Translations under genes and position numbers: made by a program
Assembly: GCA_030605415.1 (NCBI GenBank)
Contig: JAUWIJ010000003.1
Location: 4,441 to 68,440, forward strand
Length of the DNA: 64,000 nt
DNA from: an archaeon
Lineage (GTDB): Archaea > Nanobdellota > Nanobdellia > Pacearchaeales > GW2011-AR1
Direction of reading: 5' to 3'
Notes under the pieces: model-generated
Told to the model about the DNA's origin: nothing
What the model saw: only the letters and a program-made list of their open reading frames with translations
The model's database searches: none
In this document: piece after piece, positions 1 through 64,000 of the stretch
Layout of the letters: each line of letters begins with the position of its first letter
Numbering within the stretch: the first letter of the stretch is position 1

Positions 1-1074
1 TTGAATTTGTGAGGGTACCAGCGAAGCGTCCGACCACCGACCGCCCGACGAAGTGTAGACAGAATCTACACTGAGCGATTCCTCAGTCAAAGTTCCAGTC
101 TTATCCGTACAAATCACCGTCGCTCGACCCAAAGTCTCCGCCGCAGGCAGTCGCCGAATTAAAGTATTAACCTTATGCATCTGCTTAATCGCAACCGCCA
201 GACTAATCACAATAATCGCAGGAAGCGCAGAAGGAATAGCCGCAATAGCCAAACTAACAGAAACCAAAAACATCTCAAGCACCCCAATCCCAGAATAAAC
301 CCCAATCCCAAAAGCAAAAGCAACTATCACCAAAATCGCAATCGAGATATTTCTGGAAAAAATATTTATCTTCTTCTCGAGTGGCATAATCTCATCCTCG
401 GTTTTCTGAACTAATTCAGCCAATTTCCCAAATTCAGTTCTGTGTCCAGTTTCAACAACAACGGCCGTAGATTTTCCTCTGGCAATAGATGTCCCGGCAT
501 AAATCATATTTTTCCTGTCCGCCAAAACCACATCACTCTTCAAAGTTCCAGTCAACTTATCAACCGGAAAACTTTCTCCACTTAAAACAGCCTCGTTAAC
601 TTGTAAATTTTCCAAACTCAAAATTCGGCAGTCCGCCAAAACCTTATCGCCAACATTCAGAAAAATAATATCACCCGGAACCAACAACCCAGAATCAATT
701 TCCATCTGAACTCCGTCTCTCAAAACCATAGCTTTATATCTTAAACTTTTTCGCAACTTTTCAATAATTTCTTCAGCCTTGTATTCTTGCACAAACCCAA
801 TCCCAGCATTCAGAAAAACAATAGCTCCAATCACAACAGCGTCAATAAAATGTCCAATCATCGCCGATATAACTGCGGCAACAATCAAAATATAAATCAA
901 CAACGAATTAAACTGTTTCAGAAAAATCATCAACAAACTCTTGCCCTTATATTTGTGAATAACATTTTTCCCAAACTTTGCAAATCTCTTTTGTACCTCA
1001 CCCTTGGTTAGCCCATTTTCAGAACTGTCCAAATTTTTTAACACCTTCTCGCGAGATTGAATATGCCAATCCAT
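1..1074 (-). CDS. P-type cation-transporting ATPase, N-terminal ~358 aa (3' part runs off the window)
   Basis: Absent from the ORF track because there is no stop in the window. Reverse translation from ATG at 1074 gives MDWHIQSREKVLKNLDSSENGLTKGEVQKRFAKFGKNV. Revcomp of 61-120 reads TVICTDKTGTLTEE, the DKTGT phosphorylation motif. The + ORFs 175..414 and 787..1011 are antisense shadows. Confidence 0.85.
   Translation of the reverse strand, partial: MDWHIQSREKVLKNLDSSENGLTKGEVQKRFAKFGKNVIHKYKGKSLLMIFLKQFNSLLIYILIVAAVISAMIGHFIDAVVIGAIVFLNAGIGFVQEYKAEEIIEKLRKSLRYKAMVLRDGVQMEIDSGLLVPGDIIFLNVGDKVLADCRILSLENLQVNEAVLSGESFPVDKLTGTLKSDVVLADRKNMIYAGTSIARGKSTAVVVETGHRTEFGKLAELVQKTEDEIMPLEKKINIFSRNISIAILVIVAFAFGIGVYSGIGVLEMFLVSVSLAIAAIPSALPAIIVISLAVAIKQMHKVNTLIRRLPAAETLGRATVICTDKTGTLTEESLSVDSVYTSSGGRWSDASLVPSQIQ
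6..52 (+). repeat. GC-rich mosaic element inside the ATPase CDS (TTTGTGAGGGTACC + CCAGCGAAGCGTCCGACCACCGACC)
   Basis: The same two modules recur at 5067, 10762 and 61839, and at 32868, 48723 and 62375. The element lies just after the DKTGT motif in the protein. Confidence 0.75.
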
Positions 1075-1157
1075 AAATTACCTAAGATATATTACATTAT
1101 AAATTTACCCCCAAAAACCATAACTCCTCAATCCAAAAGTTTTATAATATAACAAAC

Positions 1158-1165
1158 TTTATAAA
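1158..1165 (+). promoter_or_regulatory. TATA-box-like TTTATAAA upstream of the 1189 operon
   Basis: It lies 24-31 nt upstream of ATG 1189. The same motif and spacing recur at many genes here. Confidence 0.5.
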
Positions 1166-1188
1166 GTTTAATAGAGGTGTAACACTAC

Positions 1189-1398
1189 ATGGATGCAAAA
1201 AAGAAGTTGACGATTTTGGTTATAGTTGCAGTAATTCTTGCGATAACGGCAATAGTGTTAAATATTGCAGATTCAGAAGTTCCGACGACAAGAAGCTCAT
1301 CTGATGCCGACCAAAGTAGTGGGGGAGTTATCGGAGTTGATATAATACCTGGAGAAGTTGAAGATAAATTATTAGAAGAAACGGCGGGGCAACCATGA
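1189..1398 (+). CDS. small membrane-anchored protein (one N-terminal TM helix, acidic tail)
   Basis: 69-aa ORF with hydrophobic LTILVIVAVILAITAIVL. Its stop overlaps the next start (ATGA at 1395), so it is the first gene of the operon. Confidence 0.5.
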   Translation: MDAKKKLTILVIVAVILAITAIVLNIADSEVPTTRSSSDADQSSGGVIGVDIIPGEVEDKLLEETAGQP

Positions 1399-1985
1399 AA
1401 TTAGATAACACAGAAATAATAAGTTACATATCGATAGCGGTTATAATCATATCGTTATTTTTTATAGGTGCAGAAATTACGGGATACGCAGTAACGGAAA
1501 ACGAGACGGCAATAGTCAATGTTACTATTTCGACATCAGCTGCATTAGAGTTTACTACAGCTCTTCTTGATTTTGGTTCTGGTTATGTAAATGCGGGGCA
1601 GGCAGGGGCGACAATAAATAGCGACGGAACCGTTACTGACGGAACATGGGCAGTGCAAAATGGGGAATTGGTGCTAGATAATATAGGAAATATAAATTTA
1701 AGTTTAACATTGTCAACAAATAAGACTGTAGCTGATTTTATTGATGGCTTAAATCCAACATTTAAAGCAAAAGTATCAGATACTGCCGGTAATACCGGGG
1801 CGTGTACTGGTACTCAAACATTTAGTTCGTACGCAGAAGTTAATCAGACTCTTCAAACAGCATGTGGAAAGTTGGCATTTGGCGGAGACTTCGACGAAAT
1901 TGATATTAACTTTGAGCTATACATTCCTAACGACGCGGAAGGTGCAAAAACGATAGGAATAATTGCTATAGGTACTACGCTGTAA
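1395..1985 (+). CDS. secreted or anchored beta-rich surface protein, candidate filament or pilin-like subunit
   Basis: 196 aa with an N-terminal TM/signal (ISIAVIIISLFFIGAEITGYA), followed by Thr/Asn/Gly-rich beta-type sequence. No family was recognised with certainty. Confidence 0.45.
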   Translation: MKLDNTEIISYISIAVIIISLFFIGAEITGYAVTENETAIVNVTISTSAALEFTTALLDFGSGYVNAGQAGATINSDGTVTDGTWAVQNGELVLDNIGNINLSLTLSTNKTVADFIDGLNPTFKAKVSDTAGNTGACTGTQTFSSYAEVNQTLQTACGKLAFGGDFDEIDINFELYIPNDAEGAKTIGIIAIGTTL

Positions 1986-2033
1986 AGTTGATGGGAACTG
2001 TAAATTTATAAACAATAATTTCTTAATTAGCTA

Positions 2034-3179
2034 ATGAAGAGGAATATTATTTTAGGATTATTTTTGTTGGTGATTATTTTTGCAGAAATAATTTCTGCAG
2101 GAGGAGTGGGAATTAGCCCGGTATATTACAAAGAGTTTTTTGAGCCAAATTTAGAAAAGAATTTTACTTTCAATGCTTTTAATACAAAAGCAGAGGAGGG
2201 AGTAAATATTTATGTCAAAGGAGACCTCGCAGATTATGTTACATTAAGTAATGCGTATTTTTTGGGTGGTGGAGAATTTATAGTTACAATAAAACTGCCG
2301 ACAAAAATTGAGAAGCCAGGAACGCATGAAATAATCATAGGTGCAATAGAGGCCAAGAGCGAAATAGAAGGAGCAACTCTGGGTGGAATTGCGGCAATAC
2401 AGGGACGAATCGACATACTGGTTCCCTACCCAGGAAAATATTCCGAATCAACATTTACAATAAATAATATTAACGAAGGGGAATCAGCAACTTACGAAAT
2501 AGAAACTGAAAACTTAGGGAGCCAATATTTAGATATAAAGACCACAATTGAAGTTTATAAAAATAATATGTCAGAAAAAGTTTTGACAAAAAAACTAAAA
2601 GAAATAAATCTTAAACCAAAAGAAATCTTCAGCGTAATCGAAACAATAGATACTCGAAATCTCCCTCCCGGAGACTACCAAGCTCTCGCAATAATCGACT
2701 GGGGACAAATAGATAAAATAAATCAAACTTTCCGAATCGGAGAATTCTTAGTTGAAATTATCGACTATGATTATCAATTCGAAGAAAACAAAATCAACGA
2801 ATTCAACATAGAAATACAAAATAAATGGAACACAAAAATAGACAAAATATTCGCTACAGTATCGATAACAGATGAAGGAAGATTTCTGAATAGTTTCAAA
2901 ACAGTTTCGGTAGACACGGCACCATGGGAAACAAAAAATCTAACAAGTTATTTCGATACCACAGGACTTGAAACAAAAAGGTATACTGCGAATATCGTTT
3001 TGAATTACGGCGAAGAAATCTCAAGCAAACTAATAGCAATTTACATAAACGAATCTCCGAAAGAGAGATACGCAAAATATATTATAATAGCAACAATAAT
3101 AGCTCTAAGTATAATAGCAACATTCATCTACTTAATATTAAAAATAATAAAGCTAAGAAAAAATGCAAAGAAAAAATAA
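2034..3179 (+). CDS. secreted protein with tandem Ig-like (CARDB-like) domains and a C-terminal TM anchor
   Basis: 381 aa. It has a signal peptide, then GVGISPVYY, then NEGESATYEIETENLG-type beta-sandwich sequence. The C-terminal TM is IIIATIIALSIIATFIYLIL, followed by KLRKNAKKK. Confidence 0.5.
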   Translation: MKRNIILGLFLLVIIFAEIISAGGVGISPVYYKEFFEPNLEKNFTFNAFNTKAEEGVNIYVKGDLADYVTLSNAYFLGGGEFIVTIKLPTKIEKPGTHEIIIGAIEAKSEIEGATLGGIAAIQGRIDILVPYPGKYSESTFTINNINEGESATYEIETENLGSQYLDIKTTIEVYKNNMSEKVLTKKLKEINLKPKEIFSVIETIDTRNLPPGDYQALAIIDWGQIDKINQTFRIGEFLVEIIDYDYQFEENKINEFNIEIQNKWNTKIDKIFATVSITDEGRFLNSFKTVSVDTAPWETKNLTSYFDTTGLETKRYTANIVLNYGEEISSKLIAIYINESPKERYAKYIIIATIIALSIIATFIYLILKIIKLRKNAKKK

Positions 3180-3564
3180 AATCCTGTTGTCATCATTAAT
3201 AATTGTAGGAGTTGTATTTGTTTTTATGAATAGTTTAGTATTGAGCAAGGAAGTGATTTCAACGGAGTTCGTCTTGGGTGAAAATATGGGCTTTGACTTG
3301 TCGCCAGGAAAATTAAACTTCGGACAGATAGTTCCCGGCAATAGTGCATCAAGAGAAATAACAATAGAAAATAATTTTGATAAAAAAATAAAAATATCAA
3401 TAAAATCTTCAGGAGAAATATCAAAAAATATAATTGTTTCGGAGAATAACTTTATCCTAAATCCTTCAGAATCAAAAAATATAACATTCTCTGCATATAC
3501 TGACGGACTAACAGAATTCAGAAGTTATAACGGAAAAATAATTATTATATCCAAAAGAGCTTAA
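3163..3564 (+). CDS. small secreted Ig-like (PapD/ASH-like) domain protein
   Basis: 133 aa with a signal/TM, then LNFGQIVPGNSASREITIEN, which is typical of single beta-sandwich domains. It overlaps the previous gene by 17 nt. Confidence 0.4.
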   Translation: MQRKNKILLSSLIIVGVVFVFMNSLVLSKEVISTEFVLGENMGFDLSPGKLNFGQIVPGNSASREITIENNFDKKIKISIKSSGEISKNIIVSENNFILNPSESKNITFSAYTDGLTEFRSYNGKIIIISKRA

Positions 3565-3576
3565 ATTGGTTTATTC

Positions 3577-3624
3577 CTAGAACTCAGACCGCTTCACTTT
3601 TAGAACTCAGAATCCCCACTCAGA
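3577..3624 (-). repeat. short AGAACTC-type element remnant
   Basis: The sequence ctagaactcagaccgcttcacttttagaactcagaatcc resembles revcomp of the Pop5 insert (cagaactcagaccgcttcgctctcagaactc). Confidence 0.6.
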
Positions 3625-3688
3625 TTAAAAGTGTTCATTTCTGTGGAGAATCGGAAAGATTAATAAATAACTAAGTTTTGTTAAAACT

Positions 3689-4459
3689 ATGAAAAAAGAG
3701 AGTTGGGAAGTGGCTTTGGATAAGTTTCTTATACCTTGGAAGAAGAACAAAGAGGTAAGCGGAATTATTGTTTGCGGAAGCTATATTACAGGCAACCCGA
3801 CAAAACACTCTGACGTTGATATCTACATAGTCTTAAAAAAAGAATGTAAATGGGAAGAAAGAGGAAACAAGATTGTGGATGGAATTTTAATGGAGTATTT
3901 TGCAAGTCCTCCGAGGCAGATTAAAAAAAATTTAGAATCCGATTTTAAAAAAAGAGAACAAATTGATGCACATATGATTTACACTGGAAAAATCATATTA
4001 GACAAAGAGGGCGGATTAAGAAAATTAAAGAAACTATCAAAAAAATACTTGAATAAGAAATTTGGAAAAATGACTCGTTATATGTATGAATTGGGAAAAT
4101 ACGATCTTTTTGATATGTCCGATAATTTAGAAGAGGTATACCTTAGAAAAACTCCAGATTTTAACTTTGTATATTTTAACTTTCTTGAAGATGTTTTTTC
4201 AATATATTCCGAATTCTTGAGTTATTATAAAATTAAAAAAGATAATGTTTATAGATTCTTAACCGATAAAGAAAATAGAAAGAAATATTTAATATCTGAT
4301 TTTCCAGATAAAGTATTTTTAAGAAATTTTGTTTTAGCAATAAAAGAAAGGAATGAAAAGAAGATGTTAAGAAAATTTGTTGAACTGTCAAAATATGTTC
4401 AGGACAAAATGGGTGGTTTTGATATAGATGGATGGAAGTTTAAATCTAGTGCAGAATGA
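3689..4459 (+). CDS. Pol-beta superfamily nucleotidyltransferase (KNTase/ANT-like)
   Basis: CGSYITGNPTKHSDVDIYIV matches the GS...DxD nucleotidyltransferase motif, and there is a helical C-terminal half. Confidence 0.6.
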   Translation: MKKESWEVALDKFLIPWKKNKEVSGIIVCGSYITGNPTKHSDVDIYIVLKKECKWEERGNKIVDGILMEYFASPPRQIKKNLESDFKKREQIDAHMIYTGKIILDKEGGLRKLKKLSKKYLNKKFGKMTRYMYELGKYDLFDMSDNLEEVYLRKTPDFNFVYFNFLEDVFSIYSEFLSYYKIKKDNVYRFLTDKENRKKYLISDFPDKVFLRNFVLAIKERNEKKMLRKFVELSKYVQDKMGGFDIDGWKFKSSAE

Positions 4460-4610
4460 ATACAAACTAGAAGCTCTGTCTCCCACTTAAAATAGGTCAA
4501 ATCAGCAACCTTTTTAGAGAACTGTTTTTTCTAAATAAATTCGGATAAAAATTATTGTACTTAATTTCTCAAACATGGAACACTTTTTCGTTTTCGGTAG
4601 AAATCCTAAA

Positions 4611-4859
4611 TTATCTTCCAACGTGTCCATAATAGCGCCTTCTCTTTTCCATTCTCTCTTCTATTAACTTTATACGCTCTTCATAGTTCTCCTTCCACAT
4701 CGTTTTAAATGTTTTTGGAGTTGGTTCCAAATTTTTCAGATATTCTAAGCGACGCTCATCATCAGAAGAATCCGCAGAATATACCTCTTTAGACATAACT
4801 TTATCAACCAAAAATTTTGAAGTGTCTTGCTTATTCTGAGCTATTGTTTCATCTTCCAT
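4611..4859 (-). CDS. hypothetical protein (83 aa from the internal ATG)
   Basis: The ORF track extends to 4943, but ATG 4859 (MEDETIAQNK) has a TATA-like box 22-30 nt upstream. Confidence 0.4.
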   Translation of the reverse strand: MEDETIAQNKQDTSKFLVDKVMSKEVYSADSSDDERRLEYLKNLEPTPKTFKTMWKENYEERIKLIEERMEKRRRYYGHVGR

Positions 4860-4880
4860 ACTTATTATAAAATAAAATAC

Positions 4881-4889
4881 TATATAAAT
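4881..4889 (-). promoter_or_regulatory. TATA-like box (TTTATATA on the minus strand) for 4611..4859
   Basis: Spacing is 22-30 nt from ATG 4859. Confidence 0.4.
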
Positions 4890-4961
4890 CTTTCGGTGTG
4901 TTATCACTTTAAAGTAAGTCCTCCACTCCATTTTCAATCGCAATATCCTCGATGTTGCTAT

Positions 4962-5100
4962 CCCACAAATCCCAAATTCCTCGCCAGTCCCATCCCCCGT
5001 CCCCAGCTCTGAGTTCTAAGTTCTCATCCCTGAGTCGGCGTGCCCCAACCCATTTTCCCCTTGTATCTGTGAGGGTATCTCTACGTTCTCAATTCTGAAC
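4962..5100 (+). repeat. composite GC-rich mosaic element
   Basis: It reads CACAAATCCCAAAT, then CCCCGTCCCCAGCTCTGAGTTCTAAGTTCT, then GAGTCGGCGTGCCCCAACC...TTGTATCTGTGAGGGTATC. Confidence 0.8.
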
Positions 5101-5105
5101 GTCGC

Positions 5106-5972
5106 TCAAACTCCCTCTTTGGCTCCCTCTCCAACCGAAACACTTTCACTTTCTTTGGCACTTTCAGCTCGTTTCAACTTAACTTCCTCATCAGCCTTTT
5201 CAGCCAAAGTTCTCATTTTTTCCTCAATTGCACTCTCTCCAGATTTCAACTCACTCTCTTTCTTCTCTCGGGCAAGTCTTTTCTTTCGCGGTTCTTCCAA
5301 AATCAATTTCTCCCCAACAAAATCTTCAAGACTAGGCAACGGTTTATCAATCTTGTATGCCTTCATATATTCCCTTGCCATCAACCAAAAGAATAACCCA
5401 AGCGACTTATTCGATTTATTATTTCCAATCATCACGACATCAATATTCGCAGTGTGATTATTAGTATCGCAAACGCCAACGACGGGAATTCTAATATTCT
5501 TCGCATCCGCCAGAGCATTCTTATCTAACCACGGGTCGCAAATAACAATCATCTTGGTTTCAATAAAATCATCCAGCACAGTATTGGTCAAAACCCCCGA
5601 CGGATATTTCTTCGTATAAGTTCGAACCCCAGTTAATTCAGCAAACATTTTTGCCGCCCTCCAGCCAGCCTCTCTTTTACAAACCAAAGTCCAATCACTC
5701 GGCTTGAATCGCTTAATAAAATCGATACCATCAGCCAATTTTTTATCAACCAAAAGTGTGTTCAAAATCGCAAGACCATCCAGCCTTCTCCTATAAACAT
5801 ATTTTCTCATCGTCGGCGTAATAACCTTTGTCCCCAAATACGACGCCGTCTTAATATAATCCTCAAGAGGAGTCAAAATCGTCTGGTCTTCTTTCTTATC
5901 GCCAACATTTTGTTTATCAGATGACTCGTCTACATTAACATCTTTTATAGTTTCTTCTTTTTTGTCCGCCAT
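5106..5972 (-). CDS. rps2: 30S ribosomal protein S2 (uS2) with Lys/Glu-rich N- and C-terminal extensions
   Basis: The core contains LGTKVITPTMRKYVYRRRLDGLAILN and VVGVCDTNN. The tail is a low-complexity KKRLAREKKESELK sequence. Confidence 0.9.
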   Translation of the reverse strand: MADKKEETIKDVNVDESSDKQNVGDKKEDQTILTPLEDYIKTASYLGTKVITPTMRKYVYRRRLDGLAILNTLLVDKKLADGIDFIKRFKPSDWTLVCKREAGWRAAKMFAELTGVRTYTKKYPSGVLTNTVLDDFIETKMIVICDPWLDKNALADAKNIRIPVVGVCDTNNHTANIDVVMIGNNKSNKSLGLFFWLMAREYMKAYKIDKPLPSLEDFVGEKLILEEPRKKRLAREKKESELKSGESAIEEKMRTLAEKADEEVKLKRAESAKESESVSVGEGAKEGV

Positions 5973-6175
5973 TTTAATAGATTATAATTCCGTTCAGGAG
6001 TTTAGAGAATTTCCGAAGAAATTTTCTCCACGAAACTTCTTTGAAGTTACTTTAGCTATTTTGGAGAAACCAAAATAGATTCACGAAACTTCTTTGAAGT
6101 TACTTAACGCTACTACCCGTTTCCGAGCCCCGCACCTGAAACATATAATGGATGAGAAATTTTAGTTTATAAGTT
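5973..6175 (-). promoter_or_regulatory. long structured 5' leader of rps2 with a distal TATA (TTTATAAG 6166-6173)
   Basis: There is no properly spaced TATA next to the ATG. A 26-nt direct repeat cacgaaacttctttgaagttacttta (one substitution between the copies) occurs at 6029 and 6082, each copy containing the hairpin AACTTC-TTT-GAAGTT. A 9-bp hairpin ctattttgg/ccaaaatag lies at 6056-6078. Confidence 0.4.
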
Positions 6176-6186
6176 TACCGATGACT

Positions 6187-6325
6187 CACAAATCCCAAAT
6201 CCCCGTCCCCAGTTCGGAGTTGGGAGTTTGTAGTTGATAGTTAATAGCCCCCCCGCTTCCCCGTTCCCTGCCCCCACTCCCCACCCCCAACTCCAAACTA
6301 CCAACTACGAACGCAAAAGCGTTCG
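6187..6325 (+). repeat. composite GC-rich mosaic element between rps2 and eno, overlapping the eno stop
   Basis: It contains CACAAATCCCAAATCCCCGTCCCC, GAGTTGGGAGTTTGTAGTTGATAGTT, the 28-mer AGCCCCCCCGCTTCCCCGTTCCCTGCCC (identical at 46163), CCCAACTCCAAACTACCAACTAC, and the hairpin GAACGC-AAAA-GCGTTC. Confidence 0.85.
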
Positions 6326-7576
6326 TTCAATCATCATCACTCTACGAAGTTTGATAAGCCTCTCTCGTCCAAAAATTCCAGTCTTGATAAATTGTCCTCC
6401 GAATCCGATACAATAATCTGCGAGAATATTATCCATCGTTTCTCCTGACCTATGTGAAAAAATCATAACAATATTATTCTTCTTGCAAAATTCCACAACT
6501 TTTTTCACTTCCAAAATGGACCCAATCTGATTCGGTTTAATAATCACAGCATTAATCGCTTCTCCCCGAACCGCCCGATGAACTCTTTTTAAATTTGTCG
6601 TCGTCAAATCATCCCCAACAATCAAAGTCTTACTTTTCTTTATTTCTGCAATGCCATTCGAAATTTCTTTAAATCCGGAAAAATCTTCCTCCTGCATTCC
6701 ATCTTCAACATAAAAAATTCCAAACTTTTTCACCAACCTCTCAATATAATCCGCCTGGTCAACCTTGTCCCGAATCAAATCTTTATTTTTATATCTATAA
6801 TAACTTTTATCATAAAATGTAGACGCTGCAACATCCAACCCAATCCTTAATTTATATCTTTTCGCAACAGTCTTTAAAATTTCAAGCACCTCTTCATTCG
6901 TTTTACCTGTCATCCAAGCCCCCTCATCATTTCTCTCCCTCCTCCATTCCCCAAACTTACCCCCAACCCCCAACCCCCAACCCCCAACCGGTTTTTGAAC
7001 CAAAACCTTCTTCGAGTACTCATAAGCTCTCAAATTCACAGTCACCGCTCGACCAAAAGTTTTCTCTTTCGGAATTAACAAAAACTCTTGAAAGTCAGGA
7101 CGTTTTCCATTAATAGTTTTAGAATGCAATCCTCCACCAATACAATTCCCGACGGGCATCGGCATCTTCGGTCGCAAACCATCATTCACATCATCATTAA
7201 TAAACTCCCACAATTCCTTTCCATTATCCGCGGCAGCCGCCTTCAAAAACACGCCTTCCATCGCATAATTTACATTCCCCCCAAACCTTCCAAACTTCGC
7301 CTCGAACCGTCGCATCAATTCAACAATCTGTTTCAAGTGCGCAATCCTTTTAATAATAAAATTTTTGTGCTTCAACTTCGGGCAAAAAACCCGCAACATT
7401 TTCATACTCCGTTCAATTCCCTTCGCATTATAACTCGCGACCTCACTCTTTCCTTTAGACTTTCCCGACGGTGCCGAACACTTAAATTTCCCTTCATATG
7501 TTACAATCTCAATTTGTATGCTTTTTTCTCCACGGGAATTTTTTACAAAACGGGGTAACACTTCTTTAATAAACAT
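6305..7576 (-). CDS. eno: enolase
   Basis: SHRSGETMDN matches the enolase signature (SHRSGETED). The N-terminal is RGEKSIQIEIVT, and the gene sits in the conserved archaeal rpoK-eno-rps2 neighbourhood. Confidence 0.85.
   Translation of the reverse strand: MFIKEVLPRFVKNSRGEKSIQIEIVTYEGKFKCSAPSGKSKGKSEVASYNAKGIERSMKMLRVFCPKLKHKNFIIKRIAHLKQIVELMRRFEAKFGRFGGNVNYAMEGVFLKAAAADNGKELWEFINDDVNDGLRPKMPMPVGNCIGGGLHSKTINGKRPDFQEFLLIPKEKTFGRAVTVNLRAYEYSKKVLVQKPVGGWGLGVGGKFGEWRRERNDEGAWMTGKTNEEVLEILKTVAKRYKLRIGLDVAASTFYDKSYYRYKNKDLIRDKVDQADYIERLVKKFGIFYVEDGMQEEDFSGFKEISNGIAEIKKSKTLIVGDDLTTTNLKRVHRAVRGEAINAVIIKPNQIGSILEVKKVVEFCKKNNIVMIFSHRSGETMDNILADYCIGFGGQFIKTGIFGRERLIKLRRVMMIERTLLRS
6961..6988 (+). repeat. 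(CCCCAAC)x4 perfect heptamer array inside eno
   Basis: Read directly from the sequence. It encodes VGGWGLGVGG in frame. Confidence 0.95.
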
Positions 7577-7598
7577 ACCATAAAAAGAAGAAAAGATA

Positions 7599-8684
7599 TT
7601 ATAAACTTATTTGTCCACGACTATATTCATCACCCAATCTTTTCATTAGTGTTTTTACCGTTATGAATTTCCCATCAGAATCTAGACAACTTTCACGGGT
7701 AGCTCTATAGGCATTGGTGCCGGCAAAAGCAAACCCCTTGTCTAGATTTCCCTTCACCGCATTAACCAAGGCATCAATAATACAATATTGGGATTTTTTT
7801 GAATTACACGTTCGAAGACAATTCCAGCGACAATTAAAATCATATTTTTCCCCTCTATCAATTTTCTCCAGAAACGGATTTAAAATTGCTCTCCCAGGCA
7901 TTCCAACAGGACTACTAATTAGCACTATGTCTTTTTCGTCAGCCCTAAGATGTTCATTTTTAAAATTATCATGAGCATCACACTCTCTTGTCGCAACAAA
8001 TCTTGTAGCCATCTGAACTCCAGACGCACCCCACCCTCTCGCTTTTTGGATATCTCCCCCATAATAAATCCCTCCGGCAACAACAACCGGTCTGTCAAGT
8101 CCATTAGCATATTCAACAACACTTCTAGCTATACTCTCAAGTGAAGAAGCCGTTCCATTAATTAAATCATCATACTTAAAACCCAAATGTCCTCCGGCTT
8201 TTGGGCCTTCTACAATAAATACATCAGGAATTACGAAATATTTCTTTTCCCATTTTCTCGTAATTAATTTTGCAGCTCTTAAGCTGGAAACAATAACTCC
8301 GGATTTAGTTTTTCCACCTTTTAAAAATTTTGGGAAATCCAAAGGAAGTCCTCCCCCATTAATAATCAAATCGACCTCTTCTTCTACAGCCGCCTCAGCT
8401 AAATTATCATAATCACTTAATACTCTCATCAAATTTACACCAATAACGCCATCAGACATTTTACGGGCTGCGCGAATTTCATCCCTCAACGCTTTAGCAT
8501 TAGTCTTAGCATAATTCCCAGAATATCCATGCAATAATCCCAGCGCAACCCCTCCAATAATCCCAGCACCACCTTCATTCGCAACAGCACTAACCAGACG
8601 CCGACCAGAAACACCAACGCTCATACCTCCCTGAATCAAATTAATCTCCAAGTCCCCAATCTTAAAAGTAGGCAAAGCTCCCAT
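7599..8684 (-). CDS. nitronate monooxygenase / FabK-like FMN oxidoreductase family protein
   Basis: IQGGMSVGVSG..AVANEGGAGIIG and VVAGGI..G are typical of the NMO (2-nitropropane dioxygenase) TIM-barrel family. Confidence 0.7.
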   Translation of the reverse strand: MGALPTFKIGDLEINLIQGGMSVGVSGRRLVSAVANEGGAGIIGGVALGLLHGYSGNYAKTNAKALRDEIRAARKMSDGVIGVNLMRVLSDYDNLAEAAVEEEVDLIINGGGLPLDFPKFLKGGKTKSGVIVSSLRAAKLITRKWEKKYFVIPDVFIVEGPKAGGHLGFKYDDLINGTASSLESIARSVVEYANGLDRPVVVAGGIYYGGDIQKARGWGASGVQMATRFVATRECDAHDNFKNEHLRADEKDIVLISSPVGMPGRAILNPFLEKIDRGEKYDFNCRWNCLRTCNSKKSQYCIIDALVNAVKGNLDKGFAFAGTNAYRATRESCLDSDGKFITVKTLMKRLGDEYSRGQISL

Positions 8685-8729
8685 TATAATAATATATTCA
8701 GTCCACTTAAAAAACCTATAGGTAACAAA

Positions 8730-9140
8730 TTACTCTAATCCTTCCTTAACTTTTTCTTCGACACCAACATCACTTACCTCGGGCTCTTCACCAGAATCCG
8801 CAAGTTTCATCATATCTCCACTCTCAGCAATATCCTTAACCTCTTCCTTCATTGCCTGTTCTTTCTGTGCATCTGACGCTTTCGTTTCCTCAACCTTAAT
8901 TTTATCAAGACTTTCTTCCCTGCGCTTAGGCATCGGTCTACTAATAGAAATCGGCAAAACACCAGAATCAAGTTCCCTTTCCGCGATTTTCAAAGGGTCA
9001 TAATTAACACTATCCAATTCCTCTTCGCTCATATTAACCAATAAAGGTGCATCCATAGAAATTTGCAAACCCCGAGCTCCAATAATCCTCGCTCGTTCAT
9101 ATTTAGAAAATTCGTGTGATTCCATTTTACTTGAAAACAT
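8730..9140 (-). CDS. rpoK: DNA-directed RNA polymerase subunit K (Rpo6) with an acidic C-terminal extension
   Basis: SKYERARIIGARGLQISMDAPLLV is the Rpb6/RpoK core. ATG candidates are at 9140 and 9125, next to the rrp42 stop. The track start 9185 is probably too long. Confidence 0.75.
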   Translation of the reverse strand: MFSSKMESHEFSKYERARIIGARGLQISMDAPLLVNMSEEELDSVNYDPLKIAERELDSGVLPISISRPMPKRREESLDKIKVEETKASDAQKEQAMKEEVKDIAESGDMMKLADSGEEPEVSDVGVEEKVKEGLE

Positions 9141-9957
9141 ATTCCTTAATCTTAAGGAACATCTCTGTCCATTTATCTTCAGCAAGCTTTAAAATAGTTT
9201 CCATGTCCTCATCGTTGATAGTACCAGCTTTTCCTTTCTGCATAGCAGTAATCCTCGGCTCCCCTTTATTGTCACCAATAGCAATAGTCAATCTAAATTC
9301 CGAAATAGCTTCCTCATCTTTTCCAACATCTGCAACAATCTTCCCGCCAATCTTATGAAAAGTCATACTGAAAGCAGTAACTTCTTTATTTAACGGAATG
9401 CCATCTTTACTAAATCCGTCAATCTTATCTTCTTTTGCATTATAAACCGGCATTCTCGCTCGTCCAAGTGCAATCAGAGCAGCCAGTCCGGCAACATCCA
9501 ACAAATTACCATCATCATTAATTGCCATAATATCTACAAAAACTTGCCAAACCTTCTCCCCTTCCTTAATGCAAAGCTTCTTAAAATCAATAAAACCAGA
9601 CTCCCTAATTCCTCTGTCAATAACTCTGCTAAGCTCAATAGCATTAATCCCCGGTCTGCCAATATCAAACTGTTGCGAAGCCATAGGATGCAATTCCGCA
9701 CTAGTCATAAAAGTTCCCTCGTCGGGAGAATCAGGATACGGAGTAGCTACAGCCAAATGAACACCAGCATAAACCTCAGTCTTTCCAAATTTCACCTTAA
9801 CGGCAGACGCAGAATTTTCGCTAACTCCATCTTCTACAATAATCTCTCTATATTCCTCAACCGTCCGACCATCAAGTCTTTTACCTTCAGACAAATAAGC
9901 CTCGATTTTCTCTTTCTGCAAATTAGGTATAATAAAATTACTCATTGCTACCCCCAA
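9127..9957 (-). CDS. rrp42: exosome complex subunit Rrp42 (RNase PH-like, inactive)
   Basis: It has a 276-aa RNase PH fold (GKRLDGRTVEEYREI) and lies directly downstream of, and overlapping, rrp41. Confidence 0.85.
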   Translation of the reverse strand: MGVAMSNFIIPNLQKEKIEAYLSEGKRLDGRTVEEYREIIVEDGVSENSASAVKVKFGKTEVYAGVHLAVATPYPDSPDEGTFMTSAELHPMASQQFDIGRPGINAIELSRVIDRGIRESGFIDFKKLCIKEGEKVWQVFVDIMAINDDGNLLDVAGLAALIALGRARMPVYNAKEDKIDGFSKDGIPLNKEVTAFSMTFHKIGGKIVADVGKDEEAISEFRLTIAIGDNKGEPRITAMQKGKAGTINDEDMETILKLAEDKWTEMFLKIKEYVFK

Positions 9958-10657
9958 TATTCTTTAATGCTTCCATCTGAACTTTCAAAATTTCATTACA
10001 TGCCTTCTTCGCCATTTCCATAGTCTCCTTAAATTCTGGAATCGAAATCTTACCATCCAACTGCAAAAGAGCGACATTTTTAGTCCTCGAAGTAACAACA
10101 ACAGGAATATCAGTAGAACCTTCTCCCTCATGATAATCAGAATCCTCGTACTTGTCAAGATCCACAACTAAAGTCTTATCTATTTTTCCGACACCAATAG
10201 CAGAAACCATCTCCTTCATAGGAATCCCAGCATGAGCCAAAGCCATTGCGGCAGCGTTCAAACCTGCAACTCTGGTTCCCGCATCAGCTTGAGGAATTTG
10301 AATAAAAACATCAACAACAGTATTTGGAAAACCACTTAAATCAACAACCGAACTTAAAGCCCACTCGCTAACCTTCGAAATTTCCTCACTCCTTCTATTT
10401 GGACCTGGCCGAATTCTATCACTAACTGAAAAAGGCATCATCCCATACGAAACTCTTAAGATACCCGTCTGAGCATTCTGTAAATGTTGAGGATGCAAAG
10501 TTCTCGGACCCCGAACAACCGCGATAGCTCTCGTTTTCCCTGTTTCAAACATAGCCGAACCATCAGCCGACGGAACAATTCCAACCTTCGCACTCATCGG
10601 TCTAACCTCATCCATCTTCCTTCCGCTATTTCGTTTTGTATATAATCCTTTAGCCAT
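9938..10657 (-). CDS. rrp41: exosome complex exonuclease Rrp41 (RNase PH)
   Basis: GRKMDEVRPMSAKVGIVPSADGSAMFETGKT is the RNase PH N-terminal signature. Confidence 0.85.
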   Translation of the reverse strand: MAKGLYTKRNSGRKMDEVRPMSAKVGIVPSADGSAMFETGKTRAIAVVRGPRTLHPQHLQNAQTGILRVSYGMMPFSVSDRIRPGPNRRSEEISKVSEWALSSVVDLSGFPNTVVDVFIQIPQADAGTRVAGLNAAAMALAHAGIPMKEMVSAIGVGKIDKTLVVDLDKYEDSDYHEGEGSTDIPVVVTSRTKNVALLQLDGKISIPEFKETMEMAKKACNEILKVQMEALKNIGGSNE

Positions 10658-10689
10658 TTTTCAATCCTCCATCCTTTAATTTTCTAAGT

Positions 10690-10776
10690 CTACTACCAAC
10701 TACCAGAGAGGTAAAGCCTCTCGAACTACTTAGGGTCTGCCCCAACCTGTCTTTCTTTTGTATTTGTGAGGGTACC
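10690..10776 (+). repeat. GC-rich mosaic element between rrp4 and rrp41
   Basis: It contains CTACTACCAACTACC, the hairpin GAGAGG-TAAAG-CCTCTC, and GGGTCTGCCCCAACC...TTTGTATTTGTGAGGGTACC. Confidence 0.8.
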
Positions 10777-10782
10777 ACTAAC

Positions 10783-10807
10783 TGCAATGAAATTTCCGAT
10801 TTCATTG
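10783..10807 (-). terminator. 10-bp hairpin overlapping the rrp4 stop codon
   Basis: The hairpin is gcaatgaaat-ttccg-atttcattgc. Function is not established, since archaeal termination normally uses oligo-T. Confidence 0.3.
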
Positions 10808-11524
10808 CTCCCCTCCATCTGTATCTTCTGCAATGATTTCAACACTGCCAGTTTTCAAACCAAGTTCCCTAATAAAATTTTCAACTTTTTTAGTCAGACC
10901 AGCGACAGTAACATTGTCTGCAATAAACTCGATAATTTTTCTTGCGGTAACTTCACTATCAGTATCCTTTCCATAAATCCAAACCTTGCCATTTTGCCCA
11001 ACCGTAATATCACACCCAGTAGCACCTTTAATTAATTTCACCATGCTTCCTTCTTTCCCAATAATTCTGGGAACTTTATTCGGACCAACTGAAATAATCA
11101 TACCGCCACCAATTTTTCCATATCCTCTCATTTTCATTGAAACATCAACGCCCCGAGACTTGACATCCCAAACCTTAATAATTACAGATTCTCCGAAATC
11201 CAAAAATTCCTGCATCTCGTTTTTATTAATATATCGTGGCACTTCAGCAACCGGCAAAAACGCGTTCTGTGCTCCGCCGAAATCAATCAGCCACCCATTA
11301 AATGTAATATCTACAATCGTTCCAATAATTGTATTTCCACGTCGAGGATAGTAAGCCCCGGAGATAGGAGAAACTCTGACATGTTTCTCAAAAACATTAA
11401 CAATACCATACACACCTGCAACCACGTCATCACCATCTCTATAAACACCGTCGCCAGGCAAAAATTCGTTCCCGGAAACTATCGTCTCACCCGGAATAAC
11501 AATTTGTCTTTTTTCAGCTACCAT
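10802..11524 (-). CDS. rrp4: exosome complex RNA-binding subunit Rrp4 (S1 + KH)
   Basis: QIVIPGETIVSG..FLPGDGVY is the N-terminal/S1 part and GKEGSMVKLIKGATGCDITVGQNG is the KH part. The track start 11560 is TTG. The ATG at 11524 (MVAEKRQ) is preferred. Confidence 0.85.
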   Translation of the reverse strand: MVAEKRQIVIPGETIVSGNEFLPGDGVYRDGDDVVAGVYGIVNVFEKHVRVSPISGAYYPRRGNTIIGTIVDITFNGWLIDFGGAQNAFLPVAEVPRYINKNEMQEFLDFGESVIIKVWDVKSRGVDVSMKMRGYGKIGGGMIISVGPNKVPRIIGKEGSMVKLIKGATGCDITVGQNGKVWIYGKDTDSEVTARKIIEFIADNVTVAGLTKKVENFIRELGLKTGSVEIIAEDTDGGEQ

Positions 11525-11628
11525 ATTATTTTTAGATAATCTATAATTTTTTACTATCAATTTTTCTTATCTTATAATTATTTTTACAAAAAACTCTTTA
11601 TAAACTTTACTACTCAATTTTTCTAGTT

Positions 11629-11898
11629 TTAAAAATAAAAACATTCTTTAAAGTGAGAATCAATGACATTCACCAGATCAGAATTCTTAACTCTTAATTC
11701 TGCAGAGCCATCACCCCTTCCAAAAAATTTCACAATACCAAATATTGCACATTCTTCAAAATTTTCAGAACTTCCATCGTCTATTGTAAATTCAGTTCTT
11801 CCGAGATAACTATTAAGACGATATCCATTCTCTTTTAAATACGAACTCAAATTGCCTAACTCCATAGAACTTACTTCATATATTGTAGTCTTCTTCAT
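11629..11898 (-). CDS. hypothetical protein (89 aa)
   Basis: Clean ORF with a TTTTAAAG box 21-29 nt upstream of the ATG. No recognisable family. Confidence 0.4.
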   Translation of the reverse strand: MKKTTIYEVSSMELGNLSSYLKENGYRLNSYLGRTEFTIDDGSSENFEECAIFGIVKFFGRGDGSAELRVKNSDLVNVIDSHFKECFYF

Positions 11899-11950
11899 GA
11901 TAATATAATAAGAGTTCTCTTTAAAACAATTTGTATCCTAAATAATATAC

Positions 11951-12619
11951 TTATTTAATCTCCTCACTCAATACACTCCCCTGCGTCGCTCCATTAATCT
12001 TGTCATAAAAATCAAAAATCAAACCAGCCGGCATCTCAACCACAACTTCCAAATCCCCATTATCTTTCCAATTTTCCTCAATCATAAATTCTTTAACAAT
12101 ACCATAAGCTTTCCCAGTATGCAAAGCTGGAACAGTCAGCTTAACTTTTTTCATTTCAATCTTAATAGGTAATACTTTAGATAGTTGGTCCAAAATTTCA
12201 GAAACCTGCGCCTCGACGGGTTTATTTTTAACATTAACACGCGCCTCGCCTAACGCCTTCATAATTCTATCAGGTGTATATGGCCGACCCTCGGGCGATA
12301 CAGCATTGCTCGCCAAAAAATCAACAACCTGTTTATATTTAACATTATGTTCAGACTTCATCGATTCCGCCGTCCGCACAACCTCACCATCCTTAATAAT
12401 TTTCTCAGCGACCGCCATCATATCACTCGTTCCAAAAAAATTCTCCAAATCAATAACCGCAGCTTTCTCCCCCGCTTTCAAATTATGAAAAATCTCATCA
12501 GTCAAAACGGCAACCCCAAGATTTCCCTCACCCCTCCGAACTTTCATCGCCTCATCCAAATCAACAAGTATCTCAAAATTCTTCCCGCCTTTCTTTACTC
12601 GTGCCGTAGTTTGTGTCAT
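11951..12619 (-). CDS. SBDS/Sdo1 ribosome maturation protein
   Basis: ARVKKGGKNFEILVDLDEAMKVRRGEG is the SBDS N-terminal FYSH domain. The gene holds its conserved position in the exosome superoperon. Confidence 0.85.
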   Translation of the reverse strand: MTQTTARVKKGGKNFEILVDLDEAMKVRRGEGNLGVAVLTDEIFHNLKAGEKAAVIDLENFFGTSDMMAVAEKIIKDGEVVRTAESMKSEHNVKYKQVVDFLASNAVSPEGRPYTPDRIMKALGEARVNVKNKPVEAQVSEILDQLSKVLPIKIEMKKVKLTVPALHTGKAYGIVKEFMIEENWKDNGDLEVVVEMPAGLIFDFYDKINGATQGSVLSEEIK

Positions 12620-12653
12620 ATTATAATTAAAAGTTTTATGTTTAAATAGTTAT

Positions 12654-12950
12654 TTAATGATTTAAAATTAAATCAGAATCATCACGAAAATTATTATAGG
12701 AAGGAGATTTATTCCATTTTTCTATTTTTGCTATCCCATATATAGACAAGCATGTAATTGGAGATATTAAAGTAGCATATACTGCTAGTGCTTTAGGCTT
12801 CCACCCTTTTTGCTGTAAAGCATGAGGTATTCTTTTTCCATTTAATTCAACAATCCTAGCTAAATCACTATTTTCAAATTTTCTTCCACTAGAACTATAA
12901 TTAACTTTTTTAGAAAATTCCAAGTCATTAATATATTTTCTCAGTCCCAT
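12654..12950 (-). CDS. hypothetical protein (98 aa)
   Basis: ORF with its own TATA at 12972-12980. No family recognised. Confidence 0.4.
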   Translation of the reverse strand: MGLRKYINDLEFSKKVNYSSSGRKFENSDLARIVELNGKRIPHALQQKGWKPKALAVYATLISPITCLSIYGIAKIEKWNKSPSYNNFRDDSDLILNH

Positions 12951-12971
12951 AAAACTTCAAACTAAATTTAC

Positions 12972-12980
12972 TTTATAAAA
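12972..12980 (-). promoter_or_regulatory. TATA-like box for 12654..12950
   Basis: TTTTATAAA on the minus strand, 22-30 nt upstream of ATG 12950. Confidence 0.45.
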
Positions 12981-13033
12981 ATTATTACACTACACTTTTA
13001 ATTCCTCAGCGCGAAAACAGAGCGCAAAAAATT

Positions 13034-13064
13034 ACTACCAACTACCAACTACCCACTACCAACT
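13034..13064 (+). repeat. (ACTACCA)-type heptamer array abutting the psmA stop
   Basis: The sequence actaccaactaccaactacccactaccaacta was read directly. Confidence 0.85.
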
Positions 13065-13758
13065 ATTCCAATTCCTTTCCACTAACTTTCTTAATCTTTC
13101 CCTTACTCAAAATCCCAGCATCAAATCTATCAACATTAAAATCATCTCCCTGAATTTCCTTAAATATTTCCAAAGCCAGCTTAATTCCCTCTTTTAAACT
13201 CATTCCTTCTCGGTATTTTTCTCGCAACAATTTCTTAATAGCGTCGTCATTTTCACCAATAGCATTTGCTTTATATTTTAAGTAGTTGCCGGTAATATCT
13301 GTCGTATACAAAACCGGTTTTCCATTAAACCCCGCAAACATCATCGAAACGCCGAACGGTCTTGCCCCGCCATATTGTGTAAACTGTTGCTTAACATCAG
13401 CAATATCCCGAACAATAGATTCCGTGCTCGGAGCCGAGCCATAAGTCACCCAGTGCTGTTGCGCCAAAATTCTCGCTCTCTCAATCAAAACTCTCGCGTC
13501 AGAACTAATTCCCGCCGACACCGCAATAATATGCTCGTCAATTTCATTAATTTTATTTGCCGATTCTTCGATTATTAGAATATCCTTTTTTCGTCTGTCT
13601 GAAACAATCACGACGCTATCTTTGCAAACAATTCCAATCGAAGCAGAGCCAAGTCTAATCGTCTTCTCCGCGTATTCTACTTGCAAAATATGTCCATCAG
13701 GCGCAAACATTGTCGCCGCCCGGTCATATCCCATTTGCTGGTGCTGTATATCGTCCAT
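13063..13758 (-). CDS. psmA: proteasome subunit alpha
   Basis: YDRAATMFAPDGHILQVEYAEKTI is the canonical alpha-subunit N-terminus. Confidence 0.9.
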   Translation of the reverse strand: MDDIQHQQMGYDRAATMFAPDGHILQVEYAEKTIRLGSASIGIVCKDSVVIVSDRRKKDILIIEESANKINEIDEHIIAVSAGISSDARVLIERARILAQQHWVTYGSAPSTESIVRDIADVKQQFTQYGGARPFGVSMMFAGFNGKPVLYTTDITGNYLKYKANAIGENDDAIKKLLREKYREGMSLKEGIKLALEIFKEIQGDDFNVDRFDAGILSKGKIKKVSGKELE

Positions 13759-13858
13759 TTTTGTTTATCGAAAATGGTGTGAAGGTTTTGCAAACCTACT
13801 CCCATATTATAAATTGAAAACTTACCTTAATAAAATTTGTTATACTCCATTTTTAAAA

Positions 13859-14233
13859 CTATCTTTTCAACCCCTTCAATGTCCCGCTAACTTTTTCAAT
13901 CTTAATTCCCGCCAAAGCCAACGCCGCTCTAACATCCTCCAACGATTTCACTAAACAACTACCAATAATAAATTCCCGTTCCCCCTCCCCCGTCCCCCTC
14001 TGAAATCTGAGTTCTGAGTTCTGAGTTCTGGACTTCCCGTCCACCGAGTTCTGAGAGCGAAGCGGTCTGAGTTCTGAGTTCTGAATTTCCATATAAGCCG
14101 ACTTCGCAAATCCAAGTGTTCCAACATATTCCAAAATCGCAGATTCAACTTTCGCGTTACTTGCTTTAACTAAAAAATACCTTCTCTTATCTCGAGCCGA
14201 CGGTTTAAGTTTTAGCTTTTTTATTTTTACCAT
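13859..14233 (-). CDS. RNase P protein component 2 (Pop5/Rnp2) interrupted in frame by a ~37-codon repeat element
   Basis: LKPSARDKRRYFLVK is the Pop5 N-terminus, and the gene holds its superoperon position next to psmA. The ATG is at 14233 (the track start 14260 is GTG). Confidence 0.7.
   Translation of the reverse strand: MVKIKKLKLKPSARDKRRYFLVKASNAKVESAILEYVGTLGFAKSAYMEIQNSELRPLRSQNSVDGKSRTQNSELRFQRGTGEGEREFIIGSCLVKSLEDVRAALALAGIKIEKVSGTLKGLKR
13977..14088 (+). repeat. GAGTTCT-type element inside the Pop5 CDS
   Basis: It shares an identical 31-mer (ccccgtccccctctgaaatctgagttctgag) and an identical 28-mer (ctggacttcccgtccaccgagttctgag) with revcomp of intergenic 17367-17490. Confidence 0.9.
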
Positions 14234-16991
14234 GTTTCTTATTTTTTCTTTTTTTACCACGTTTTTTCTTAGACTTCAAAGTTTTTAACTTCTTCCTATT
14301 TAATCTAATAACAACTGCAAGAACCGAAATCAAAACAATAACCAAAATAACTACCACCCAAAAATAATCTTTAACCACTAAAATTTCAGTTTCAACAATT
14401 CCACTATCCATTGTGTGATAAATATTTTCTTCTTTATTACTCTCATCAACCTCAACCTCTTTTACAATCTCTTCAAAAATTCGCATCACGCTAATATTCG
14501 CCTTGCTATATTTAATTTCATTTAGCTTAACATAAAAATCATAATAGTTTGGAGAACTTAAATTTAATTTTATTTCTTCGCCAACGGTCAGTGTCAAATA
14601 AATAGGTTCACTCTCAACTATAATATCGACTGAGTTAGATTCAACTTTTAAAACTTTCAACGAATGTTTACCTGAAGCCAATCCAAAACTAATCTTATCT
14701 TTTGCTTTCAATTTAACAGAGTAGCCAGAAATCATTTCTGAATTATCTACAGAATATATTTTTATGCTAGAGCTACCTCCACTTGAACTTGAAATAACAG
14801 GAGGTGAATTTATTGTAAATGAAATTGTGGAAGAATTCCCAACGTTCCCTGCACCGTCAGTGCAATTGACATAAGCATTATGGGTCGCAACATTTAGACC
14901 GGAAACAGAAATAAGATTTGTGCCGGAATTGTTAATAGCACTTGTATTCAAAGTTCCATTGCCATCAACATAAACACTGCAATTAGAAACAGGATTTGAA
15001 TCGGAAACATCAAAGCTAAATTCAATAGTGGTAGATGTTCCATCCGCAACCCCAGACAAATTAATTAGCGGTGGCGTTGTATCATAAATTATTGTAAAAT
15101 TATTTTCTGCCGAAGAATTATAAGAGGCATTATTAATCCCCAAACAATTCCAGAGATAATTATCTTCTTCTATAAAAGTCCAGTTAAAAATCGTCCCGTT
15201 ACTTATTCCGTTAATATTTTTAGTAGTTGTATTAATTAAATCCCCCGTCGAATTCCACAAATAAAAAGTTACATTAGAAAGATTATGAATTCCCTCAGAA
15301 GTCAAGTTACAAACAAAATCAGTTTCATTAACATTGGTATAACTGTTATTTTCTGGACTAGTCAGATTTACAACAACACCCCCAATGGTTAAAGTATAAT
15401 TAGCCGCATTTCCCAAATTCCCCTCGACATCACTAACTAAACAATTCCATAAATAAGTTCCTTCGGACATATTATCCAAATCAAAACTCGTTTCATTCGC
15501 AGTCCCAGTCAAATTATTCGTTGCATTACAATAAAGCCCCATAGAATTCCAAACCTTCAAGGTTACATTCGCTAACTGCCAATCCGTCGCATTGCAAATA
15601 AAAGTCTGATTAACGGTTAAATTAATATGATTATCAGTAGGAGAAACTAAGATTACATTTGGAGCATCAATATCTAAAGAAAGAATGGCAGAATATACAT
15701 CTATCCGGGAAAAGTTGTTAGAGCTTTCGTTAAATTGTACTCCTGTGTCATATAATACATCTTCAACTTCGGATGGGGTTTTTGTTTGTCCGCTCAAACT
15801 TAAATATTGATTAATTATTGCAATTGCTCCAGCAACCATTGGAGTTGCCATTGAAGTGCCGGACATCTCCGAATAATTTTTAGAATATCCCCAACCATTT
15901 AGATAGACATCTCCAAGGGGCATTGTTGAGTTAATTAAATGACCAGGAGCAAATAATTTTGTTATAAAATTCCTATTAGAAAAATCTGAGATATTATCAT
16001 CTTTATTAACCGAAGAAATAGGTGTCGCGTTTTGAATACACGCAGGAGAAGAAATAGCACTATCCCAATTTTCATTTCCTGTTGCAACTACCACTGAAAT
16101 ATTATTAACGACCGCATTATTGATTCTTTCTGTAAAAAGATCTCTGCCACAACCAGCAGAAATATCAAATGTATCACAATATGAAGGATATCCCTCAATA
16201 GTTTCATTACACCCAAGACTCATACTTATAACAGAAATATTATTAATAAGTGAATTATTTATACACCAATCGATTCCAGCTATCACATCACTTGTATAGC
16301 CATTTCCATTAACATCTAAAACCTTAATTCCAATGAGATTCGTTTCTCTGGCAATTCCGAAGATTTCTCCACTAGCCCCGACGATTCCTGCAACATGAGT
16401 GCCATGTCCGTTATCATCAGTAATAGAACAATTTTCAACACACCCCTCTCCAGAAATACAATCAATATTACAAGTTAAATTCTTTTCAGTCAAATCTGGA
16501 TGTGAAAAATCAACCCCCGTATCAATTACACAAACTGTTTGAGTCACCCCAGTTAAATTTATTCCTAAAACTTTCAATGACCACGTCAAACTTGCATTTG
16601 TAATATCAATAGATTCTTTCAAAAAGGATTTGACAGGATAATCATATGAAATTTGTTTTATATTCTTTTTTTCTATTAATTTTTCAATATCTCTCTTTGT
16701 TAAATCAGCAGAAAACATTCCTTTAAATTGATGTCTTATTTTTTCTTTTCCAATTTCCTCAACTATTTTCTCTTTTAGATTATTTAGACTTAAATCTTTA
16801 AAATTTGAGACATCTTCATCCTTAACATCTTCATCCAACCTAACAATAACTCTTACTTTTTCTTCCCCAGAATTAAATTTTTCCAAAATATTTTTATCAA
16901 TTTTTCCTTCAAAATCTTTTTCAGAAAAACCAATTTCCAAACCAAATACAAAAACAAACAGAATAAGAACTATAATCAACCTTTTTTTCAT
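14205..16991 (-). CDS. subtilisin-like serine protease (S8), secreted, with a C-terminal TM anchor
   Basis: The catalytic triad contexts are VCVIDTGVDFSHPD, HGTHVAGIV and SGTSMATPMVAG. It has a signal peptide, a propeptide-like N-terminus, and a long N-x-S/T-rich repeat region. The TM is followed by a KKKRGKKRKNKK tail. Confidence 0.9.
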   Translation of the reverse strand: MKKRLIIVLILFVFVFGLEIGFSEKDFEGKIDKNILEKFNSGEEKVRVIVRLDEDVKDEDVSNFKDLSLNNLKEKIVEEIGKEKIRHQFKGMFSADLTKRDIEKLIEKKNIKQISYDYPVKSFLKESIDITNASLTWSLKVLGINLTGVTQTVCVIDTGVDFSHPDLTEKNLTCNIDCISGEGCVENCSITDDNGHGTHVAGIVGASGEIFGIARETNLIGIKVLDVNGNGYTSDVIAGIDWCINNSLINNISVISMSLGCNETIEGYPSYCDTFDISAGCGRDLFTERINNAVVNNISVVVATGNENWDSAISSPACIQNATPISSVNKDDNISDFSNRNFITKLFAPGHLINSTMPLGDVYLNGWGYSKNYSEMSGTSMATPMVAGAIAIINQYLSLSGQTKTPSEVEDVLYDTGVQFNESSNNFSRIDVYSAILSLDIDAPNVILVSPTDNHINLTVNQTFICNATDWQLANVTLKVWNSMGLYCNATNNLTGTANETSFDLDNMSEGTYLWNCLVSDVEGNLGNAANYTLTIGGVVVNLTSPENNSYTNVNETDFVCNLTSEGIHNLSNVTFYLWNSTGDLINTTTKNINGISNGTIFNWTFIEEDNYLWNCLGINNASYNSSAENNFTIIYDTTPPLINLSGVADGTSTTIEFSFDVSDSNPVSNCSVYVDGNGTLNTSAINNSGTNLISVSGLNVATHNAYVNCTDGAGNVGNSSTISFTINSPPVISSSSGGSSSIKIYSVDNSEMISGYSVKLKAKDKISFGLASGKHSLKVLKVESNSVDIIVESEPIYLTLTVGEEIKLNLSSPNYYDFYVKLNEIKYSKANISVMRIFEEIVKEVEVDESNKEENIYHTMDSGIVETEILVVKDYFWVVVILVIVLISVLAVVIRLNRKKLKTLKSKKKRGKKRKNKKHGKNKKAKT

Positions 16992-17025
16992 GTTAATAAC
17001 TGAGAAAAATTATATATAAATATTC

Positions 17026-17322
17026 TTATTTTACACCCACACATTCTCCATTAATGTATTCACATGATTCAATTTTACAATTAAACATTGCCATACAAAA
17101 TTGATTTTCAGGACATTCGGACAAATTTACAGAATAGTCATCCACTTCATTTTCTAAAACACATTTCTCTTCTCCTCCCATATTACAAGGGCAACATGTA
17201 GTTTGAATTTTCACACACTCCACCTCCTCCTCGCTATTGTACTCCCCAACAAACCAAAAAAATCCTGCGACTAATAAAATTCCCACAATGACAATTGTTC
17301 CGATTAGACCTCTTTTATTCAT
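17026..17322 (-). CDS. small Cys-rich membrane-anchored or secreted protein
   Basis: 98 aa with an N-terminal TM and 12 Cys in ~65 residues. It lies immediately upstream of the S8 protease on the same strand. Confidence 0.45.
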   Translation of the reverse strand: MNKRGLIGTIVIVGILLVAGFFWFVGEYNSEEEVECVKIQTTCCPCNMGGEEKCVLENEVDDYSVNLSECPENQFCMAMFNCKIESCEYINGECVGVK

Positions 17323-17360
17323 ATCAAATTAAGAATATTCGTTATTAAAAATATTGCTAT

Positions 17361-17676
17361 TGGACGAGAACTCAGAACTCGGTGGACGGGAAGTCCAGAT
17401 CTCAGAACTCCAACGAGAACTCAGAATTCAGATCTCAGAACTCCAACGAGAACTCAGATCTCAGAACTCAGATTTCAGAGGGGGACGGGGAGCTGGGGGC
17501 GGGGGGCACGCCCCCGGAGGGTAGGGCTTTTGGGAGTGGTGGTTCTAAGCTCTAAGAGTGAATGAAATGAACGGTCTGAGTTCTGAGTTCTAGGGAGTGG
17601 AACGACCTCTAAGAGCGAATGAAATGAGCGGTCTAAGTTCTAAGTTCTCAGTTCTGTTTTGAGCAAGAGACGAGCG
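17361..17676 (+). mobile_element. MITE-like foldback element, copy A (AGAACTC arm, GC-rich core, GAGTTCT arm)
   Basis: The ends tggacgagaactcag ... gagcaagagacgagcg match copy B at 44331-44563. The ~108-nt core 17501-17608 is near-identical to 44433-44541. No ORF. Confidence 0.65.
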
Positions 17677-17730
17677 AAAAACAATAACATTAAACTTTAA
17701 AAACTCCGACGTCCACAAATTTCTAGCAAG

Positions 17731-19062
17731 ATGGTGAAAATACACACAGTTGGCGGGTTCTCGGAAGTTGGAAAAAATATGGTTGTCCTTGAGTTGGAAG
17801 AAGATGCATTTATTTTTGATGAAGGATTTTTCTTGCCGGCAATCGTATCAATGCAGGAACGAGACAAGGTTATGACCGAGCGACGATTAAAATCAATTAA
17901 GGCTGTTCCAGAAGATTCTGTAATTAATAAAATTAAACATAAAGTTAGGGCTCAGTTTATCAGTCACGCACACCTCGACCACGTCGGCGCAATTCCTTTT
18001 TTATCAGATAAATACAATGCACCGATTTATGGAACTCCGTTCACAATGCAAGTTTTAGATTCCTTATTGAACGACAACGACATCGTCCTTAAAAACAAAA
18101 CTTTTGCAATAAAGCCAAACACTACGTTTTATATTAATGGTAAAAACAGAAAATACAAAGTAGATTTTATAAACATAACCCATTCAACAGCACAGTGTCT
18201 AATGATTGCAATTCAAACACCGAAGGGAGCAATTATTTACGCAAACGATTTCAAACTCGATGACACCCCAGTTTTAGGACTAAAACCGAATTATAAGAGA
18301 CTAAGAGAAATAGCAAAAGAAGGCGTTCTGGCTTTTGTGGTAGATTCTCTCTATTCTGGCTCCGAAAGAAAAACTCCCTCTGAAAAAGTAGCAAGGGTTT
18401 TACTTGAAGAAGTTTTATTAACAATCCAGAACAGAAATGCCGGAATGATTGTAACAACATTTTCTTCCCACATTGCCAGACTGAAGTCAATTGTCGAATT
18501 TGGAAAAAAGTTAAATCGGGAAGTGGTTTTACTGGGAAGAAGTATGGACAAGTATTCAACCGCCGCAAAAAATGTAGGCATCGCACCTTTTCTAAACGAC
18601 ATAAAAATTTCAAAATACCGAAGACAAGTAGAAAAAATTTTACACAAAGTGGAAAGAAGAAGAAAGGATTATCTAATTGTTTGCACCGGGCATCAGGGCG
18701 AACCTGGTTCAATACTAGAAAGATTATCGCGACATCAACTTCCATTTAGATTAAATAGGGACGACAGCATCGTTTTTTCATCCAGCGTAATCCCCTCTCC
18801 AGTCAATATAGAACAATTTGCAAAGATGGAAGCTCGCCTTAAAAAATCCAAGCCAAGAATTTTTAGGGATGCTCATGTTTCTGGACATGGAGGCAGAGAA
18901 GACCTTCGGGATATTATGCAAATAATAAATCCTCAACATGTTATCCCATCTCATGGCGGACTCGACAAAACACGACCAATGGCAGACTTGGTAAAAGAAT
19001 TGGGCTACAAGCTCGGAAAGCAATGCCACCTAATGCAAGATGGAGGCATTCTAAAATTGTAG
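17731..19062 (+). CDS. rnj: archaeal RNase J (metallo-beta-lactamase / beta-CASP ribonuclease)
   Basis: The motif is SHAHLDHVGAIPFL, with beta-CASP region motifs (HVSGHGGREDL). The 443-aa size is typical of aRNase J. Confidence 0.8.
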   Translation: MVKIHTVGGFSEVGKNMVVLELEEDAFIFDEGFFLPAIVSMQERDKVMTERRLKSIKAVPEDSVINKIKHKVRAQFISHAHLDHVGAIPFLSDKYNAPIYGTPFTMQVLDSLLNDNDIVLKNKTFAIKPNTTFYINGKNRKYKVDFINITHSTAQCLMIAIQTPKGAIIYANDFKLDDTPVLGLKPNYKRLREIAKEGVLAFVVDSLYSGSERKTPSEKVARVLLEEVLLTIQNRNAGMIVTTFSSHIARLKSIVEFGKKLNREVVLLGRSMDKYSTAAKNVGIAPFLNDIKISKYRRQVEKILHKVERRRKDYLIVCTGHQGEPGSILERLSRHQLPFRLNRDDSIVFSSSVIPSPVNIEQFAKMEARLKKSKPRIFRDAHVSGHGGREDLRDIMQIINPQHVIPSHGGLDKTRPMADLVKELGYKLGKQCHLMQDGGILKL

Positions 19063-19436
19063 CATCACCAACCCCAAACCGAGAAGAAGAATTAATCGGC
19101 GGATTAAAAAACGCACTCGACCGAGGAGAAACACTGACAAAGGCAAAACAAAGTTTCATTAGTGCAGGATACAAACCAGCCGAAGTTGCAACGGCAGTTC
19201 AAAAAATACCAACAGCAACTTCACAAATCGGAAGACAAATGGTCGCACCATCTGAAACTCCAACTAAACCACAGGGAACTCCAGCAGAAGCAAACTCTTT
19301 ACCAATAAATCCGATAGTGACGACAGGGCAACAAAAAACCCTCTCAAAAAAATTCATAATAATCCTAATCTCTATTGCGGTAATAATTCTAATTGGTGCT
19401 GCGGTTCTGGGGATTTTCTGGAATAAAATATTTTAA
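19023..19436 (+). CDS. hypothetical protein with a C-terminal TM anchor
   Basis: The ORF overlaps the rnj end by 40 nt. The TM is FIIILISIAVIILIGAAVLGIFW. The start codon is uncertain. Confidence 0.35.
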   Translation: MPPNARWRHSKIVASPTPNREEELIGGLKNALDRGETLTKAKQSFISAGYKPAEVATAVQKIPTATSQIGRQMVAPSETPTKPQGTPAEANSLPINPIVTTGQQKTLSKKFIIILISIAVIILIGAAVLGIFWNKIF

Positions 19437-20113
19437 TGGAAATTTACCAGCCCGCCGAAGATTCATATTTTTTCGCAGATTTTTTAAAAAAATACCTCAC
19501 TACCAACTACTCACTACCAACTACTCACTATTTGGATATGGGCTCTGGCTCTGGAATTCTATCTGAAACTGCATCAAAATTTTTAGACAAAAAAAACATT
19601 TTAGCCACCGATATAAATTCATCTGCAATAAAATTATTAAAACAAAAAAAGATTAATGCAATCAAAACAAATCTTTTTGAAATTTTTGGTAGAACAAGTC
19701 GTGCTTCACAAATCCCAAATCCCAAATCCCTCGTCGCTCCCCTCCCCTGCCCCACAAATCCCAAATACCAAATACCAAATCCCTCGCTTGCAAATCCCAA
19801 ATCCCGAATACCAAATCCCTCGTCTATGTCCCAAATCCCTCGTTTCGACCTAATAACTTTCAACGCACCCTATCTCCCTCTCGATTCACGCGAACCAAAA
19901 TCATCACAACTTGCAACAACTGGCGGGAAAAAAGGCGATGAAATTTCACTAGAATTTTTAAAGCAGGCAAAAAAACATCTGAACAAAAACGGCAAAATAT
20001 TTCTCCTGATTTCGAGTCTAACACCAATGGATAAAATAAAAAGGTTCAATCCGAAAATAGTTGCAAAGAAGAAAATATTTATGGAAGAGTTATTGATATT
20101 AGAGTTTAGCTAA
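19436..20113 (+). CDS. HemK/Mtq2-like SAM-dependent methyltransferase with two repeat-derived inserts
   Basis: Motif I is LDMGSGSGILS and motif IV is FNAPYLP (a variant of NPPY). Confidence 0.6.
   Translation: MEIYQPAEDSYFFADFLKKYLTTNYSLPTTHYLDMGSGSGILSETASKFLDKKNILATDINSSAIKLLKQKKINAIKTNLFEIFGRTSRASQIPNPKSLVAPLPCPTNPKYQIPNPSLANPKSRIPNPSSMSQIPRFDLITFNAPYLPLDSREPKSSQLATTGGKKGDEISLEFLKQAKKHLNKNGKIFLLISSLTPMDKIKRFNPKIVAKKKIFMEELLILEFS
19498..19530 (+). repeat. (CACTACCAACTACT)x2 array inside the methyltransferase CDS
   Basis: Read directly. It encodes LTTNYSLPTTHY. Confidence 0.85.
19707..19842 (+). repeat. CCCAAAT-type array inside the methyltransferase CDS
   Basis: CACAAATCCCAAATCCCAAATCCCTCG is followed by variants. 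It encodes QIPNPKS...QIPNPS...RIPNPS between motif I and motif IV. Confidence 0.9.
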
Positions 20114-20662
20114 ATATTTTTTAACAGAAATAAAAGCAACTGAGACTCCCACAATAGCAGTCAAAAGAACAATTAAAATATTTCTCAACAATGAATCTAC
20201 AGAAATCAAAGCAAAGTTCAGAGCATAAATTCCAAAAACATAGAGAACAAAATAATAAATATAAATTGACAATGTTTTCCATTCTGTCACCTCGCTATCC
20301 TCAATAACTTCCCTCAAATAAACTGCAATCGCAAAACCAATTCCGATTAGAACTAAAGCAGTAGTCAGGGCAGGAATAACTACTAAAACCCGAGTAATAA
20401 AATCTCCAATAATTGGAACAGAAAATTTACTAAGAGAAATTATTAAAAATGTGATATAAATTGACCATTTAATAACTATAATAATTAACCTGACAAAACT
20501 ATCCCGAATTTTTTTATTAATATCTATTGCTTTGATGAGTTTTAATAATAAATGAGAAACTAAATTTGCAAAAAGAATACCAAAAAGTAAAATTCCTATA
20601 GCTAAAAAAATTTCAAATAACAGACTTCCTATAGTATTTGTAACCATCCAGTTAAATAACAT
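20099..20662 (-). CDS. integral membrane protein (about 5 TM), unknown function
   Basis: Hydrophobic 187-aa ORF. No family recognised. Confidence 0.45.
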   Translation of the reverse strand: MLFNWMVTNTIGSLLFEIFLAIGILLFGILFANLVSHLLLKLIKAIDINKKIRDSFVRLIIIVIKWSIYITFLIISLSKFSVPIIGDFITRVLVVIPALTTALVLIGIGFAIAVYLREVIEDSEVTEWKTLSIYIYYFVLYVFGIYALNFALISVDSLLRNILIVLLTAIVGVSVAFISVKKYLAKL

Positions 20663-20696
20663 ATTTTATACAATATTTCTCCATTTAAAAGGTTGA

Positions 20697-21482
20697 TTAT
20701 TTAAAATAATCCCCTTTTCTTAATTTATTAATAATATGATTCATGGCAACATTTTGCTTATTTTTATCTTTTGATTTTTGATTAGAATGGACTCTATAGA
20801 CATAAGCATTCAATGGCAAATGTTTTATCTTGTAACCAGCACCAATAATTTGTAGCCAAAAATCGAAATCCTCTATATCTCTAAGCTCTTCATCCATTCT
20901 AATTCCATCGTCGATAATCTTCCTTCTAAAGATAGCGCTAGACGCAGGTATATATTCAGTGGGATTCAATATTTGAAAAGCCTCTTTTATTTTTAAAAGT
21001 TTTTTATTATCATTATAAATATCCTTTAAAATTTTAAGAGGTTCATTAATATTTTCAAATTCTACAGATTTTTGAAATTTCTTTGTGCTATTATCCATAC
21101 GATAAATAAAAATATTGCCATAAACCATATCAATTCCATCATTTTTATCCAAAAAAGCTACCTGTCTTTTCAACCTTCCCGAAATATTTATATCATCCGA
21201 ATCAAATAAAGCGATGTAATTTCCATTAGCTAAAGTAAATCCGTAATTAATAACACTCTTTTTCCCAAGATTTTCATTATTTTTGTAAGCCCTTACGCGA
21301 TTATCACGTTTCGCATATTTCTCCAATATCTCAAAAGAATTATCCTCAGAACAATCATCAATAGCAATTAGTTCAAAATCATAAAAATCATCTTTTAAGA
21401 AAGATTCAATAGTTTCATCAAGATATTTTCCAACATTATAAACAGGAATAATTATAGACAATAAGGATTTTTTATTCAACAT
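20697..21482 (-). CDS. family 2 glycosyltransferase
   Basis: LSIIIPVYNVGKYLDETIESFL and IAIDDCSEDNS are GT2 signatures. Confidence 0.8.
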   Translation of the reverse strand: MLNKKSLLSIIIPVYNVGKYLDETIESFLKDDFYDFELIAIDDCSEDNSFEILEKYAKRDNRVRAYKNNENLGKKSVINYGFTLANGNYIALFDSDDINISGRLKRQVAFLDKNDGIDMVYGNIFIYRMDNSTKKFQKSVEFENINEPLKILKDIYNDNKKLLKIKEAFQILNPTEYIPASSAIFRRKIIDDGIRMDEELRDIEDFDFWLQIIGAGYKIKHLPLNAYVYRVHSNQKSKDKNKQNVAMNHIINKLRKGDYFK

Positions 21483-22869
21483 TTTTTCCCTCTATATTTT
21501 CAAAAAAATTACTTAAATCAACATTTTTATCAGTTCCTTTCTTAATCAACATACAATAAAAATCAAAAGTCTGTTTTGCAATTTTGCTCCAAAAATATTT
21601 CTTAACTTTTTCTGATGCGCGACGAGAATATTTTTCCATAAGTACTGGATTATCTTTTAATTTAATAATGGAATTAATAAAATTAAATGGTTTTGGGGAA
21701 ATAATTATACCAGCATTACCTAACATTTCAGGAATTCCACCAACATTTGAACCAATCACAGGTTTGCCAAAAAGCATTGCTTCGAGTACCGTCGTAGGAA
21801 ACGAATCATATATTGAAGGCTGAATAAATATTGTAGATTCAAAATATAATTTCGCAATTTCATCTCTGGATAAATGAGCTTTATGCCAGATTAACCTTTT
21901 TGGATATTTTTTTTCTAATTTTTCTAATTTTTCTCGTATCACCATCATTTCTTCCATCATATTATTTTCTTCCAGGGATGAGACTATCTCAAATATTATT
22001 TCTTTATCGCGCGAAAGAGTTCCTTCGACTATTTCAGGCAATAATCCAATTCCTTTTTCCATGCTAAATCGACTGATATACAAAATTTTTCTCTCATTTT
22101 TTCTCTCAAATGTTGTATAAATCTTGCTGTCAACTCCGTTCGAAATCACAAAGATTTTTGACTCATTAAGATTATAATTTTTCACTATTAATTTTTTCAA
22201 AACCTCAGACACCGTGATGACAGAGTCCGCACAACTTAAAGCACTCTCCTGCCATTTTGAAACTTTCAAAAATTTACGTCTTTCTTTAGACATAAATTTT
22301 AATCTGATTTTTTCAATTGAATGAAGAGTATGTATCCATTTAATATTCAATAACTGCTTTGTCATTAATGCACCATTATAATTTGTATGAGAATGCACTA
22401 AATCAAATGGGCTATTGCTATGTTCTTTCACAATTTCATTAACAACTTTGGCATCAAAAATCATTAATGAAAGATTTTTTTTAATCAAATAGTCATCCGT
22501 TTGGATTCCATGAGAGGTATTTATTCTATGAATTACCAACTTGCCACTATTTTCAAAAAAATCAACTGTATATTTCTTATCCCCTATCGTAAAAATATGA
22601 ATTTCACAGCCTAACTTGGTTAACTCTTTATATAAATTAAATACATGTAAAGCTACTCCATTATCCGAAATACCCTTTTTATCCACATATTCAGACGTAA
22701 TTACTGCAATTTTTAGAGGTTGCCTAATTAATTTCCTAATATTAAAAATAAAATTATTAAAAAAAGTCATCCCAAAAGAAAACCTTTTTTCAGAATATTT
22801 ATATTTTTTTTTCTCAGTACCATCTGGTTCATCTTCTTCTGAATCCGAACTTTCATGGGCTTTTGCCAT
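21472..22869 (-). CDS. family 4 (GT-B) glycosyltransferase
   Basis: The C-terminal half contains FIQPSIYDSFPTTVLEAMLFGKPVIGSNVGGIPE (E-x7-E region). It overlaps the GT2 gene by 11 nt. Confidence 0.75.
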   Translation of the reverse strand: MAKAHESSDSEEDEPDGTEKKKYKYSEKRFSFGMTFFNNFIFNIRKLIRQPLKIAVITSEYVDKKGISDNGVALHVFNLYKELTKLGCEIHIFTIGDKKYTVDFFENSGKLVIHRINTSHGIQTDDYLIKKNLSLMIFDAKVVNEIVKEHSNSPFDLVHSHTNYNGALMTKQLLNIKWIHTLHSIEKIRLKFMSKERRKFLKVSKWQESALSCADSVITVSEVLKKLIVKNYNLNESKIFVISNGVDSKIYTTFERKNERKILYISRFSMEKGIGLLPEIVEGTLSRDKEIIFEIVSSLEENNMMEEMMVIREKLEKLEKKYPKRLIWHKAHLSRDEIAKLYFESTIFIQPSIYDSFPTTVLEAMLFGKPVIGSNVGGIPEMLGNAGIIISPKPFNFINSIIKLKDNPVLMEKYSRRASEKVKKYFWSKIAKQTFDFYCMLIKKGTDKNVDLSNFFENIEGKNVE

Positions 22870-23030
22870 TACCTAAACAAACCAAATCGCCTTAAAAAGC
22901 TAACTAATGCCTATTTCAAATCTTTGGAAAGAATAAAAAAGTTCAATCCACTACACAAACACACCCAATAAATCACAACTATATTTAAATATCTCACACA
23001 ACTTCTCAAATGTAAAATGGTGAAACAATT

Positions 23031-24227
23031 ATGATAAAATTCGCGCATCTGGCAGACTGTCATTTAGGTAGTTGGAGACAGGAAGAACTGCAAAAACTAA
23101 ATTTTCAGTCTTTTCAGAAAGTCATAGATAGATGTATTCAGGAAGAGGTTGAATTTATTTTAATCTCAGGTGACCTTTTCGACTCAGCATATCCCCCAAT
23201 AGAAATTTTAAAGGAGTCATTTGCAGAATTCAAAAAAGTTCATGATGCCAAAATACCAGTTTATTTAATCGCAGGTTCTCACGATTTTTCCGCATCAGGC
23301 AAAACATTTCTTGATGTTTTAGAGAAAGCTGGCTTCTGCAAAAACATAGAAAACTGGCAAACAGAAGAAGACGGGAGAATAAAACTAAAATCCCATATGC
23401 ACAATGACATTGCAATTTATGGATATCCCGGCAGAAAGTCAGGAATGGAAATTGAAGACCTGTCTAAAGTATATTTTGATTCATTTCATCCATTCACAAT
23501 TTTTATGATTCATACCACAATCAAAGATGTCGTCGGAACAATCCCAATGGAATCAATCGAAAAGCAAAAACTCCCTCTCGCAAATTACTACGCAATGGGA
23601 CACATCCACCAAGTCTTCGAAACTCGGGAAGCCAACTCTTGCTATGTTTACCCTGGACCAACATTCCCAAATAATTTTCAGGAACTATCTGATTTGCAAT
23701 ATGGCAGTTTCCAACTAACCGAATTTGACGGTGCAAACATAAAAACAAAAAATATCAAAATTCCACTAAAAGAAGTTGCTTCAATAGAAATAGAAATAGA
23801 TAACGGTTTAACTGCAACTCAACAAGTAATCGACGAGCTCGACAAACTAAATCTAAGAGACAAAATTGTTTTATTAAAATTGAAGGGAACCTTAACTCAA
23901 GGCAAAACAGGAGACATCCGTTTTAACGAAATAGAGGAATTCATAAAAAAGAAAGAGGCATTTGTTTCTCTTCGTAATATTTCATCAGTCAAAATTCAGG
24001 ATTCCGAATTTGAAATAGAATCATTTCCAACCGATAATGTCGAAAGTATCGAACGACAAATTCTCGGAGAATACTCACAAAAAAATCCAGCTGATTTTAA
24101 CAAACATCTTCCTCAACTAATGACTGCGCTTTCCGCCGAAAAGAATGAGGACGAAAAATCGAGCATTTACGAAGATAGACTTTTATCTGAACTAAAAAAT
24201 ATATTAAATATTAACCAGATGTTATAA
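23031..24227 (+). CDS. mre11: DNA double-strand break repair nuclease Mre11
   Basis: The phosphoesterase motifs are HLADCHLG, GDLFD, GSHD and GHIH. The gene is coupled to rad50 (TAATG overlap). Confidence 0.85.
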   Translation: MIKFAHLADCHLGSWRQEELQKLNFQSFQKVIDRCIQEEVEFILISGDLFDSAYPPIEILKESFAEFKKVHDAKIPVYLIAGSHDFSASGKTFLDVLEKAGFCKNIENWQTEEDGRIKLKSHMHNDIAIYGYPGRKSGMEIEDLSKVYFDSFHPFTIFMIHTTIKDVVGTIPMESIEKQKLPLANYYAMGHIHQVFETREANSCYVYPGPTFPNNFQELSDLQYGSFQLTEFDGANIKTKNIKIPLKEVASIEIEIDNGLTATQQVIDELDKLNLRDKIVLLKLKGTLTQGKTGDIRFNEIEEFIKKKEAFVSLRNISSVKIQDSEFEIESFPTDNVESIERQILGEYSQKNPADFNKHLPQLMTALSAEKNEDEKSSIYEDRLLSELKNILNINQML

Positions 24228-26269
24228 TGTTATTTAAAAAATTAACAATCCAAAATATCAGAAGCTACGAGAACCTGACAATCGAATTTCCAAAAGGCTC
24301 AATTCTTTTTGCGGGAGATATCGGTTCAGGGAAAACATCTATTCTTCTTGGGTTACAATTTGCACTTTTTGGTTTACAACCGGGGCAGAAAGGAACTTCA
24401 ATTTTAAGACAGGGAACTGATAACGCATATGCATGTTTGGAGATAGAGGTAGACGGAGAAATTATAACGCTCGAACGAACAATCAAAAAATCAAAAAATG
24501 GTGGAATAACCCAAGATTTGAACGCTATTACAATTGGCACGATGCGCACAGAACTTTCAACTTCTGAAATGAAAGACAGAGTAATTAAAATTTTAAACTA
24601 TCCAAAAGAGTTCGTCAAAAAATCAAACCTCCTATACAAATTTACCGTCTACATTCCACAGGAAGAAATGAAATCAATTATTCAGGAAAGACCAGAAATT
24701 CGACTTGATACCTTGCGACACATATTCGGAATCGATCGTTACAAGCGGATAAAAGACAACACGCAAATACTTTTGCAGAAACTCAAGGAGACAATAAAAA
24801 TCAAAGAAATTCTCGCATCAGAACTTAATCTTTTAAAGGAAAAATTTACATTGGAAAACGAGAAAAAAATTACACTGGTTAGGGAAGCGAATAATCTAAA
24901 TTTAGAATATCAAAACCTTATTTTAACAAAACAAAAGAGTGAGAATAAACTTACATCAAGTCAAGGCTTGATAGATGAAAAAAGGGAATTAGATTCAGAA
25001 TTGGGAAAATTAGAGGTTTTTCTTCAAGGCAAAAAAGATTTGGAATCTCGAATGAAAAAAGAAATTGTTTCAATGCAAAGGCAAACCCGTGAAAAATCGG
25101 ACTTTTCAGAAAATAGATTGAGCGCAGTTTCAGAATTATTAGAAAAACACAGAAAAATCCTTGACGAGGCAAACTCGAAATTCTTGGAATTATCTTCCCA
25201 GATTTCCGTTTTAAATTCTAAAAAAGAAAGACCGCTAAATCTCAAAAATAAAATAACATCCTTAGAAAATTGTCCAACCTGTCTACAGACTGTAAGTCAA
25301 AATCATAAAAACAGAATTGAAAAACAAACCCAATATGACATCGAAGAAATTAATCGCGAACTCGAACAAAAAATCCAGCAGAATCAAATATTGGTTAGCG
25401 AAATTGAAAACGAGAAAAAATTAGTACGAGATTACGAAATCGACAAAAATAATCTTCGGCAAGACAAGATAAAATATGAACACCAAAAAACTATCGAAAT
25501 AAAAATTAAGTCAGATGTATTTATTCTTGATAGGACATCAAATGAAATTAGCGAACTTCAAAACCAAATTAAAGAACTCCGAATAAAAATTCAAACATTT
25601 GCACAGTCTCAAGAAATTTTTGATTTGACCAAAAAAGCATTTCAAGAAATAAATGAAATCTCTCGGACGAAAGAAATTACCATGGCAACAAAAAATAAAG
25701 AACTGGAACTTTTGAGAATTAAACTTCAGGAACTTTCCGCAGAAATTCAAAATAAAGAACAAATTAGGGAAGATATCAATCATTTAAGGGGACTACAGGA
25801 TTGGATTCAGGAAAAATTTATAACAATGATAAATTTTACCGAGAAGAATGTGATGGTAAAACTCCGGAATGAATTTTCAACAATTTTCACAGAATGGTTT
25901 TCAATACTGGTTCCCGACTCTCTTTCTGTCCGTCTCGACGAGGATTTTACTCCAATAATTACAAATCAAGATTATGAAATCGACTATGATTTTCTTTCAG
26001 GCGGAGAACGAACCGCAACGGCACTGGCTTACCGACTTTCACTAAATCAGGTTTTAAATTCAATGTTATCAAATATAAAAACAAAAGATATAGTAATTTT
26101 AGATGAGCCCACCGACGGATTTGCAACCGAACAAATTGACAAGATGCGGGATATTTTTGAGCAACTTAAAGCCGAACAAATAATTTTAGTATCTCACGAA
26201 GAAAAAATCGAGGGGTTCGTCGACCACATAATTAGAGTTAGTAAAAATGGGGTTAGTAGAATTGAGTGA
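24227..26269 (+). CDS. rad50: DNA double-strand break repair ATPase Rad50 (short coiled coil)
   Basis: Walker A is GDIGSGKTSIL, the zinc hook is CPTC, the signature motif is LSGGE, and Walker B is VILDEPTDG. Confidence 0.85.
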   Translation: MLFKKLTIQNIRSYENLTIEFPKGSILFAGDIGSGKTSILLGLQFALFGLQPGQKGTSILRQGTDNAYACLEIEVDGEIITLERTIKKSKNGGITQDLNAITIGTMRTELSTSEMKDRVIKILNYPKEFVKKSNLLYKFTVYIPQEEMKSIIQERPEIRLDTLRHIFGIDRYKRIKDNTQILLQKLKETIKIKEILASELNLLKEKFTLENEKKITLVREANNLNLEYQNLILTKQKSENKLTSSQGLIDEKRELDSELGKLEVFLQGKKDLESRMKKEIVSMQRQTREKSDFSENRLSAVSELLEKHRKILDEANSKFLELSSQISVLNSKKERPLNLKNKITSLENCPTCLQTVSQNHKNRIEKQTQYDIEEINRELEQKIQQNQILVSEIENEKKLVRDYEIDKNNLRQDKIKYEHQKTIEIKIKSDVFILDRTSNEISELQNQIKELRIKIQTFAQSQEIFDLTKKAFQEINEISRTKEITMATKNKELELLRIKLQELSAEIQNKEQIREDINHLRGLQDWIQEKFITMINFTEKNVMVKLRNEFSTIFTEWFSILVPDSLSVRLDEDFTPIITNQDYEIDYDFLSGGERTATALAYRLSLNQVLNSMLSNIKTKDIVILDEPTDGFATEQIDKMRDIFEQLKAEQIILVSHEEKIEGFVDHIIRVSKNGVSRIE

Positions 26270-26283
26270 TTAGAAACACTTAG

Positions 26284-26401
26284 CTCACCAGAGATACCTA
26301 CTGGGTGAAAACCTCGGTTTTTAAAAGTTCAACCAAAACCTTTATCTCACCAGAGATACCTACTGGGTGAAAACCTCGGTTTTTAAAAGTTCAACCAAAA
26401 C
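26284..26401 (+). repeat. perfect 56-nt direct repeat x2 separated by 6 nt
   Basis: ctcaccagagatacctactgggtgaaaacctcggtttttaaaagttcaaccaaaac occurs at 26284-26339 and again at 26346-26401. Confidence 0.95.
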
Positions 26402-26431
26402 TTTTAAAAACCAAATTCCGCCCATATATCT

Positions 26432-26686
26432 ATGGAAATTAAGATTCTAAAAGATGAGAAAAATAAGCTGGATGTGGAATTATCCAGTTTGACCATAGCA
26501 GAAGTTCTTAGAGTCTATCTAAACAAAGAAGGCGCAAAATTAGCGGTTTGGAAACGGGAACACCCGACGAAAAATCCGGTTCTACACATAGAAGCAGACA
26601 ACCCCAAAAAACTCTTGAAAAAAGCAATCGCAACACTGGAAAAAGAAATTGACAGTATAGTAGACGAATTCAAAAAGTTAAAATAA
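26432..26686 (+). CDS. rpoL: DNA-directed RNA polymerase subunit L (Rpo11)
   Basis: 84 aa. LTIAEVLRVYLNKEGAKLAVWKREHP fits the Rpb11/RpoL pattern. Confidence 0.7.
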   Translation: MEIKILKDEKNKLDVELSSLTIAEVLRVYLNKEGAKLAVWKREHPTKNPVLHIEADNPKKLLKKAIATLEKEIDSIVDEFKKLK

Positions 26687-26731
26687 TTCTAACATATAAA
26701 TCCTTTTAATCTCAACCCACTCAATAAGTTT

Positions 26732-27472
26732 ATGACAACCCAATCAAAAATTTCCACAGGTTCATTAGATTTGAACAAATTTCTTTCCGGCGGATACGAA
26801 ACCGATATCATCACAACGCTCTACGGTCCAGGTGGTTCAGGCAAATCAAACCTTTGCATCATCACCGCAGCTTTTCAGGCGCAAAAAGGAAACAAAATAA
26901 TTTTTGTAGACACGGAGGGAGGATTTTCCACAGATAGATTTAGGCAGATTTATCAGGGGACAAAAGAAGAAATAGAAACAGCATTGCAAAACATTTTACT
27001 TCTAAAGCCAACATCTTTTAAAGAACAAGAAGCCGACTTTCAAAAATTATTGACTCACATAAAAAAAGAAAATATATCACTGATTATTATAGATTCAATA
27101 GCAATGCTTTATCGACTTGAACTTGGGGATGCGATAACTTCAAAAGACAGCGAAAAAATTTCCGAAGTAAACAGAAAACTCGCAAAACAATTAAGGTCAC
27201 TAAACGAAATTGCCAGAAAACAAAATATCCCAATTATAATAACAAATCAAGTATATGCGTCGTTTACCCAAAACTCCGAAGACAAAAACTTCGAACGGCA
27301 GGTTTCAATGGTTGGTGGCGACCTTTTAAAATATTGGAGCAAGTGTTTAATAGAACTCAAAAGCTATGGCGGCAGAAGAAAAATTATTTTAAAAAAGCAT
27401 AGAAGTCTTCCCGTTAAAGAACTGGCCTTTGAAATCGTTGAAGCTGGGATTAGAAAGCGGGGAATTTTTTAA
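26732..27472 (+). CDS. radB: RadB-type RecA-family ATPase
   Basis: TGSLDLNKFLSGGYE..LYGPGGSGKSNLC (Walker A) and VDTEGGFSTDRF. There is no N-terminal HhH domain, so RadB is preferred over RadA. Confidence 0.7.
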   Translation: MTTQSKISTGSLDLNKFLSGGYETDIITTLYGPGGSGKSNLCIITAAFQAQKGNKIIFVDTEGGFSTDRFRQIYQGTKEEIETALQNILLLKPTSFKEQEADFQKLLTHIKKENISLIIIDSIAMLYRLELGDAITSKDSEKISEVNRKLAKQLRSLNEIARKQNIPIIITNQVYASFTQNSEDKNFERQVSMVGGDLLKYWSKCLIELKSYGGRRKIILKKHRSLPVKELAFEIVEAGIRKRGIF

Positions 27473-28275
27473 TCAAAGGGGGAAACAAATTTAATTTTTC
27501 GTTCATTTTTAGGTATATTTACAATTATGGATTTTGCCATTTGTTCATCAACTAATTTATTGCCAACATAAACTTGAGTTTCTTTTGGTCCTGGTCCTCC
27601 AATATATATTCTTCCCGAATAATTTGTTGTCCAAATTGTTCCCTTTTTGCCATTATTATCAAAAGGAGAATGTCCAGAACGAAAAAAAACACCAGAATTT
27701 ATTTCAAGATAATTGCCAAAATCAATCTGTTCCCCTTTTTCTGGATTCCAAATTGCTCTTCCTTTATTCCATTTTTCATCAGAGAAAACAAATAATTGCT
27801 CAACAGGAACACAAAGGCATCTAAAAGATTTATTTAAATAAAATTTGCATTCTTCCTTAATTATTCCAGTTTCTGTAGGCAAATTCCCATAAACAGAAAG
27901 AATTTTTTGACCTTTGGATTTTGCAATATAGTCCATGAATTTTTTAACAGCGGGAACCTTATCAAATACAGAGGAGTCCCTTTTCGATTTCATATTAACT
28001 GAATGCGTATATCCTCCGGCAAAATTCCTTAAACAATAGTCCATAAATCTGTCTTCCAATTTTTCTCCATTAATCAAATGCCTATCAATTTCTATTTCTA
28101 ATTTTCCTCTTTGGTCTAATAATTTTTCAGAAGGTGAGACATCTTTATCAGCATAAATTTTTTCTATTTTTGTTTGAACCCCTATCAATTCATTAAATTT
28201 TTTCTCTAATGTTCCTTTATAAAATATTGGACAAGTAAATCCATTTTTAAATAAGGGTTGACTTCTTGCTTCCAT
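27469..28275 (-). CDS. hypothetical protein (268 aa)
   Basis: Clean ORF with a TATA at 28297-28306. No family recognised. Confidence 0.4.
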   Translation of the reverse strand: MEARSQPLFKNGFTCPIFYKGTLEKKFNELIGVQTKIEKIYADKDVSPSEKLLDQRGKLEIEIDRHLINGEKLEDRFMDYCLRNFAGGYTHSVNMKSKRDSSVFDKVPAVKKFMDYIAKSKGQKILSVYGNLPTETGIIKEECKFYLNKSFRCLCVPVEQLFVFSDEKWNKGRAIWNPEKGEQIDFGNYLEINSGVFFRSGHSPFDNNGKKGTIWTTNYSGRIYIGGPGPKETQVYVGNKLVDEQMAKSIIVNIPKNERKIKFVSPFD

Positions 28276-28296
28276 AATTACTAAAATAAACTCCTC

Positions 28297-28306
28297 TTTA
28301 TAAAAA
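28297..28306 (-). promoter_or_regulatory. TATA-like box for 27469..28275
   Basis: TTTTTATAAA on the minus strand, 22-31 nt upstream of ATG 28275. Confidence 0.45.
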
Positions 28307-28316
28307 TTATTATACT

Positions 28317-30581
28317 CTACTTCTTCCCAACCTTCTTCTTAACCACCTTCTTAACCACCTTCTTTTTTTCAGCATGATTCACAATTTTCCCATCAACAAT
28401 CTCAACCTCGCCACTCGCCAACTTTGCCTTAAACTCAGCTTTCTTTTTCTGCAACTCTTCATTCGTCGAACACTCAGAGTTAAAACAAAACTTCCACGGT
28501 GCTCTACCTTTTTGAAAACTAACAATTAGAGGAAACCCGCATTCCCCACACATTTCCAACTCCTCCCCCTCCGAACCCCGCTCCCCAGCTCCCACCCCCC
28601 GCGTCCTCGCAGGACGCATCATTCCTCTCGGTGGCAAAGAATAAGTCGTTTTACAATCAGGGTAAGCGTCGCACGAAACAAAATATCTCGAAAATCTTTT
28701 CCCATACATAACCCTCAATTTTCCCTTATGGCACACAGGACACTCAGACATAGTATTTGTTTCCTTCTCCTGTTCCCATACAATCGCATTCGCATCAGCC
28801 AAACTCTTTCCCATCGCATCCAGATTTCTAGTCATCCCCTTCGCAATTTTCGTTACCGATTTCTTCGCCTCATCCAAAATCTTTTTCTCTTTTTTCGCCA
28901 AATTTTTCTTTCCCTTCAACCCCTCGATTTTTTCCAACTCTTCAGTCATCTCTCTCGTCAACTCTTCATCCAAAATAATCGGCGCATACTTCCCGAGCGT
29001 TTCAACCATTTTCATTCCAAGCTCCGTAACTTCAATACTTTTTTCTCTAACATATCCACGAGAATACAAAGTCTCAATAATTGCCGCCCGAGTTGCCTTC
29101 GTTCCAAGTCCTCGCTTTTCTAATTCTTTAACCAACGAAGCAGCAGAATACCGACGAGGTGGCTTAGTTTCTTTTTCCTCCGTCCGAATTTCCAGAACAT
29201 CAACATTGCCATCTATCGTAGGCACATTTGACTCTTTCGTGGAATGCGAATAAACATTCATCCAACCTTTCTCTTTAATCTGCACGCCTCTCGCCTTAAA
29301 ATCTAAATTGTTAACAACAACTTTAATATTTTTATTTTCAACTTTCGCCGAATCGCAAAAACAAGAAATAAATCTTTTCACAATCAAATCATAAATTTTT
29401 TTATCCCTTTCAGCAATCTTTTTAGCCTCGCCTGTAGGATAAATCGCAGGATGCGCCGGGTCGGTCTTTTTTCCCTCGGTCGGTTTCGCATTAACGGCAT
29501 ACTTAACCTTCGATGTCCATTTTTTCAACCGTTTCAAAATTTTTCCATAACCAATAGATTTATCATACTTCTGACTTGAAGTTCTTGGATATGAAATAAG
29601 TCCAGAGAGATAAAGATTCTGTGCCGCCTTCATGGTCTGCGAAGGAGTCCACCCGCAATTTTTATAAGCCTCAATTTGCAAAGTCGTCAAATCAAAAGGC
29701 GCGGGCGGAGCAACAACATCTTCTTTAATTATAGTAGATGCAACTCCGCTTTTCCCCTGCAAATGCTTAAACTTCAACAACTCACCTTTATTAAAAATAT
29801 CTTTCGGATGCTTAACCTCGACTTTCTGATTCTTAATATCTTTCACTTGCAAAAATATCTGCCAATATGGTTCCGACTTAAAATCCATAATCTCTTTCTC
29901 TTTATCTGCAACAATTTTTAATGCAGGACCTTGCACCCGACCAATCGACAAAATCCTAAAAGTCCCAGTTGAAGACAGCGCTTTCATTAAACCTCTCGAC
30001 AAGTTAATTCCATAAAACCAATCAATATAATGTCGGGTTTCTCCCGCAATCGCCGCGCCCCAATTAAGCGTCGGCAACAAATTCTCAAACGATTCATCCA
30101 ACGCCTCTTTAGTCAACAAAGAAAACTTCATCCTGTTAACATCTTTCTGCTTACAAATAAAACGCGCGACATTCCACCCAATAACCTCGCCCTCAACATC
30201 AAAGTCCGTCGCTACAATAAACTCATCGGCTTCTTTTGCTAATTTTTTTAAGACGTTCAAATATTTCTTCGTAAAAGCCCCACCCTTTTTCTGATGTGCA
30301 GGTTGCCACTTAACCTCAAAATTAGGAAACGGTCCCCTCTTCGCAATCTGCTGAATCCCAAACAAATGCCCAACCGCGCACCCAACAATATATCTTTGCT
30401 TCCCCTTGTAAAATTCATAATACGAAACCTTATCTTTATTAGTAATTTTCTCGTCCGTCGCCCCACTTAACGCCGCCGCAATTTTCGCCGCCGCCGCCGG
30501 TTTCTCCGTAATAATTAGGGTAGTGTTTTTGCCCTGACTTTTTTGGGGTACATTATTATGTGTAGTTTTCTTTTTTGTCAT
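28317..30581 (-). CDS. topA: type IA DNA topoisomerase with C-terminal zinc ribbons
   Basis: Toprim motifs are LIITEKPAAA and DFDVEGE. The active-site Tyr context is ISYPRTSS. The Zn ribbons are CPVCHKG...CDAYPDC and CGECG. Confidence 0.9.
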   Translation of the reverse strand: MTKKKTTHNNVPQKSQGKNTTLIITEKPAAAAKIAAALSGATDEKITNKDKVSYYEFYKGKQRYIVGCAVGHLFGIQQIAKRGPFPNFEVKWQPAHQKKGGAFTKKYLNVLKKLAKEADEFIVATDFDVEGEVIGWNVARFICKQKDVNRMKFSLLTKEALDESFENLLPTLNWGAAIAGETRHYIDWFYGINLSRGLMKALSSTGTFRILSIGRVQGPALKIVADKEKEIMDFKSEPYWQIFLQVKDIKNQKVEVKHPKDIFNKGELLKFKHLQGKSGVASTIIKEDVVAPPAPFDLTTLQIEAYKNCGWTPSQTMKAAQNLYLSGLISYPRTSSQKYDKSIGYGKILKRLKKWTSKVKYAVNAKPTEGKKTDPAHPAIYPTGEAKKIAERDKKIYDLIVKRFISCFCDSAKVENKNIKVVVNNLDFKARGVQIKEKGWMNVYSHSTKESNVPTIDGNVDVLEIRTEEKETKPPRRYSAASLVKELEKRGLGTKATRAAIIETLYSRGYVREKSIEVTELGMKMVETLGKYAPIILDEELTREMTEELEKIEGLKGKKNLAKKEKKILDEAKKSVTKIAKGMTRNLDAMGKSLADANAIVWEQEKETNTMSECPVCHKGKLRVMYGKRFSRYFVSCDAYPDCKTTYSLPPRGMMRPARTRGVGAGERGSEGEELEMCGECGFPLIVSFQKGRAPWKFCFNSECSTNEELQKKKAEFKAKLASGEVEIVDGKIVNHAEKKKVVKKVVKKKVGKK
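28556..28617 (+). repeat. GC-rich element inside the topA zinc-ribbon region
   Basis: The sequence is ccaactcctccccctccgaaccccgctccccagctcccaccccccgcgtcctcgcaggacgc, including the palindrome GCGTCCT-CGC-AGGACGC. It encodes ARTRGVGAGERGSEGEELE. Confidence 0.7.
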
Positions 30582-31387
30582 TATATATTATCCAGAGGAG
30601 ACTTTATATTTTTAATTGATGCTTGAGAAATATGTGTATAAATTTGTGTCGTCTTAATATCGGAGTGTCCGAGAAGTTTTTGTATAATTCTCAAATCAGT
30701 TCCTTGTTCAAGCAAATGAGTCGCAAAAGAATGACGAAGCAAATGTGGATAAACTCTTTTTTTAATACTAGCTTTTTTTGCAGAGTTTTGAACTATTTTT
30801 TGGATGGTGTTTTTTGTGAGTTTTCCTCCACGATTAGACGGAAATAAATTTTTTTCATTAACTAATCCACAATATTTTTTTAATTCTTCAAATAAAGAAT
30901 CCGGAATTTTAACAAATCTGTCTTTTTTACCTTTGGCTAATTCAATATGAATCAAACTCTCTTCAAAATTCAAATTTTTCTTTTTTAAATTAACAATTTC
31001 ACTAACACGCAAACCACATCCATAAAGAAGCTTAATAATGAGTTTATGTTTTATATTTGAGGTGGACTTAATTAATTTTTTCATCTCCTTAGTTGTCAGA
31101 ATTTCCGGAAGAGGACTATTTTTCTTAGGATTAGGAATTTTGACTTTTTGTTTCAAAACATTTTCAAAAAAAAATTTTATTGCAAAAAGATCTTTTCTTA
31201 CACTAGATGGATTTTTCTTTTTCAAATTTAATTGAATATAATTTTTTAGAACATTTTCATTTAATCCTTTATCTTCAGAATAATCAATAAATTTACGAAC
31301 AGAAAGCAAATATCCTTTAACAGTTTGTCTAGAGAAGCTTCTAATCTCTAATTCTCTTTTTAATTTCTCAATTAAACCACCCATCAA
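30581..31387 (-). CDS. xerA: tyrosine recombinase XerA-like
   Basis: The motif is RHSFATHLLEQGTDLRIIQKLLGHSDIKTTQIYTH, with an N-terminal SAM-like domain. Its stop overlaps the topA ATG (TAATG). Confidence 0.85.
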   Translation of the reverse strand: MMGGLIEKLKRELEIRSFSRQTVKGYLLSVRKFIDYSEDKGLNENVLKNYIQLNLKKKNPSSVRKDLFAIKFFFENVLKQKVKIPNPKKNSPLPEILTTKEMKKLIKSTSNIKHKLIIKLLYGCGLRVSEIVNLKKKNLNFEESLIHIELAKGKKDRFVKIPDSLFEELKKYCGLVNEKNLFPSNRGGKLTKNTIQKIVQNSAKKASIKKRVYPHLLRHSFATHLLEQGTDLRIIQKLLGHSDIKTTQIYTHISQASIKNIKSPLDNI

Positions 31388-31437
31388 AAGATAAAAAATA
31401 TTCTAATATATAAAAGTATTGTTTTTACCAGTATTAG

Positions 31438-31469
31438 AAGATTATCGATAATAAACTATCGATAATCTT
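31438..31469. promoter_or_regulatory. 13-6-13 perfect palindrome, candidate dif/XerA site or operator
   Basis: aagattatcgata-ataaac-tatcgataatctt lies 51 nt upstream of the xerA ATG. Confidence 0.4.
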
Positions 31470-31519
31470 ATGTTAATTGCAATAAATTTGGAGTCCTAAA
31501 AAATAAAAAGAGGCTTTGG

Positions 31520-32017
31520 CTAAAGTCTATCGGAAGCAATTCTAAGTCTTTCATTATAGGGGATAAGCAAGTCATCTGGTATTTCAATTCCTTTTTTTCT
31601 TAATACATAGAATCCCATTTGGTCACAAAAATCTTCTTCGCAAAATTTTCCAATTCCGGCTACATCAACCATTTTCTCCAAGTCTTTTCTAAGACCAAGA
31701 TAACAAACAGCGTGAGATTCTTCATGTGCTCTTGTTTTGATTTCAGCTACTTCAGGAGATTGATGATTATAAAAAATAATTGCTTGCCTACTCTCATTCG
31801 TTTCAGAACCTATGTGCAAACCTCCTTGGTTATGTCTTAAAACAGTCATAGGAAATCCTAATTTTTCAATAGTTTCCATATCTGTTTTATGTCCGCTATT
31901 TTGCAGAATTTCTTGAACTGTTTCTATTAAGTTGTCAGTAAACCCCAAATCATGATAAACATCATTAGATGAAATTCTTCCTTCAAAATCCAATATTTGA
32001 AAATATGCATCCTTCAT
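31520..32017 (-). CDS. hypothetical protein with an HExxH motif (possible small metalloprotease)
   Basis: 165 aa. HEESHAV is the only recognisable feature. Confidence 0.35.
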   Translation of the reverse strand: MKDAYFQILDFEGRISSNDVYHDLGFTDNLIETVQEILQNSGHKTDMETIEKLGFPMTVLRHNQGGLHIGSETNESRQAIIFYNHQSPEVAEIKTRAHEESHAVCYLGLRKDLEKMVDVAGIGKFCEEDFCDQMGFYVLRKKGIEIPDDLLIPYNERLRIASDRL

Positions 32018-32129
32018 ACTAATAAATATTAATTAATAGTATTTAAATATTTCGTTTACGTAACCACTTACTAGTTACTAATAAATAAAGTGGCGCCAAA
32101 GCCCATTAATTCTGTATTTTGATTGCTCA

Positions 32130-32340
32130 TTGTATTCGCCTGATTACGGACTCCAAATTTACTTCTTCGCTCCACTTCGTTCCGCTCGACCACGCTGCGC
32201 TCTCGCCTATCGGCTCGGGGCAATTAACAGGAATTTAACGAGAAATGGCTCGGCTCGCCATTTCTCCAAATTTGATTTTCCAGCTCTGTTTCGCTTCGCT
32301 TCACGAGGGAAAATCAAACTTCGTTAAATTCCGATTAGGC
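32130..32340. repeat. GC-rich structured element with nested perfect inverted repeats (ncRNA or MITE candidate)
   Basis: Three stems were read by eye: 32230-32240/32322-32332 (11 bp), 32241-32248/32258-32265 (8 bp) and 32271-32281/32308-32318 (11 bp). A related shorter copy lies at 36556-36628. Confidence 0.55.
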
Positions 32341-32359
32341 GTAATTCAGAAAAAGTCTT

Positions 32360-32695
32360 TTAACCATATAACGCTATTCCAACAATAATTACTAATTCAA
32401 CAACAGCCAGCGAAATATGCGTTAAAAGAATTGGCTTTTCTTCATGAACAAAACCATAAATTGCAGATATTACCGCAACAAAAAAATAAGTAATCCAAGT
32501 TAATAATGAAACTCCTACTGCGCTTTTAAGAGACCAAATAGTATATGCTTGGGGAATAGTCATAATTACAAGAATAATTCCGGCAACAAACATTAAATCA
32601 TCAAGTAATCTTTTCCATTTATTTGGATGCGGATATTTCTCGTGTTTTTGATGTATTCTCTTTCTTTTATTTATGTGATGCATTACTTGAGTCAT
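32360..32695 (-). CDS. PQ-loop / SemiSWEET-like 3-TM membrane protein
   Basis: 111 aa with three TM helices and a TIPQAYTIW PQ motif in TM1. Confidence 0.5.
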   Translation of the reverse strand: MTQVMHHINKRKRIHQKHEKYPHPNKWKRLLDDLMFVAGIILVIMTIPQAYTIWSLKSAVGVSLLTWITYFFVAVISAIYGFVHEEKPILLTHISLAVVELVIIVGIALYG

Positions 32696-32730
32696 ACCAA
32701 TATTTACAATTTAATATTATATATATTTAT

Positions 32731-32903
32731 CGGAGCTTTCAACAAAGCTCCCGATGTTGAAACCCCTAACCCCTAACTCCCAACTGCAACGTCAAAGACG
32801 TTGCCCCACAAATCCCAAATACCCAATCCCAAATCCCTCGCCCCCTTCCTTCTCCCCCCGACTACCGACCAGCGAAGCATCCGAACCCCGACAACCGACC
32901 CCC
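32731..32903 (+). repeat. composite GC-rich mosaic element downstream of the phosphoesterase gene
   Basis: It contains the hairpins GGAGCTTT-CAAC-AAAGCTCC and GCAACGTC-AAA-GACGTTGC. It also contains CCCTAACCCCTAACTCCCAACT, CACAAATCCCAAATACCCAATCCCAAATCCC and CGACCAGCGAAGCATCCGAACCCCGAC. Confidence 0.85.
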
Positions 32904-33506
32904 CTATATTTCCAAAATCTTTCCCTTCCGTCCGACCTGCACAACTTTCGTCTTCCCTATCTTATCCTCAATCCCCTCACCCTCATGAATATGCGCCGCA
33001 ATCAACAAATCAGGTTTAAAATCCTTGACAGCTTTCCTCAAAATCACATCCCCCGGAATTCCAGACAACTCCGCCGTCGTTCCACTCGCATGCAAATGCG
33101 AAACTAAAATTTTCTTCGCCGGTTTCATCTTCTCAAAATTTAGTCTTATACTTTCCAAATCCGCATCATCCAAACTCAATTTCCAATTCGGACTTCCAAT
33201 CCCGGCAATACCAACATCTCCATAAGTCACATAATAATTATGAATACTTTTTCCCTCTCTCGCCAACATCGCACATTCCTCATCAAAATCACAATTCCCA
33301 GGCACAAAAACAACTTTCTGCCCTGCCTTCCGAAACGGCTCCAAAATTCCCTTTTCTCCTTCGCTATACCCATAAATATCCCCAGCCAAAACCACCAAAT
33401 CCACTTTCTCCCGTTTCCCCTTAGCCGACAACTTCTTCGCAATATCCAAACTCCCGTGCAAATCCCCCGCCGCCAATATCCTAAGTTTTTTATTTTTAAT
33501 TACCAT
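32904..33506 (-). CDS. calcineurin-like metallophosphoesterase
   Basis: The motifs are AAGDLHG, LAGDIYG, PGNCD, SHLH and AAHIHEG. Confidence 0.85.
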   Translation of the reverse strand: MVIKNKKLRILAAGDLHGSLDIAKKLSAKGKREKVDLVVLAGDIYGYSEGEKGILEPFRKAGQKVVFVPGNCDFDEECAMLAREGKSIHNYYVTYGDVGIAGIGSPNWKLSLDDADLESIRLNFEKMKPAKKILVSHLHASGTTAELSGIPGDVILRKAVKDFKPDLLIAAHIHEGEGIEDKIGKTKVVQVGRKGKILEI

Positions 33507-33590
33507 GTTATAAATTAATCAAGAGACTTTTTAATTCTTATTAATGATTGAGAAAGAACGTTAATAAAGTTCTTATCGAATTAAAATGAA

Positions 33591-33680
33591 ACTCCCCTTT
33601 CCTCACAAATTCCAAATCCCAGTTCCCAGTTTTCCCCGTCCCCACTACCTACTACCCACTACCAACTAGTCCCGCCGACA
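33591..33680 (+). repeat. GC-rich mosaic element upstream of valS
   Basis: The sequence is CACAAATTCCAAATCCCAGTTCCCAGTTTTCCCCGTCCCCACTACCTACTACCCACTACCAACTAG. Confidence 0.8.
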
Positions 33681-33711
33681 CTTTTTTAAATAGCTTCCCA
33701 TTTCTATCACT

Positions 33712-36093
33712 ATGCCAAAACTATCAGAAATAAAAAACTGGAACATTGAAATAGAAGCAGAAATTACTCAAAACTGGAAAAAGTCAGAGTTCTTCACATT
33801 TAATCCAAAAACAAAAAAGAAAATATATTCAATAGACACGCCACCGCCTTATGTTAATTCGCCAATCCACATGGGACACGCCGTAACTTACTGCTTCATG
33901 GATTTTTTCGCACGATACCGAAGAATGAAAGGAGAAGAAGTTTTATTCCCATTAGGACTGGACAGAAATGGACTTCCGATAGAAATAGCAACAGAAAAGA
34001 AATTTAAAATTTCACCGTTTAAAATTGGCAGAGAAAAATTTGTCCAATATTGCGAGAAACTTTTGAGCGAGGCATCATCAGAATCAACCAACACTTTTGC
34101 AAAACTCGGAATTTCATTTTCATCCTATAAAGAAGGCAATACAATCGGCTCAATTTACAACACCGATTCGCCGGAATACCGAGCGCTAACGCAATCGACT
34201 TTTGCCAATCTCTATAAAAAAGGGTTAATTTACGAAGCATCCCGAATTAATAACTGGGACCCAAAACTTCGAACTACGATTGCCGATTCTGAAATTGATT
34301 ATGAAGAGATACAATCCACATTCAGCGATATTAAATGGACGGTTAAAGAAACGGGCGAAGAAATCGTAATTGGAACAACACGTCCAGAACTAATCGCAAC
34401 TTGTGGAATGGTAATTTATAATCCAAAGGACAAACGATACCAGAACCTCGAGGACAAAACTGCAATTTCCCCAATTTTCAACGAAGAAATTCCAATCAAA
34501 GCACACCCCTTCGCGCAAATTGACAAGGGAACAGGATTAGTTATGATGTGTTCAGCAGGAGACTTGACGGATATCCAATTTTTCCGAGAAATGAAACTGA
34601 CGCCAAGAATTGCAATTGGGCAAAATGGAAAGATGAACGAAAAGGCAGGGGTTCTTGAGGGGTTGAAAGTTAAAGAGGCAAGAGAAAAAATAATTGAGCT
34701 GATAAAAGAAAAAGGATTACTTGTCCAGCAGGAACAGGTGACACATAGAACTCCAATTTCTGAAAGATCAAAAGTTGAAGTTGAGTTTATTGAAATGCCA
34801 GAATTCTATCTCAAGCAAATTGATTTTAAGGATGACATGCGAAGAATAATTAAAGATATAAATTTTTATCCAAAAAATTCAAAGAAAATTTTGGATAAGT
34901 GGATTGATTCAGTTTCGATTGATTGGCCGATTTCTCGACGACGATATTATGCGACACCAGTCCCATTATGGTATTCAGATAATCTGATTGCGTTAGTTCC
35001 GCAAGGAAAATATGTTGAGCCGTGGAGACAAGAACCGCCAAAAGAATCCGAAGTTTTAGATGCAGAAACCAAAAAAGTATTAGGTGTTGTAGCAGATTTT
35101 CCAGAAAATAAATGGACAGGCGAAGAAAGAGTTTTGGACACATGGTTTGACTCTTCAATTTCTGAGTTAAGTATATTGAAATATAAATCAGATGACGATT
35201 TGTTTAAGAAGGCATATCCAGTGACACTTCGACCACAGGGAAAGGAAATCGTTCGGACATGGTTATACTACACAGTTTTGAGAGGATTTTTAGAAACTGA
35301 AAAAATATGTTTTAAAGACGTATGGATTCATCAGCATATTCTTGATGGCAAAGGAAAAAAAATGTCTAAGTCACTAGGGAACGTAATTGACCCTCAACTA
35401 ATTTTAAAAGAGGACGGAGCAGAGGCATTAAGATTTTGGGCAGCAACGGAGGGCGACTTATCAAGAGGCGACTTCACCTGCTCAAAAGAAAAAATCAAAG
35501 CCGAAAAAAAATCTTTAAACAAATTACTAAATATATCAAAATTTGTCTCGATGTTTGAAAAACCAAAAAAGAAACCAAAAATAACAGAACTCGACCAACT
35601 CTTTATTGATTATATTGAAGATATGACGCAAAATATTGACAAAGATTATGAGATCTATAATTTTAATCATCCGGCACAAGATTTAAGAAAATTTTTATGG
35701 GACACATTCGCATCGAATTATATTGAACTTGTAAAAAACAGGGTATATAATGAAAATAAAAAATTTACTAACGAAGAATCAGAATCCGCAAAATATACAC
35801 TCCACTTTTTATTGGAAAGATTACTAATTTTGCTTTATCCGATTATTCCGCAAATTACAACTTTAATTGCGAAAGAAAAAGGGATTAATATGTTAAAGGA
35901 AAAGTGGCCAGAAACAAAACTCGGAAATTCAAATCTTAAGTTAATAGACGAGTTAATTAATTTTAATGGGCAAATTTGGAAAATAAAAAAAGAAAAAGGA
36001 ATTTCTCTCCGAAATCCAATTGAAGGAATTGAAATACCGACGGAACTTGCTGAATTTGAAAAGGATTTAAAAGCGTGTCATAATATATGTTAA
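33712..36093 (+). CDS. valS: class I aminoacyl-tRNA synthetase, most likely valine-tRNA ligase
   Basis: The evidence is IDTPPPYVNSPIHMGH (HIGH region), LGLDRNGLPIE and KMSKSLGNVIDP. The archaeal ValRS-type N-terminus favours Val over Leu or Ile. Confidence 0.7.
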   Translation: MPKLSEIKNWNIEIEAEITQNWKKSEFFTFNPKTKKKIYSIDTPPPYVNSPIHMGHAVTYCFMDFFARYRRMKGEEVLFPLGLDRNGLPIEIATEKKFKISPFKIGREKFVQYCEKLLSEASSESTNTFAKLGISFSSYKEGNTIGSIYNTDSPEYRALTQSTFANLYKKGLIYEASRINNWDPKLRTTIADSEIDYEEIQSTFSDIKWTVKETGEEIVIGTTRPELIATCGMVIYNPKDKRYQNLEDKTAISPIFNEEIPIKAHPFAQIDKGTGLVMMCSAGDLTDIQFFREMKLTPRIAIGQNGKMNEKAGVLEGLKVKEAREKIIELIKEKGLLVQQEQVTHRTPISERSKVEVEFIEMPEFYLKQIDFKDDMRRIIKDINFYPKNSKKILDKWIDSVSIDWPISRRRYYATPVPLWYSDNLIALVPQGKYVEPWRQEPPKESEVLDAETKKVLGVVADFPENKWTGEERVLDTWFDSSISELSILKYKSDDDLFKKAYPVTLRPQGKEIVRTWLYYTVLRGFLETEKICFKDVWIHQHILDGKGKKMSKSLGNVIDPQLILKEDGAEALRFWAATEGDLSRGDFTCSKEKIKAEKKSLNKLLNISKFVSMFEKPKKKPKITELDQLFIDYIEDMTQNIDKDYEIYNFNHPAQDLRKFLWDTFASNYIELVKNRVYNENKKFTNEESESAKYTLHFLLERLLILLYPIIPQITTLIAKEKGINMLKEKWPETKLGNSNLKLIDELINFNGQIWKIKKEKGISLRNPIEGIEIPTELAEFEKDLKACHNIC

Positions 36094-36156
36094 TTGCAAT
36101 TGCAAATTCGGGCTCATAGCGATAATTTTATATAATACATAAATTACTGTCTCAAT

Positions 36157-36537
36157 ATGCAAATCGAAAAAACAATTAGAAATTATCTGAAAGGATTAGA
36201 AGTCGGCTCTGCTGAAGAAATAATAAAACTTTTTTCCCCAGATGCTGTTGTTCATTCTCCTCTTTATGGAGAAATCCAAGCCAAAAAGTTTTATCAAAAT
36301 TTGTTTAAAGATACTTCGAAATCCAAAACTACCTTAATAAATATCTTTGTTAGTCAAAATAATTCTCAAATCGTCGCAGGGCATTTTCGTTATGATTGGA
36401 TTTTGAAAGATGGAACGCCGACTTCTTTTGAATGTGTTGACGTTTTTCGATTTGTTGAAGATGGTAAAATCAAAGAACTGACAATAATTTATGATACTTC
36501 TAAAATCAGAACTTCTTTTGAAGATATGAAAAAGTAA
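36157..36537 (+). CDS. SnoaL/NTF2-like fold protein
   Basis: 126 aa. The N-terminal IRNYLKGLEVGSAEEIIKLFSPDAVVHSP pattern is typical of SnoaL-like proteins. Confidence 0.5.
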   Translation: MQIEKTIRNYLKGLEVGSAEEIIKLFSPDAVVHSPLYGEIQAKKFYQNLFKDTSKSKTTLINIFVSQNNSQIVAGHFRYDWILKDGTPTSFECVDVFRFVEDGKIKELTIIYDTSKIRTSFEDMKK

Positions 36538-36555
36538 CGCTCGAATTTACAATTT

Positions 36556-36628
36556 CTTCGAAAAACTTCATTTTCTTCGACCACGCTACGCTCGGACTTC
36601 GTTAAATTCTGATGATATAAATTTAACG
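36556..36628. repeat. short relative of the 32130-32340 element
   Basis: It shares tcgaccacgct[a/g]cgctc and acttcgttaaattc. It also carries the inverted pair cgttaaatt (36600) and aatttaacg (36620). Confidence 0.5.
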
Positions 36629-36671
36629 CAATATTTTCATCTCCCCATAAATAAATATCTTTAACATTTCA

Positions 36672-37265
36672 TCACCCCAAATAATCCTTCAAAATCTTTT
36701 TCCCCAATTTCTTATTATAAATTTTTAAATATTTCATTAATTTTTTCTCATCAATTTTCTCCCGGAATTTCCCTAAGACATCCTCACTAATTTTTTGTTT
36801 AAATAAAAACATATCAATAAAAGTCTTTTCCAAATCTGAATACGGAAGGCAAAATCCTCCATCATCTAAATAATCAATCCCAAACATAAATTCTTTTTTT
36901 GTGCTTCTAACCAAAACATTTCCCCCAAGGACTTTCCTGATTCCCACCCTGACTTTTTTCGGAGTTATTACTATTGGGATTGTTTCCTGTTCCCATAAAC
37001 CATAAAAACTTAAAGCAGACTGCAAACCCAAATAGGCAGGAAAACAAAGAACTATCAAACTATTATCATTGTGTTTTGTATAATACCCTTTTGCGATTTT
37101 TTTTATCTCCCCGGATTTTAAAAGATTATGAACAACAAGTTTCGCATAATTACTCTTAGAATTTTTTCTTTCAAATCGGACAATTCTCTCTATAGATTTA
37201 AAATCTACGACAAGACTTTTCTCAAATAAATTTCTTATTCTCTCTAAATGTTTGGATTTTCCCAT
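36672..37265 (-). CDS. AbiEi-like antitoxin / transcriptional regulator (type IV TA)
   Basis: An N-terminal wHTH-like region (LVVHNLLKSGEIKKIAKGYYT) is followed by AYLGLQSALSFYGL, which is typical of AbiEi. It overlaps the NTase gene by 22 nt. Confidence 0.55.
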   Translation of the reverse strand: MGKSKHLERIRNLFEKSLVVDFKSIERIVRFERKNSKSNYAKLVVHNLLKSGEIKKIAKGYYTKHNDNSLIVLCFPAYLGLQSALSFYGLWEQETIPIVITPKKVRVGIRKVLGGNVLVRSTKKEFMFGIDYLDDGGFCLPYSDLEKTFIDMFLFKQKISEDVLGKFREKIDEKKLMKYLKIYNKKLGKKILKDYLG

Positions 37266-37897
37266 TTTCTTTTTATGTATTCTTTTAGTTCATTAAAATT
37301 AGGGACAACTCCCTCCAAAAGAAGAACCTTAAGATCTTCTACATCCTCCGGAATATCTTTCTCATCAATTACTTTTTTTATGTTTTTATCAATCAAAGAG
37401 ACATTGCCAACCAACCTCATCAAGAAAAAAACGTCGTAAATATCCCTAATTTTTTTTCTACTAAGATAGGTCTTAATTTTTTCATTTAATAATTGTTCAA
37501 CAGCTAAACCATAAATAGAAATAATAGTCCCATCCACTTTTTCATAATCCAAAAGAACCCCCTTAATATTTTGAAAGGTAGCTTCTAATTTCACAGAAAC
37601 CCGACCATACTTTAGCTCTGAATAAACACTCCTGTCGGAAATTTTCTTCTTCTTAATCTCAAAACCTTTATTTTCCAAATTCTTAAATAATTTCTCTATC
37701 AAACTTTTATTCTTCGGAAAATAAAAATCTAAATCTTCGGAAAATCTTTTCCCACCATAACATCTCCAAATACAGGTTCCGCCATGAAAAACCGTAGAAG
37801 GAATTACTTTAATGGTCTCCTCAATGAGTATATCCTGAGCAAAGGCTATATTTTTATGTAATTCTTTCCTTATTCTGGAAATTAATGGCAATTTCAT
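37244..37897 (-). CDS. AbiEii/DUF1814-family nucleotidyltransferase toxin
   Basis: FHGGTCIWRCYGGKRFSEDLDFY matches the GGT...R.SEDLDF motif of AbiEii. Confidence 0.75.
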   Translation of the reverse strand: MKLPLISRIRKELHKNIAFAQDILIEETIKVIPSTVFHGGTCIWRCYGGKRFSEDLDFYFPKNKSLIEKLFKNLENKGFEIKKKKISDRSVYSELKYGRVSVKLEATFQNIKGVLLDYEKVDGTIISIYGLAVEQLLNEKIKTYLSRKKIRDIYDVFFLMRLVGNVSLIDKNIKKVIDEKDIPEDVEDLKVLLLEGVVPNFNELKEYIKRKWENPNI

Positions 37898-38004
37898 AAT
37901 ATTGACAAAAGTTATACATTTATATATCTTTCGTTACTCTTAGAATAAGGGTGTGCCATAATATCTAACACCAACTTTAATAAACTGATTTCTTATATAC
38001 TCTT

Positions 38005-39099
38005 ATGGATGAAGCACAAAAATTTGAATTAGAATCTCTCGTTGAGGAGTTGGAGAGTTACCGAGGCAGACATACAGAACTAATCACAGTCTTAATTCCA
38101 GCCGGAGCAACGCTGACTCAGACAACAAAACAACTTGAAGATGAAAAGGGAACGGCGACAAATATCAAATCAAGTGGCACAAGAAAAAATGTGATTAATG
38201 CACTCGAGCGAGCGGTTAGAAAATTGAAAGAAATTGGACGAACTCCGGAAAATGGATTGGCGTTATTCTCAGGAAATGTAACAATGGCCGACGGGAGAGA
38301 ATCTCTGGAAGTTTGGGCAATTGAACCCCCTAAAAAATTAAAAATTAAAATCTACAGATGTGACCAGACATTTGTCTTAGAGCCATTAAAAGACATGCTC
38401 GAAACAGACGAAGTTTATGGACTTTTAATTATTGAAAGAAACGAAGCAACAATTGGACTTCTCGATGGGAAGCACATAAAAAAATTGCAGAATATGACAT
38501 CGGGAATTCCGGGAAAAACGCGAGCGGGGGGACAAAGCGCTCAACGTTTCGCCCGTATCAGAGAATCCGCGGCGAAAGAGTTTTTCAAGCGAGTGGCCGA
38601 GGCAATGAAAAAACATTTTTGGGACAATAAAAAATTAAAGGGGATTCTCGTCGGTGGACCAATTCCAACAAAAGATGAATTTTTAGAGCAGGGTCAGTTA
38701 GTAACCGCCCTAAAAGATAAAGTAATCGCGGTGAGAGATATCGGCGGAACTGGAATGCACGGACTTCAAGAACTTGTCGAACGATGCCAAGACATTTTAG
38801 CCGAACAAGAAATCACAAAGCAAAGATTAATTCTGGATTTGTTTTTCGAAAAATTAGCAAAAGAACCGAATAAAGTTTCATACGGCGAAGCCGAAGTCGA
38901 AGACCGATTAAATCGAGGAGCAGTAGAAAAACTAATCATTTCAAAATCGCTTTCAAGAGAAAAAGTCAAAATGTTAGAAAATTTAGCAAAAGCATCATCC
39001 ACAGAAATCCACATCGTAACAAACGAAACCGCAGAAGGAGTTCAGTTTGATAATTTAGGTGGCGTAGCAGGAATATTAAGATTTGAAATTCACGATTAA
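38005..39099 (+). CDS. prf1: peptide chain release factor aRF1
   Basis: It has the NIKS motif (TATNIKSSG) and the GGQ motif (RAGGQSAQRFARIRE). Confidence 0.9.
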   Translation: MDEAQKFELESLVEELESYRGRHTELITVLIPAGATLTQTTKQLEDEKGTATNIKSSGTRKNVINALERAVRKLKEIGRTPENGLALFSGNVTMADGRESLEVWAIEPPKKLKIKIYRCDQTFVLEPLKDMLETDEVYGLLIIERNEATIGLLDGKHIKKLQNMTSGIPGKTRAGGQSAQRFARIRESAAKEFFKRVAEAMKKHFWDNKKLKGILVGGPIPTKDEFLEQGQLVTALKDKVIAVRDIGGTGMHGLQELVERCQDILAEQEITKQRLILDLFFEKLAKEPNKVSYGEAEVEDRLNRGAVEKLIISKSLSREKVKMLENLAKASSTEIHIVTNETAEGVQFDNLGGVAGILRFEIHD

Positions 39100-39149
39100 T
39101 TTATTTTAGCCTAAATATTTATATATAGATTACATCTCCAATTTACTAC

Positions 39150-40412
39150 ATGAATAAAAAACTTTTAACAATTGGAATAATAATTCTTATGGCTACTATA
39201 GTAGTTGCTACAATAGGATTATTTCTTTATCCATATTCCCCAGACCGGCCTCCAAGTACAGATGATACTGGTTCAACTCAACAAGGAATCCAACAAGTTG
39301 TAAATGCAAACAACCAATTTGCTTTTGATTTATATTCAGAATTAAATAAAGATTCAGATAGTAATATTTTTTATTCTCCTTATAGCATCTCTGCCGCTTT
39401 AGCAATGACTTATGAAGGCGCAAAAGGACAAACGGCAGACGAAATGAAATCTGTTTTTCATTTCCCAGAAAATAATATATTAAGACCAAATTTTGCAACA
39501 ATTTATAATAATATTAATGAGGGAAATAATGATTACGAATTAAAAACAGGAAATGCCTTGTGGGTTCAACAAGATTATCCTTTTCTTGAAAATTATACAA
39601 GCAGAGTTGAAAATTATTATGGAGGAAAAACAGCAAATTTAGATTTTATTAAAGAAACAGAAAAGTCCAGACAGACAATTAATAGTTTTATAGAAGAACA
39701 AACTAATAATAAAATTAAAGATTTAATTCCTCAGGGCGTTCTTAATGAGCTGACAAGATTAGTTCTTACAAATGCAATTTATTTTAAGGGAACATGGGAA
39801 TGGGAATTTGACAAATCTGATACTCGTGAACAGGATTTTAAAATAACAGAAAATAATATAGTTAAAGTTCCAATGATGTCCATGAAAAATGATAAAGCAA
39901 TGTTTAATTATGCCGACACTGAAGACTTACAAATCTTAGAATTATCATATAAGGGTGAAGATATTTCTATGTTAATCCTTTTACCAACAGAAAATCTTGA
40001 TAGTATAGAATCTTCTTTAACAACAGAAAAACTTAATGAATACAAAAATCAAATGAAAGAGACAAAATTAGATGCTATTTATTTACCTAAATTTGAATTT
40101 GATTCAAAATATACTTTAAATGAAAATTTGAGGGCTTTAGGAATGCCAACTGCTTTTTCTGACAGCAATGCTGATTTTTCTGGAATGACTGGAAATAGAG
40201 AATTATTTATTAGCGCAGTAATCCACCAGGCTTTTGTCAAAGTTGATGAAAAGGGAACAGAAGCAGCAGCCGCAACAGGAGTTGTAATGCAACTAAAAAG
40301 TGCTCCAATGCCAAAAAATATATTTAGAGCAGACCACCCATTTATATTCATTATACAAGAAAAAGAAACAGGTAATATTTTATTTTTGGGAAGAGTTATT
40401 GACCCTCGATAA
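39150..40412 (+). CDS. serpin (serine protease inhibitor) with an N-terminal membrane anchor
   Basis: The evidence is FYSPYSISAALAMTYEGAKGQT, the hinge DEKGTEAAAATGVVM, and FRADHPFIFIIQE. Confidence 0.9.
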   Translation: MNKKLLTIGIIILMATIVVATIGLFLYPYSPDRPPSTDDTGSTQQGIQQVVNANNQFAFDLYSELNKDSDSNIFYSPYSISAALAMTYEGAKGQTADEMKSVFHFPENNILRPNFATIYNNINEGNNDYELKTGNALWVQQDYPFLENYTSRVENYYGGKTANLDFIKETEKSRQTINSFIEEQTNNKIKDLIPQGVLNELTRLVLTNAIYFKGTWEWEFDKSDTREQDFKITENNIVKVPMMSMKNDKAMFNYADTEDLQILELSYKGEDISMLILLPTENLDSIESSLTTEKLNEYKNQMKETKLDAIYLPKFEFDSKYTLNENLRALGMPTAFSDSNADFSGMTGNRELFISAVIHQAFVKVDEKGTEAAAATGVVMQLKSAPMPKNIFRADHPFIFIIQEKETGNILFLGRVIDPR

Positions 40413-40415
40413 TCT

Positions 40416-40943
40416 TCAAAATATTCTCACAATCCAATTCGGAAAAATTCCCGTATCTCCGCAATGATAAACCTTATGAAAAATCTGATTCCAAATTAAA
40501 TCAACTTTCATTCTATCTTTAATCCAATTATTTTCATTTGTCCATGCTAACTGCGGTGGCTTAAACCTCGTCGGTTTAACTCCAAAACACTCTTCAAAAA
40601 TCTCAACTCCCTCGTCCAAATATTCAAAATCTCGAACAATTCCAAATTCTTCAAACGAATGATAAACCCCATGCATCGCCAATTTTTTATCCCAACTACC
40701 AACTCCCAACTCCGAACCAGATAAAGAAGCTCTCCTCTTTATCTCCTCACACCATTCTCTATCAATCGACACATTTTCAAACTTCGGAATCACATAATAA
40801 ACGTCCGCCCAATCTAATAACTTTTCCTCGCAAAAAATTTCTGGCGAAACATCGTCAAGATGGCTCGGCAAAACCAATCGAACAAAAAATAAACAAATTA
40901 TACACCCAACAAACCCAATCGCAAAATACTGCCAAACCTTCAT
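40416..40943 (-). CDS. DUF2334-like (polysaccharide deacetylase-like) membrane-anchored protein
   Basis: It has an N-terminal TM, LAMHGVYHSFEEFG, and a small repeat-derived insert. The family assignment is tentative. Confidence 0.4.
   Translation of the reverse strand: MKVWQYFAIGFVGCIICLFFVRLVLPSHLDDVSPEIFCEEKLLDWADVYYVIPKFENVSIDREWCEEIKRRASLSGSELGVGSWDKKLAMHGVYHSFEEFGIVRDFEYLDEGVEIFEECFGVKPTRFKPPQLAWTNENNWIKDRMKVDLIWNQIFHKVYHCGDTGIFPNWIVRIF
40691..40718 (+). repeat. CCCAACT/ACTACCA heptamer patch inside the CDS
   Basis: cccaactaccaactcccaactccgaacc encodes SGSELGVGSW. Confidence 0.75.
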
Positions 40944-40993
40944 GAAAAAGGCAAGTCAGCAATCTTTTAAAACTCTTTCATCTAACAAGTTGC

Positions 40994-41563
40994 ATGGATG
41001 AACAACCCGTCAACCCAAAAGTTATTACTGAATCTACAGCAAAAGAATTGGATAATGTTTTTGAAAATAAAGAACGAGATTCGACCGAAAAAGTTGAAGC
41101 CGCACTTTTCATAGCAGGCCGTTTTTTGAGCCTTCAGGAATTAATTATGCTAACAGACGTAAATCCAATTATGCTCAAAGGAATTCTTAATAGACTCGAA
41201 AAAAAATATTCCACAGGAGTTTTAAGATTAATAAGCCGAGGTAATTCGTGGAAAATGGACGTCGCAGAAAAACATCATTATCTAATTAATAAACTGGCAA
41301 CGGGCAACGCTGAATTCACAAAAGCCGAACAGGAAACTCTCGCAATTATTGCATATAAGCAACCAATCAAACAATCAGTGATAATTAAAATACGGGGAAA
41401 TAAATCTTACGACCACATCAAAAAATTCCGTCAGCTCGGTCTTATCACCGCGAAACGAGTCGGACACACCCTCGATATCTCACTCTCCGAAGAATTTTAC
41501 GAATACTTTAATGTGCATGATGTCAAAAAATCAGAACCTAAAGACAAAACAGGAACCGAATAA
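40994..41563 (+). CDS. scpB: segregation and condensation protein B (ScpB)
   Basis: VEAALFIAGRFLSLQELIMLTD is followed by a second wHTH (AEQETLAIIAYKQPI). Confidence 0.75.
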   Translation: MDEQPVNPKVITESTAKELDNVFENKERDSTEKVEAALFIAGRFLSLQELIMLTDVNPIMLKGILNRLEKKYSTGVLRLISRGNSWKMDVAEKHHYLINKLATGNAEFTKAEQETLAIIAYKQPIKQSVIIKIRGNKSYDHIKKFRQLGLITAKRVGHTLDISLSEEFYEYFNVHDVKKSEPKDKTGTE

Positions 41564-42795
41564 TGGAATTTTTAACAATCTTATATCTAACATACACATT
41601 TATAGCGTTCTATTTTCTGATAATATACATTTTAACTTACATTCAAAACCAAAAACAAATATACGAAGTAATCAAGCCCGACAAAATTCGTTCATTAAGT
41701 ATAGTTATTCCCTGCTTCAATGAGGAAAAAAACATCGGCAAAAACATCGAGGCATTCTTAGCATCAGATTACAAAGGGCTAAAGAAATTAATTATTGTCG
41801 ACGACTGCAGCACAGATAATTCTTACGAAATAGTAAAACAGTATGCAAAAAAATATCCAAAAGTTATGGCTTTACAAACGCCGAAAAATACCGGGAGAGC
41901 AGCTGGTGCAAAAAATTTTGGAATTAAATATGTCCGAACCGAATTAATTGGTTTCAGCGACGCAGATTCATTGCCAGACAAAAACGCAATTTTAAAAATG
42001 GTTGGTTTTTTCAATGATTCAAAAGTTGGCGGCGTCACATCAAGAGTATTTGTAAATAATCCGCAAAATTACTTAACAAGAGCTCAGGCAATAGAATATA
42101 AAATAATTGCATTCACAAGAAAACTACTGGGATTTTTAGATTCAATCTATGTAACTAACGGACCGCTCAGCATTTACAGGAAAAAAGCTTTTGACCAAAC
42201 TGGCGGATTTGACGAAAACAATTTAACCGAAGACATCGAACTAACATGGCATCTCGTATCAAAGGGCTGGAAAATCCACATGTCAATTTCGGCAACCGTC
42301 CGCTCATTTGTTCCAACAACGGTCAAAACATGGTTCCGTCAGAGAATAAGATGGAACGTCGGAGGCATGCAAACCGTCGCAAAATACAGAAAAAAAATCC
42401 TTCAATGCGGAATGCTCGGCTACTTTATAATACCCCTCTTCACACTCTCGTGGTTTCTCGGATTAACCGGTCTGCTTTTTCTCAGCTATCGCCTGACTAA
42501 ATACATCATGATGAAATTCCTCGTAGCCAAATATTCTGTAGCCGCTCAGGTTGCAATAATCTCAATGGAAGACATAAATCTCAACCCAAGTATCCTATTC
42601 TTCTTCGGAATGGTTCTGTTCACTTTCGGTTTCATCTACACAATCACCGCCCTCTCTTATTCAAAAGAACACGGACGATTCATAGGACATCCAATCCGCG
42701 ACATATTTATATACTCGCTTTTCTATTTACTTATGTATCCGCCGTTATTAATTATAGCGTTTTATAAATATCTTCGTGGCTACAACACATGGTAA
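41563..42795 (+). CDS. processive family 2 glycosyltransferase (PgaC/chitin-synthase-like, multi-TM)
   Basis: The evidence is SIVIPCFNEEKNI, VDDCSTDNS, FSDADS and the RQRIRW (QxxRW) motif, with N- and C-terminal TM helices. Confidence 0.8.
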   Translation: MEFLTILYLTYTFIAFYFLIIYILTYIQNQKQIYEVIKPDKIRSLSIVIPCFNEEKNIGKNIEAFLASDYKGLKKLIIVDDCSTDNSYEIVKQYAKKYPKVMALQTPKNTGRAAGAKNFGIKYVRTELIGFSDADSLPDKNAILKMVGFFNDSKVGGVTSRVFVNNPQNYLTRAQAIEYKIIAFTRKLLGFLDSIYVTNGPLSIYRKKAFDQTGGFDENNLTEDIELTWHLVSKGWKIHMSISATVRSFVPTTVKTWFRQRIRWNVGGMQTVAKYRKKILQCGMLGYFIIPLFTLSWFLGLTGLLFLSYRLTKYIMMKFLVAKYSVAAQVAIISMEDINLNPSILFFFGMVLFTFGFIYTITALSYSKEHGRFIGHPIRDIFIYSLFYLLMYPPLLIIAFYKYLRGYNTW

Positions 42796-42796
42796 A

Positions 42797-43447
42797 ATGC
42801 TGAAAAGTAAAAAACACGTATTTTGGGAAGCTCTCGCTATGACGATAGTAATTTTTTTAGCAGGAATATTTCTTGGAATATTAATCGAAACAAGTAACTC
42901 AAACAAAATTAGTAATTTATATTTACAATCGGAAATAAGCCTCGCAGATGCAATGGCAAGTTCAGAATTAGCCGAAAATTTCGATTTTAATTGTGATGCA
43001 ATAAAACAAAATAATATTGATTTCGCAGACCGAATTTATGAAGAAGCAAAACTTTTAGAAAAATACGAAGAATCAGGAAAACTAACAGATAGTATGAAAC
43101 TCTTACATAAAAAATACGATTTGTTAAGAACACTTCTTTGGACAAGCAATCAAAATTCTCTAAAAAGATGCAACAATTACAATTTAATAGTTTATCTTTA
43201 CGAGTATGAATCCGAAGATATAATAAAAAAAGCAGTTCAAAATGTTTGGTCAAAAATCATATTAGACGTGAAAATTCAGAACGATGACATTTTACTTTTG
43301 CCAATCGCGGCAGACCAAAATTTGACATCATTAAATCTAATAATCGACAAACACGACATAACACAATTCCCGGCGATAGTAATAAATAACGACAAAATAT
43401 TATATGACCTCGAGAGCGTCGCATCAATAGAAGAATATCTCAACTAA
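42797..43447 (+). CDS. membrane-anchored hypothetical protein
   Basis: The ATG at 42797 lies just after the GT2 stop (the track start 42776 is GTG). It has one TM. The C-terminal FPAIVINNDKILYD is loosely thioredoxin-fold-like but lacks CxxC. Confidence 0.4.
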   Translation: MLKSKKHVFWEALAMTIVIFLAGIFLGILIETSNSNKISNLYLQSEISLADAMASSELAENFDFNCDAIKQNNIDFADRIYEEAKLLEKYEESGKLTDSMKLLHKKYDLLRTLLWTSNQNSLKRCNNYNLIVYLYEYESEDIIKKAVQNVWSKIILDVKIQNDDILLLPIAADQNLTSLNLIIDKHDITQFPAIVINNDKILYDLESVASIEEYLN

Positions 43448-43500
43448 CATATACATCCAATTACATATTTATTTAAAAATAACTTTTTCTTTCTAAATCA

Positions 43501-44280
43501 ATGAGATGCGCGATATGTAAAAAAACTTCAGACGAAATTAAACTATTTGAAGGAATTCACAATGCAGAAATGATAAACGTCTGTGAAGAGTGTGCAGAAT
43601 CTGAAAAAATTCCATTAATCAAGAAGCCATCCGAATCACAATTAAACAAAGCCGACGAGCGTTATTCTGTCCGTGAGCGAATGGAACGAATGTCGGGAAT
43701 GCATGACATCACAGAAATAAGTCACGACCAAACAATTTCACAAGGTAGTCTGGCAAAACTTCGAATCCCGCCAAAAAAACAACACCATGAAGACATCATT
43801 GATAATTACTACTGGACACTAAACATCGCAAGAAGACGGGTGAAAATGAGCGTAGGACAACTGGCTGAAAAAATGAGAGTTGAGCCGCAAATAATTCAGA
43901 AAATAGAAAAAGGGAATCTGCCAGATGACTTTGAAGAAATCTTCATTAAACTTGAAGCTTTTCTTGGAATCAAACTTTTAAAAAACCATAAAGAAAAAAT
44001 TAATTTCGTCCGAACTCGTGACGAAGAACAAGAAATTTTAAATGGTGTTCGGAAGAAAATGAAAATCCCGGAATCATTCAAAGTAGATATTGAAAACAAA
44101 AAAACGCAATTAGACAAACTATCAAAAGGCGAAATCGATTTCTCACGAAAAGACAATTTGTCAGACATAACTCTTAACGATTTGGTTAATATAAAACAAA
44201 AGAAAGAGAAACAAAAAGCCAGAGCGAAAGAAAACGCAATGCTCGGTGACGATTTAGATTTGGAAACTGACGAGTTGTAA
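43501..44280 (+). CDS. zinc-ribbon plus HTH (XRE/MBF1-like) protein
   Basis: CAICKK...CEECAE is at the N-terminus. RRVKMSVGQLAEKMRVEPQIIQKIEKGN is the HTH. Confidence 0.45.
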   Translation: MRCAICKKTSDEIKLFEGIHNAEMINVCEECAESEKIPLIKKPSESQLNKADERYSVRERMERMSGMHDITEISHDQTISQGSLAKLRIPPKKQHHEDIIDNYYWTLNIARRRVKMSVGQLAEKMRVEPQIIQKIEKGNLPDDFEEIFIKLEAFLGIKLLKNHKEKINFVRTRDEEQEILNGVRKKMKIPESFKVDIENKKTQLDKLSKGEIDFSRKDNLSDITLNDLVNIKQKKEKQKARAKENAMLGDDLDLETDEL

Positions 44281-44330
44281 AGTCAATTTCTTAAATGATT
44301 AAATCTTTATCCATAACTCTTAACAACTCT

Positions 44331-44563
44331 TGGCGAGAACTCAGAACTCGACGAGAACTCAGATCTTAGAACTCAGATCTCAGAACTCAGAGGGGGCAAC
44401 CGACGAGGACAGGGATAGGAGAAGCGGGAACGGGGGGGCACACCCCCAGGGGTAGGGCTTTTGGGAGTGGTAATTCTAAGCTCTAAGAGTGAATGAAATG
44501 AACGGTCTCAGTTCTAAGTTCTATAGAGAGTGAAACGACCTGAGTTCTGGGAGCAAAGCGACC
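44331..44563 (+). mobile_element. MITE-like foldback element, copy B
   Basis: It has the same termini and ~108-nt core as 17361-17676. Arms of AGAACTC (left) and GAGTTCT (right) form long imperfect inverted repeats. Confidence 0.65.
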
Positions 44564-44568
44564 TAAAT

Positions 44569-45243
44569 TCATCCCAAATACCGAAGCCGCCCCGGTCGTG
44601 GCTCATAAATCAAACCCTCTTCCAACAGTTTTTTAACCTCAACATTAATCGCATCGGGACTTGCCTCGACATCCATAATTATAGTATCAACATCAATCCC
44701 GCCATCACTCTCGGCATCCCTAATTTTTTGCATAACCTCATTCTTCAACGCAGAATCTTTATTGTCCGTAGCTGGCATATCTTTCCGCGCATTCTGAATC
44801 TCTAACTTCCTAACTAACAGCCACCGAGTATCAACTTTTTTAAGAACTTCGGGAATCATATACAACTCACCATTCCACTCTCTCATATTCCCAATAATCT
44901 GCAAAGTATCTCCCTGCACAATCTCCTTTAACGGTTCAATATCCTCACCAAACGCCTTCAACTTCAACTGTCCCGAAGCATCATCAACCGTCAAAGACGC
45001 AAACTGCTTTACCTCCGAAGGAGGTACTTGCGAAGCGCGACTACCCTCCTGAATAAATTTATCAACACAATTAGCCAAAATATTAACCCGCACAACTTTC
45101 TTATCCCCCAACTCCAAAAACAAAAACCTCCCCTCGTTCATCATCGGCACGCCCTTCAAAACATCTCCAATCCGCAACTTATATGCAATATTTCTTTTCC
45201 TCTGTTCCGTAAAAGGCGCAGGCGCGCTATTTTCCCCTTCCAT
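44569..45243 (-). CDS. RPA32/Rpa2-like OB-fold ssDNA-binding protein with a C-terminal winged helix
   Basis: The OB region is RVNILANCVDKF...LTVDDASGQLKLKAFG...GNMREWNGELYM. The C-terminus is wHTH-like. Confidence 0.55.
   Translation of the reverse strand: MEGENSAPAPFTEQRKRNIAYKLRIGDVLKGVPMMNEGRFLFLELGDKKVVRVNILANCVDKFIQEGSRASQVPPSEVKQFASLTVDDASGQLKLKAFGEDIEPLKEIVQGDTLQIIGNMREWNGELYMIPEVLKKVDTRWLLVRKLEIQNARKDMPATDNKDSALKNEVMQKIRDAESDGGIDVDTIIMDVEASPDAINVEVKKLLEEGLIYEPRPGRLRYLG
45011..45050 (+). repeat. possible small GC-rich insert in the OB-fold gene
   Basis: acctccgaaggaggtacttgcgaagcgcgactaccctcct contains the CCTCC-GAA-GGAGG palindrome and a GCGAAGC core. Its membership of the family is weaker than for the others. 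Confidence 0.35.
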
Positions 45244-45361
45244 ATTTTGAAATATCTCTTAGGGTTTATAAGGATTATTGGGATTGAGTTAGAATAAATT
45301 ACAACATCTAATATAATCAATCCATAAATAATTATTAAACAAAAACACACTAAATTCTTTT

Positions 45362-46054
45362 TTAATAACAACCTCTTTGAGTTGTGGTAGCAGAAGTTGT
45401 AACAGATTTAACATTACAACCATTACAATATTTAACTCCTGGAGCATTAGCACTACATGATTCTGCTGCCTGATTGCTGAACTCATGACTCCCAGTGTTG
45501 CAAGTAATTGGAGAAGAGAAGCTTGCCCTACAAATATAAGGACCAGTGAATTGAGCGTCTCTGTAATACAGCTTGCATGTTGCTGAATTACTGGATGTAG
45601 TACTCCACTCTTTAAATCGTGCCCATCCTGTTGGGCAACTTGCAAATCTGCAGAGTTTATCTCCTCCACTGCTAACCACTGTTCCGCCTAAATTAGTGCA
45701 TTGTGTGCTACTATGAATTCCATAAACTAAATCAAACTGAGTTGAAGTTACTCCGGTTACATCTTTACAAACAACTTTGCCAGTGGTGAAATCAATTTTT
45801 ACAATAGCTTTAGCTCCACAATCATAAACACCGAGTTCTCTTTGAAAGTCATTACATCTCCAACTGCTTCCACTCCATTCTAAAACCTGTCCACTCCCAC
45901 AACCAGCTGGAGGAGCAACTTGAGTTATCAAATGCCCTGGATTTGGAGCAACTCCTGGGGTCAAAGCATAAACAACACCGACGACCAACACAGCAACTAA
46001 CAAAACTATCAAAGTAATATTTTTCTTCCCCAACTCAATTTTCAAACTTGGCAT
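45362..46054 (-). CDS. Cys-rich secreted or anchored protein
   Basis: 230 aa with an N-terminal TM (ITLIVLLVAVLVVGVVYA), then a PNPGH motif and more than 16 Cys. No family recognised. Confidence 0.5.
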   Translation of the reverse strand: MPSLKIELGKKNITLIVLLVAVLVVGVVYALTPGVAPNPGHLITQVAPPAGCGSGQVLEWSGSSWRCNDFQRELGVYDCGAKAIVKIDFTTGKVVCKDVTGVTSTQFDLVYGIHSSTQCTNLGGTVVSSGGDKLCRFASCPTGWARFKEWSTTSSNSATCKLYYRDAQFTGPYICRASFSSPITCNTGSHEFSNQAAESCSANAPGVKYCNGCNVKSVTTSATTTQRGCY

Positions 46055-46085
46055 ATAAATATCAACAATATGTTATATATAAACA

Positions 46086-46250
46086 TTACCCTCACCCCCG
46101 CTTCCCAGTTTGTAGTTGGTAGTCTCCCCTCGCCAGTCAGGAGTTTGGAGTCAGGAATTAGTAGCCCCCCCGCTTCCCCGTTCCCTGCCCAACTCCCAAC
46201 CCCAAACTCCCAACTCCCAACTATCAGCGAAGCTGATAAACCTCTTCGAT
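46086..46250 (+). repeat. composite GC-rich mosaic element downstream of mcm
   Basis: It contains an inverted TACCCTCAC, GTTTGTAGTTGGTAGTC, the shared 28-mer AGCCCCCCCGCTTCCCCGTTCCCTGCCC, (CCCAACT)n, and the hairpin TATCAGC-GAA-GCTGATA. Confidence 0.85.
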
Positions 46251-46256
46251 GTTGAA

Positions 46257-48311
46257 CTACCGCGTCTGTCCAAGAAATCCCCTCTTCGGTCTAAACAAAT
46301 CCCCCGACGCTAACAACTTCCCAACAGCCTCATCAATCTCAGACTGCTTCATTTTACCTTCAAGATATTTATTCAACTCTTCCATCGGAATTCTTTTCCC
46401 AACCCGTTTCTCCAACTCTTCAATCGCATCCTGAATAACACGAATCTTATTTCTCGCCGAAGCAGGATTCCCGGTAATCCTATCAATATCAAAAGTTTTC
46501 GTATCCTTATCGTAACCCACCTGCATCAAATAACTCTTTACCAAATCAATTGCCGCAATCGCATCCTTAATCCCAATTTCTTTCGCTAATCTCATACGAG
46601 CATGCGCCTCCGCCAACCGAACCATCGCTTCCAACTGCCTTGCCCCAATAGGAATCGGCTTACTCGGACCGTCCCCAATCTGTGGCATATTCCGAAGTCC
46701 AACATAAAAATCTTTCATTACCCCCACAGCTTCCTCAGTCAAAACCGGATTATATTTTTGCTTAGCGTACGAAATATATTTTCTCAGTAAATCCTTGTCA
46801 ATAACATCATGATGCGCCTCTTGCCTATGCTCCAACAAAACATGCGTTGCAATCGCCTCATCACCCTTCCTGCTGGGAATATCCCTTATAATAAAAATTG
46901 CATCAAAACGTGAAAGCAAAGAAGGAGATAAATTAATTTGTTTCGGAATAGATTGCAAAGGGTCGAACCGACCAAACTTAGGATTCGCTGCCGCCAAAAC
47001 AGCAGTTTGAGAATGCAAAGTTGCCTGAACGGTCGCCTTTGCAATCGTTATCGTTTGCTGTTCCATTGCCTCGTGCATCGTCGACCTGTCCTCATCGTTC
47101 ATCTTATCAAACTCATCAACACAAACAATACCCTTATTTGCAAGAACCATCGCCCCTGCCTCCAAACCCCAACCCTTCAAAATATCATCCTTAACAACGG
47201 TCGCCGTCAATCCAGCTCCCGTTGTTGACTTACCCGAAACATACCTGGCCTTCGGAGCAACCCCGGCAATAAACCCAAGCATAACCGATTTCGCAACGCC
47301 AGGGTCTCCGACAAGCAAAACATGAATATCCCCCCTCATTTTCGTTCCGTCACTCCGCGTCTTTTTTACTCCGCCAAACAACTGAAACGCCAACGCCTTT
47401 TTAACATCACGATGCCCCCAAATCGAAGGTGCAATACTGTCAACCATTTTTTCCATAAACTCGGGATTCGCAGCCAATTCTTTTATAACTCTCTCATCCT
47501 CCTCATCAATATTAACATCCTCGAAACTTTCCTCCAACGGAATAATATTATTCGTCTCAATCGCCAAATCAAATCTGGTAAGCATCGCCCCGCTCGAAGA
47601 AGAAATCGCAATCTCCTTCAAAATTCCAATAATCTTAACTCTGCTACCAGGCGTTGTTCTCATCTCCATATTAGGGTCAACTAAATCTTCCTTCAGAAAA
47701 ATCGTCATTCGTTTTGGTTGCTCACCGCCGTGCAAGTTGTCAGACGCTTCCTCAATTACCAAAACCTGCGCATCAACCATATCTTTGGACAGTTCCTTAA
47801 ACCCTCCTCGACGACCACACGAACAACGACTCGGTTCCTTAAATTTTTTCTCAATCTGCAAAACCGAAATAATTGTACCACAACTCGGACATTCAAACTT
47901 TGCATTCGTAACCAGCGGTCGGACTTCCGAAGATTGCCGGACAATTCCCTCAATCGCAATCATTTTCCCCAAATGTTTCGAACGGATGTTTCGAATAAAA
48001 AGTTCCTGCTGATGCAAAATACTAGTAAGCCGAACCCTCACATCATTCGGAGCCCATTCTAATTCCTCAAGTGCAACCTCCAATAATTGAATCGTTTCTT
48101 CTGGTCTGTCAATAAGATTTCCAGCCAGCTCAGGCGAATGCGCCGAGAAATCTTCAAAATTAATCGAAACAATTTTCTCCCCCACTTTTGCAATCTTGCC
48201 GAGTTCTTTCCTATTAACCTCAAAAAATTCCTTCGCCTCACTTAAAAAATCATCTTGATTAATAGCATTAGTATTGACACTCTCCTTATTCACCTCGTCA
48301 TCTCCTTCCAT
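46257..48311 (-). CDS. mcm: MCM replicative helicase
   Basis: The Zn finger is CPSCG..CSCG, Walker A is GDPGVAKS, Walker B is CVDEFDKM, and the Arg finger is SRFD. The track start 48368 is TTG. The ATG at 48311 (MEGDDEV) is preferred. Confidence 0.9.
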   Translation of the reverse strand: MEGDDEVNKESVNTNAINQDDFLSEAKEFFEVNRKELGKIAKVGEKIVSINFEDFSAHSPELAGNLIDRPEETIQLLEVALEELEWAPNDVRVRLTSILHQQELFIRNIRSKHLGKMIAIEGIVRQSSEVRPLVTNAKFECPSCGTIISVLQIEKKFKEPSRCSCGRRGGFKELSKDMVDAQVLVIEEASDNLHGGEQPKRMTIFLKEDLVDPNMEMRTTPGSRVKIIGILKEIAISSSSGAMLTRFDLAIETNNIIPLEESFEDVNIDEEDERVIKELAANPEFMEKMVDSIAPSIWGHRDVKKALAFQLFGGVKKTRSDGTKMRGDIHVLLVGDPGVAKSVMLGFIAGVAPKARYVSGKSTTGAGLTATVVKDDILKGWGLEAGAMVLANKGIVCVDEFDKMNDEDRSTMHEAMEQQTITIAKATVQATLHSQTAVLAAANPKFGRFDPLQSIPKQINLSPSLLSRFDAIFIIRDIPSRKGDEAIATHVLLEHRQEAHHDVIDKDLLRKYISYAKQKYNPVLTEEAVGVMKDFYVGLRNMPQIGDGPSKPIPIGARQLEAMVRLAEAHARMRLAKEIGIKDAIAAIDLVKSYLMQVGYDKDTKTFDIDRITGNPASARNKIRVIQDAIEELEKRVGKRIPMEELNKYLEGKMKQSEIDEAVGKLLASGDLFRPKRGFLGQTR

Positions 48312-48364
48312 ATCCAAATCAAGAAATCTCCACTTAAAAATAAACCTATATTCTAAACTATATA

Positions 48365-49315
48365 TCAATTAAATACAAACTCGCTTCTGCCAAAAATCAA
48401 CTCTTCGGTCGTTCTCCGATAAATTCCTACAAATTGCTTCTTACAAAAAACCGCAAACCTATCATCAACTTTAATTTCGCCAACATCACTAATTACACTA
48501 TCTCTAAACAAAGGTCTTCCGATGTGCAATCCCTTAATCGCTTTCTTTTCAATCTCAACAACTGGTAGAACTTGCTTAATCGCATCCTCGGCAGGAATCA
48601 ACATTTTCCGCAAATCACTATCATCTCCAGCCTTCCATTTCCCAACAGCAATCTCAAACTCATCCAGCCGAACAAGTCGTCCGACACTCCGACCATCTAT
48701 TCCCATCCCCTCCGACCATCCGACCAGCGAAGCGTCCGAACACCGACCATCCGCTTCGGAGAATATCCCCGCAGATATTCGACGAAGTTCGCCCATATGC
48801 GCCCCGCCAATCATCTCGCCTAAATCCGAACATAATTTTCTAATATAAGTTCCACCCTCAACTTTGCATTCAAACAAAAAATCCCTGCCGTCCCCTTTCT
48901 TCCGAACACCGAACACCGAACACCGAACACCGGCTTCGAGAAGTCTCCAAAAGAATACTTCTCGTATTCTTTCTTCTCGAAGAACTGCCGACCGATGCGG
49001 AGGAGTTTGTTTAATCTTCCCAATAAAATTTTTATCAATCAATTTCTGCAATTTAGCTATATCCTGTTTCTTATGTGTATGTAAAATTCCGACATAGCTT
49101 TTATCGTGCTTAATAAAATATCCGGCCAACTTACAAGCCCGCCCCAACGTAATCGGCAAAACCCCAGTCACCTTCGGGTCAAGCGTTCCCATATGCGATG
49201 TCTTTTTCAGCTTTAATTGTCTTCTGACAAATTCAGAAATCGAATACGACGTCGGTCCGGCTGGCTTGTCGATATTTATTAAACTGAAATTTAGGAGCCC
49301 TTTGATTGGTTTCAT
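48365..49315 (-). CDS. cbf5: tRNA/rRNA pseudouridine synthase Cbf5 (TruB + PUA) with two repeat-derived inserts
   Basis: The evidence is INIDKPAGPTSYS, HMGTLDPKVTGVLPI, GTYIRKLCSDLG and a C-terminal PUA domain. Confidence 0.9.
   Translation of the reverse strand: MKPIKGLLNFSLINIDKPAGPTSYSISEFVRRQLKLKKTSHMGTLDPKVTGVLPITLGRACKLAGYFIKHDKSYVGILHTHKKQDIAKLQKLIDKNFIGKIKQTPPHRSAVLREERIREVFFWRLLEAGVRCSVFGVRKKGDGRDFLFECKVEGGTYIRKLCSDLGEMIGGAHMGELRRISAGIFSEADGRCSDASLVGWSEGMGIDGRSVGRLVRLDEFEIAVGKWKAGDDSDLRKMLIPAEDAIKQVLPVVEIEKKAIKGLHIGRPLFRDSVISDVGEIKVDDRFAVFCKKQFVGIYRRTTEELIFGRSEFVFN
48676..48765 (+). repeat. CCGAC/CCAGCGAAGCGTCCGAAC element inside cbf5
   Basis: The sequence is gtcgtccgacactccgaccatc...tccgaccatccgaccagcgaagcgtccgaacaccgaccatccgcttcgg. 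It encodes GRCSDASLVGWSEGMGIDGRSVGR. Confidence 0.85.
48902..48932 (+). repeat. (CCGAACA)x4 perfect heptamer array inside cbf5
   Basis: Read directly. It encodes GVRCSVFGVR. Confidence 0.95.
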
Positions 49316-49468
49316 AATACAAATTACGAAAGTAAGTTTTTAATTCTTGCTGATAGTTGAGAGATATAGAAGTATTGTTTTTATCTTTCATTGGGAGGTT
49401 GTTAATAATAAACTGTTGATAACTCAATATTATGTGTAATTCAAAGAAACTTTAATAATTAAAATTCC

Positions 49469-49939
49469 CTAATCCAACTCAAGATAAATTCTATTTGGAT
49501 CCGTTTCTCTATATCTTCTATATCCTGCATTTTGTGCAAATTCATTTCCCAAGACTTCCATTCTTTTTACTAAACCCTGACATTCATCAATTTTTTGCAA
49601 GGCAGACTTTTTAACCGTGGATGAACATGAAATATATTGTGTCAATAGAGAATCTAATTCATCATATTTCTCTCCCATTTTTGGGAATACATTATTTTTC
49701 AATTCTTTTAATATGTCAACAGGAAATACATCATCTAACAAATTCAAATCCATTTTTTGAAATCTTGTAGAAATCTTTCCGTAACGAGCTTTAGTTATAT
49801 CCCATAGTCTTTGTCTATATTTTTTATTCGCTTGAACTTCTTCTTCAATTATATCTAAAGCCATTTTAAATATAGTATTAGATGAACCGTACCGCCCAAC
49901 GTCCACTATTCTCCACAAATCTAATTCTTCTTGTTCCAT
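49469..49939 (-). CDS. hypothetical protein (~156 aa)
   Basis: The ATG at 49939 (MEQEELD) has a TTTTATAAATAT box about 25-36 nt upstream. The track start 49954 is TTG. Confidence 0.4.
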   Translation of the reverse strand: MEQEELDLWRIVDVGRYGSSNTIFKMALDIIEEEVQANKKYRQRLWDITKARYGKISTRFQKMDLNLLDDVFPVDILKELKNNVFPKMGEKYDELDSLLTQYISCSSTVKKSALQKIDECQGLVKRMEVLGNEFAQNAGYRRYRETDPNRIYLELD

Positions 49940-50059
49940 ATTACCATTCGACAACGGTATCTATTTTATAAATATATCGACTTGAGTTTTTATATTTTTC
50001 ATAACGGCTCACTTTGTTTATCTAAAAGAAGGTTTTTTCTGAACTTCTTCAAATTTGCT

Positions 50060-50160
50060 ACACAAATCCCCGTCCCCTTCCCCCCCCTTGCCCTCACAAA
50101 TCCCAAATCCCCAATCCCTAATCCCTATTCCCCCTCAACCACCCCTTCCTCTCCCCTTCC
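50060..50160 (+). repeat. C-rich mosaic element overlapping the 3' end of the alkylation-repair gene
   Basis: It contains CACAAATCCCCGTCCCC and CACAAATCCCAAATCCCCAATCCCTAATCCC. Confidence 0.8.
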
Positions 50161-50813
50161 TCAAACCTCTCAATAGCATATCTCAAAGTCGTCCTCGGCA
50201 ATTCATCATAATTCTCCCTCAAAAACTTTTCCAAAACATCCTTATTCTTTTTCCCAACCTCTCGCAACATCCATCCAACTGCCTTATGAATCAAATCATG
50301 TTTATCTTTCAACAAAATTTTAGAAATCTTCAGCGTATCAACAAGTTCCCCCTCGCGAATAAAAGCAAAAGTCGAAACAATCGCAATCCGCTTCTCCCAC
50401 AAATTTTCAGACTTCGCCAACTTGTATAAAATTCCCCTATCCTTCTTAAGCAAATAATCGCCTACAATCTTCGGCGCTGACAAATCAACCAAGTCCCAAT
50501 TATTCACACCCTTAGTATTGGCCAAATAAAAATCGTAAACAATTTTCTTATCATCTCCCTTATATTTATCAACCAAAATCAATAACCCAACCATTCTCTC
50601 GTCGTGAATTTCAGAACCCAAAAGCATCTCAACGTCATCCAACAAAATTCTCTCACTTGCCAATTTCGCAATCACCCTCTGTTGCGGAACGGTCAACCCA
50701 AGAAAAATATCCCCCTCACCATACTCCCCCTTACCCGTTTTAAAAAATCCCTGCAAAATTTTAGCTTTTTCCTTATTTGAACACCTCCTTATCTCTTCCC
50801 GTAACTTCTTCAT
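50118..50813 (-). CDS. DNA alkylation repair protein (AlkD-like HEAT-repeat family)
   Basis: The N-terminal KEKAKILQGFFKTGKGEYGEGDIFLGLTVPQQR matches the DNA_alkylation family. The last ~14 aa are encoded by the repeat element. Confidence 0.65.
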   Translation of the reverse strand: MKKLREEIRRCSNKEKAKILQGFFKTGKGEYGEGDIFLGLTVPQQRVIAKLASERILLDDVEMLLGSEIHDERMVGLLILVDKYKGDDKKIVYDFYLANTKGVNNWDLVDLSAPKIVGDYLLKKDRGILYKLAKSENLWEKRIAIVSTFAFIREGELVDTLKISKILLKDKHDLIHKAVGWMLREVGKKNKDVLEKFLRENYDELPRTTLRYAIERFEEGERKGWLRGNRD

Positions 50814-50842
50814 AAAACTAAATAGAACTTGTGATTAAAAAC

Positions 50843-51592
50843 CTACTTCTTCAAACTCTTCCGAACGGGCATAGTTTTTTTCGCGTGCTTTCCCTGTGCA
50901 GTGTGCTGAATTTTTTTTGCCGCGACTTTTTCAGCTTTGGCATCTCTTTCAGCGCCAGCTTTCTTAGTTTCTTTCTCCTCTACTTTATCATCAACACCAT
51001 CCTTGTCTTTGTCAGCTTCAACGGGTTCTTTCTCTTTCTTTGGTGCTTTGGCCTTACCCTCAACAGCTTTACTCCTCCGCTTCTCAGCCCATGCCATCTT
51101 ATATCCAACAGCCTCAGGAATCTCAGCCAACTCGACATAAACAATCCCGTCAACCTTCTTAGCCTTCACCTTAATTTTATTCGCCGGTTTCTTAATTCCC
51201 CTAAACCACAATTCATTATTCAAATACATATCAATCTTAACTTTTTTCAAATCCCTATCGCGAACCTTCATGTGCTTAACCATAAATTCTTTCAAAACTC
51301 TAATAGCTTTCTTGGCTCTTCGATAACGCGGAACATTCAAAACACCCTTCTTTAAAGGCACAATATATTCTCTCTCAAGTTCAACCTTAGACTCAACCTT
51401 CTTTTCCTTTTTCGAAACCTTGGCAACTGCGGGCTTTGATTCTTTTTTAGTTTCTTTCTTAGTATCCGTATCTTCAACTTTTCCCTCACTCTCAGCAATA
51501 GCTTTTTTATTCTCCTCATTATCTTTAAATTCTTCCAGCTTCTTAATTCCCTTATCTTCTTTCTCAACCGTAGTTTTTGTTTCTTCTGCCAT
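50843..51592 (-). CDS. rpl31e: 50S ribosomal protein L31e with long Lys/Glu/Ala-rich N- and C-terminal extensions
   Basis: The core is EREYIVPLKKGVLNVPRYRRAKKAIRVLKEF...NNELWFRGIKKP. Confidence 0.75.
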   Translation of the reverse strand: MAEETKTTVEKEDKGIKKLEEFKDNEENKKAIAESEGKVEDTDTKKETKKESKPAVAKVSKKEKKVESKVELEREYIVPLKKGVLNVPRYRRAKKAIRVLKEFMVKHMKVRDRDLKKVKIDMYLNNELWFRGIKKPANKIKVKAKKVDGIVYVELAEIPEAVGYKMAWAEKRRSKAVEGKAKAPKKEKEPVEADKDKDGVDDKVEEKETKKAGAERDAKAEKVAAKKIQHTAQGKHAKKTMPVRKSLKK

Positions 51593-51807
51593 TATCCTAA
51601 ATGTTTTTTAGCCATCTTCCTCGGTTTAATTTTTAACTTACTTCTCTGCCACGCTCTCTTAACATGAGTAATTTTCGACGGATGAACCTTTTTACCCTTG
51701 CCAAATTTCTTAATAACTGTCCAAAACGGCGCCCACTTAGTCTGCTTCTTAGCTCTATCAAGATGCCTTTTTTTACTACTTCGCATTTTAGATTTACGAC
51801 TTGCCAT
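51592..51807 (-). CDS. rpl39e: 50S ribosomal protein L39e
   Basis: A basic 71-aa protein. WAPFWTVIKKFGKG...HVKRAWQRSKLKI fits L39e. Confidence 0.7.
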   Translation of the reverse strand: MASRKSKMRSSKKRHLDRAKKQTKWAPFWTVIKKFGKGKKVHPSKITHVKRAWQRSKLKIKPRKMAKKHLG

Positions 51808-52358
51808 TATTCTTTGTCCTCCTTAATTTCTTCCTCAGTTGCTTCCTCAACTTCTTCTTTTACACTTTGATTTGCAACTTCTGCAGATTCTACTTTGGGT
51901 TTACTTACAACTTTTAAATCATCAAAATCCAAATCTTCACTTTTTTCGACCTCAACAGAATCCAATAAATCTCGCCCTGCCGCAGTCAATCTCCTACCAT
52001 GTTGTAATCTTAAAACTTTCTCAACTAATCCAGCCGCCTCAGCCTGTTGTAAAATAACTCTAATAATTTTCCCGCCTGACTTCTTGAACTTATCGGGCTT
52101 TCCACCCCTGTCTTTTCTCGAGCCATACCGGGTCCTTAACTTTCCAACACCAACGACACCCTTAATATACAACTGCCTCAAAATTGACGCCGCTCTGGTA
52201 TACCAAAAATCGTCATCAACCGGCGGTCTCTCTCGTGAAACACCAGACTTAACATACATAGCCCATTCAGGAACTTCAAATTCCTCAATCTTTTTAAGCG
52301 CCTCAGCTAAAGCCGGAATAAATTTCACAGGGTCTTTCGTAAATATTGTCTTTGCCAT
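51807..52358 (-). CDS. rps19e: 30S ribosomal protein S19e with an acidic C-terminal extension
   Basis: The evidence is PEWAMYVKSGVSRERPP, WYTRAASILRQLY and GGKIIRVILQQAE. Confidence 0.9.
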   Translation of the reverse strand: MAKTIFTKDPVKFIPALAEALKKIEEFEVPEWAMYVKSGVSRERPPVDDDFWYTRAASILRQLYIKGVVGVGKLRTRYGSRKDRGGKPDKFKKSGGKIIRVILQQAEAAGLVEKVLRLQHGRRLTAAGRDLLDSVEVEKSEDLDFDDLKVVSKPKVESAEVANQSVKEEVEEATEEEIKEDKE

Positions 52359-52525
52359 TTTTGTATTCAGGCTCTCTTCTCAGAGATAGATAAGCCGAAG
52401 CTCATTAACCTAAATTGATTGAGAAAATTTGATTTATAAACTTACCGCTATAATTATAATTATAATTATCCCATCAATACCAGTAAAAAAGATAAAGTTA
52501 AAAACTAAAAACGATTACAAATTAT

Positions 52526-53197
52526 ATGTGTTTCGCACCATATATTTCACTTTCGACGTTTATAATAGAATTTACACTAGCTATTTTTTTCTTATTAAAA
52601 AACCCTAAAGACAATTTGAATAGAGTTATTTCTTTAATTTCTTTTTTACTAGGATTTTACCAACTCAATGAATTTTTGATTTGCGTAACTGAATTTAATT
52701 TATTCACTAAACTTGCCATGATTACCACTACAATTCTTCCGGCTTTAGCAATTTCATACGCATTGATTATATCAAGAAAAAAAATAAAATTTTATTGGCA
52801 TATGTTAATATATTCCCCTGCTGTATTTTTTATTCTAATGTTTATATTTTCCAATTATTATAAGCAATCTGCAATTTGCTCAACAGTATTTATTCAATAT
52901 CCGTTTCTAGGATTGTTAGGAAAATTTTTCGCACTATACTATCTTTTATATATAATCGCATCCGTAGCTATATTTTATTTTGCTTCAGCAACAACTAAAT
53001 CAAAATCTGACAGAAAAATATCTTATTTAGGAATGTTTGGGGTGTTTATATTTACAATACCGACTTTTATATTTTTATTATTTCTTCCAACTTTTCAAAT
53101 TAAATTCCCAAGTATTCTTTGCGAATTTGCATTATTACTCGCAATAGAATTTATCTTTGTATTATACTATAAAGAAAAACATAAATTAAAATATTAA
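52526..53197 (+). CDS. polytopic membrane protein (about 7 TM), unknown function
   Basis: Hydrophobic 223-aa ORF. No family recognised. Confidence 0.45.
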   Translation: MCFAPYISLSTFIIEFTLAIFFLLKNPKDNLNRVISLISFLLGFYQLNEFLICVTEFNLFTKLAMITTTILPALAISYALIISRKKIKFYWHMLIYSPAVFFILMFIFSNYYKQSAICSTVFIQYPFLGLLGKFFALYYLLYIIASVAIFYFASATTKSKSDRKISYLGMFGVFIFTIPTFIFLLFLPTFQIKFPSILCEFALLLAIEFIFVLYYKEKHKLKY

Positions 53198-53220
53198 TTT
53201 ATAAACTACCGCCAATCACA

Positions 53221-53517
53221 TCAAAACAACATACCTTCTAATTCCCTTATTCTTGCCTTAGCCAGTGCCCATCCAAATTCCTCTATAGGCACAGAAGAAT
53301 TTTCTGATTCATAGTCAGTTCCTTTAAGATTAAGATACCCTAATCTAATCTCTGTAGTGCTGGCGTTCGCCCACTCACTCATTATTCCTCTATTAAGAAA
53401 AATATAATTTTTTCCAATAATAACATCATATTCATCAGTGCCAGACGCAGACTTATGAATTCTAATCTTCCCATCGTTATATAATATCCCGCCTTCTAAA
53501 ACAAAATCATCAGCCAT
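53221..53517 (-). CDS. hypothetical protein (98 aa)
   Basis: The track start 53529 is GTG. The ATG at 53517 (MADDFVLEGG) sits 22-31 nt from a TATA box. Confidence 0.4.
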   Translation of the reverse strand: MADDFVLEGGILYNDGKIRIHKSASGTDEYDVIIGKNYIFLNRGIMSEWANASTTEIRLGYLNLKGTDYESENSSVPIEEFGWALAKARIRELEGMLF

Positions 53518-53538
53518 AGTATTAAACACTAAAACTTA

Positions 53539-53548
53539 TTTATAAAAA
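53539..53548 (-). promoter_or_regulatory. TATA-like box for 53221..53517
   Basis: TTTTTATAAA on the minus strand. Confidence 0.45.
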
Positions 53549-53564
53549 TTTGTATCCTGCAAAA

Positions 53565-53819
53565 CTATCTTTGCATCTTCCGATACTTAATAATCGTCAT
53601 CACGTATCCAACCAGTTTGTAACTATATTTTGGTCCCAACGATTCAACCAACTTTTTTGCAATTTTTTCAGCCTCGGATTTATCCCGACACGCCGATTTT
53701 AAAATAGAAACCTTCACCAACTTCTCATTCTCAAAAATAGATTTAACCTGCTCAATGAATGTATCACTAAGTCCATTTTTCCCTAATTGTAATTTTTTAA
53801 TTTGTTTCATTTTTTTCAC
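53565..53819 (-). CDS. CRM-domain (YhbY-like) RNA-binding protein
   Basis: LQLGKNGLSDTFIEQVKSIFENEKLVKVSIL is the CRS1/YhbY signature. Confidence 0.7.
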   Translation of the reverse strand: MKKMKQIKKLQLGKNGLSDTFIEQVKSIFENEKLVKVSILKSACRDKSEAEKIAKKLVESLGPKYSYKLVGYVMTIIKYRKMQR

Positions 53820-54189
53820 GCAACTTCTCTTCGAACCTCAAAATATCACTTTTCTTAACTTTTATATTCTTTTGCTTTTTAACTTTCCAACTTCCTGCTT
53901 TCATTTTCAACGACTTATTCATATCACCCCGCAAAAATTTGCCCACAATAATATCTCTCTTTCCACTTCTCCAGTCCTGAGAATATTTCGCGCAAAAAAT
54001 GGCAGCCTCTTTAATATTTTTTCCAGAAGGGTCTTCGCCGACATTAACAAACGGACTTCCGGGTTCAGATGTATGTAGTAAAATATCTTTCATTCCAGCA
54101 TCCCAAACCAACTTATCATTATTCTCCGCACTCTTACCGCCGAACACACGCAATCCCGACGATGTCACATATTCCCTAAAATTAACCAT
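53797..54189 (-). CDS. DUF814 / NFACT-R domain protein
   Basis: The evidence is SSGLRVFGGKSAENNDKL and HTSEPGSPFV. It overlaps the CRM gene by 23 nt. Confidence 0.55.
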   Translation of the reverse strand: MVNFREYVTSSGLRVFGGKSAENNDKLVWDAGMKDILLHTSEPGSPFVNVGEDPSGKNIKEAAIFCAKYSQDWRSGKRDIIVGKFLRGDMNKSLKMKAGSWKVKKQKNIKVKKSDILRFEEKLREKNETN

Positions 54190-54228
54190 AATCTCACCAA
54201 GAAAAAGAACTTTATAATCTATTCTATT

Positions 54229-54849
54229 TTAAAAATCATCTTCCCCACTCTCTTTCCGTTTCTTCTCTATCTCCTTAATTCTTCTAAGAGCGGCCCTCAC
54301 ATTCTTATTTAACTGAACTATAGAATCATCTAATTGCGCCTTATTTTTCGTTCCCGTACAAACCAATTTCCCATTCGAAAAAAGCAAAAAAGTCGCAGTC
54401 GGATATTCCAACTTATAAACTAAACCAGGAAACTGCTCAGGTTCATATTCAGTATTTTCCAATTCAAGGGCAAGAGTATTCAAATTCAAATTCAAATTAA
54501 TTGCTCCCGAAGCAACAATATTTTGCACGGTAATCTTAGGCTTAACCACAACATGTACCCCAATCTTTTTCAACTGCTTAATAACCTGCTGAACAACATC
54601 ACGAACTTGCACAATCGATTTCGTTCCCGTACAAACCAAATTACCAGAACTAAAAACTAAAACCGCAGATTTCGGTTTTTTAATTCTCAAAACCAAACCG
54701 GGAAAAGTATCAGGATTATATTCAGTATTCGGCTGCGTCCTCGCTAATGTCGTCAAGGAAACTTCTTTTTCAAGCGAAGTAGTCGCAACAATATTTTGAA
54801 TTTTCAATATAGTATCTTTCTTAGAACTGCTTTTTTTCGCTACTGTCAT
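54229..54849 (-). CDS. tbp: TATA-box binding protein
   Basis: It has two TBP repeats (IQNIVATTSL... and VQNIVASGAI...), each with FPGLV and LVCTGTK. Confidence 0.9.
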   Translation of the reverse strand: MTVAKKSSSKKDTILKIQNIVATTSLEKEVSLTTLARTQPNTEYNPDTFPGLVLRIKKPKSAVLVFSSGNLVCTGTKSIVQVRDVVQQVIKQLKKIGVHVVVKPKITVQNIVASGAINLNLNLNTLALELENTEYEPEQFPGLVYKLEYPTATFLLFSNGKLVCTGTKNKAQLDDSIVQLNKNVRAALRRIKEIEKKRKESGEDDF

Positions 54850-54870
54850 ATAATATTATAAAAAATTCCG

Positions 54871-54878
54871 TTTATAAA
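54871..54878 (-). promoter_or_regulatory. TATA-like box for tbp
   Basis: TTTATAAA lies 22-29 nt upstream of ATG 54849. Confidence 0.45.
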
Positions 54879-54924
54879 GGCTTTGATTTTGTCGACGAGC
54901 AACTATTTATAATATTTTACTATT

Positions 54925-57261
54925 TTACTTCTTCGCCTCTTCCTCAACTTCCTTAATCGTCGCCACATCTCCGACTCCCCTATCACTTCTCAGTTGAATA
55001 ATACGAGGAAATCTCAAAGCATAACCCGAAGAATAAGTCGGCGACTTTTGAATGTTCTGATATTGAACCGTAATAACAATCTCGGGCTTAACTTTAATTC
55101 TCCGTCCTTTAGTTTCAATCAACAACTTTTCTAACATGTCTGTCATCTCAACAAAACTCAAACCCTGCTCTGGCAATTCCTTCAGCCCCGTCGACACTTT
55201 CCCAACTCCAAGCAACTCGTCATTGCCATGCGATATTTTTATATTCTCAATCTCCTCTAAAACTTCTGGTACCTTCTTCAAGCACCTTCCAAAATGAAAC
55301 TTATCTTTATAAATTTTAAATTTTGCATTCAATCCCTTCGCATTTCTTTCTCCCGCCTCAAATGCAATAATAGGATCATTTCGAGAATGAATTACAATAA
55401 AATTATCACAGTGAGATTTAATCTTTTCAAAATCATAAAGACCAGCCTCATAAAACCCATGTGTATTTTTCTCTCGACTTTTCTTAATATCAGTAGGGTT
55501 ATTCGTCCCAATCAAAATTACTTTTTTAATTCGTCTCCCTTTAGATAACCTTTCCAGCCACCTCATAATCGCAACTCCTCCTCGAGAATGCCCAACTAAA
55601 ACACTATTTTCATTAGGATTAATCTTATCCAATTCCTCAAGCCACTCGCTTAAAACAGGATCATTAGTTTTTGGCAAATCTGGAGCAACAAATTCAAAAC
55701 CTTTCTTCTTGACTTCTTTACCAAGCCAAGGATACCATGCATCATTTGATGTCATCTTTTTTCCATGCATAAAAACAACATTATCTAAATTGTTTGCCGA
55801 AGGCAACTCTCCTTCGAACCCCGAACCCCGAACCCCGAATTCCGAATTCCGACACGCAACATCAAACGAAGTCAACCACCCCGCTCGCTTTCCAGTTCCC
55901 CATTCAGCACCGGTAATTACCAAATCGAAATCTTTATCTTCAGGTTTCAGTTTAACAGCATATCCAATCCGAGCCCCCGGTTTATATGGCGCCTCCAAAC
56001 TTTTCCCCATCAAACCTTCCTGATTATCATTCAATGCCTTCTCATAAAATTTCTCAACCACTTTCCCATCATCAGTAATAATTTGTTTCGCCAGAACAAT
56101 CTTAAATTTTTTCTCCTGCACAATTCGTTCAATCAAATGTCGTCTCTCGGCAAACGGCGTTGCAATCAAACTATTCCCATCATAATAAACAATGTCAAAA
56201 ACAACTAACTCAATCGGCAACGACTTCCTCATTTCAGCAATTCCATATTTCCGCCGAATCCTCTGACTAATCGCCTGAAAGTCCGTATACTTTTTCGTCA
56301 TCGCATACCCTTCTTGGGTCTTACCAGCAGGTGCAAACCCAACCGCTTCAGCGTCGAGAATAAAACTATTCCCCTTAACATGATTTTCAACATACTCAAC
56401 AATTTCAGGAAATTGCGTCGTCACCTCTTCCAGTCGTCGGGTAAAAATTTTAATCCTTCCATCGCTTTCCTTATTAATCATAACCCTAAATCCATCATAC
56501 TTGTATTCAAATGCCGCGGGGCGACCGACAATTTTAAACGCATCTTCAACGTCCTTCGCCTTCGGAAACAACATAACTTTTATGGGTTTCCCCGGCTCCA
56601 ATTTAATTTTCTCCAACGAATCATCACACGCTCTCTCAAAAACCTCAGCAAAATCCGTAGCCCTGTCATACGCCTTCTGAACTTCTTTAACACAAGTCTT
56701 TTTATCTTCCAAATTTTTCGGCTTAAAACAATACATAGCAATCGCATCCCTCAAAATACCAGACCCAACACCAATTTTCAAATCACCCAAAACAGTCCGC
56801 ACAATATACCTTGCCTCTTTCGGCGTCGCTGAGTGCAACAAATCAACAATAAACCCAACCTTCAAATCAACCGTTCCATTTCCCTCAATCGTCGGCAACT
56901 TCCGTAAATTATCCATAACTTTCTCAACACTTAACTTTTCAGAAAACAAAGCCGTCTGCGTTTTCCTTTTCTTTAAAATTGATTCTGCAACTTTTCCTAA
57001 ATCTCCAAGTTTTTTAAACTCATCAACAACTTCTGCATCATTAATTCCAGCCGCTCTCCCAATTGCCCGAATCACCAACTGATGCGAAATTCCCAATTCT
57101 CGATTATCATAATCCGCAAACAACCGACCCTGCAATAAATAAATCAACTCAGGTTTATCCTTAATATTCCCCAGAAAACTCGCAAGTATATCCGTCTTTT
57201 CCAAGCCCTTCGACGTCGATTCCAACGCTTCATAAATTTCACATATCTTCGAATAGTCCAT
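54925..57261 (-). CDS. lig: ATP-dependent DNA ligase carrying an inserted alpha/beta-hydrolase domain
   Basis: It has a DBD N-terminus, the adenylation motif EYKYDGFR, EGLMGK, and the OB domain and motif VI (YALRFPRIIQLRSDR). It is 778 aa, versus roughly 550-600 aa for typical archaeal ligases. Confidence 0.9.
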   Translation of the reverse strand: MDYSKICEIYEALESTSKGLEKTDILASFLGNIKDKPELIYLLQGRLFADYDNRELGISHQLVIRAIGRAAGINDAEVVDEFKKLGDLGKVAESILKKRKTQTALFSEKLSVEKVMDNLRKLPTIEGNGTVDLKVGFIVDLLHSATPKEARYIVRTVLGDLKIGVGSGILRDAIAMYCFKPKNLEDKKTCVKEVQKAYDRATDFAEVFERACDDSLEKIKLEPGKPIKVMLFPKAKDVEDAFKIVGRPAAFEYKYDGFRVMINKESDGRIKIFTRRLEEVTTQFPEIVEYVENHVKGNSFILDAEAVGFAPAGKTQEGYAMTKKYTDFQAISQRIRRKYGIAEMRKSLPIELVVFDIVYYDGNSLIATPFAERRHLIERIVQEKKFKIVLAKQIITDDGKVVEKFYEKALNDNQEGLMGKSLEAPYKPGARIGYAVKLKPEDKDFDLVITGAEWGTGKRAGWLTSFDVACRNSEFGVRGSGFEGELPSANNLDNVVFMHGKKMTSNDAWYPWLGKEVKKKGFEFVAPDLPKTNDPVLSEWLEELDKINPNENSVLVGHSRGGVAIMRWLERLSKGRRIKKVILIGTNNPTDIKKSREKNTHGFYEAGLYDFEKIKSHCDNFIVIHSRNDPIIAFEAGERNAKGLNAKFKIYKDKFHFGRCLKKVPEVLEEIENIKISHGNDELLGVGKVSTGLKELPEQGLSFVEMTDMLEKLLIETKGRRIKVKPEIVITVQYQNIQKSPTYSSGYALRFPRIIQLRSDRGVGDVATIKEVEEEAKK
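55222..55845 (-). other. ~208-aa in-frame insertion in the ligase OB domain: YdeN/RBBP9-like serine hydrolase fold
   Basis: The insertion lies between FDVACRN and DELLGVGKVSTG. It contains VVFMHG, WYPWL and the nucleophile-elbow-like VGHSRGG. Confidence 0.7.
55815..55856 (+). repeat. (CGAACCC)x3 (CGAATTC)x2 heptamer array at the N-terminal junction of the ligase insert
   Basis: Read directly. It encodes SEFGVRGSGFEG. Confidence 0.95.
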
Positions 57262-57291
57262 TGTAAAATAAGTAGATGTGAGTTTTTATAT

Positions 57292-57771
57292 TTACTCCAA
57301 TTGTTCTTTTTTCAAAACAAAAATCTTTTCTGTGTTCAAAGATTCCCATCTCATGGAAGTAGAATAAAATAAATCGACTTCAGGATTTTTTGATAAAATA
57401 CTCTTATATAAATTCTGATCATACGACGATATATTTTTATTTTCAGACTCGAAAGTCATATTTTCTTTACTCATAACGTTATAATAGGGAACTAATAATT
57501 TTCCAATTTGCTTAGATACTTGTCTCGAGTCAAATATTTCATCATTAATATATATCTCTCGTCTACTCTCAAATCTCCCATAAGGAAAAGATTTTTTCAT
57601 ATGAAATGAAAAAATATCTCTTGTAAAACATGGAATAACATCAAAAGGACTCTTTCCCGATTCAATCTGTTCTAACATATCTAAAGCATCACTATCCTCC
57701 AGGCAAACTTCCGCCCAATTATAATCATCATAAACAAAATAGGGAACTGTAATGATGTCGGTCTCTATCAT
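57292..57771 (-). CDS. hypothetical protein (159 aa)
   Basis: Clean ORF. No family recognised. Confidence 0.4.
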   Translation of the reverse strand: MIETDIITVPYFVYDDYNWAEVCLEDSDALDMLEQIESGKSPFDVIPCFTRDIFSFHMKKSFPYGRFESRREIYINDEIFDSRQVSKQIGKLLVPYYNVMSKENMTFESENKNISSYDQNLYKSILSKNPEVDLFYSTSMRWESLNTEKIFVLKKEQLE

Positions 57772-57874
57772 AGATATTAAATCATTTGTATCTTTTTAAG
57801 GATTGTTACACTTTACCATAGACTATATTAATTCATTACTAAACATTTATAAAAAAAATAATTCTTAATTCTTC

Positions 57875-58192
57875 ATGGATGTAACAGACGCAAACTTTGA
57901 AACTGAAGTTATCGAAAAATCAAAAACAACTCCAGTTCTGGTAGATTTTTGGGCAAGCTGGTGCGGACCGTGTGTGATGCTAAAACCGGTTCTTGAAAAA
58001 ATTGCAACAGAATATGAAGGCAAATTTATTCTAGCAAAAGCAAATTCAGACGATAACTCGAACACAGCAGAAAAATTCGGCGTGATGTCAATCCCGGCAG
58101 TAAAACTTTTCAAAAACGGCAAAGTAGTAGATGAATTCGTTGGCGTGCAGCCCGAAGTAACAATCAAACAATGGCTCGACAAGAAATTGTAA
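57875..58192 (+). CDS. trxA: thioredoxin
   Basis: The active site is WASWCGPC, and VPAVKLFKNGK is the Trx fold. Confidence 0.9.
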   Translation: MDVTDANFETEVIEKSKTTPVLVDFWASWCGPCVMLKPVLEKIATEYEGKFILAKANSDDNSNTAEKFGVMSIPAVKLFKNGKVVDEFVGVQPEVTIKQWLDKKL

Positions 58193-58516
58193 TTATCTAA
58201 TAAAATATTCAATCTTATTTCTTACTTTCTCATAAAACTTTTTTTCAAGTCGTGCCAATTTTTTAATAATAATTCTTTCATCAATTGCAAAAATCCTATG
58301 AGGCTTAACCCAACTTTTGAATGGTAATGTCCCGTCGCTAAATGAATTTTTATTAATTAAAACGCCATCCATTGGTCTATTGGAAGTAATCAGGCAACAA
58401 ATTTTATCTCCGCCTTTCAAGTTTTTATTCGAAATAATTATCGCGGGTCTTTTCTTAGCGCCAGTTAAATCCGAGTAAGGAAATGGAATTAAAATAATAT
58501 CTCTTTGTTTAAACAT
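58193..58516 (-). CDS. PemK/MazF-family toxin
   Basis: The evidence is RDIILIPFPYSDLTGAKKRPAIIIS and CCLITSN. Confidence 0.8.
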   Translation of the reverse strand: MFKQRDIILIPFPYSDLTGAKKRPAIIISNKNLKGGDKICCLITSNRPMDGVLINKNSFSDGTLPFKSWVKPHRIFAIDERIIIKKLARLEKKFYEKVRNKIEYFIR

Positions 58517-58739
58517 TATTCCACCTTTCGTCGGTCTCGTTGTCCCAATCTTTTTTCAAAACTTCTTCCGACGCCAACATAGTCATAATGCCCTCGCTGT
58601 TTTTATCATTCTCAATTTGATTAAGTTCTGCAATTCTTTGCCGAATAACCTTTCTAATAAACTCGCTCCATTTAATTTCAGAATATTTTTTCATTAAATT
58701 ATAGGTTTCAGTCTCAATCGATAACGTGACATTTGTCAT
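58509..58739 (-). CDS. antitoxin (RHH-like) for the MazF-type toxin
   Basis: 76 aa. It overlaps the toxin start by 8 nt. The N-terminal VTLSIETETYNLMKK has a strand-helix pattern. Confidence 0.55.
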   Translation of the reverse strand: MTNVTLSIETETYNLMKKYSEIKWSEFIRKVIRQRIAELNQIENDKNSEGIMTMLASEEVLKKDWDNETDERWNNV

Positions 58740-58778
58740 AATTAATTAAGTGACATCACTTATTTAAACTTTTCGACA

Positions 58779-58825
58779 CACAACCCGAAGCCACAATCAA
58801 ACAATGGCTCGACGAGAAATTGTAA
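58779..58825 (+). pseudogene. orphan copy of the trxA 3' end (codes ..QPEATIKQWLDEKL*)
   Basis: cacaacccgaagccacaatcaaacaatggctcgacgagaaattgtaa compares with native 58145-58192. Confidence 0.85.
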
Positions 58826-58850
58826 ATTAATTATTTTTTCTAAAATTCTG

Positions 58851-58903
58851 TCGGTAGTCGACTTTCCCTGCCCCCACAAACCCCAAATACCTCGCGAAGC
58901 GTG
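58851..58903 (+). repeat. GC-rich mosaic element remnant between the two orphan trxA ends
   Basis: The sequence is tcggtagtcgactttccctgcccccacaaaccccaaatacctcgcgaagcgtgt. Confidence 0.7.
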
Positions 58904-58950
58904 TGCAACCCGAAGCCACAATCAAACAATGGCTCGACGAGAAATTGTGA
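58903..58950 (+). pseudogene. second orphan copy of the trxA 3' end
   Basis: It shares an identical 43-nt run (caacccgaagccacaatcaaacaatggctcgacgagaaattgt) with 58779-58825. It differs from the native copy at 5 of 48 positions. Confidence 0.85.
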
Positions 58951-58956
58951 TTTAGT

Positions 58957-59502
58957 TTAAGGTTTAATTGGAATAGCTTGTTTTAATAGTCTTAGTAATT
59001 TATCTTCTTTAGAAACATACCCAGAAGATGAAAATCTTTTACCCTCCAAATAATTATAAACAATTTCTGCATCATCTAAAGCATCTGATGTGTAAGGATT
59101 AGATCCCATAAATAGAGTTTCACCAACTCTTCCACTATCTATTTTAGAAATTTCAATTAAAGGTTTTAGATTTACAGGATCTACATAAACAGGGGATTGA
59201 CATCTGTAATGCATAACAATTTTTTCATCGGGCTCAAATTCTGCATCATCATTTGCTTTCCAGTATTGTCTAAATGATTTTGTTCCCAATACTCTAAAAA
59301 AAATTTGCTTATCAAAAACACCATTGTATTTTAATTCATCAATTGCCTGATTAAATACATCCTCTCTTTTTACCTGTTCCATCCAAAAATCCTTTTTTAT
59401 AACAACTCCAAAACAATCATAATTTCTTGAAAAATTAGAATCAACATAAATTATATCTCCTAAAGAATATTTTCTAACGCTTTTTTCTTTTAAGCTAACC
59501 AT
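58957..59502 (-). CDS. hypothetical protein (181 aa)
   Basis: ORF with a TATA at 59524-59533. No family recognised. Confidence 0.4.
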   Translation of the reverse strand: MVSLKEKSVRKYSLGDIIYVDSNFSRNYDCFGVVIKKDFWMEQVKREDVFNQAIDELKYNGVFDKQIFFRVLGTKSFRQYWKANDDAEFEPDEKIVMHYRCQSPVYVDPVNLKPLIEISKIDSGRVGETLFMGSNPYTSDALDDAEIVYNYLEGKRFSSSGYVSKEDKLLRLLKQAIPIKP

Positions 59503-59523
59503 TAAAGTGAGCTAGATTCCTAG

Positions 59524-59533
59524 TTTATAAAAA
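59524..59533 (-). promoter_or_regulatory. TATA-like box for 58957..59502
   Basis: TTTTTATAAA on the minus strand, 22-31 nt from the ATG. Confidence 0.45.
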
Positions 59534-59566
59534 TTATTATAGTAGAGTTATTAACATCCCACATTT

Positions 59567-59764
59567 TTACTTTCTAGGTATAATTATCCAGGCAATTAAA
59601 TAAGCAAGAATTCCTGTCCCGTATCCAAACACAAAAAGCACCCATAATAATCTTACCAACACAGGGTCAATTTTAAAATAATCAGCAATCCCCGCACAAA
59701 CTCCCGCAATTATAGAATCCTTCTCAGACGCCCGATACAATCTCCTTATTTTCTTTTTTGCCAT
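59567..59764 (-). CDS. PspC-domain membrane protein
   Basis: RLYRASEKDSIIAGVCAGIADYFKIDPVLVRLLWVL matches the PspC domain. Confidence 0.7.
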   Translation of the reverse strand: MAKKKIRRLYRASEKDSIIAGVCAGIADYFKIDPVLVRLLWVLFVFGYGTGILAYLIAWIIIPRK

Positions 59765-59805
59765 AATATAACATAGAAAACTAATTTATAAAATTATGTA
59801 AATTG

Positions 59806-60237
59806 CTAAATACTCTTAATTTTTCTCTGAAATTTTATTTTTTCTCCCTGATGATCAAAAATAATAATAAATTTATCGAAAAATCCATTCCTTCCCAAAA
59901 TCATCGGAGCTTTGGTTTCTTGCATTATTACTTCCACAGGAACATCTCTAAATTTATAATTTTCATGAGAATTTTGAATTTTAATGCTCATTTTAGTTTT
60001 TAATGTTTTTACTTGCCCGCCGATTCCATTTGCGATAGTTTCTTTTCCACTCAAATCCAAACCAATCAATTCCGCTAAATCTCTCGGGATAACAGAAACA
60101 TCCGCCCCAGAATCTACCAGAGCCATAGTCTGAATCCAGCCAGGACCATTTCCCTTAATTTCTATAGGAATATGTGGCAATTTCGCCTCAACTCCATCGG
60201 CTCTTTTCTGCAATTTATACTTAAAAATAATCGCCAT
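59806..60237 (-). CDS. retropepsin-like aspartic protease
   Basis: ALVDSGADVSVIP is the D-S/T-G-A active-site loop, and there is a later ILGRNGFF. Confidence 0.75.
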   Translation of the reverse strand: MAIIFKYKLQKRADGVEAKLPHIPIEIKGNGPGWIQTMALVDSGADVSVIPRDLAELIGLDLSGKETIANGIGGQVKTLKTKMSIKIQNSHENYKFRDVPVEVIMQETKAPMILGRNGFFDKFIIIFDHQGEKIKFQRKIKSI

Positions 60238-60238
60238 C

Positions 60239-60439
60239 TTAAAAAATCATTGTTTGTTCTTCAGGAACTCTAGCAATCATAATCTTCTTTTTAGGATATT
60301 TCTCTTGAGCCTCTTCAAATGTTTTTTTTGCGTTATCCCCGAACGAAACAATATTTTCCTCACAAATAGCTATCCACTTGCCCTTAAAATTTTCTAAATT
60401 AGAACTCATAAAAACATTATAATTTGATTCTTTAGTCAT
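60239..60439 (-). CDS. DUF5678-like small protein
   Basis: 66 aa with FKGKWIAICEENIVSFGDNAKKTFEEAQEKYP. Only 1 nt separates it from the protease gene. Confidence 0.55.
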   Translation of the reverse strand: MTKESNYNVFMSSNLENFKGKWIAICEENIVSFGDNAKKTFEEAQEKYPKKKIMIARVPEEQTMIF

Positions 60440-60460
60440 ATAAACTTTAAGTGAAACTTA

Positions 60461-60468
60461 TTTATAAA
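60461..60468 (-). promoter_or_regulatory. TATA-like box for the DUF5678-protease pair
   Basis: TTTATAAA lies 22-29 nt upstream of ATG 60439. Confidence 0.45.
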
Positions 60469-60485
60469 CTCTCCCTTATAAAATT

Positions 60486-61052
60486 CTAGTTGCCTCTTCT
60501 TCTGTTTGCTCTCAACGACGGTCTAACTTTTGGAGCTTTAACCGTACTGTGTCTCAATCCTCGAGCCTTTCTTCCGGCGGAACTAATTCCCCGCAAAGCT
60601 CTTTTCTTCGGAGCTTTAACAAAATCACCCAACTGCTTATCGTTCTTAATTTCAGGAGCCGAACGGTCAACCAAAATCACCTCGTAAAAATAATGCATTC
60701 CATCTTTTCCAACCTGATAAGAATTCAAAACTTCCATATTACTAAATTTCCTTGCAACCTTTTGTTCCGCAATCTCTTTATAATTCATCCTCAGATTTTT
60801 TCTAATATGCAATCTCTTCGTCCGCCTCGCTTTATTAGGACGTGTTCTTTTATGCCCGCCTCGTTTAATCTTAACCCTGACAACAGTCACACCCTTCTTT
60901 GCCTTATATCCCAAAGCCCGAGCCCTGTCCAACCTCAACGGTTTTTCAACCCGAGTAATCGCACCGCACTTCCGCCACTCAATCATTCTCGCTCTAAGCA
61001 ACTTCACGTCCGGCTTCTTCCACGCCTCTCTCAAATATTTTACAATTCCCAT
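60486..61052 (-). CDS. rpl15e: 50S ribosomal protein L15e
   Basis: The evidence is YLREAWKKP, RARMIEWRK and RLDRARALGYKAKKGVTVVRVKIKRGG. Confidence 0.9.
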   Translation of the reverse strand: MGIVKYLREAWKKPDVKLLRARMIEWRKCGAITRVEKPLRLDRARALGYKAKKGVTVVRVKIKRGGHKRTRPNKARRTKRLHIRKNLRMNYKEIAEQKVARKFSNMEVLNSYQVGKDGMHYFYEVILVDRSAPEIKNDKQLGDFVKAPKKRALRGISSAGRKARGLRHSTVKAPKVRPSLRANRRRGN

Positions 61053-61307
61053 ATTCTCTTTATCAAAAATTCCTTTTTAAATCTTTCAGTAAAAAGTTTA
61101 AACGTGAGATATCTTCGATGTTACTCTTTAAAGTTAATCATCTTAAATTTTCTCTCGAAAACCTTCTGCGCAAAAAGCACATCTACTTACCAGAACATCC
61201 TATATTGTGTTGGAGAAAAATTGAATATGAATCAACTAAATGTTGAATATGAATTGTGGGTTGTGCGATGTAAAGTCGCGGATTGATGAAAGGAGTTAAT
61301 ATAAAAA

Positions 61308-61523
61308 TCACAAAAGATTTTCTAAACCTTTTAATGTTATACTTATTATTGCTACATTATAAAATGTTAATCCAATAATTTCAGCAGTACCTTTCATAAG
61401 ATATTTTGGAAGTTTGTTTGAGTTATCTAAATTTGAGACTCCATAAACATATCTTGTTATATATTTCATTGCTCCAAGTATCGGAACAAAATCTTTTGCT
61501 TCCAATTTAGGTTTACTTGTCAT
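61308..61523 (-). CDS. small hypothetical membrane protein
   Basis: 71-aa ORF with one hydrophobic segment. Weak support. Confidence 0.3.
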   Translation of the reverse strand: MTSKPKLEAKDFVPILGAMKYITRYVYGVSNLDNSNKLPKYLMKGTAEIIGLTFYNVAIISITLKGLENLL

Positions 61524-61654
61524 AACTTTTCTAAAAATCCAAACTATTTAAACTTTTCCATCTGTTACCATTTTCTAATTACTTCAATTTTCTCCCACTA
61601 ATAATGTTGTGAATAATGATAATTAAATCAAAAAATCCTTCAACACAATTTTAA

Positions 61655-61788
61655 ATCAGATGCCTCCAAAGTATCGGTATTATGTTTAGCCCTGTCCATT
61701 TTCAGGACCCTGAACCTCAATAGGTGAGCTGTTACGCTTTCTTTAAATGATAGCTGCTTCTAAACTTACATCCCCAGTGTCTCAGGTT
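61655..61788 (-). rRNA. isolated 23S rRNA-like fragment (GTPase-associated centre H42-H44 and following, about E. coli 1040-1165)
   Basis: The minus strand reads GGGAUGUAAGUUUAGAAGCAGCUAUCAUUUAAAGAAAGCGUAACAGCUCACC...GGGCUAAACAUAAUACCGAUACUUUGGAGG. From memory, the E. coli sequence is GGAUGUUGGCUUAGAAGCAGCCAUCAUUUAAAGAAAGCGUAAUAGCUCAC...GGGGCUAAACCAUGCACCGAAGCUGCGG. There is no flanking rRNA sequence. Confidence 0.7.
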
Positions 61789-61811
61789 CAAATCAATGAG
61801 CCCGCCGTGAT

Positions 61812-61851
61812 GAGTCTGCCCCAACCAATTTTTTTATATTTGTGAGGGTAT
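61812..61851 (+). repeat. GTCTGCCCCAACC...TTTGTGAGGGTA module
   Basis: The sequence is gagtctgccccaaccaatttttttatatttgtgagggtat. The same ~45-nt module occurs at 5032-5079 and 10733-10776. Confidence 0.85.
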
Positions 61852-61965
61852 TTACTCAAAAAATACATCTCAAAATTATAAATAAAAAATCAGAACGCAT
61901 AATTTTTCAAAGCGTTTTCCTCGCACAGGACTATCCTGTCTTCAAATCAATGAGCCCGCTGTGAT
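61851..61965 (+). repeat. 115-nt unit, copy 1 (tRNA-Ile 3' flank plus 15 nt of the tRNA)
   Basis: tttactcaaaaaatacatctc...cacaggactatcctgtcttcaaatcaatgagcccgctgtgat is almost identical to 62083-62199. Confidence 0.9.
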
Positions 61966-62048
61966 GGGTCTGCCCCACCCAATCTTCTTTTATATTTGGT
62001 AGGGTACAGCGTGCCCCAACCTAATTTAAAAATATATTTGTGAGGGTA
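61966..62048 (+). repeat. two tandem GTCTGCCCCA(A/C)CC...TTTG(G/T)(T/G)AGGGTA modules
   Basis: They lie at 61966-62007 and 62008-62048. Confidence 0.85.
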
Positions 62049-62082
62049 TTGAACACTGTTCAAATCAATGAGCCCGCTGTGA

Positions 62083-62199
62083 TTTACTCAAAAAATGCAT
62101 CTCAAAATTATAAATAAAAAATCAGAACGCATAATTTTTCAAAGCGTTTTCCTCGCACAGGACTGTCCTGTCTTCAAATCCAAATGAGCCCGCTGTGAT
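62083..62199 (+). repeat. 115-nt unit, copy 2, running into the intact tRNA-Ile
   Basis: It differs from copy 1 at two substitutions and one 2-nt indel. Confidence 0.9.
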
Positions 62200-62258
62200 T
62201 TGAACACAGGACCTCTGCCTTATCAGAGCAGCGCGCTACCTGGCTGCGCCACGGGCTC
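62185..62258 (-). tRNA. tRNA-Ile (anticodon GAU), 74 nt, no encoded CCA
   Basis: Folded by hand. The acceptor is GAGCCCG/CGGGCTC and the D stem is GCGC/GCGC. The anticodon stem is CTGCT/GGCAG with loop CTGATAA. The T arm is CTGTG-TTCAAAT-CACAG and the discriminator is A. Confidence 0.9.
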
Positions 62259-62292
62259 ATATAAATATTAACAGAAAATTCAATTTATAAAA

Positions 62293-62420
62293 CTAACCCC
62301 CTACTCTTAGTTGATAGTCTTTAGTTTGTAGTCAGTAGTCTCCCGCTTCCCCCGCCCCTAACTCCTAACCCCGACCAGCGAAGCGTCCGAACTCCGACCA
62401 CCGACCTCCTCGCCCCTATC
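62293..62420 (+). repeat. composite GC-rich mosaic element between tRNA-Ile and the next gene
   Basis: It contains TAGTTGATAGTC..TAGTTTGTAGTCAGTAGTC, CCCGCTTCCCCCGCCCCTAACTCCTAACC and CCGACCAGCGAAGCGTCCGAACTCCGACCACCGACC. Confidence 0.85.
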
Positions 62421-63030
62421 CCCTCAACTCAACAATTACTTTCTCTTTCTCAATATGATATTTAATCACTTCGACTTTTAACGGGATAAACTTCACATAG
62501 CATTTATCTTTCGAATACGCTTTGATTTCCAGTCCAGTAGCCAATTCCGTCAAAACAACATCTTCCTTTCTCTGAACTCCGGGCGCTTCAATCTCATAAA
62601 CAATTGTATCCGCAATTCTCCGAACTTTCGACTCAACCTCAACACTAGGCAGACCCACCCGTCTTTTAGCTTCTTCCTCTGAAACATTGGACAATATTTT
62701 TCTCCTCTGTGGAACCCCAGAAACAATCTGTCCCATCTGCGGAACGCCTCTCGCAATCTGAATCTTAATTCCCTTAGGTATTCCCTGACCATTACCAAAA
62801 TTAACACCATCCATCTGTTTCTCTAACTGCTTAACCAAAGAATTCATAATTTTCTCAACTCCAAATGGTAATTTCAATTCTTCCTGTACTCTCTCGTTAG
62901 AATCATCCTGTCCCAACATTCCAAAATCTTTTTGTTCCTGCTCCACCTTAAATGAACTCCCACAATACGGACAATAACTAAATTGACGCTCGATTTTTTT
63001 CGCACATGACGGACACTTTCTTTTAAACAT
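62416..63030 (-). CDS. zinc-ribbon protein with a C-terminal HSP20/alpha-crystallin-like domain
   Basis: CPSCAKK..CPYCG is at the N-terminus. The C-terminal YEIEAPGVQRKEDVVLTELATGLEIKAY...KVIVEL resembles the sHSP fold. Confidence 0.45.
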   Translation of the reverse strand: MFKRKCPSCAKKIERQFSYCPYCGSSFKVEQEQKDFGMLGQDDSNERVQEELKLPFGVEKIMNSLVKQLEKQMDGVNFGNGQGIPKGIKIQIARGVPQMGQIVSGVPQRRKILSNVSEEEAKRRVGLPSVEVESKVRRIADTIVYEIEAPGVQRKEDVVLTELATGLEIKAYSKDKCYVKFIPLKVEVIKYHIEKEKVIVELRG

Positions 63031-63054
63031 CCTTTACCAACGATTCCCTTCTAT

Positions 63055-63999
63055 TTAAACATAATGCTCTACCTTTTTAACAAGATGCTCTAAATTGTGA
63101 ACTTCCCGAACAACACCTCGCATCGGACTGAATTCCCTAATAAGATAATGAGATGAAAATTTCTTAACATGTCGAACTTCTTTCAAATATTTAATGCCAA
63201 ACATCGCTACAAAAAGTCGCCCAATTCCAGAAATTAAAAAGATGAACAACATTGTACTCATAAAAGAAATTCCAATCCATGCAACTATCGAACCGAGACA
63301 CGCCCCGATAAACGTACCGACACCAACAATCAAATTCATATAAGAAACTCCGAAACCTCTTTTTCTTTGACGCACCGCATCATAAACATAATTATTCACA
63401 GCCAAGTTATAACCAGCCCACGCAAAACCGCCAACAATCGAAGGCAGAAATAGTAAATATAATTTAATATTTAAATCCCCATCAATAAAACTAGAAGCAA
63501 TCCATAACAATGGCGTCGTAACAATAAGCCAAGAACAAACCCGAAGCAATTTAACATTTCCAAATCTATCAGAAAATTTCCCCAACAAAGGTAAAAATAT
63601 TAGTTGAAAAACAATTGAAGAAACAGTAATCAACATATACCAGATGTAAGAGAACTCAAGATTTCTCAGCATGTAAACCGCCCAAAACGGACCAGCAATT
63701 CCTACCGCAATGCTGAAAACTCCTCTAAACAATGTAAACCTTCCGAACGGAGTTAATGGAGCCATCTTCAAAAATTGCAAGAATGAAAACCCGTCCTTTT
63801 TTCGAACCTTTAATCTGGGTTCATATTGTCTCCTTAAAATCGTCCACGAATAAAATTTCGCCAACGCACCCAAAACAAATAAAATTCCAAATCCCAAAAG
63901 AATCCAACCCAAAACATCTCCCCCAGTACCCATCTTTTTTGTACAATCCAATATAACAGCACCAATAATCATAGTTACTATACCAAAAAATCCCATCAC
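63055..63999 (-). CDS. MFS-like membrane transporter (N-terminus may continue beyond the window)
   Basis: A multi-TM protein with LGKFSDRFGN, which resembles MFS motif A. The ORF starts 1 nt from the window edge. Confidence 0.5.
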   Translation of the reverse strand: MMGFFGIVTMIIGAVILDCTKKMGTGGDVLGWILLGFGILFVLGALAKFYSWTILRRQYEPRLKVRKKDGFSFLQFLKMAPLTPFGRFTLFRGVFSIAVGIAGPFWAVYMLRNLEFSYIWYMLITVSSIVFQLIFLPLLGKFSDRFGNVKLLRVCSWLIVTTPLLWIASSFIDGDLNIKLYLLFLPSIVGGFAWAGYNLAVNNYVYDAVRQRKRGFGVSYMNLIVGVGTFIGACLGSIVAWIGISFMSTMLFIFLISGIGRLFVAMFGIKYLKEVRHVKKFSSHYLIREFSPMRGVVREVHNLEHLVKKVEHYV

Positions 64000-64000
64000 C

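What the first reader, a model, noticed from the sequence alone, without database searches (positions are those of the whole stretch)
55222..55856. ATP-dependent DNA ligase with a complete alpha/beta-hydrolase domain inserted in its OB domain, bordered by a heptamer array
The ligase is 778 aa. Between FDVACRN and DELLGVGKVSTG, which are adjacent in ordinary ligases, lies a ~208-aa in-frame segment. Its core (VVFMHG, WYPWL, LVGHSRGG, IVIHSRNDP) looks like a YdeN/RBBP9-type serine hydrolase. The N-terminal junction is exactly the (CGAACCC)x3(CGAATTC)x2 array, encoding SEFGVRGSGFEG. There are no intein signatures. The insertion could be a repeat-mediated gene fusion or domain insertion in the only ligase seen here. 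Alternatively it could be a functional ligase-hydrolase chimera.
Basis: partly seen in the sequence, partly recalled or inferred. Interest (0 to 1): 0.78.

Follow-up and report, generated by a model that had tools for sequence, protein, structure and literature searches.

The report
DNA ligase carrying a nested hydrolase
The only DNA ligase gene in this stretch of a tiny (DPANN-type) archaeon's genome has a complete, apparently working esterase-type enzyme inserted in-frame into a surface hairpin. This arrangement arose several times independently, and I found no paper describing it.

Summary
ORF 54925-57261 (-) encodes a 778-aa ATP-dependent DNA ligase. Its OB domain is interrupted between FDVACR and DELLGVGKVSTG by 209 residues (55222-55848). 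These are a 23-aa linker containing the (CGAACCC)3(CGAATTC)2 array, a full YdeN/RBBP9-type serine hydrolase, and an 8-aa linker.

The hydrolase keeps the Ser559/Asp629/His656 triad and every family-invariant residue, models confidently, and shows dN/dS of 0.10-0.18. The ligase motifs are intact.

The closest ligase (94% aa, 93% nt) lacks exactly these 693 nt. Only two other ligases carry such an insert. The three sit in separate branches of the ligase tree, and they carry two different hydrolase paralogs that interleave with free-standing genes. That implies at least two, probably three, independent captures into one hairpin.

The array is not an insertion scar. Relatives without the hydrolase have 7-8-nt arrays at the same codon, and heptamer arrays are enriched across the window (11 versus 0.05 expected), including in Cbf5 and enolase.

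The same hydrolase family is nested in UvrB (at least 11 clusters, with 10-nt arrays at two junctions examined), PheRS-beta, LeuRS and Fmt.

Verdict: a genuine two-enzyme chimera and a new variant of domain insertion. The function of the coupling is unknown.

The parts
54925..57261 (-). Whole gene: 778-aa ATP-dependent DNA ligase with nested serine hydrolase (stop codon 54925-54927)
   Evidence: ORF list; Pfam and NCBIfam hits; TIGR00574 scores 329.5 bits against a cut-off of 217.8.
56737..57255 (-). Ligase N-terminal DNA-binding domain (residues 3-175)
   Evidence: PF04675, 147 bits.
55945..56574 (-). Adenylation (nucleotidyltransferase) domain, residues 230-439. Motif I KYDG with Lys254 lies at 56491-56502.
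   Evidence: PF01068, 153 bits; motif positions.
55849..55944 (-). First part of the OB domain (residues 440-471), ending in FDVACR
   Evidence: Alignments A1/A3: invariant D442...C470. Aligns to P. furiosus ligase 2cfm '...FGSFILGAYD'.
55780..55848 (-). N-side linker, residues 472-494 (NSEFGVRGSGFEGELPSANNLDN); low-confidence/disordered in the model
   Evidence: pLDDT 58-65 for the first 20 residues of the insert model; absent from ortholog L003.
55815..55852 (-). Heptamer tandem array: + strand (CGAACCC)3(CGAATTC)2, coding strand (CGGAATT)2(CGGGGTT)3
   Evidence: TRF, 100% matches; sequence; codon reading.
55246..55779 (-). YdeN/RBBP9-type serine hydrolase core, residues 495-672. Catalytic codons: Ser559 at 55585-55587, Asp629 at 55375-55377, His656 at 55294-55296.
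   Evidence: PF06821; profile against PDB; AF2 model pLDDT 89.4; Foldseek top hit 1uxo, TM 0.86; family-invariant columns all kept.
55222..55245 (-). C-side linker, residues 673-680 (NIKISHGN)
   Evidence: Absent from L003; low pLDDT at the end of the insert model.
54928..55221 (-). Second part of the OB domain (residues 681-778), with motif VI LRFPR at 55003-55017
   Evidence: PF04679, profile positions 15-94; invariant G687-E695 and R750-R753; motif position.

Best explanation
This is a genuine, evolutionarily recent, in-frame nesting of a whole free-standing gene inside the replicative/repair ATP-dependent DNA ligase of a small-genome DPANN archaeon. The nested gene is a roughly 180-aa YdeN/RBBP9-type serine hydrolase. 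Homologs are labelled Woese-/Pace-/Nanoarchaeota.

How it works:
- The gene is translated as one 778-aa polypeptide.
- The ligase keeps its three domains and catalytic motifs.
- The turn of an OB-domain beta-hairpin (DPETGE in the P. furiosus enzyme) is opened by a 23-aa flexible Gly/Ser/Arg-rich linker and an 8-aa linker.
- The hydrolase hangs from these linkers as an autonomously folding globule with its own Ser559-Asp629-His656 triad.
- I infer that both activities work, and that the hydrolase is a tolerated, selectively maintained passenger (co-expressed and tethered) rather than a part of the ligation chemistry.

The hairpin is a permissive, hypervariable site. In this clade it is repeatedly lengthened by perfect 7-8-nt tandem arrays. 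It has captured a hydrolase at least twice, probably three times, from two different paralogs. The heptamer array in the window is the local form of that microsatellite linker, not a target-site duplication.

Shown: the architecture, the fold, the conservation, the sporadic phylogenetic distribution, and the independence of array and hydrolase.

Inferred: that both enzymes are active, that they act independently, and the direction of events (gain rather than loss).
For: Architecture.

Exact indel: 693 nt relative to ortholog L003, which is 93% nt identical.

Hydrolase identity and integrity:
- YdeN E=1e-27 and RBBP9 E=1e-24.
- Model pLDDT 89.4, pTM 0.85.
- Foldseek 1uxo TM 0.86, RBBP9 0.83-0.87.
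- All 21 family-invariant columns are retained, including H-G, G-H-S-R-G and D. The triad His lies in a column conserved in at least 90% of sequences.
- dN/dS 0.10-0.18 against the P0001 insert and the free-standing L006 gene.

Ligase integrity:
- Motifs I-VI are present.
- OB invariants are kept on both sides of the insert.
- dN/dS 0.08 (N part) and 0.22 (C part) against L003.
- The locus is syntenic (thioredoxin - ligase - TBP - NFACT) in all relatives.
- It is the only ligase in the window.

Not an artefact:
- An identical 6,886-nt stretch occurs in a Logan assembly.
- The protein is held by NCBI, Logan and ENA.
- A 99%-identical variant of P0001 has the same architecture.

Independent captures:
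- The three insert-bearing ligases fall in three separate places of the ligase tree, each next to an insert-less neighbour.
- In the hydrolase tree the P0001 insert pairs with the free-standing L006 gene (bootstrap 90) ahead of the window insert (74).
- The P0070 insert is a different paralog: 31% identical to the window insert, 49% to the free-standing L006B, and 51-65% to UvrB-nested copies.

Array independent of hydrolase:
- (CGGGGGTT)4, (GTCGGTT)4 and (TCGGTGG)5 sit at the same codon in P0112, P0004 and P0043, which have no hydrolase.
- 16 of 120 ligases have 12-23-aa loop expansions.
- Period-7 runs: 11 observed against 0.05 expected in the window.
- Window-specific array-encoded inserts occur in Cbf5.

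Insertability: the domain is about 180 aa, begins with a strand and ends with a helix. This fits the size, termini and autonomy rules for inserted domains in PMC13114784.
Against: - No activity data exist for either module.
- The full-length AF2 model is poor (pLDDT 63, OB region below 50). Whether the OB barrel closes around the insert, and where the hydrolase sits relative to DNA or PCNA, is therefore not shown.
- The 97 codons downstream of the insert are more diverged from L003 than the rest of the gene (87% against 96% aa, dS 0.40 against 0.20, dN/dS 0.22 against 0.08). This could mean relaxed constraint on the split OB half rather than recombination.
- Only 64 kb of the genome was seen, so a second ligase or a free-standing hydrolase elsewhere cannot be excluded.
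- Gain versus repeated precise loss is inferred from parsimony on NJ trees, not proven. Motifs such as (D/E)L(G/S)N in insert-less loops could be scars of lost hydrolases.
Confidence: 0.78

Rival explanations
1. Functional coupling. The hydrolase is a working accessory of DNA repair, tethered to ligase (and to UvrB in relatives). It might clean up substrates that block repair, for example peptide or ester adducts on DNA ends or lesions, or it might regulate the host enzyme.
For: The same hydrolase family is nested in UvrB in at least 11 protein clusters of related archaea, and UvrB and ligase act in the same excision-repair pathway. Two paralogs were recruited to the same two hosts. The nearest solved relative, RBBP9, binds a free amino acid (7oex) and, from my own knowledge of PMC8866121 (listed, not read), acts as an aminopeptidase.
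Against: The family is also nested in or fused to unrelated hosts: PheRS-beta, LeuRS, ValRS (N-terminal on a partial sequence), Fmt, NUDIX, Ham1, peptidase S51 and glyoxalase. It is most often free-standing. The closest ligases do without it. The long disordered linkers suggest no fixed geometry relative to the ligase active site.
Confidence: 0.2
2. The tandem array caused the insertion. The G-run array is a fragile or recombinogenic site, and break repair or template switching there captured the hydrolase gene.
For: All three ligase inserts have an array at the N-side junction: 7-mer, 8-mer and 7-mer. UvrB-nested hydrolases have perfect 10-nt arrays at an N- or C-side junction. In several 10-18-kb relatives' loci the ligase loop holds the only array, or one of very few. 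Several arrays have at least 4 G-runs.
Against: Arrays occur at the same codon without any hydrolase and in other genes without inserted domains. The P0241 UvrB junction has no array. Units differ between lineages, so the arrays turn over faster than the inserts and may post-date them. No microhomology or duplication of hydrolase-gene ends was seen.
Confidence: 0.25
3. The insert is removed before the ligase functions, either by protein splicing (intein-like) or by RNA splicing (archaeal bulge-helix-bulge intron). The mature ligase would then be ordinary.
For: The sporadic distribution in an essential, conserved gene resembles that of inteins. UvrB relatives do carry true inteins (P0417 and P0445 with PF14890/PF14528).
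Against: There is no Cys/Ser/Thr at the insert start, and no His-Asn followed by a nucleophile at its end (the flanks are R|N...N|D). No intein or Hint Pfam hit was found. The insert is a conserved enzyme with an intact triad. The two junction RNAs pair no better than shuffled controls (-16.3 against a mean of -21.3 kcal/mol).
Confidence: 0.04
4. This is a decaying or neofunctionalised ligase copy. The OB domain is disrupted and ligation is lost or taken over by another ligase elsewhere in the genome.
For: The C-terminal OB half shows higher dN/dS (0.22) and lower identity to the nearest ortholog. The OB region modelled poorly.
Against: The reading frame is intact, and motif VI and all OB invariants are kept. 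dN/dS is still well below 1. The gene sits in the conserved syntenic ligase locus. The architecture is maintained in three diverged lineages and in 99%-identical variants. No second ligase lies in the window. The C-terminal region is less conserved in all pairwise comparisons.
Confidence: 0.04
5. Assembly or binning chimera that joins a hydrolase gene into the ligase.
For: Tandem repeats at a junction are a classic place for misassembly.
Against: The frame is preserved at both junctions. An identical sequence occurs in a separate Logan assembly. The same architecture is seen in other samples with different arrays and different hydrolase paralogs. The C-side junction has no repeat.
Confidence: 0.01

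Closest known systems
Archaeal/eukaryotic three-domain ATP-dependent DNA ligases (Lig1 type; P. furiosus 2cfm, Thermococcus 4eq5/3rr5, human LIG1 1x9n)
   Same: DBD, adenylation domain and OB domain in the same order. The insert-less ortholog P0002 matches 2cfm at E=1.7e-116. Motifs KYDG...LRFPR are present.
   Different: The OB hairpin turn (YDPETGEF in 2cfm) carries a 209-aa insert containing a second enzyme. None of the solved or named ligases retrieved has this.
YdeN / RBBP9 serine hydrolases (Pfam PF06821; PDB 1uxo, 2qs9, 7oex)
   Same: Same minimal alpha/beta-hydrolase fold (TM 0.83-0.87), G-x-S-x-G nucleophile elbow and Ser-Asp-His triad. The closest relatives are free-standing proteins of 176-190 aa in Patescibacteria and Pacearchaeota, up to 70% identical.
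   Different: Here it is not a separate protein but is nested inside another enzyme's domain. The physiological substrate of the prokaryotic family is unknown.
Inteins in replication/repair proteins
   Same: An in-frame insertion of a self-contained module into a conserved site of an essential gene, with sporadic presence or absence among close relatives.
   Different: There are no splicing residues, no Hint or homing-endonuclease domain, and the insert is a metabolic-type hydrolase. It presumably stays in the mature protein.
Multidomain ligases built by end-to-end fusion (bacterial LigD: ligase + polymerase + phosphoesterase)
   Same: An ATP-dependent ligase core combined with an additional hydrolytic enzyme in one polypeptide. 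NCBIfam LigD models hit only the core.
   Different: LigD modules are appended at the termini and process DNA ends. Here the extra enzyme is nested within the OB domain and belongs to an unrelated superfamily.
Tandem repeats that create new disordered protein segments in Borg elements (PMC9879509, abstract seen)
   Same: Perfect, rapidly evolving, lineage-specific tandem DNA repeats inside ORFs add low-complexity or disordered segments to proteins.
   Different: The units here are 7, 8 or 10 nt, not multiples of three, so the peptide repeat arises only every three units. They occur in core housekeeping genes of a cellular genome and at the linkers of nested domains.
General domain-insertion architectures (PMC13114784)
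   Same: A1-B-A2 topology. The insert is compact (about 180 aa), folds autonomously and is flanked by linkers, matching the stated requirements.
   Different: That survey's text does not mention DNA ligase (0 occurrences). Here the same small enzyme family has been inserted recurrently into several unrelated essential hosts.

Membership tests
ATP-dependent DNA ligase (TIGR00574 / Pfam PF04675+PF01068+PF04679) | Scores above curated thresholds for the three domain models | tested here: met
   PF04675 147 bits (cut-off 24.6); PF01068 153 (26.2); PF04679 30.8 (27.5, partial profile 15-94); TIGR00574 329.5 (217.8).
ATP-dependent DNA ligase (TIGR00574 / Pfam PF04675+PF01068+PF04679) | Catalytic motifs: motif I KxDG lysine, motifs III-V, and motif VI in the OB domain | tested here: met
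   KYDG 254-257, DAEAV 303-307, EGLMGK 415-420, KLKP 437-440, LRFPR 749-753. All lie in invariant columns of 43 ligases.
ATP-dependent DNA ligase (TIGR00574 / Pfam PF04675+PF01068+PF04679) | Contiguous, correctly folded OB domain | tested here: inconclusive
   The domain is split by 209 aa. The full-length AF2 model has pLDDT below 50 over residues 405-493 and 676-754. The fold is inferred only from conserved residues.
ATP-dependent DNA ligase (TIGR00574 / Pfam PF04675+PF01068+PF04679) | Nick-sealing / self-adenylylation activity | not testable with these tools
   Requires biochemistry.
Ser_hydrolase PF06821 (YdeN/RBBP9) | Pfam score above the gathering threshold | tested here: met
   53 bits against 22, residues 496-657, profile positions 2-154 of 172.
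Ser_hydrolase PF06821 (YdeN/RBBP9) | Alpha/beta-hydrolase fold matching solved family members | tested here: met
   Model pLDDT 89.4; Foldseek 1uxo E=6e-15, TM 0.86; RBBP9 TM 0.83-0.87.
Ser_hydrolase PF06821 (YdeN/RBBP9) | Ser-Asp-His triad with G-x-S-x-G | tested here: met
   G557-H-S559-R-G561, D629 and H656. Ser and Asp lie in invariant columns, and His in a column conserved in at least 90%, of 50 family members. The triad is conserved in P0001 and P0070.
Ser_hydrolase PF06821 (YdeN/RBBP9) | Hydrolytic activity | not testable with these tools
   Requires an enzyme assay or activity-based probe.
Intein | N-terminal Cys/Ser, C-terminal His-Asn, and a Cys/Ser/Thr at +1; Hint domain | tested here: not met
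   The insert starts with N472 and ends ...HGN680, followed by D681. P0001 ends ...DDG|E. There is no Hint or intein Pfam hit.
Archaeal bulge-helix-bulge intron | Pairing of the two exon-intron junctions into a helix-bulge-helix | tested here: not met
   Junction duplex -16.3 kcal/mol against a shuffled mean of -21.3. The insert is in frame and encodes a conserved enzyme.
Transposon-type insertion with target-site duplication | Direct repeat of the target at both ends; element-encoded mobility gene | tested here: not met
   The array lies only on the N side in the window, and arrays occur at the same codon without an insert. The insert encodes only the hydrolase.

The most novel reading that the evidence does not exclude
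In ultra-small archaea (and apparently CPR bacteria), YdeN/RBBP9-type hydrolase genes behave as exchangeable in-frame cassettes. They repeatedly colonise, swap between and are lost from permissive loops of essential information-processing enzymes: the DNA ligase OB hairpin, the UvrB inter-domain linker, PheRS-beta, LeuRS and Fmt. They are flanked by fast-evolving non-triplet tandem arrays that act as linkers and possibly as recombination sites. This would be an intein-like 'nested gene' lifestyle without splicing. Alternatively it would be a previously unrecognised accessory activity (for example aminoacyl/peptidyl-ester or adduct hydrolysis) recruited to repair and translation enzymes.
Probability: 0.3. 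Interest if true: 0.85.

Novelty: new variant of a known kind. Interest (0 to 1): 0.62.

Why it matters
- It is a natural experiment in protein engineering. A 180-residue enzyme has been threaded into a beta-hairpin of the domain that closes a replicative ligase around DNA, and it is maintained under purifying selection.
- It recurs. The same hairpin was hit independently by different paralogs. The same hydrolase family is nested in UvrB, aminoacyl-tRNA synthetases and Fmt. Either this enzyme has an unrecognised role next to nucleic-acid enzymes, or there is a mechanism of in-frame gene nesting peculiar to reduced genomes.
- Both ideas are directly testable with the sequences identified here.
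- It exposes a lineage-specific mutational process: perfect 7-10-nt tandem arrays that lengthen loops of core proteins.
- It warns annotators that these over-long ligase and UvrB genes are real rather than misassemblies.

Tried and rejected
1. Neighbouring stand-alone Ser_hydrolase as donor. L001 and L002 have such a gene between L15e and PspC. It is only 22-31% identical to the three ligase inserts, so it is a different subfamily. Rejected.
2. Mixed ligase + hydrolase alignment for full-length structure prediction. MAFFT misplaced the hydrolases (A2). The ligase-only alignment A3 gave a poor model, so the geometry question stays open.
3. More insert-bearing ligases. A degenerate junction pattern (ligase EWGxGKRAGWLTSFD ... 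WYPW) matches the window, L011 and L001. It found nothing in JGI metagenomes, in GTDB species genomes or in viral contigs. The search for related loci returned 26 ligase loci, all without the insert.
4. Intein and BHB-intron readings. Rejected.
5. Recombination import of the insert. Identity to L003 dips to 81-89% for about 370 nt downstream of the insert and returns to 92-98% in TBP, and dS doubles. However, the C-terminal part is less conserved in all comparisons. Kept only as a hint.
6. Literature searches for a ligase-hydrolase nesting, for nested domains in CPR/DPANN enzymes, and for heptamer repeats in these archaea found nothing specific.
7. The insert-only word-indexed search failed to return P0001 and P0070, so it cannot be used to count nested copies.
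Full report
OBSERVATION

The minus-strand ORF 54925-57261 encodes 778 aa. Pfam places the following domains:
- DNA_ligase_A_N at residues 3-175.
- DNA_ligase_A_M at 230-439.
- Ser_hydrolase (PF06821) at 496-657, with 53 bits against a gathering score of 22.
- DNA_ligase_A_C at 680-761, matched only from profile position 15.

The C-terminal OB domain is therefore split. NCBIfam's ATP-dependent ligase model TIGR00574 scores 329.5 bits (cut-off 217.8) in two stretches.

The array is exactly as described. It reads (CGAACCC)3(CGAATTC)2 at 55815-55849 on the + strand. TRF calls it as two 100%-matching period-7 arrays. On the coding strand it is (CGGAATT)2(CGGGGTT)3 and encodes SEFGVRGSGFE.

Alignment of the gene with its nearest insert-less ortholog (L003, 93% nt identity) leaves one 693-nt gap. 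From the motif positions I place the insert at residues 472-680, window 55222-55848.

WHAT THE INSERT IS

A profile of 50 relatives hits B. subtilis YdeN (1uxo, E=1e-27) and human RBBP9 (E=1e-24) among PDB sequences. An AlphaFold2 model of the insert with that alignment has pLDDT 89.4 and pTM 0.85, with only the two linkers at low confidence. Foldseek returns 1uxo (TM 0.86) and RBBP9 entries (TM 0.83-0.87) first.

The nucleophile elbow G-H-S559-R-G and Asp629 lie in columns invariant across the family, and His656 lies in a column conserved in at least 90% of sequences. The insert keeps all 21 invariant columns.

Nei-Gojobori dN/dS is 0.14 against the P0001 insert, 0.18 against a free-standing gene (L006), and 0.10 between those two. 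The domain is under purifying selection.

Its closest relatives are stand-alone proteins of 176-190 aa, up to 70% identical. Sources label them as Patescibacteria/Parcubacteria and Pacearchaeota, and some are fused to NUDIX. The insert covers the whole ORF of such a gene from about codon 2 to the last helix.

THE LIGASE IS INTACT

- Motif I (KYDG, Lys254), DAEAV, EGLMGK, KLKP and motif VI (LRFPR) are present.
- OB-domain invariants on both sides of the insert are conserved among 43 ligases.
- The insertion point corresponds to the hairpin turn YDPETGEF of the P. furiosus ligase 2cfm.
- dN/dS against L003 is 0.08 upstream and 0.22 downstream of the insert.
- The gene lies in the conserved neighbourhood thioredoxin - small ORF - ligase - TBP - NFACT seen in all relatives.
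- It is the only ligase detectable in the window.

NOT AN ARTEFACT

- A Logan assembly contig (L011) is identical over 6,886 nt.
- The protein is held by NCBI, Logan and ENA.
- P0001 has a 99%-identical variant with the same architecture on another contig.
- P0001 and P0070 come from other samples and have different arrays and different hydrolase sequences.

DISTRIBUTION AND HISTORY

Among 4,469 ligase homologs, the best 120 are nearly all 561-590 aa. Only P0001 (783 aa) and P0070 (777 aa) share the insert, at the same site. The nearest ligase, P0002 (94% aa), lacks it.

In an NJ tree of the ligase parts, the three insert-bearing proteins sit in three separate places. Each is next to an insert-less neighbour: window with P0002, P0001 with P0101, and P0070 with P0102.

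In the hydrolase tree, the P0001 insert pairs with the genuinely free-standing L006 gene. That gene has a stop codon upstream, its own ATG, and a second hydrolase gene following it. The pairing has 90% bootstrap support. P0124 joins at 83% and the window insert at 74%.

The P0070 insert is a different paralog, which I call type B. It is 31% identical to the window insert, 49% to the second L006 gene, and 51-65% to copies nested in UvrB. There were therefore at least two, probably three, independent captures into one hairpin, or lateral spread plus cassette replacement.

A junction-spanning degenerate DNA pattern that matches the window, L011 and L001 finds nothing in the JGI metagenome collection, GTDB species genomes or viral contigs. 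26 ligase loci from Woese-/Pace-/Nanoarchaeota MAGs all lack the insert. The architecture is rare.

Identity to L003 drops to 81-89% in the roughly 370 nt downstream of the insert and recovers in TBP, with dS 0.40 against 0.20. This is compatible with the insert arriving, or being lost in the sister lineage, by homologous recombination of a ligase allele. However, the C-terminal part is generally less conserved, so this is only a hint.

THE ARRAY

It is not a footprint of the insertion.
- Relatives without the hydrolase carry perfect arrays at the same codon, directly after TGT CGN AAY: (CGGGGGTT)4 in P0112, (GTCGGTT)4 in P0004 and (TCGGTGG)5 in P0043.
- The other two insert-bearing genes have (CGGGGTGT)4 and (GGGGATT)3.
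- 16 of the other 120 ligases have 12-23-aa expansions of this loop, in at least six clades.
- Perfect period-7 runs of at least 18 nt occur 11 times in the window against 0.05 in shuffles, with no excess for periods 5, 8 or 10 (TRF list).
- Such arrays lie inside the enolase gene (6959-6989, PVGGWGLGVGG) and the Cbf5 gene (48902-48932, AGVRCSVFGVR).
- In Cbf5 this 11-aa segment and a second 24-aa segment (8-mer array at 48711-48753) are absent from the orthologs of the closest relatives.

Non-triplet tandem arrays are thus this lineage's way of lengthening surface loops.

They also recur at the junctions of nested hydrolases in another host. Two UvrB genes have perfect 10-nt arrays: (ACACGGACGA)2.8 on the C side in L041 and (ACACGGATGA)2.6 on the N side in L042. 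A third UvrB junction has none.

It remains unresolved whether the arrays predispose a loop to capture a gene, are selected afterwards as linkers, or partly mark lost inserts. Motifs such as (D/E)LGN occur before the hydrolase in ligase and UvrB and also in some insert-less ligase loops.

WIDER PATTERN

An exhaustive phmmer search with ligase residues 430-730, followed by Pfam scans, shows the same hydrolase family in several contexts.

Nested inside:
- UvrB (P0241).
- PheRS-beta, within the B5 domain (P0245).
- Met-tRNA formyltransferase (P0249).
- LeuRS (P0307, P0248), with Ham1 or NUDIX also nested.

Fused to:
- ValRS: the hydrolase is N-terminal on P0382, which looks like a partial sequence.
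- LeuRS: N-terminal on P0312, where NUDIX is nested.
- NUDIX, Ham1, peptidase S51 and glyoxalase, end to end.

A search with the UvrB chimera finds at least 11 clusters with a nested hydrolase. These are interleaved with insert-less UvrBs of equal or higher host identity. They carry several hydrolase paralogs, 34-45% identical to each other, while the UvrB parts are about 80% identical. JGI's automatic names already read 'UvrB/predicted alpha/beta hydrolase family esterase'. I found no paper describing this or the ligase case.

Free-standing type A genes overlap by 4 nt the stop of a class-I aminoacyl-tRNA synthetase gene in L007. The same overlap occurs in L006, where the upstream partial ORF gave no Pfam hit.

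HOW IT MOST LIKELY WORKS

One polypeptide is made. The ligase folds as usual. The OB hairpin is extended by a disordered 23-aa Gly/Ser/Arg-rich linker and an 8-aa linker, and the hydrolase folds on its own between them.

The model begins with a beta-strand and ends with a helix. In a parallel alpha/beta sheet this places both termini on the edge opposite the catalytic loops. This is an inference from topology; I could not measure the distance. It would explain why the domain is insertable, in line with the size, termini and autonomy rules of PMC13114784.

I commit to the reading that both enzymes are active and act independently. The hydrolase is a maintained passenger that gains co-expression with, and tethering to, an essential protein. 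The architecture, fold, conservation and phylogenetic pattern are shown. Activity, independence and the direction of events are inferred.

RIVALS

- A real functional link to DNA repair or aminoacyl-ester chemistry is attractive given the host list, but the hosts are heterogeneous and close relatives lack the insert.
- Array-mediated capture is possible but not demonstrated.
- Excision (intein or BHB intron) fails its defining tests.
- A decaying ligase is contradicted by conservation.
- An assembly chimera is contradicted by independent assemblies.

LIMITS

- The full-length structure prediction was poor (pLDDT 63), so preservation of the OB barrel is inferred only from sequence.
- Trees are NJ with modest bootstrap support.
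- Only 64 kb of the genome was examined.
- Taxon labels come from the sources' names for homologs.

VERDICT

The finding is real and its interpretation is essentially right. It is a new variant of a known kind (domain insertion, multifunctional ligase), made more interesting by its recurrence and by the associated non-triplet arrays.

Noticed in passing
window, whole 64 kb (e.g. 6959-6989, 13034-13065, 17396-17479, 19755-19819, 44336-44391, 46188-46222, 48902-48932, 50099-50132): About 30 period-7 tandem arrays with many different units. Perfect period-7 runs of at least 18 nt occur 11 times against 0.05 in shuffles, with no excess for periods 5, 8 or 10. This looks like a lineage-specific heptamer microsatellite process.
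   Followed up: partly
window 48365-49315 (-), arrays at 48902-48932 and 48711-48753: The Cbf5/TruB pseudouridine synthase has two window-specific in-frame inserts (11 aa AGVRCSVFGVR and about 24 aa). They are encoded by a 7-mer and an 8-mer array and are absent from orthologs in L003, L013 and L012.
   Followed up: yes
window 6305-7576 (-), array 6959-6989: An enolase-like ORF contains a perfect (GGGGGTT)x4.4 array encoding PVGGWGLGVGG. It was not compared with orthologs.
   Followed up: no
P0241, P0394-P0404, P0413, P0417; loci L009, L041, L042: UvrB of related archaea carries nested Ser_hydrolase domains of several paralog types at the RP|...|GQ(I/V) linker, interleaved with insert-less UvrBs. 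Perfect 10-nt arrays (ACACGGA[CT]GA) lie at the C-side junction in L041 (3936-3963) and the N-side junction in L042 (3306-3331). P0417 has Pfam hits for both an intein domain and the hydrolase.
   Followed up: partly
P0245, P0249, P0307, P0248, P0312, P0382, P0242 (one search hits): The same hydrolase family is nested inside PheRS-beta (B5 domain), Fmt and LeuRS, and sits at the N-terminus of ValRS (a partial sequence). In LeuRS, Ham1/ITPase or NUDIX domains are nested as well. End-to-end fusions to NUDIX, Ham1, peptidase S51 and glyoxalase also occur.
   Followed up: partly
L006 217-762 and 759-1088; L007 489-1034: Free-standing type A hydrolase genes start with a 4-nt overlap (ATGA) on the stop of the upstream gene. 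In L007 that gene is a class-I aminoacyl-tRNA synthetase (Anticodon_1 hit); the L006 upstream fragment gave no Pfam hit. In L006 the hydrolase gene is followed, again with a 4-nt overlap, by a type B paralog.
   Followed up: partly
L001 676-1314; L002 356-979: A third, distant stand-alone Ser_hydrolase (about 210 aa, 22-31% identical to the inserts) sits between the L15e and PspC genes near the ligase in the two other insert-bearing genomes. It is missing from that position in the window and in L005.
   Followed up: partly
window 55226-54925 compared with L003: The roughly 370 nt downstream of the insert are 81-89% identical to the closest relative, against 91-99% upstream and 92-98% in the next gene (TBP). 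dS is 0.40 against 0.20. This is a possible recombination tract around the insert.
   Followed up: partly
window 26280-26406: A 62-nt unit repeated twice in tandem, 96% identical (TRF score 240). Its nature was not examined.
   Followed up: no
window 58193-58739 (-): A PemK-type toxin and RHH antitoxin pair lies between the thioredoxin gene and the PspC region (Pfam labels from the identical locus L011). It is absent from that position in relatives L005, L012 and L013.
   Followed up: no

What the first reader, a model, noticed from the sequence alone, without database searches (positions are those of the whole stretch)
58145..58950. trxA 3' end is present three times, bracketing a MazF TA cassette and a repeat remnant
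The native trxA end (58145-58192) is followed directly by a 586-bp segment that encodes only a PemK/MazF toxin and its antitoxin. Then comes an orphan copy of the last ~47 nt of trxA (58779-58825). After that comes a 77-nt spacer with a mosaic-element remnant, and then a second orphan copy (58903-58950). The two orphan copies share an identical 43-nt run but differ from the in-gene copy at 5 positions. This is the pattern left by site-specific integration into a gene's 3' end, where the incoming DNA supplies a replacement end. It appears to have happened twice.
Basis: partly seen in the sequence, partly recalled or inferred. Interest (0 to 1): 0.72.

Follow-up and report, generated by a model that had tools for sequence, protein, structure and literature searches.

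The report
Gene-cassette array behind archaeal trxA
In this DPANN (Woesearchaeota-type) archaeon the last ~45-57 bases of the thioredoxin gene occur three times because small DNA cassettes (a MazEF toxin-antitoxin pair and a non-coding repeat element) were inserted one after another into the gene's end, each bringing a new end; related genomes show empty sites, other cassettes and up to four copies, but no integrase.

Summary
The trxA 3' end occurs at 58145-58192 (in the gene), 58781-58825 (with a decayed extension back to 58769) and 58903-58950. Chance expectation is 0. An independent assembly confirms the first two copies.

Two relatives have empty sites: L003 (trxA abuts the 181-aa gene) and L010. 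Copy 3 is the ancestral end, still joined to its original neighbour. A close relative (L130) has four copies. Its last copy plus flank is 100% identical to L010's native end, while its working trxA switches allele exactly at -49. This shows directly that incoming DNA supplies a replacement end.

The same cassettes (MazEF, mosaic spacer) sit in a different order in L130. Other genomes carry other cargo at the same site (NUDIX, wHTH pair, a 3-gene set).

No cassette encodes an integrase. The repeat has no hairpin or dyad symmetry, and no viral attP was found. The only tyrosine recombinase in the window is XerA, 27 kb away. Orphan copies track their own genome's trxA, which indicates ongoing repeat-by-repeat recombination.

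Verdict: this is a recurrent, integron-like cassette array anchored in the trxA 3' end. The enzyme (homologous recombination or a recombinase acting in trans) is unresolved. It is a new variant of a known kind.

The parts
57875..58192 (+). trxA (thioredoxin, 105 aa), the anchor gene. Synteny TBP - DNA ligase - trxA - variable slot - PspC - L15e is conserved in relatives.
   Evidence: Pfam PF00085, 9.3e-30; synteny table
58145..58192 (+). R copy c1: the in-gene 3' end (positions -48 to stop; V..K allele). It is the current functional end, inferred to have arrived with the most recent insertion.
   Evidence: Differs from c2 and c3 at 4-5 of 45 positions.
58193..58516 (-). MazF/PemK toxin gene. 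Its stop codon abuts the trxA stop codon with 0 nt between them, the same junction as in L114, L132 and L130 (there after orphan o1).
   Evidence: Pfam PF02452, 6.6e-14; junctions
58509..58739 (-). RHH antitoxin gene (76 aa), overlapping the toxin start by 8 nt. The family has 424 homologues, all about 76 aa. The hits that carry a source name are labelled Nanoarchaeota or Pacearchaeota.
   Evidence: PF26688 RHH_12 precomputed; weak VapB-type hit
58740..58768 (-). Antitoxin promoter/operator region: palindrome GTGACATCAC (58750-58759) and a TATA-like TTTAAATAA on the minus strand (58760-58768). It forms the conserved right edge of the cassette ('cacttatttaaa').
   Evidence: Sequence. The same edge occurs in L021, L114, L130, L132 and L126. 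The promoter function is inferred.
58769..58825 (+). R copy c2 (orphan). 58769-58780 is a decayed remnant of trxA -57..-46. 58781-58825 is well preserved: 44/45 identical to c3 and 41/45 to c1, with a TAA stop.
   Evidence: junction homology with the L114 and L132 orphans
58826..58902 (.). S77 spacer cassette. Left end is ATTAATTATTTTTTCTAAAATTCT (T-tract just after the stop). The middle is GC-rich mosaic modules. Right end is CCCAAATACCTCGCGAAGCGT, containing a GCGAAGC mini-hairpin motif (58894-58900). It is homologous at both ends to the 177-nt spacer of L130.
58903..58950 (+). R copy c3 (orphan, TGA stop): the ancestral trxA end, still joined to its original downstream neighbour. The left junction CGCGAAGCGT|GTGCAACCCGAA recurs in L130 (twice), L131, L126-129 and L021.
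   Evidence: alignment with L003's native end plus flank; junction pattern
58957..59502 (-). 181-aa gene of unknown function, convergent with trxA. This is the resident gene that directly follows trxA in the empty-site relative L003 (83% aa identity).
   Evidence: no Pfam, NCBIfam or PADLOC hit
30581..31387 (-). XerA-type tyrosine recombinase, the only tyrosine recombinase found among the window proteins I scanned. It is listed only as a candidate enzyme acting in trans; nothing links it to the array.
   Evidence: Pfam Phage_integrase, 2.9e-44; NCBIfam NF040815 recomb_XerA_Arch, 238 bits against cutoff 220

Best explanation
The region behind trxA is a cassette array. Small DNA units are each bounded by a copy of the last ~45-57 nt of trxA ('R'), and they have been inserted serially at the 3' end of the working gene.

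Each insertion brings its own R, which becomes the new gene end. The previous end is pushed downstream as an orphan. In the window the history reads from right to left:
1. c3 is the original end, still attached to the resident 181-aa gene.
2. Then came the non-coding S77 unit, with c2 as its gene end.
3. Then came the MazEF unit, with c1.

Shown: the topology, the empty sites, the replacement of the end, the recurrence with other cargo, and the shuffling of cassette order.

Inferred: the cassettes encode no recombinase. I think the joining is most likely done by the host's homologous recombination acting on R itself. This would include Campbell-type integration and pop-out of R-bearing circles, double-crossover import from related strains using trxA and an orphan R as the two arms, and gene conversion between copies.

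The MazEF cassette would protect itself, and its part of the array, from R-by-R deletion by post-segregational killing.
For: - Copies and cargo.
- Empty sites: L003 and L010.
- Replacement end shown directly: L130 o3 plus flank is 55/55 identical to L010, and the L130 in-gene copy switches allele at -49.
- Recurrence with different cargo at the same site:
  - L006, L018+26 and L022+27: HTH-NUDIX.
  - L005 and L020: wHTH plus an 88-aa gene.
  - L024: a 216-nt unit.
  - L126: relative of the wHTH cassette.
  - L130: a 3-gene unit.
- Cassette order differs between close relatives. The window has trxA|MazEF|R|S|R. L130 has trxA|S|R|MazEF|R|3 genes|R.
- The copies came from working genes. All 5 differences between the L006 native end and its orphan are synonymous.
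- Evidence for recombination between homologous copies rather than at a fixed core:
  - The L132 orphan is 51/52 identical to its own native end, including lineage-specific codons.
  - The L114 orphan is 39/39 identical on the left and decayed on the right.
  - The L024 orphan keeps a trxA-like 5' leader and ATG and has an internal deletion.
  - L015 switches from L011-like to L006-identical sequence 85-129 nt before the stop.
  - Window versus L010 identity drops from 96% (ligase) to 86-88% (trxA to L15e) and returns to 93-97%.
- No integrase in any array (gene tables). R has no fold. No viral attP was found.
Against: - 45-57 nt is short for efficient homologous recombination, and 125-640-bp circles are poor substrates.
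- The junction CGCRAAGCGTG-NN-CAACCC is identical behind different cargos in at least four lineages. All window-type orphans start at -45/-48. This precision looks site-specific.
- In L130 the allele switch in the gene coincides with the orphan's left boundary. A site-specific exchange at the edge of R predicts this coincidence. Homologous recombination explains it only if the incoming R was flanked by more trxA sequence.
- The same window has four copies of the tRNA-Ile 3' end, the classical integrase scar.
- L015 may be a chimeric low-coverage assembly.
- No read-level evidence of circles or of polymorphism was available.
Confidence: 0.5

Rival explanations
1. Integron-like or IMEX-like site-specific system. 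A recombinase encoded elsewhere (XerA, or the integrase of a helper virus or plasmid) recognises a core inside R, perhaps together with the adjacent GCGAAGC hairpin module. It integrates and excises integrase-less cassette circles at the trxA end and at orphan R copies.
For: - Integrase-less mini-cassettes are flanked by direct R copies, and their order is shuffled between close relatives.
- The composite junction is conserved behind different cargos in at least four lineages.
- The allele switch at -49 coincides with the orphan boundary at -48.
- R stays attached to MazEF even inside a TA island without trxA (L118).
- XerA is present in the window.
- There is a tRNA-Ile 3'-end array in the same window.
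- Cassette edges are tight: 0 nt between the two stop codons, and the promoter abuts R.
Against: - No recombinase is linked to any array.
- R shows no dyad symmetry or stable fold (z from -0.03 to -1.7).
- R's left boundary varies by cassette type (45/48, 57, 67, 74, 109 nt).
- The L114 conversion tract has the opposite polarity to what a fixed crossover would give.
- The L024 orphan carries a whole 5' leader.
- R is conserved only as expected for coding sequence; third-codon positions vary.
Confidence: 0.3
2. Classical scars. Full-size integrase-bearing viruses or plasmids integrated into the trxA 3' end by their own integrases. They later decayed by deletion, leaving only the TA module and a spacer between att-site remnants.
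For: [quoted passage not shown]
- TA modules are typical survivors of decayed elements (general knowledge).
- Direct repeats and empty sites are as expected.
Against: - The MazEF unit has identical, minimal edges in the window, L114, L132 and L130 (stop codon abutting stop codon, promoter abutting R). Random deletion would not produce this repeatedly.
- No integrase fragment was seen in any of about 15 distinct arrays.
- No attP-like R and no MazF relative was found in IMG/VR.
- All cassettes are 0.1-1.2 kb.
Confidence: 0.1
3. Homology-facilitated illegitimate recombination with decay. Linear DNA from a relative, carrying trxA plus its downstream gene, is anchored by homology in ligase or trxA. 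It is joined illegitimately inside the recipient's trxA, and the leftover recipient end decays. There is no cassette unit as such.
For: - Orphan lengths are variable.
- The L024 orphan has a 5' leader and an internal deletion.
- L015 has an upstream crossover.
- L010 shows a donor-type arrangement, trxA-NUDIX without an orphan.
- Differences in L006 are synonymous only.
Against: - Identical junctions recur in different lineages and behind different cargos.
- The same units occur in different orders.
- R accompanies MazEF away from trxA.
- Orphans are kept near-identical to the native end.
Confidence: 0.07
4. Artefact, or a purely local duplication: assembly loop or replication slippage, with no foreign DNA.
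For: - The 43-nt exact repeat breaks k=31 assemblies.
- The c2-S77-c3 join is seen only in the window assembly.
Against: - An independent assembly confirms c1-MazEF-c2.
- The four flanks of c2 and c3 are all different.
- The homologous S+R unit exists in L130. The o1-MazEF-o2 segment of that array, with the mosaic end to its left and the first genes of the 3-gene set to its right, is confirmed by a second assembly, L131.
- Allele differences between the copies are mostly coding-compatible.
Confidence: 0.03

Closest known systems
Integrated mobile elements in the 3'-distal region of genes (tRNA or protein-coding) with an element-supplied replacement end. Examples: archaeal iMGEs (PMC6563490); phage 21 and e14 in E. 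coli icd (from memory).
   Same: Direct repeats of the gene's 3' end flank the insert. The gene stays intact because the incoming DNA supplies a new end. Empty sites occur in relatives. Tandem arrays form by re-use of the site.
   Different: No integrase in any unit. Units are only 0.1-1.2 kb. The same units occur in different orders. Repeat copies evolve in concert with the working gene end.
Integrons (IntI, attI, attC cassette arrays, often stabilised by TA cassettes)
   Same: An array of small, integrase-less cassettes, each ending in a copy of one recombination sequence. Insertion is next to a fixed anchor. The order is shuffled between relatives. There is a TA cassette in the array.
   Different: No IntI and no attI/Pc platform. 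The repeat is the coding end of a housekeeping gene, without an attC-type hairpin. Cassettes carry their own promoter. Arrays hold only 1-3 cassettes.
Xer-exploiting elements (IMEX such as CTX/TLC at dif; pdif modules of Acinetobacter plasmids). Comparison from memory.
   Same: Units lack a recombinase of their own. They sit in tandem at one chromosomal site. TA modules are common cargo. A Xer-family recombinase is present in the genome.
   Different: R does not look like a dif site (no 11-6-11 dyad). It lies inside a coding sequence. The repeats are direct and 45-57 nt or longer. No link to XerA is shown.
Variable islets between conserved genes that are exchanged by homologous recombination of the flanks (general population-genomics concept)
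   Same: Conserved ligase-trxA and L15e flanks surround a fast-changing slot. Mosaic identity profiles occur between close relatives. The trxA phylogeny is discordant with L15e.
   Different: Here the left anchor is duplicated at each unit, which gives the units portable homology arms and cassette-like behaviour.

Membership tests
Site-specific integrative element in a gene's 3' end (tyrosine-integrase iMGE) | Insert flanked by direct repeats (attL/attR) derived from the target gene's end | tested here: met
   c1, c2 and c3; equivalent pairs in L005, L006, L114, L130 and L132
Site-specific integrative element in a gene's 3' end (tyrosine-integrase iMGE) | Empty target site in related genomes | tested here: met
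   L003 and L010; L004 versus L005
Site-specific integrative element in a gene's 3' end (tyrosine-integrase iMGE) | Incoming DNA restores the gene with its own version of the end | tested here: met
   L130 versus L010: allele switch at -49, and the displaced end is 100% host type
Site-specific integrative element in a gene's 3' end (tyrosine-integrase iMGE) | Element encodes its integrase (or an identifiable remnant) | tested here: not met
   The window cassette holds only MazF and the antitoxin. The PHROGs library was not searched. Gene tables of all arrays show no recombinase.
Site-specific integrative element in a gene's 3' end (tyrosine-integrase iMGE) | Excised circular form, or attP on a free replicon | tested here: inconclusive
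   No R-like sequence, junction or MazF relative in IMG/VR. Read-level circle detection is not possible with these tools.
Integron | IntI integrase with its extra domain, adjacent to the array (attI/Pc platform) | tested here: not met
   The only tyrosine recombinase found is 27 kb away. It reaches the XerA equivalog cutoff but falls below the integron-integrase cutoffs (203 against 265 bits).
Integron | attC sites: imperfect palindromes that fold as single-strand hairpins | tested here: not met
   Folding R with flanks on both strands gives z-scores from -0.03 to -1.7, with no conserved stem
Integron | Array of discrete cassettes, each bounded by the recombination site, with variable order | tested here: met
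   Window versus L130 versus L126
Xer-exploiting elements (IMEX / dif modules) | Flanking sites resemble dif (two inverted ~11-bp arms around a 6-bp spacer) | tested here: inconclusive
   No dyad symmetry is evident in R (and inspection). The dif site of these archaea is unknown, so no direct comparison was possible.
Xer-exploiting elements (IMEX / dif modules) | Host Xer recombinase present and no recombinase in the element | tested here: met
   XerA at 30581-31387; cassettes have no recombinase
Type II toxin-antitoxin system, MazEF/PemIK class | PemK/MazF-fold toxin | tested here: met
   PF02452, 6.6e-14, full-length match 3-104
Type II toxin-antitoxin system, MazEF/PemIK class | Small upstream DNA-binding antitoxin in one operon with the toxin | tested here: met
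   76-aa RHH_12 protein overlaps the toxin start by 8 nt. The pair is conserved in more than 10 loci.
Type II toxin-antitoxin system, MazEF/PemIK class | Ribonuclease toxicity neutralised by the antitoxin | not testable with these tools
   Needs an expression assay

The most novel reading that the evidence does not exclude
Woesearchaeota-type DPANN archaea possess an integron-like gene-capture platform. Its recombination site would be a ~60-nt module: a GCGAAGC mini-hairpin followed by the last 45 nt of trxA. Integrase-less cassettes (TA pairs, NUDIX regulators, small membrane proteins, terminator/insulator spacers) would be inserted, excised and reshuffled at the end of a housekeeping gene by a recombinase acting in trans, possibly XerA. 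The tRNA-Ile 3'-end array 3 kb away would be a second such platform.
Probability: 0.25. Interest if true: 0.85.

Novelty: new variant of a known kind. Interest (0 to 1): 0.62.

Why it matters
DPANN archaea have tiny genomes, and their routes of gene gain are poorly understood. Here a housekeeping gene end serves as a reusable docking site for minimal transcription-unit cassettes that carry no recombinase. The data include empty sites, arrays of up to four copies, and reshuffled order in near-identical strains.

If a recombinase acting in trans is responsible, this is an archaeal counterpart of integrons or Xer-exploiting elements, with a coding sequence as the att site. If plain homologous recombination is responsible, it shows how a duplicated gene end can act as a portable homology arm that turns ordinary genes into mobile cassettes, with a TA pair guarding the array against pop-out.

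Either outcome can be tested directly with existing metagenome reads.

Tried and rejected
- The exact-type R pattern in GTDB genomes found nothing. A codon-degenerate pattern was needed.
- R, the mosaic+R junction and MazF were all absent from IMG/VR.
- PADLOC gave no defence-system hit for MazF, the antitoxin, the 181-aa or 159-aa proteins, or the L005 88-aa and L006 NUDIX proteins. The only hits were weak ones for the L005 wHTH protein.
- R folding as an attC-like hairpin was rejected.
- R as a dif site was rejected as unsupported. Conservation is only coding-level and there is no dyad.
- Locating the crossover from the two copies alone was abandoned. Differences between the copies equal host-versus-element differences wherever the crossover lies.
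- L015 looked like a clean recombinant (3 mismatches to L011 in 2887 nt, 8 in the last 85 nt, then 679 nt identical to L006). It is a 2.3x-coverage contig and could be an assembly chimera, so I treat it only as a hint.
- The remnants in L021 were statistically weak by alignment. They became credible only through the exact junction pattern.
- Retro-transposition of an mRNA was rejected because the cassette includes its promoter.
- Programmed C-terminal switching of TrxA was rejected because the alleles differ by only 2 conservative residues.
- Literature searches found no description of trxA as an archaeal docking site.
Full report
**1. The observation.** Reading 57500-59600 and running the repeat tools confirms three direct copies of the 3' end of trxA (57875-58192, Pfam thioredoxin 9.3e-30).
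- c1 is 58145-58192, inside the gene.
- c2 is 58781-58825.
- c3 is 58903-58950.

A 30-nt core matches three times in the window and never in 100 shuffles. c2 and c3 share an exact 43-nt run. c1 differs from them at 4 and 5 of 45 positions. Both orphans stay in the thioredoxin frame.

Between c1 and c2 lie only a PemK/MazF toxin (58193-58516, minus strand) and an overlapping 76-aa RHH antitoxin (58509-58739, minus strand). The toxin's stop codon touches the trxA stop codon. The antitoxin's TATA-like box and a GTGACATCAC palindrome fill the 29 nt up to a decayed 12-nt extension of c2, which comparison with relatives reveals.

The 77-nt spacer between c2 and c3 consists of the GC-rich modules found all over the window. 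It ends in ...CCCAAATACCTCGCGAAGCGT.

An independent Logan assembly of the same sample reproduces trxA-MazF-antitoxin-c2 and breaks inside c2. Another breaks inside c3, as expected for a 43-nt repeat at k=31.

**2. Who it is.** The window carries an archaeal L15e, TBP, an ATP-dependent DNA ligase and a XerA. Codon-degenerate patterns of the repeat hit only Woesearchaeota, Pacearchaeota and 'archaeon' MAGs and metagenome contigs.

In the relatives whose contigs cover it, the order TBP - ligase - trxA(+) - variable slot - PspC(-) - L15e(-) mostly recurs. Some relatives lack PspC or have another gene upstream of trxA. The slot itself changes even between close relatives.

**3. Empty sites, and which copy is the old one.**
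- L003 is about 85% identical at the nucleotide level. It has trxA followed directly by the orthologue of the window's 181-aa gene, with no cassette and no orphan.
- c3, with its TGA stop and right flank, aligns with L003's native end and flank. So c3 is the original end in situ.
- L010 (96% identical in the ligase) has trxA followed directly by an HTH-NUDIX gene.

**4. Direct proof that incoming DNA supplies a replacement end.** L130 is a 2.1-kb contig whose antitoxin is 96% identical to the window's. It has four copies:

trxA end | 177-nt mosaic spacer | o1 | MazF-antitoxin | o2 | three small membrane-protein genes + mosaic | o3.

- o3 plus 7 nt of flank is 55/55 identical to L010's native trxA end and flank.
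- L130's working trxA is identical to L010 from -104 to -50. It then differs at -49, -47, -36, -25, -22, -12 and -7.
- The chance that all seven differences fall in the last 49 of 104 positions is about 0.004 (my calculation).
- The allele switch sits exactly where the orphan's homology begins (-48).
- A second assembly (L131) confirms the o1-MazEF-o2 segment, with the mosaic end to its left and the first genes of the 3-gene set to its right.

**5. It is a recurrent cassette site.** Other genomes carry other cargo between a working trxA and an orphan end.

| Locus | Cargo | Orphan length or note |
|---|---|---|
| L006, L018+26, L022+27 | HTH-NUDIX gene | about 74 nt |
| L005, L020 | wHTH gene plus an 88-aa gene | about 67 nt; L004 is the matching empty site |
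| L126-129 | relative of the wHTH cassette, followed by an orphan and then MazEF | |
| L024 | 216-nt non-coding unit | orphan keeps a trxA-like leader, the ATG and the last 36 codons |

The MazEF unit lies right after trxA in L114, L132, L133, L138/L139 and L021 as well. Where its edges are preserved, they are the same minimal edges.

The spacer unit is homologous at both ends between the window (77 nt, placed after MazEF) and L130 (177 nt, placed before MazEF). So the same units occur in different orders in near-identical strains.

The junction CGCRAAGCGTG-NN-CARCCNGAA (mosaic end plus R from -48/-45) occurs behind different cargos in the window, L130 (twice), L131, L126-129 and L021.

Even in a TA island with no trxA (L118-125), the MazEF pair keeps an IKQWLDKNY*-coding remnant at the toxin's stop.

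**6. Where the copies came from.** In L006 all five native-versus-orphan differences are synonymous third-position changes. In L005 five of eight are synonymous. Both copies therefore evolved as ends of working genes before being brought together, which excludes simple local duplication followed by decay.

The cassette is not a recent long-range import, however. MazE and MazF identities among seven genomes (63-87%) lie in the range of TrxA and L15e, and they correlate with L15e (r 0.5-0.6).

**7. Mechanism.** No array contains or adjoins a recombinase (gene tables).
- The only tyrosine recombinase found among the window proteins I scanned (about 15 of 74 ORFs) is 27 kb away. It is a XerA equivalog (238 bits, cutoff 220) and falls below the integron-integrase cutoffs.
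- R has no stable fold.
- R, the junction and MazF are all absent from IMG/VR.

Several facts point to recombination between homologous copies.
- The L132 orphan is 51/52 identical to its own native end, including lineage-specific codons.
- The L114 orphan is 39/39 identical on its left and decayed, with an in-frame stop, on its right.
- L024 shows a whole-gene duplication followed by internal deletion.
- L015 switches from L011-like to L006-identical sequence 85-129 nt before the stop. This contig may be chimeric.
- Window versus L010 identity is mosaic: 96% in the ligase, 86-88% from trxA to L15e, and 93-97% beyond.

Other facts point to a site-specific enzyme.
- The conserved composite junction.
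- The fixed -45/-48 boundary in the window group.
- The coincidence of the allele switch with the orphan boundary in L130.
- The shuffling of tiny units.
- Four copies of the tRNA-Ile 3' end 3 kb away in the same window.

I therefore commit to the following. This is a cassette array built by serial insertion at the trxA end, with each unit bringing a replacement end (confidence about 0.85 for that topology).
- Most likely it is driven by host homologous recombination on R (about 0.5 for the whole statement).
- A recombinase acting in trans is the main rival (0.3).
- Decayed full-size elements (0.1), homology-facilitated illegitimate recombination (0.07) and artefact (0.03) follow.

The TA pair plausibly protects the array from R-by-R pop-out. 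This is an inference from the known behaviour of TA cassettes in chromosomal integrons.

**8. Comparison with known systems.** Integration into the 3'-distal part of archaeal protein genes, and arrays formed by re-use of a site, are documented (PMC6563490). The element-supplied gene end is classical (icd/phage 21, from memory).

What differs here:
- there is no integrase;
- the units are of minimal size;
- one recombination module recurs behind unrelated cargos;
- the order is reshuffled;
- R evolves in concert with the gene end.

It works like an integron or an array of Xer-exploiting elements. It fails their defining tests: no IntI, no attC fold, no dif-like dyad. I rate it a new variant of a known kind.

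Noticed in passing
window 61788-62259: The 3'-terminal 16 nt of tRNA-Ile(GAT) (gene 62184-62259, minus strand) plus 9-11 nt of trailer ('TTCAAATC(CA)AATGAGCCCGCYGTGAT') occur four times as direct repeats: 61788-61812, 61941-61965, 62058-62082 and in the gene. Segments of 100-137 nt lie between them, including two 99-nt copies that are 98% identical. This is the same topology as the trxA array, at a classical integration target.
   Followed up: partly
window 61685-61795 (minus strand): An isolated 111-nt fragment matches archaeal 23S rRNA model positions 1157-1270 (Rfam RF02540, 78.6 bits, E 1.9e-20). It has no rRNA operon around it and sits directly next to the leftmost tRNA-Ile end copy.
   Followed up: no
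window 54925-57261 (minus strand): The ATP-dependent DNA ligase is 778 aa because a Ser_hydrolase (PF06821) domain is inserted at about aa 496-657. Orthologues in L003, L005, L006, L024 and L132 are 562-596 aa and lack the insert. The left edge of the insert is encoded by mosaic-repeat-like sequence (SEFGVRGSGFEG).
   Followed up: partly
window, many sites (e.g. 6179-6312, 13023-13069, 17413-17648, 19697-19839, 32799-32898, 44351-44528, 48703-48753, 62309-62404): GC-rich 'mosaic' repeats are built from short modules (CACAAATCCCAAATCCC, CCAACTACCAAC, GAGTTCTGAGTTCT, ACCAGCGAAGCGTCCGA with a GCGAAGC mini-hairpin motif) in an AT-rich genome. Most are intergenic, but one lies in frame inside the Cbf5/TruB-like ORF 48365-49315. 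Relatives have them too. No Rfam family matched them at gathering thresholds.
   Followed up: partly
window 57292-57771 and 59806-60439: Compared with L003, the window has two further insertions near trxA. One is a 159-aa gene of unknown function between the ligase and trxA. The other is an aspartyl-protease plus DUF5678 gene pair between PspC and L15e. Neither is flanked by gene-end repeats.
   Followed up: partly
L005 4034-4684 (minus strand): The 216-aa protein next to the orphan trxA end has a C-terminal tail (...LGKDWKNKMDKRWNNL) resembling the C-terminus of the window antitoxin (KKDWDNETDERWNNV). Its L004 orthologue (188 aa) lacks the tail. This may be a fused remnant of an antitoxin gene.
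   Followed up: no
L118-L125 (e.g. L118 1-5231): An 83%-identical antitoxin with its MazF partner sits in a dense island of TA modules (MazE/ParE, RHH/PemK, ParE, NYN) beside a reverse-transcriptase gene. The island recurs in at least 24 contigs read (the index lists 120 blocks), and the 8 places shown come from 8 samples. A trxA-end remnant is still attached to the toxin's stop.
   Followed up: partly
L011 8437-8856 and L033: An IS200/IS605-type TnpA-like protein (139 aa, with an HVHLFV motif) lies in the variable slot behind trxA-PspC. The assignment is by eye only and was not tested with Pfam.
   Followed up: no
window 36672-37897 (minus strand): A second TA-like pair: an AbiEii nucleotidyltransferase toxin (37244-37897, Pfam 1.2e-15) with an overlapping 197-aa partner that has no family hit.
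   Followed up: no
window 26274-26397: Two tandem 62-nt copies (95% identical) lie between the Rad50-like gene and the next ORF. Unexplained.
   Followed up: no
trxA across loci W, L021, L114, L126, L132, L133, L139: TrxA pairwise identities do not track those of L15e (r -0.19), whereas MazE and MazF do (r 0.5-0.6). This suggests that trxA itself is frequently exchanged between lineages.
   Followed up: partly
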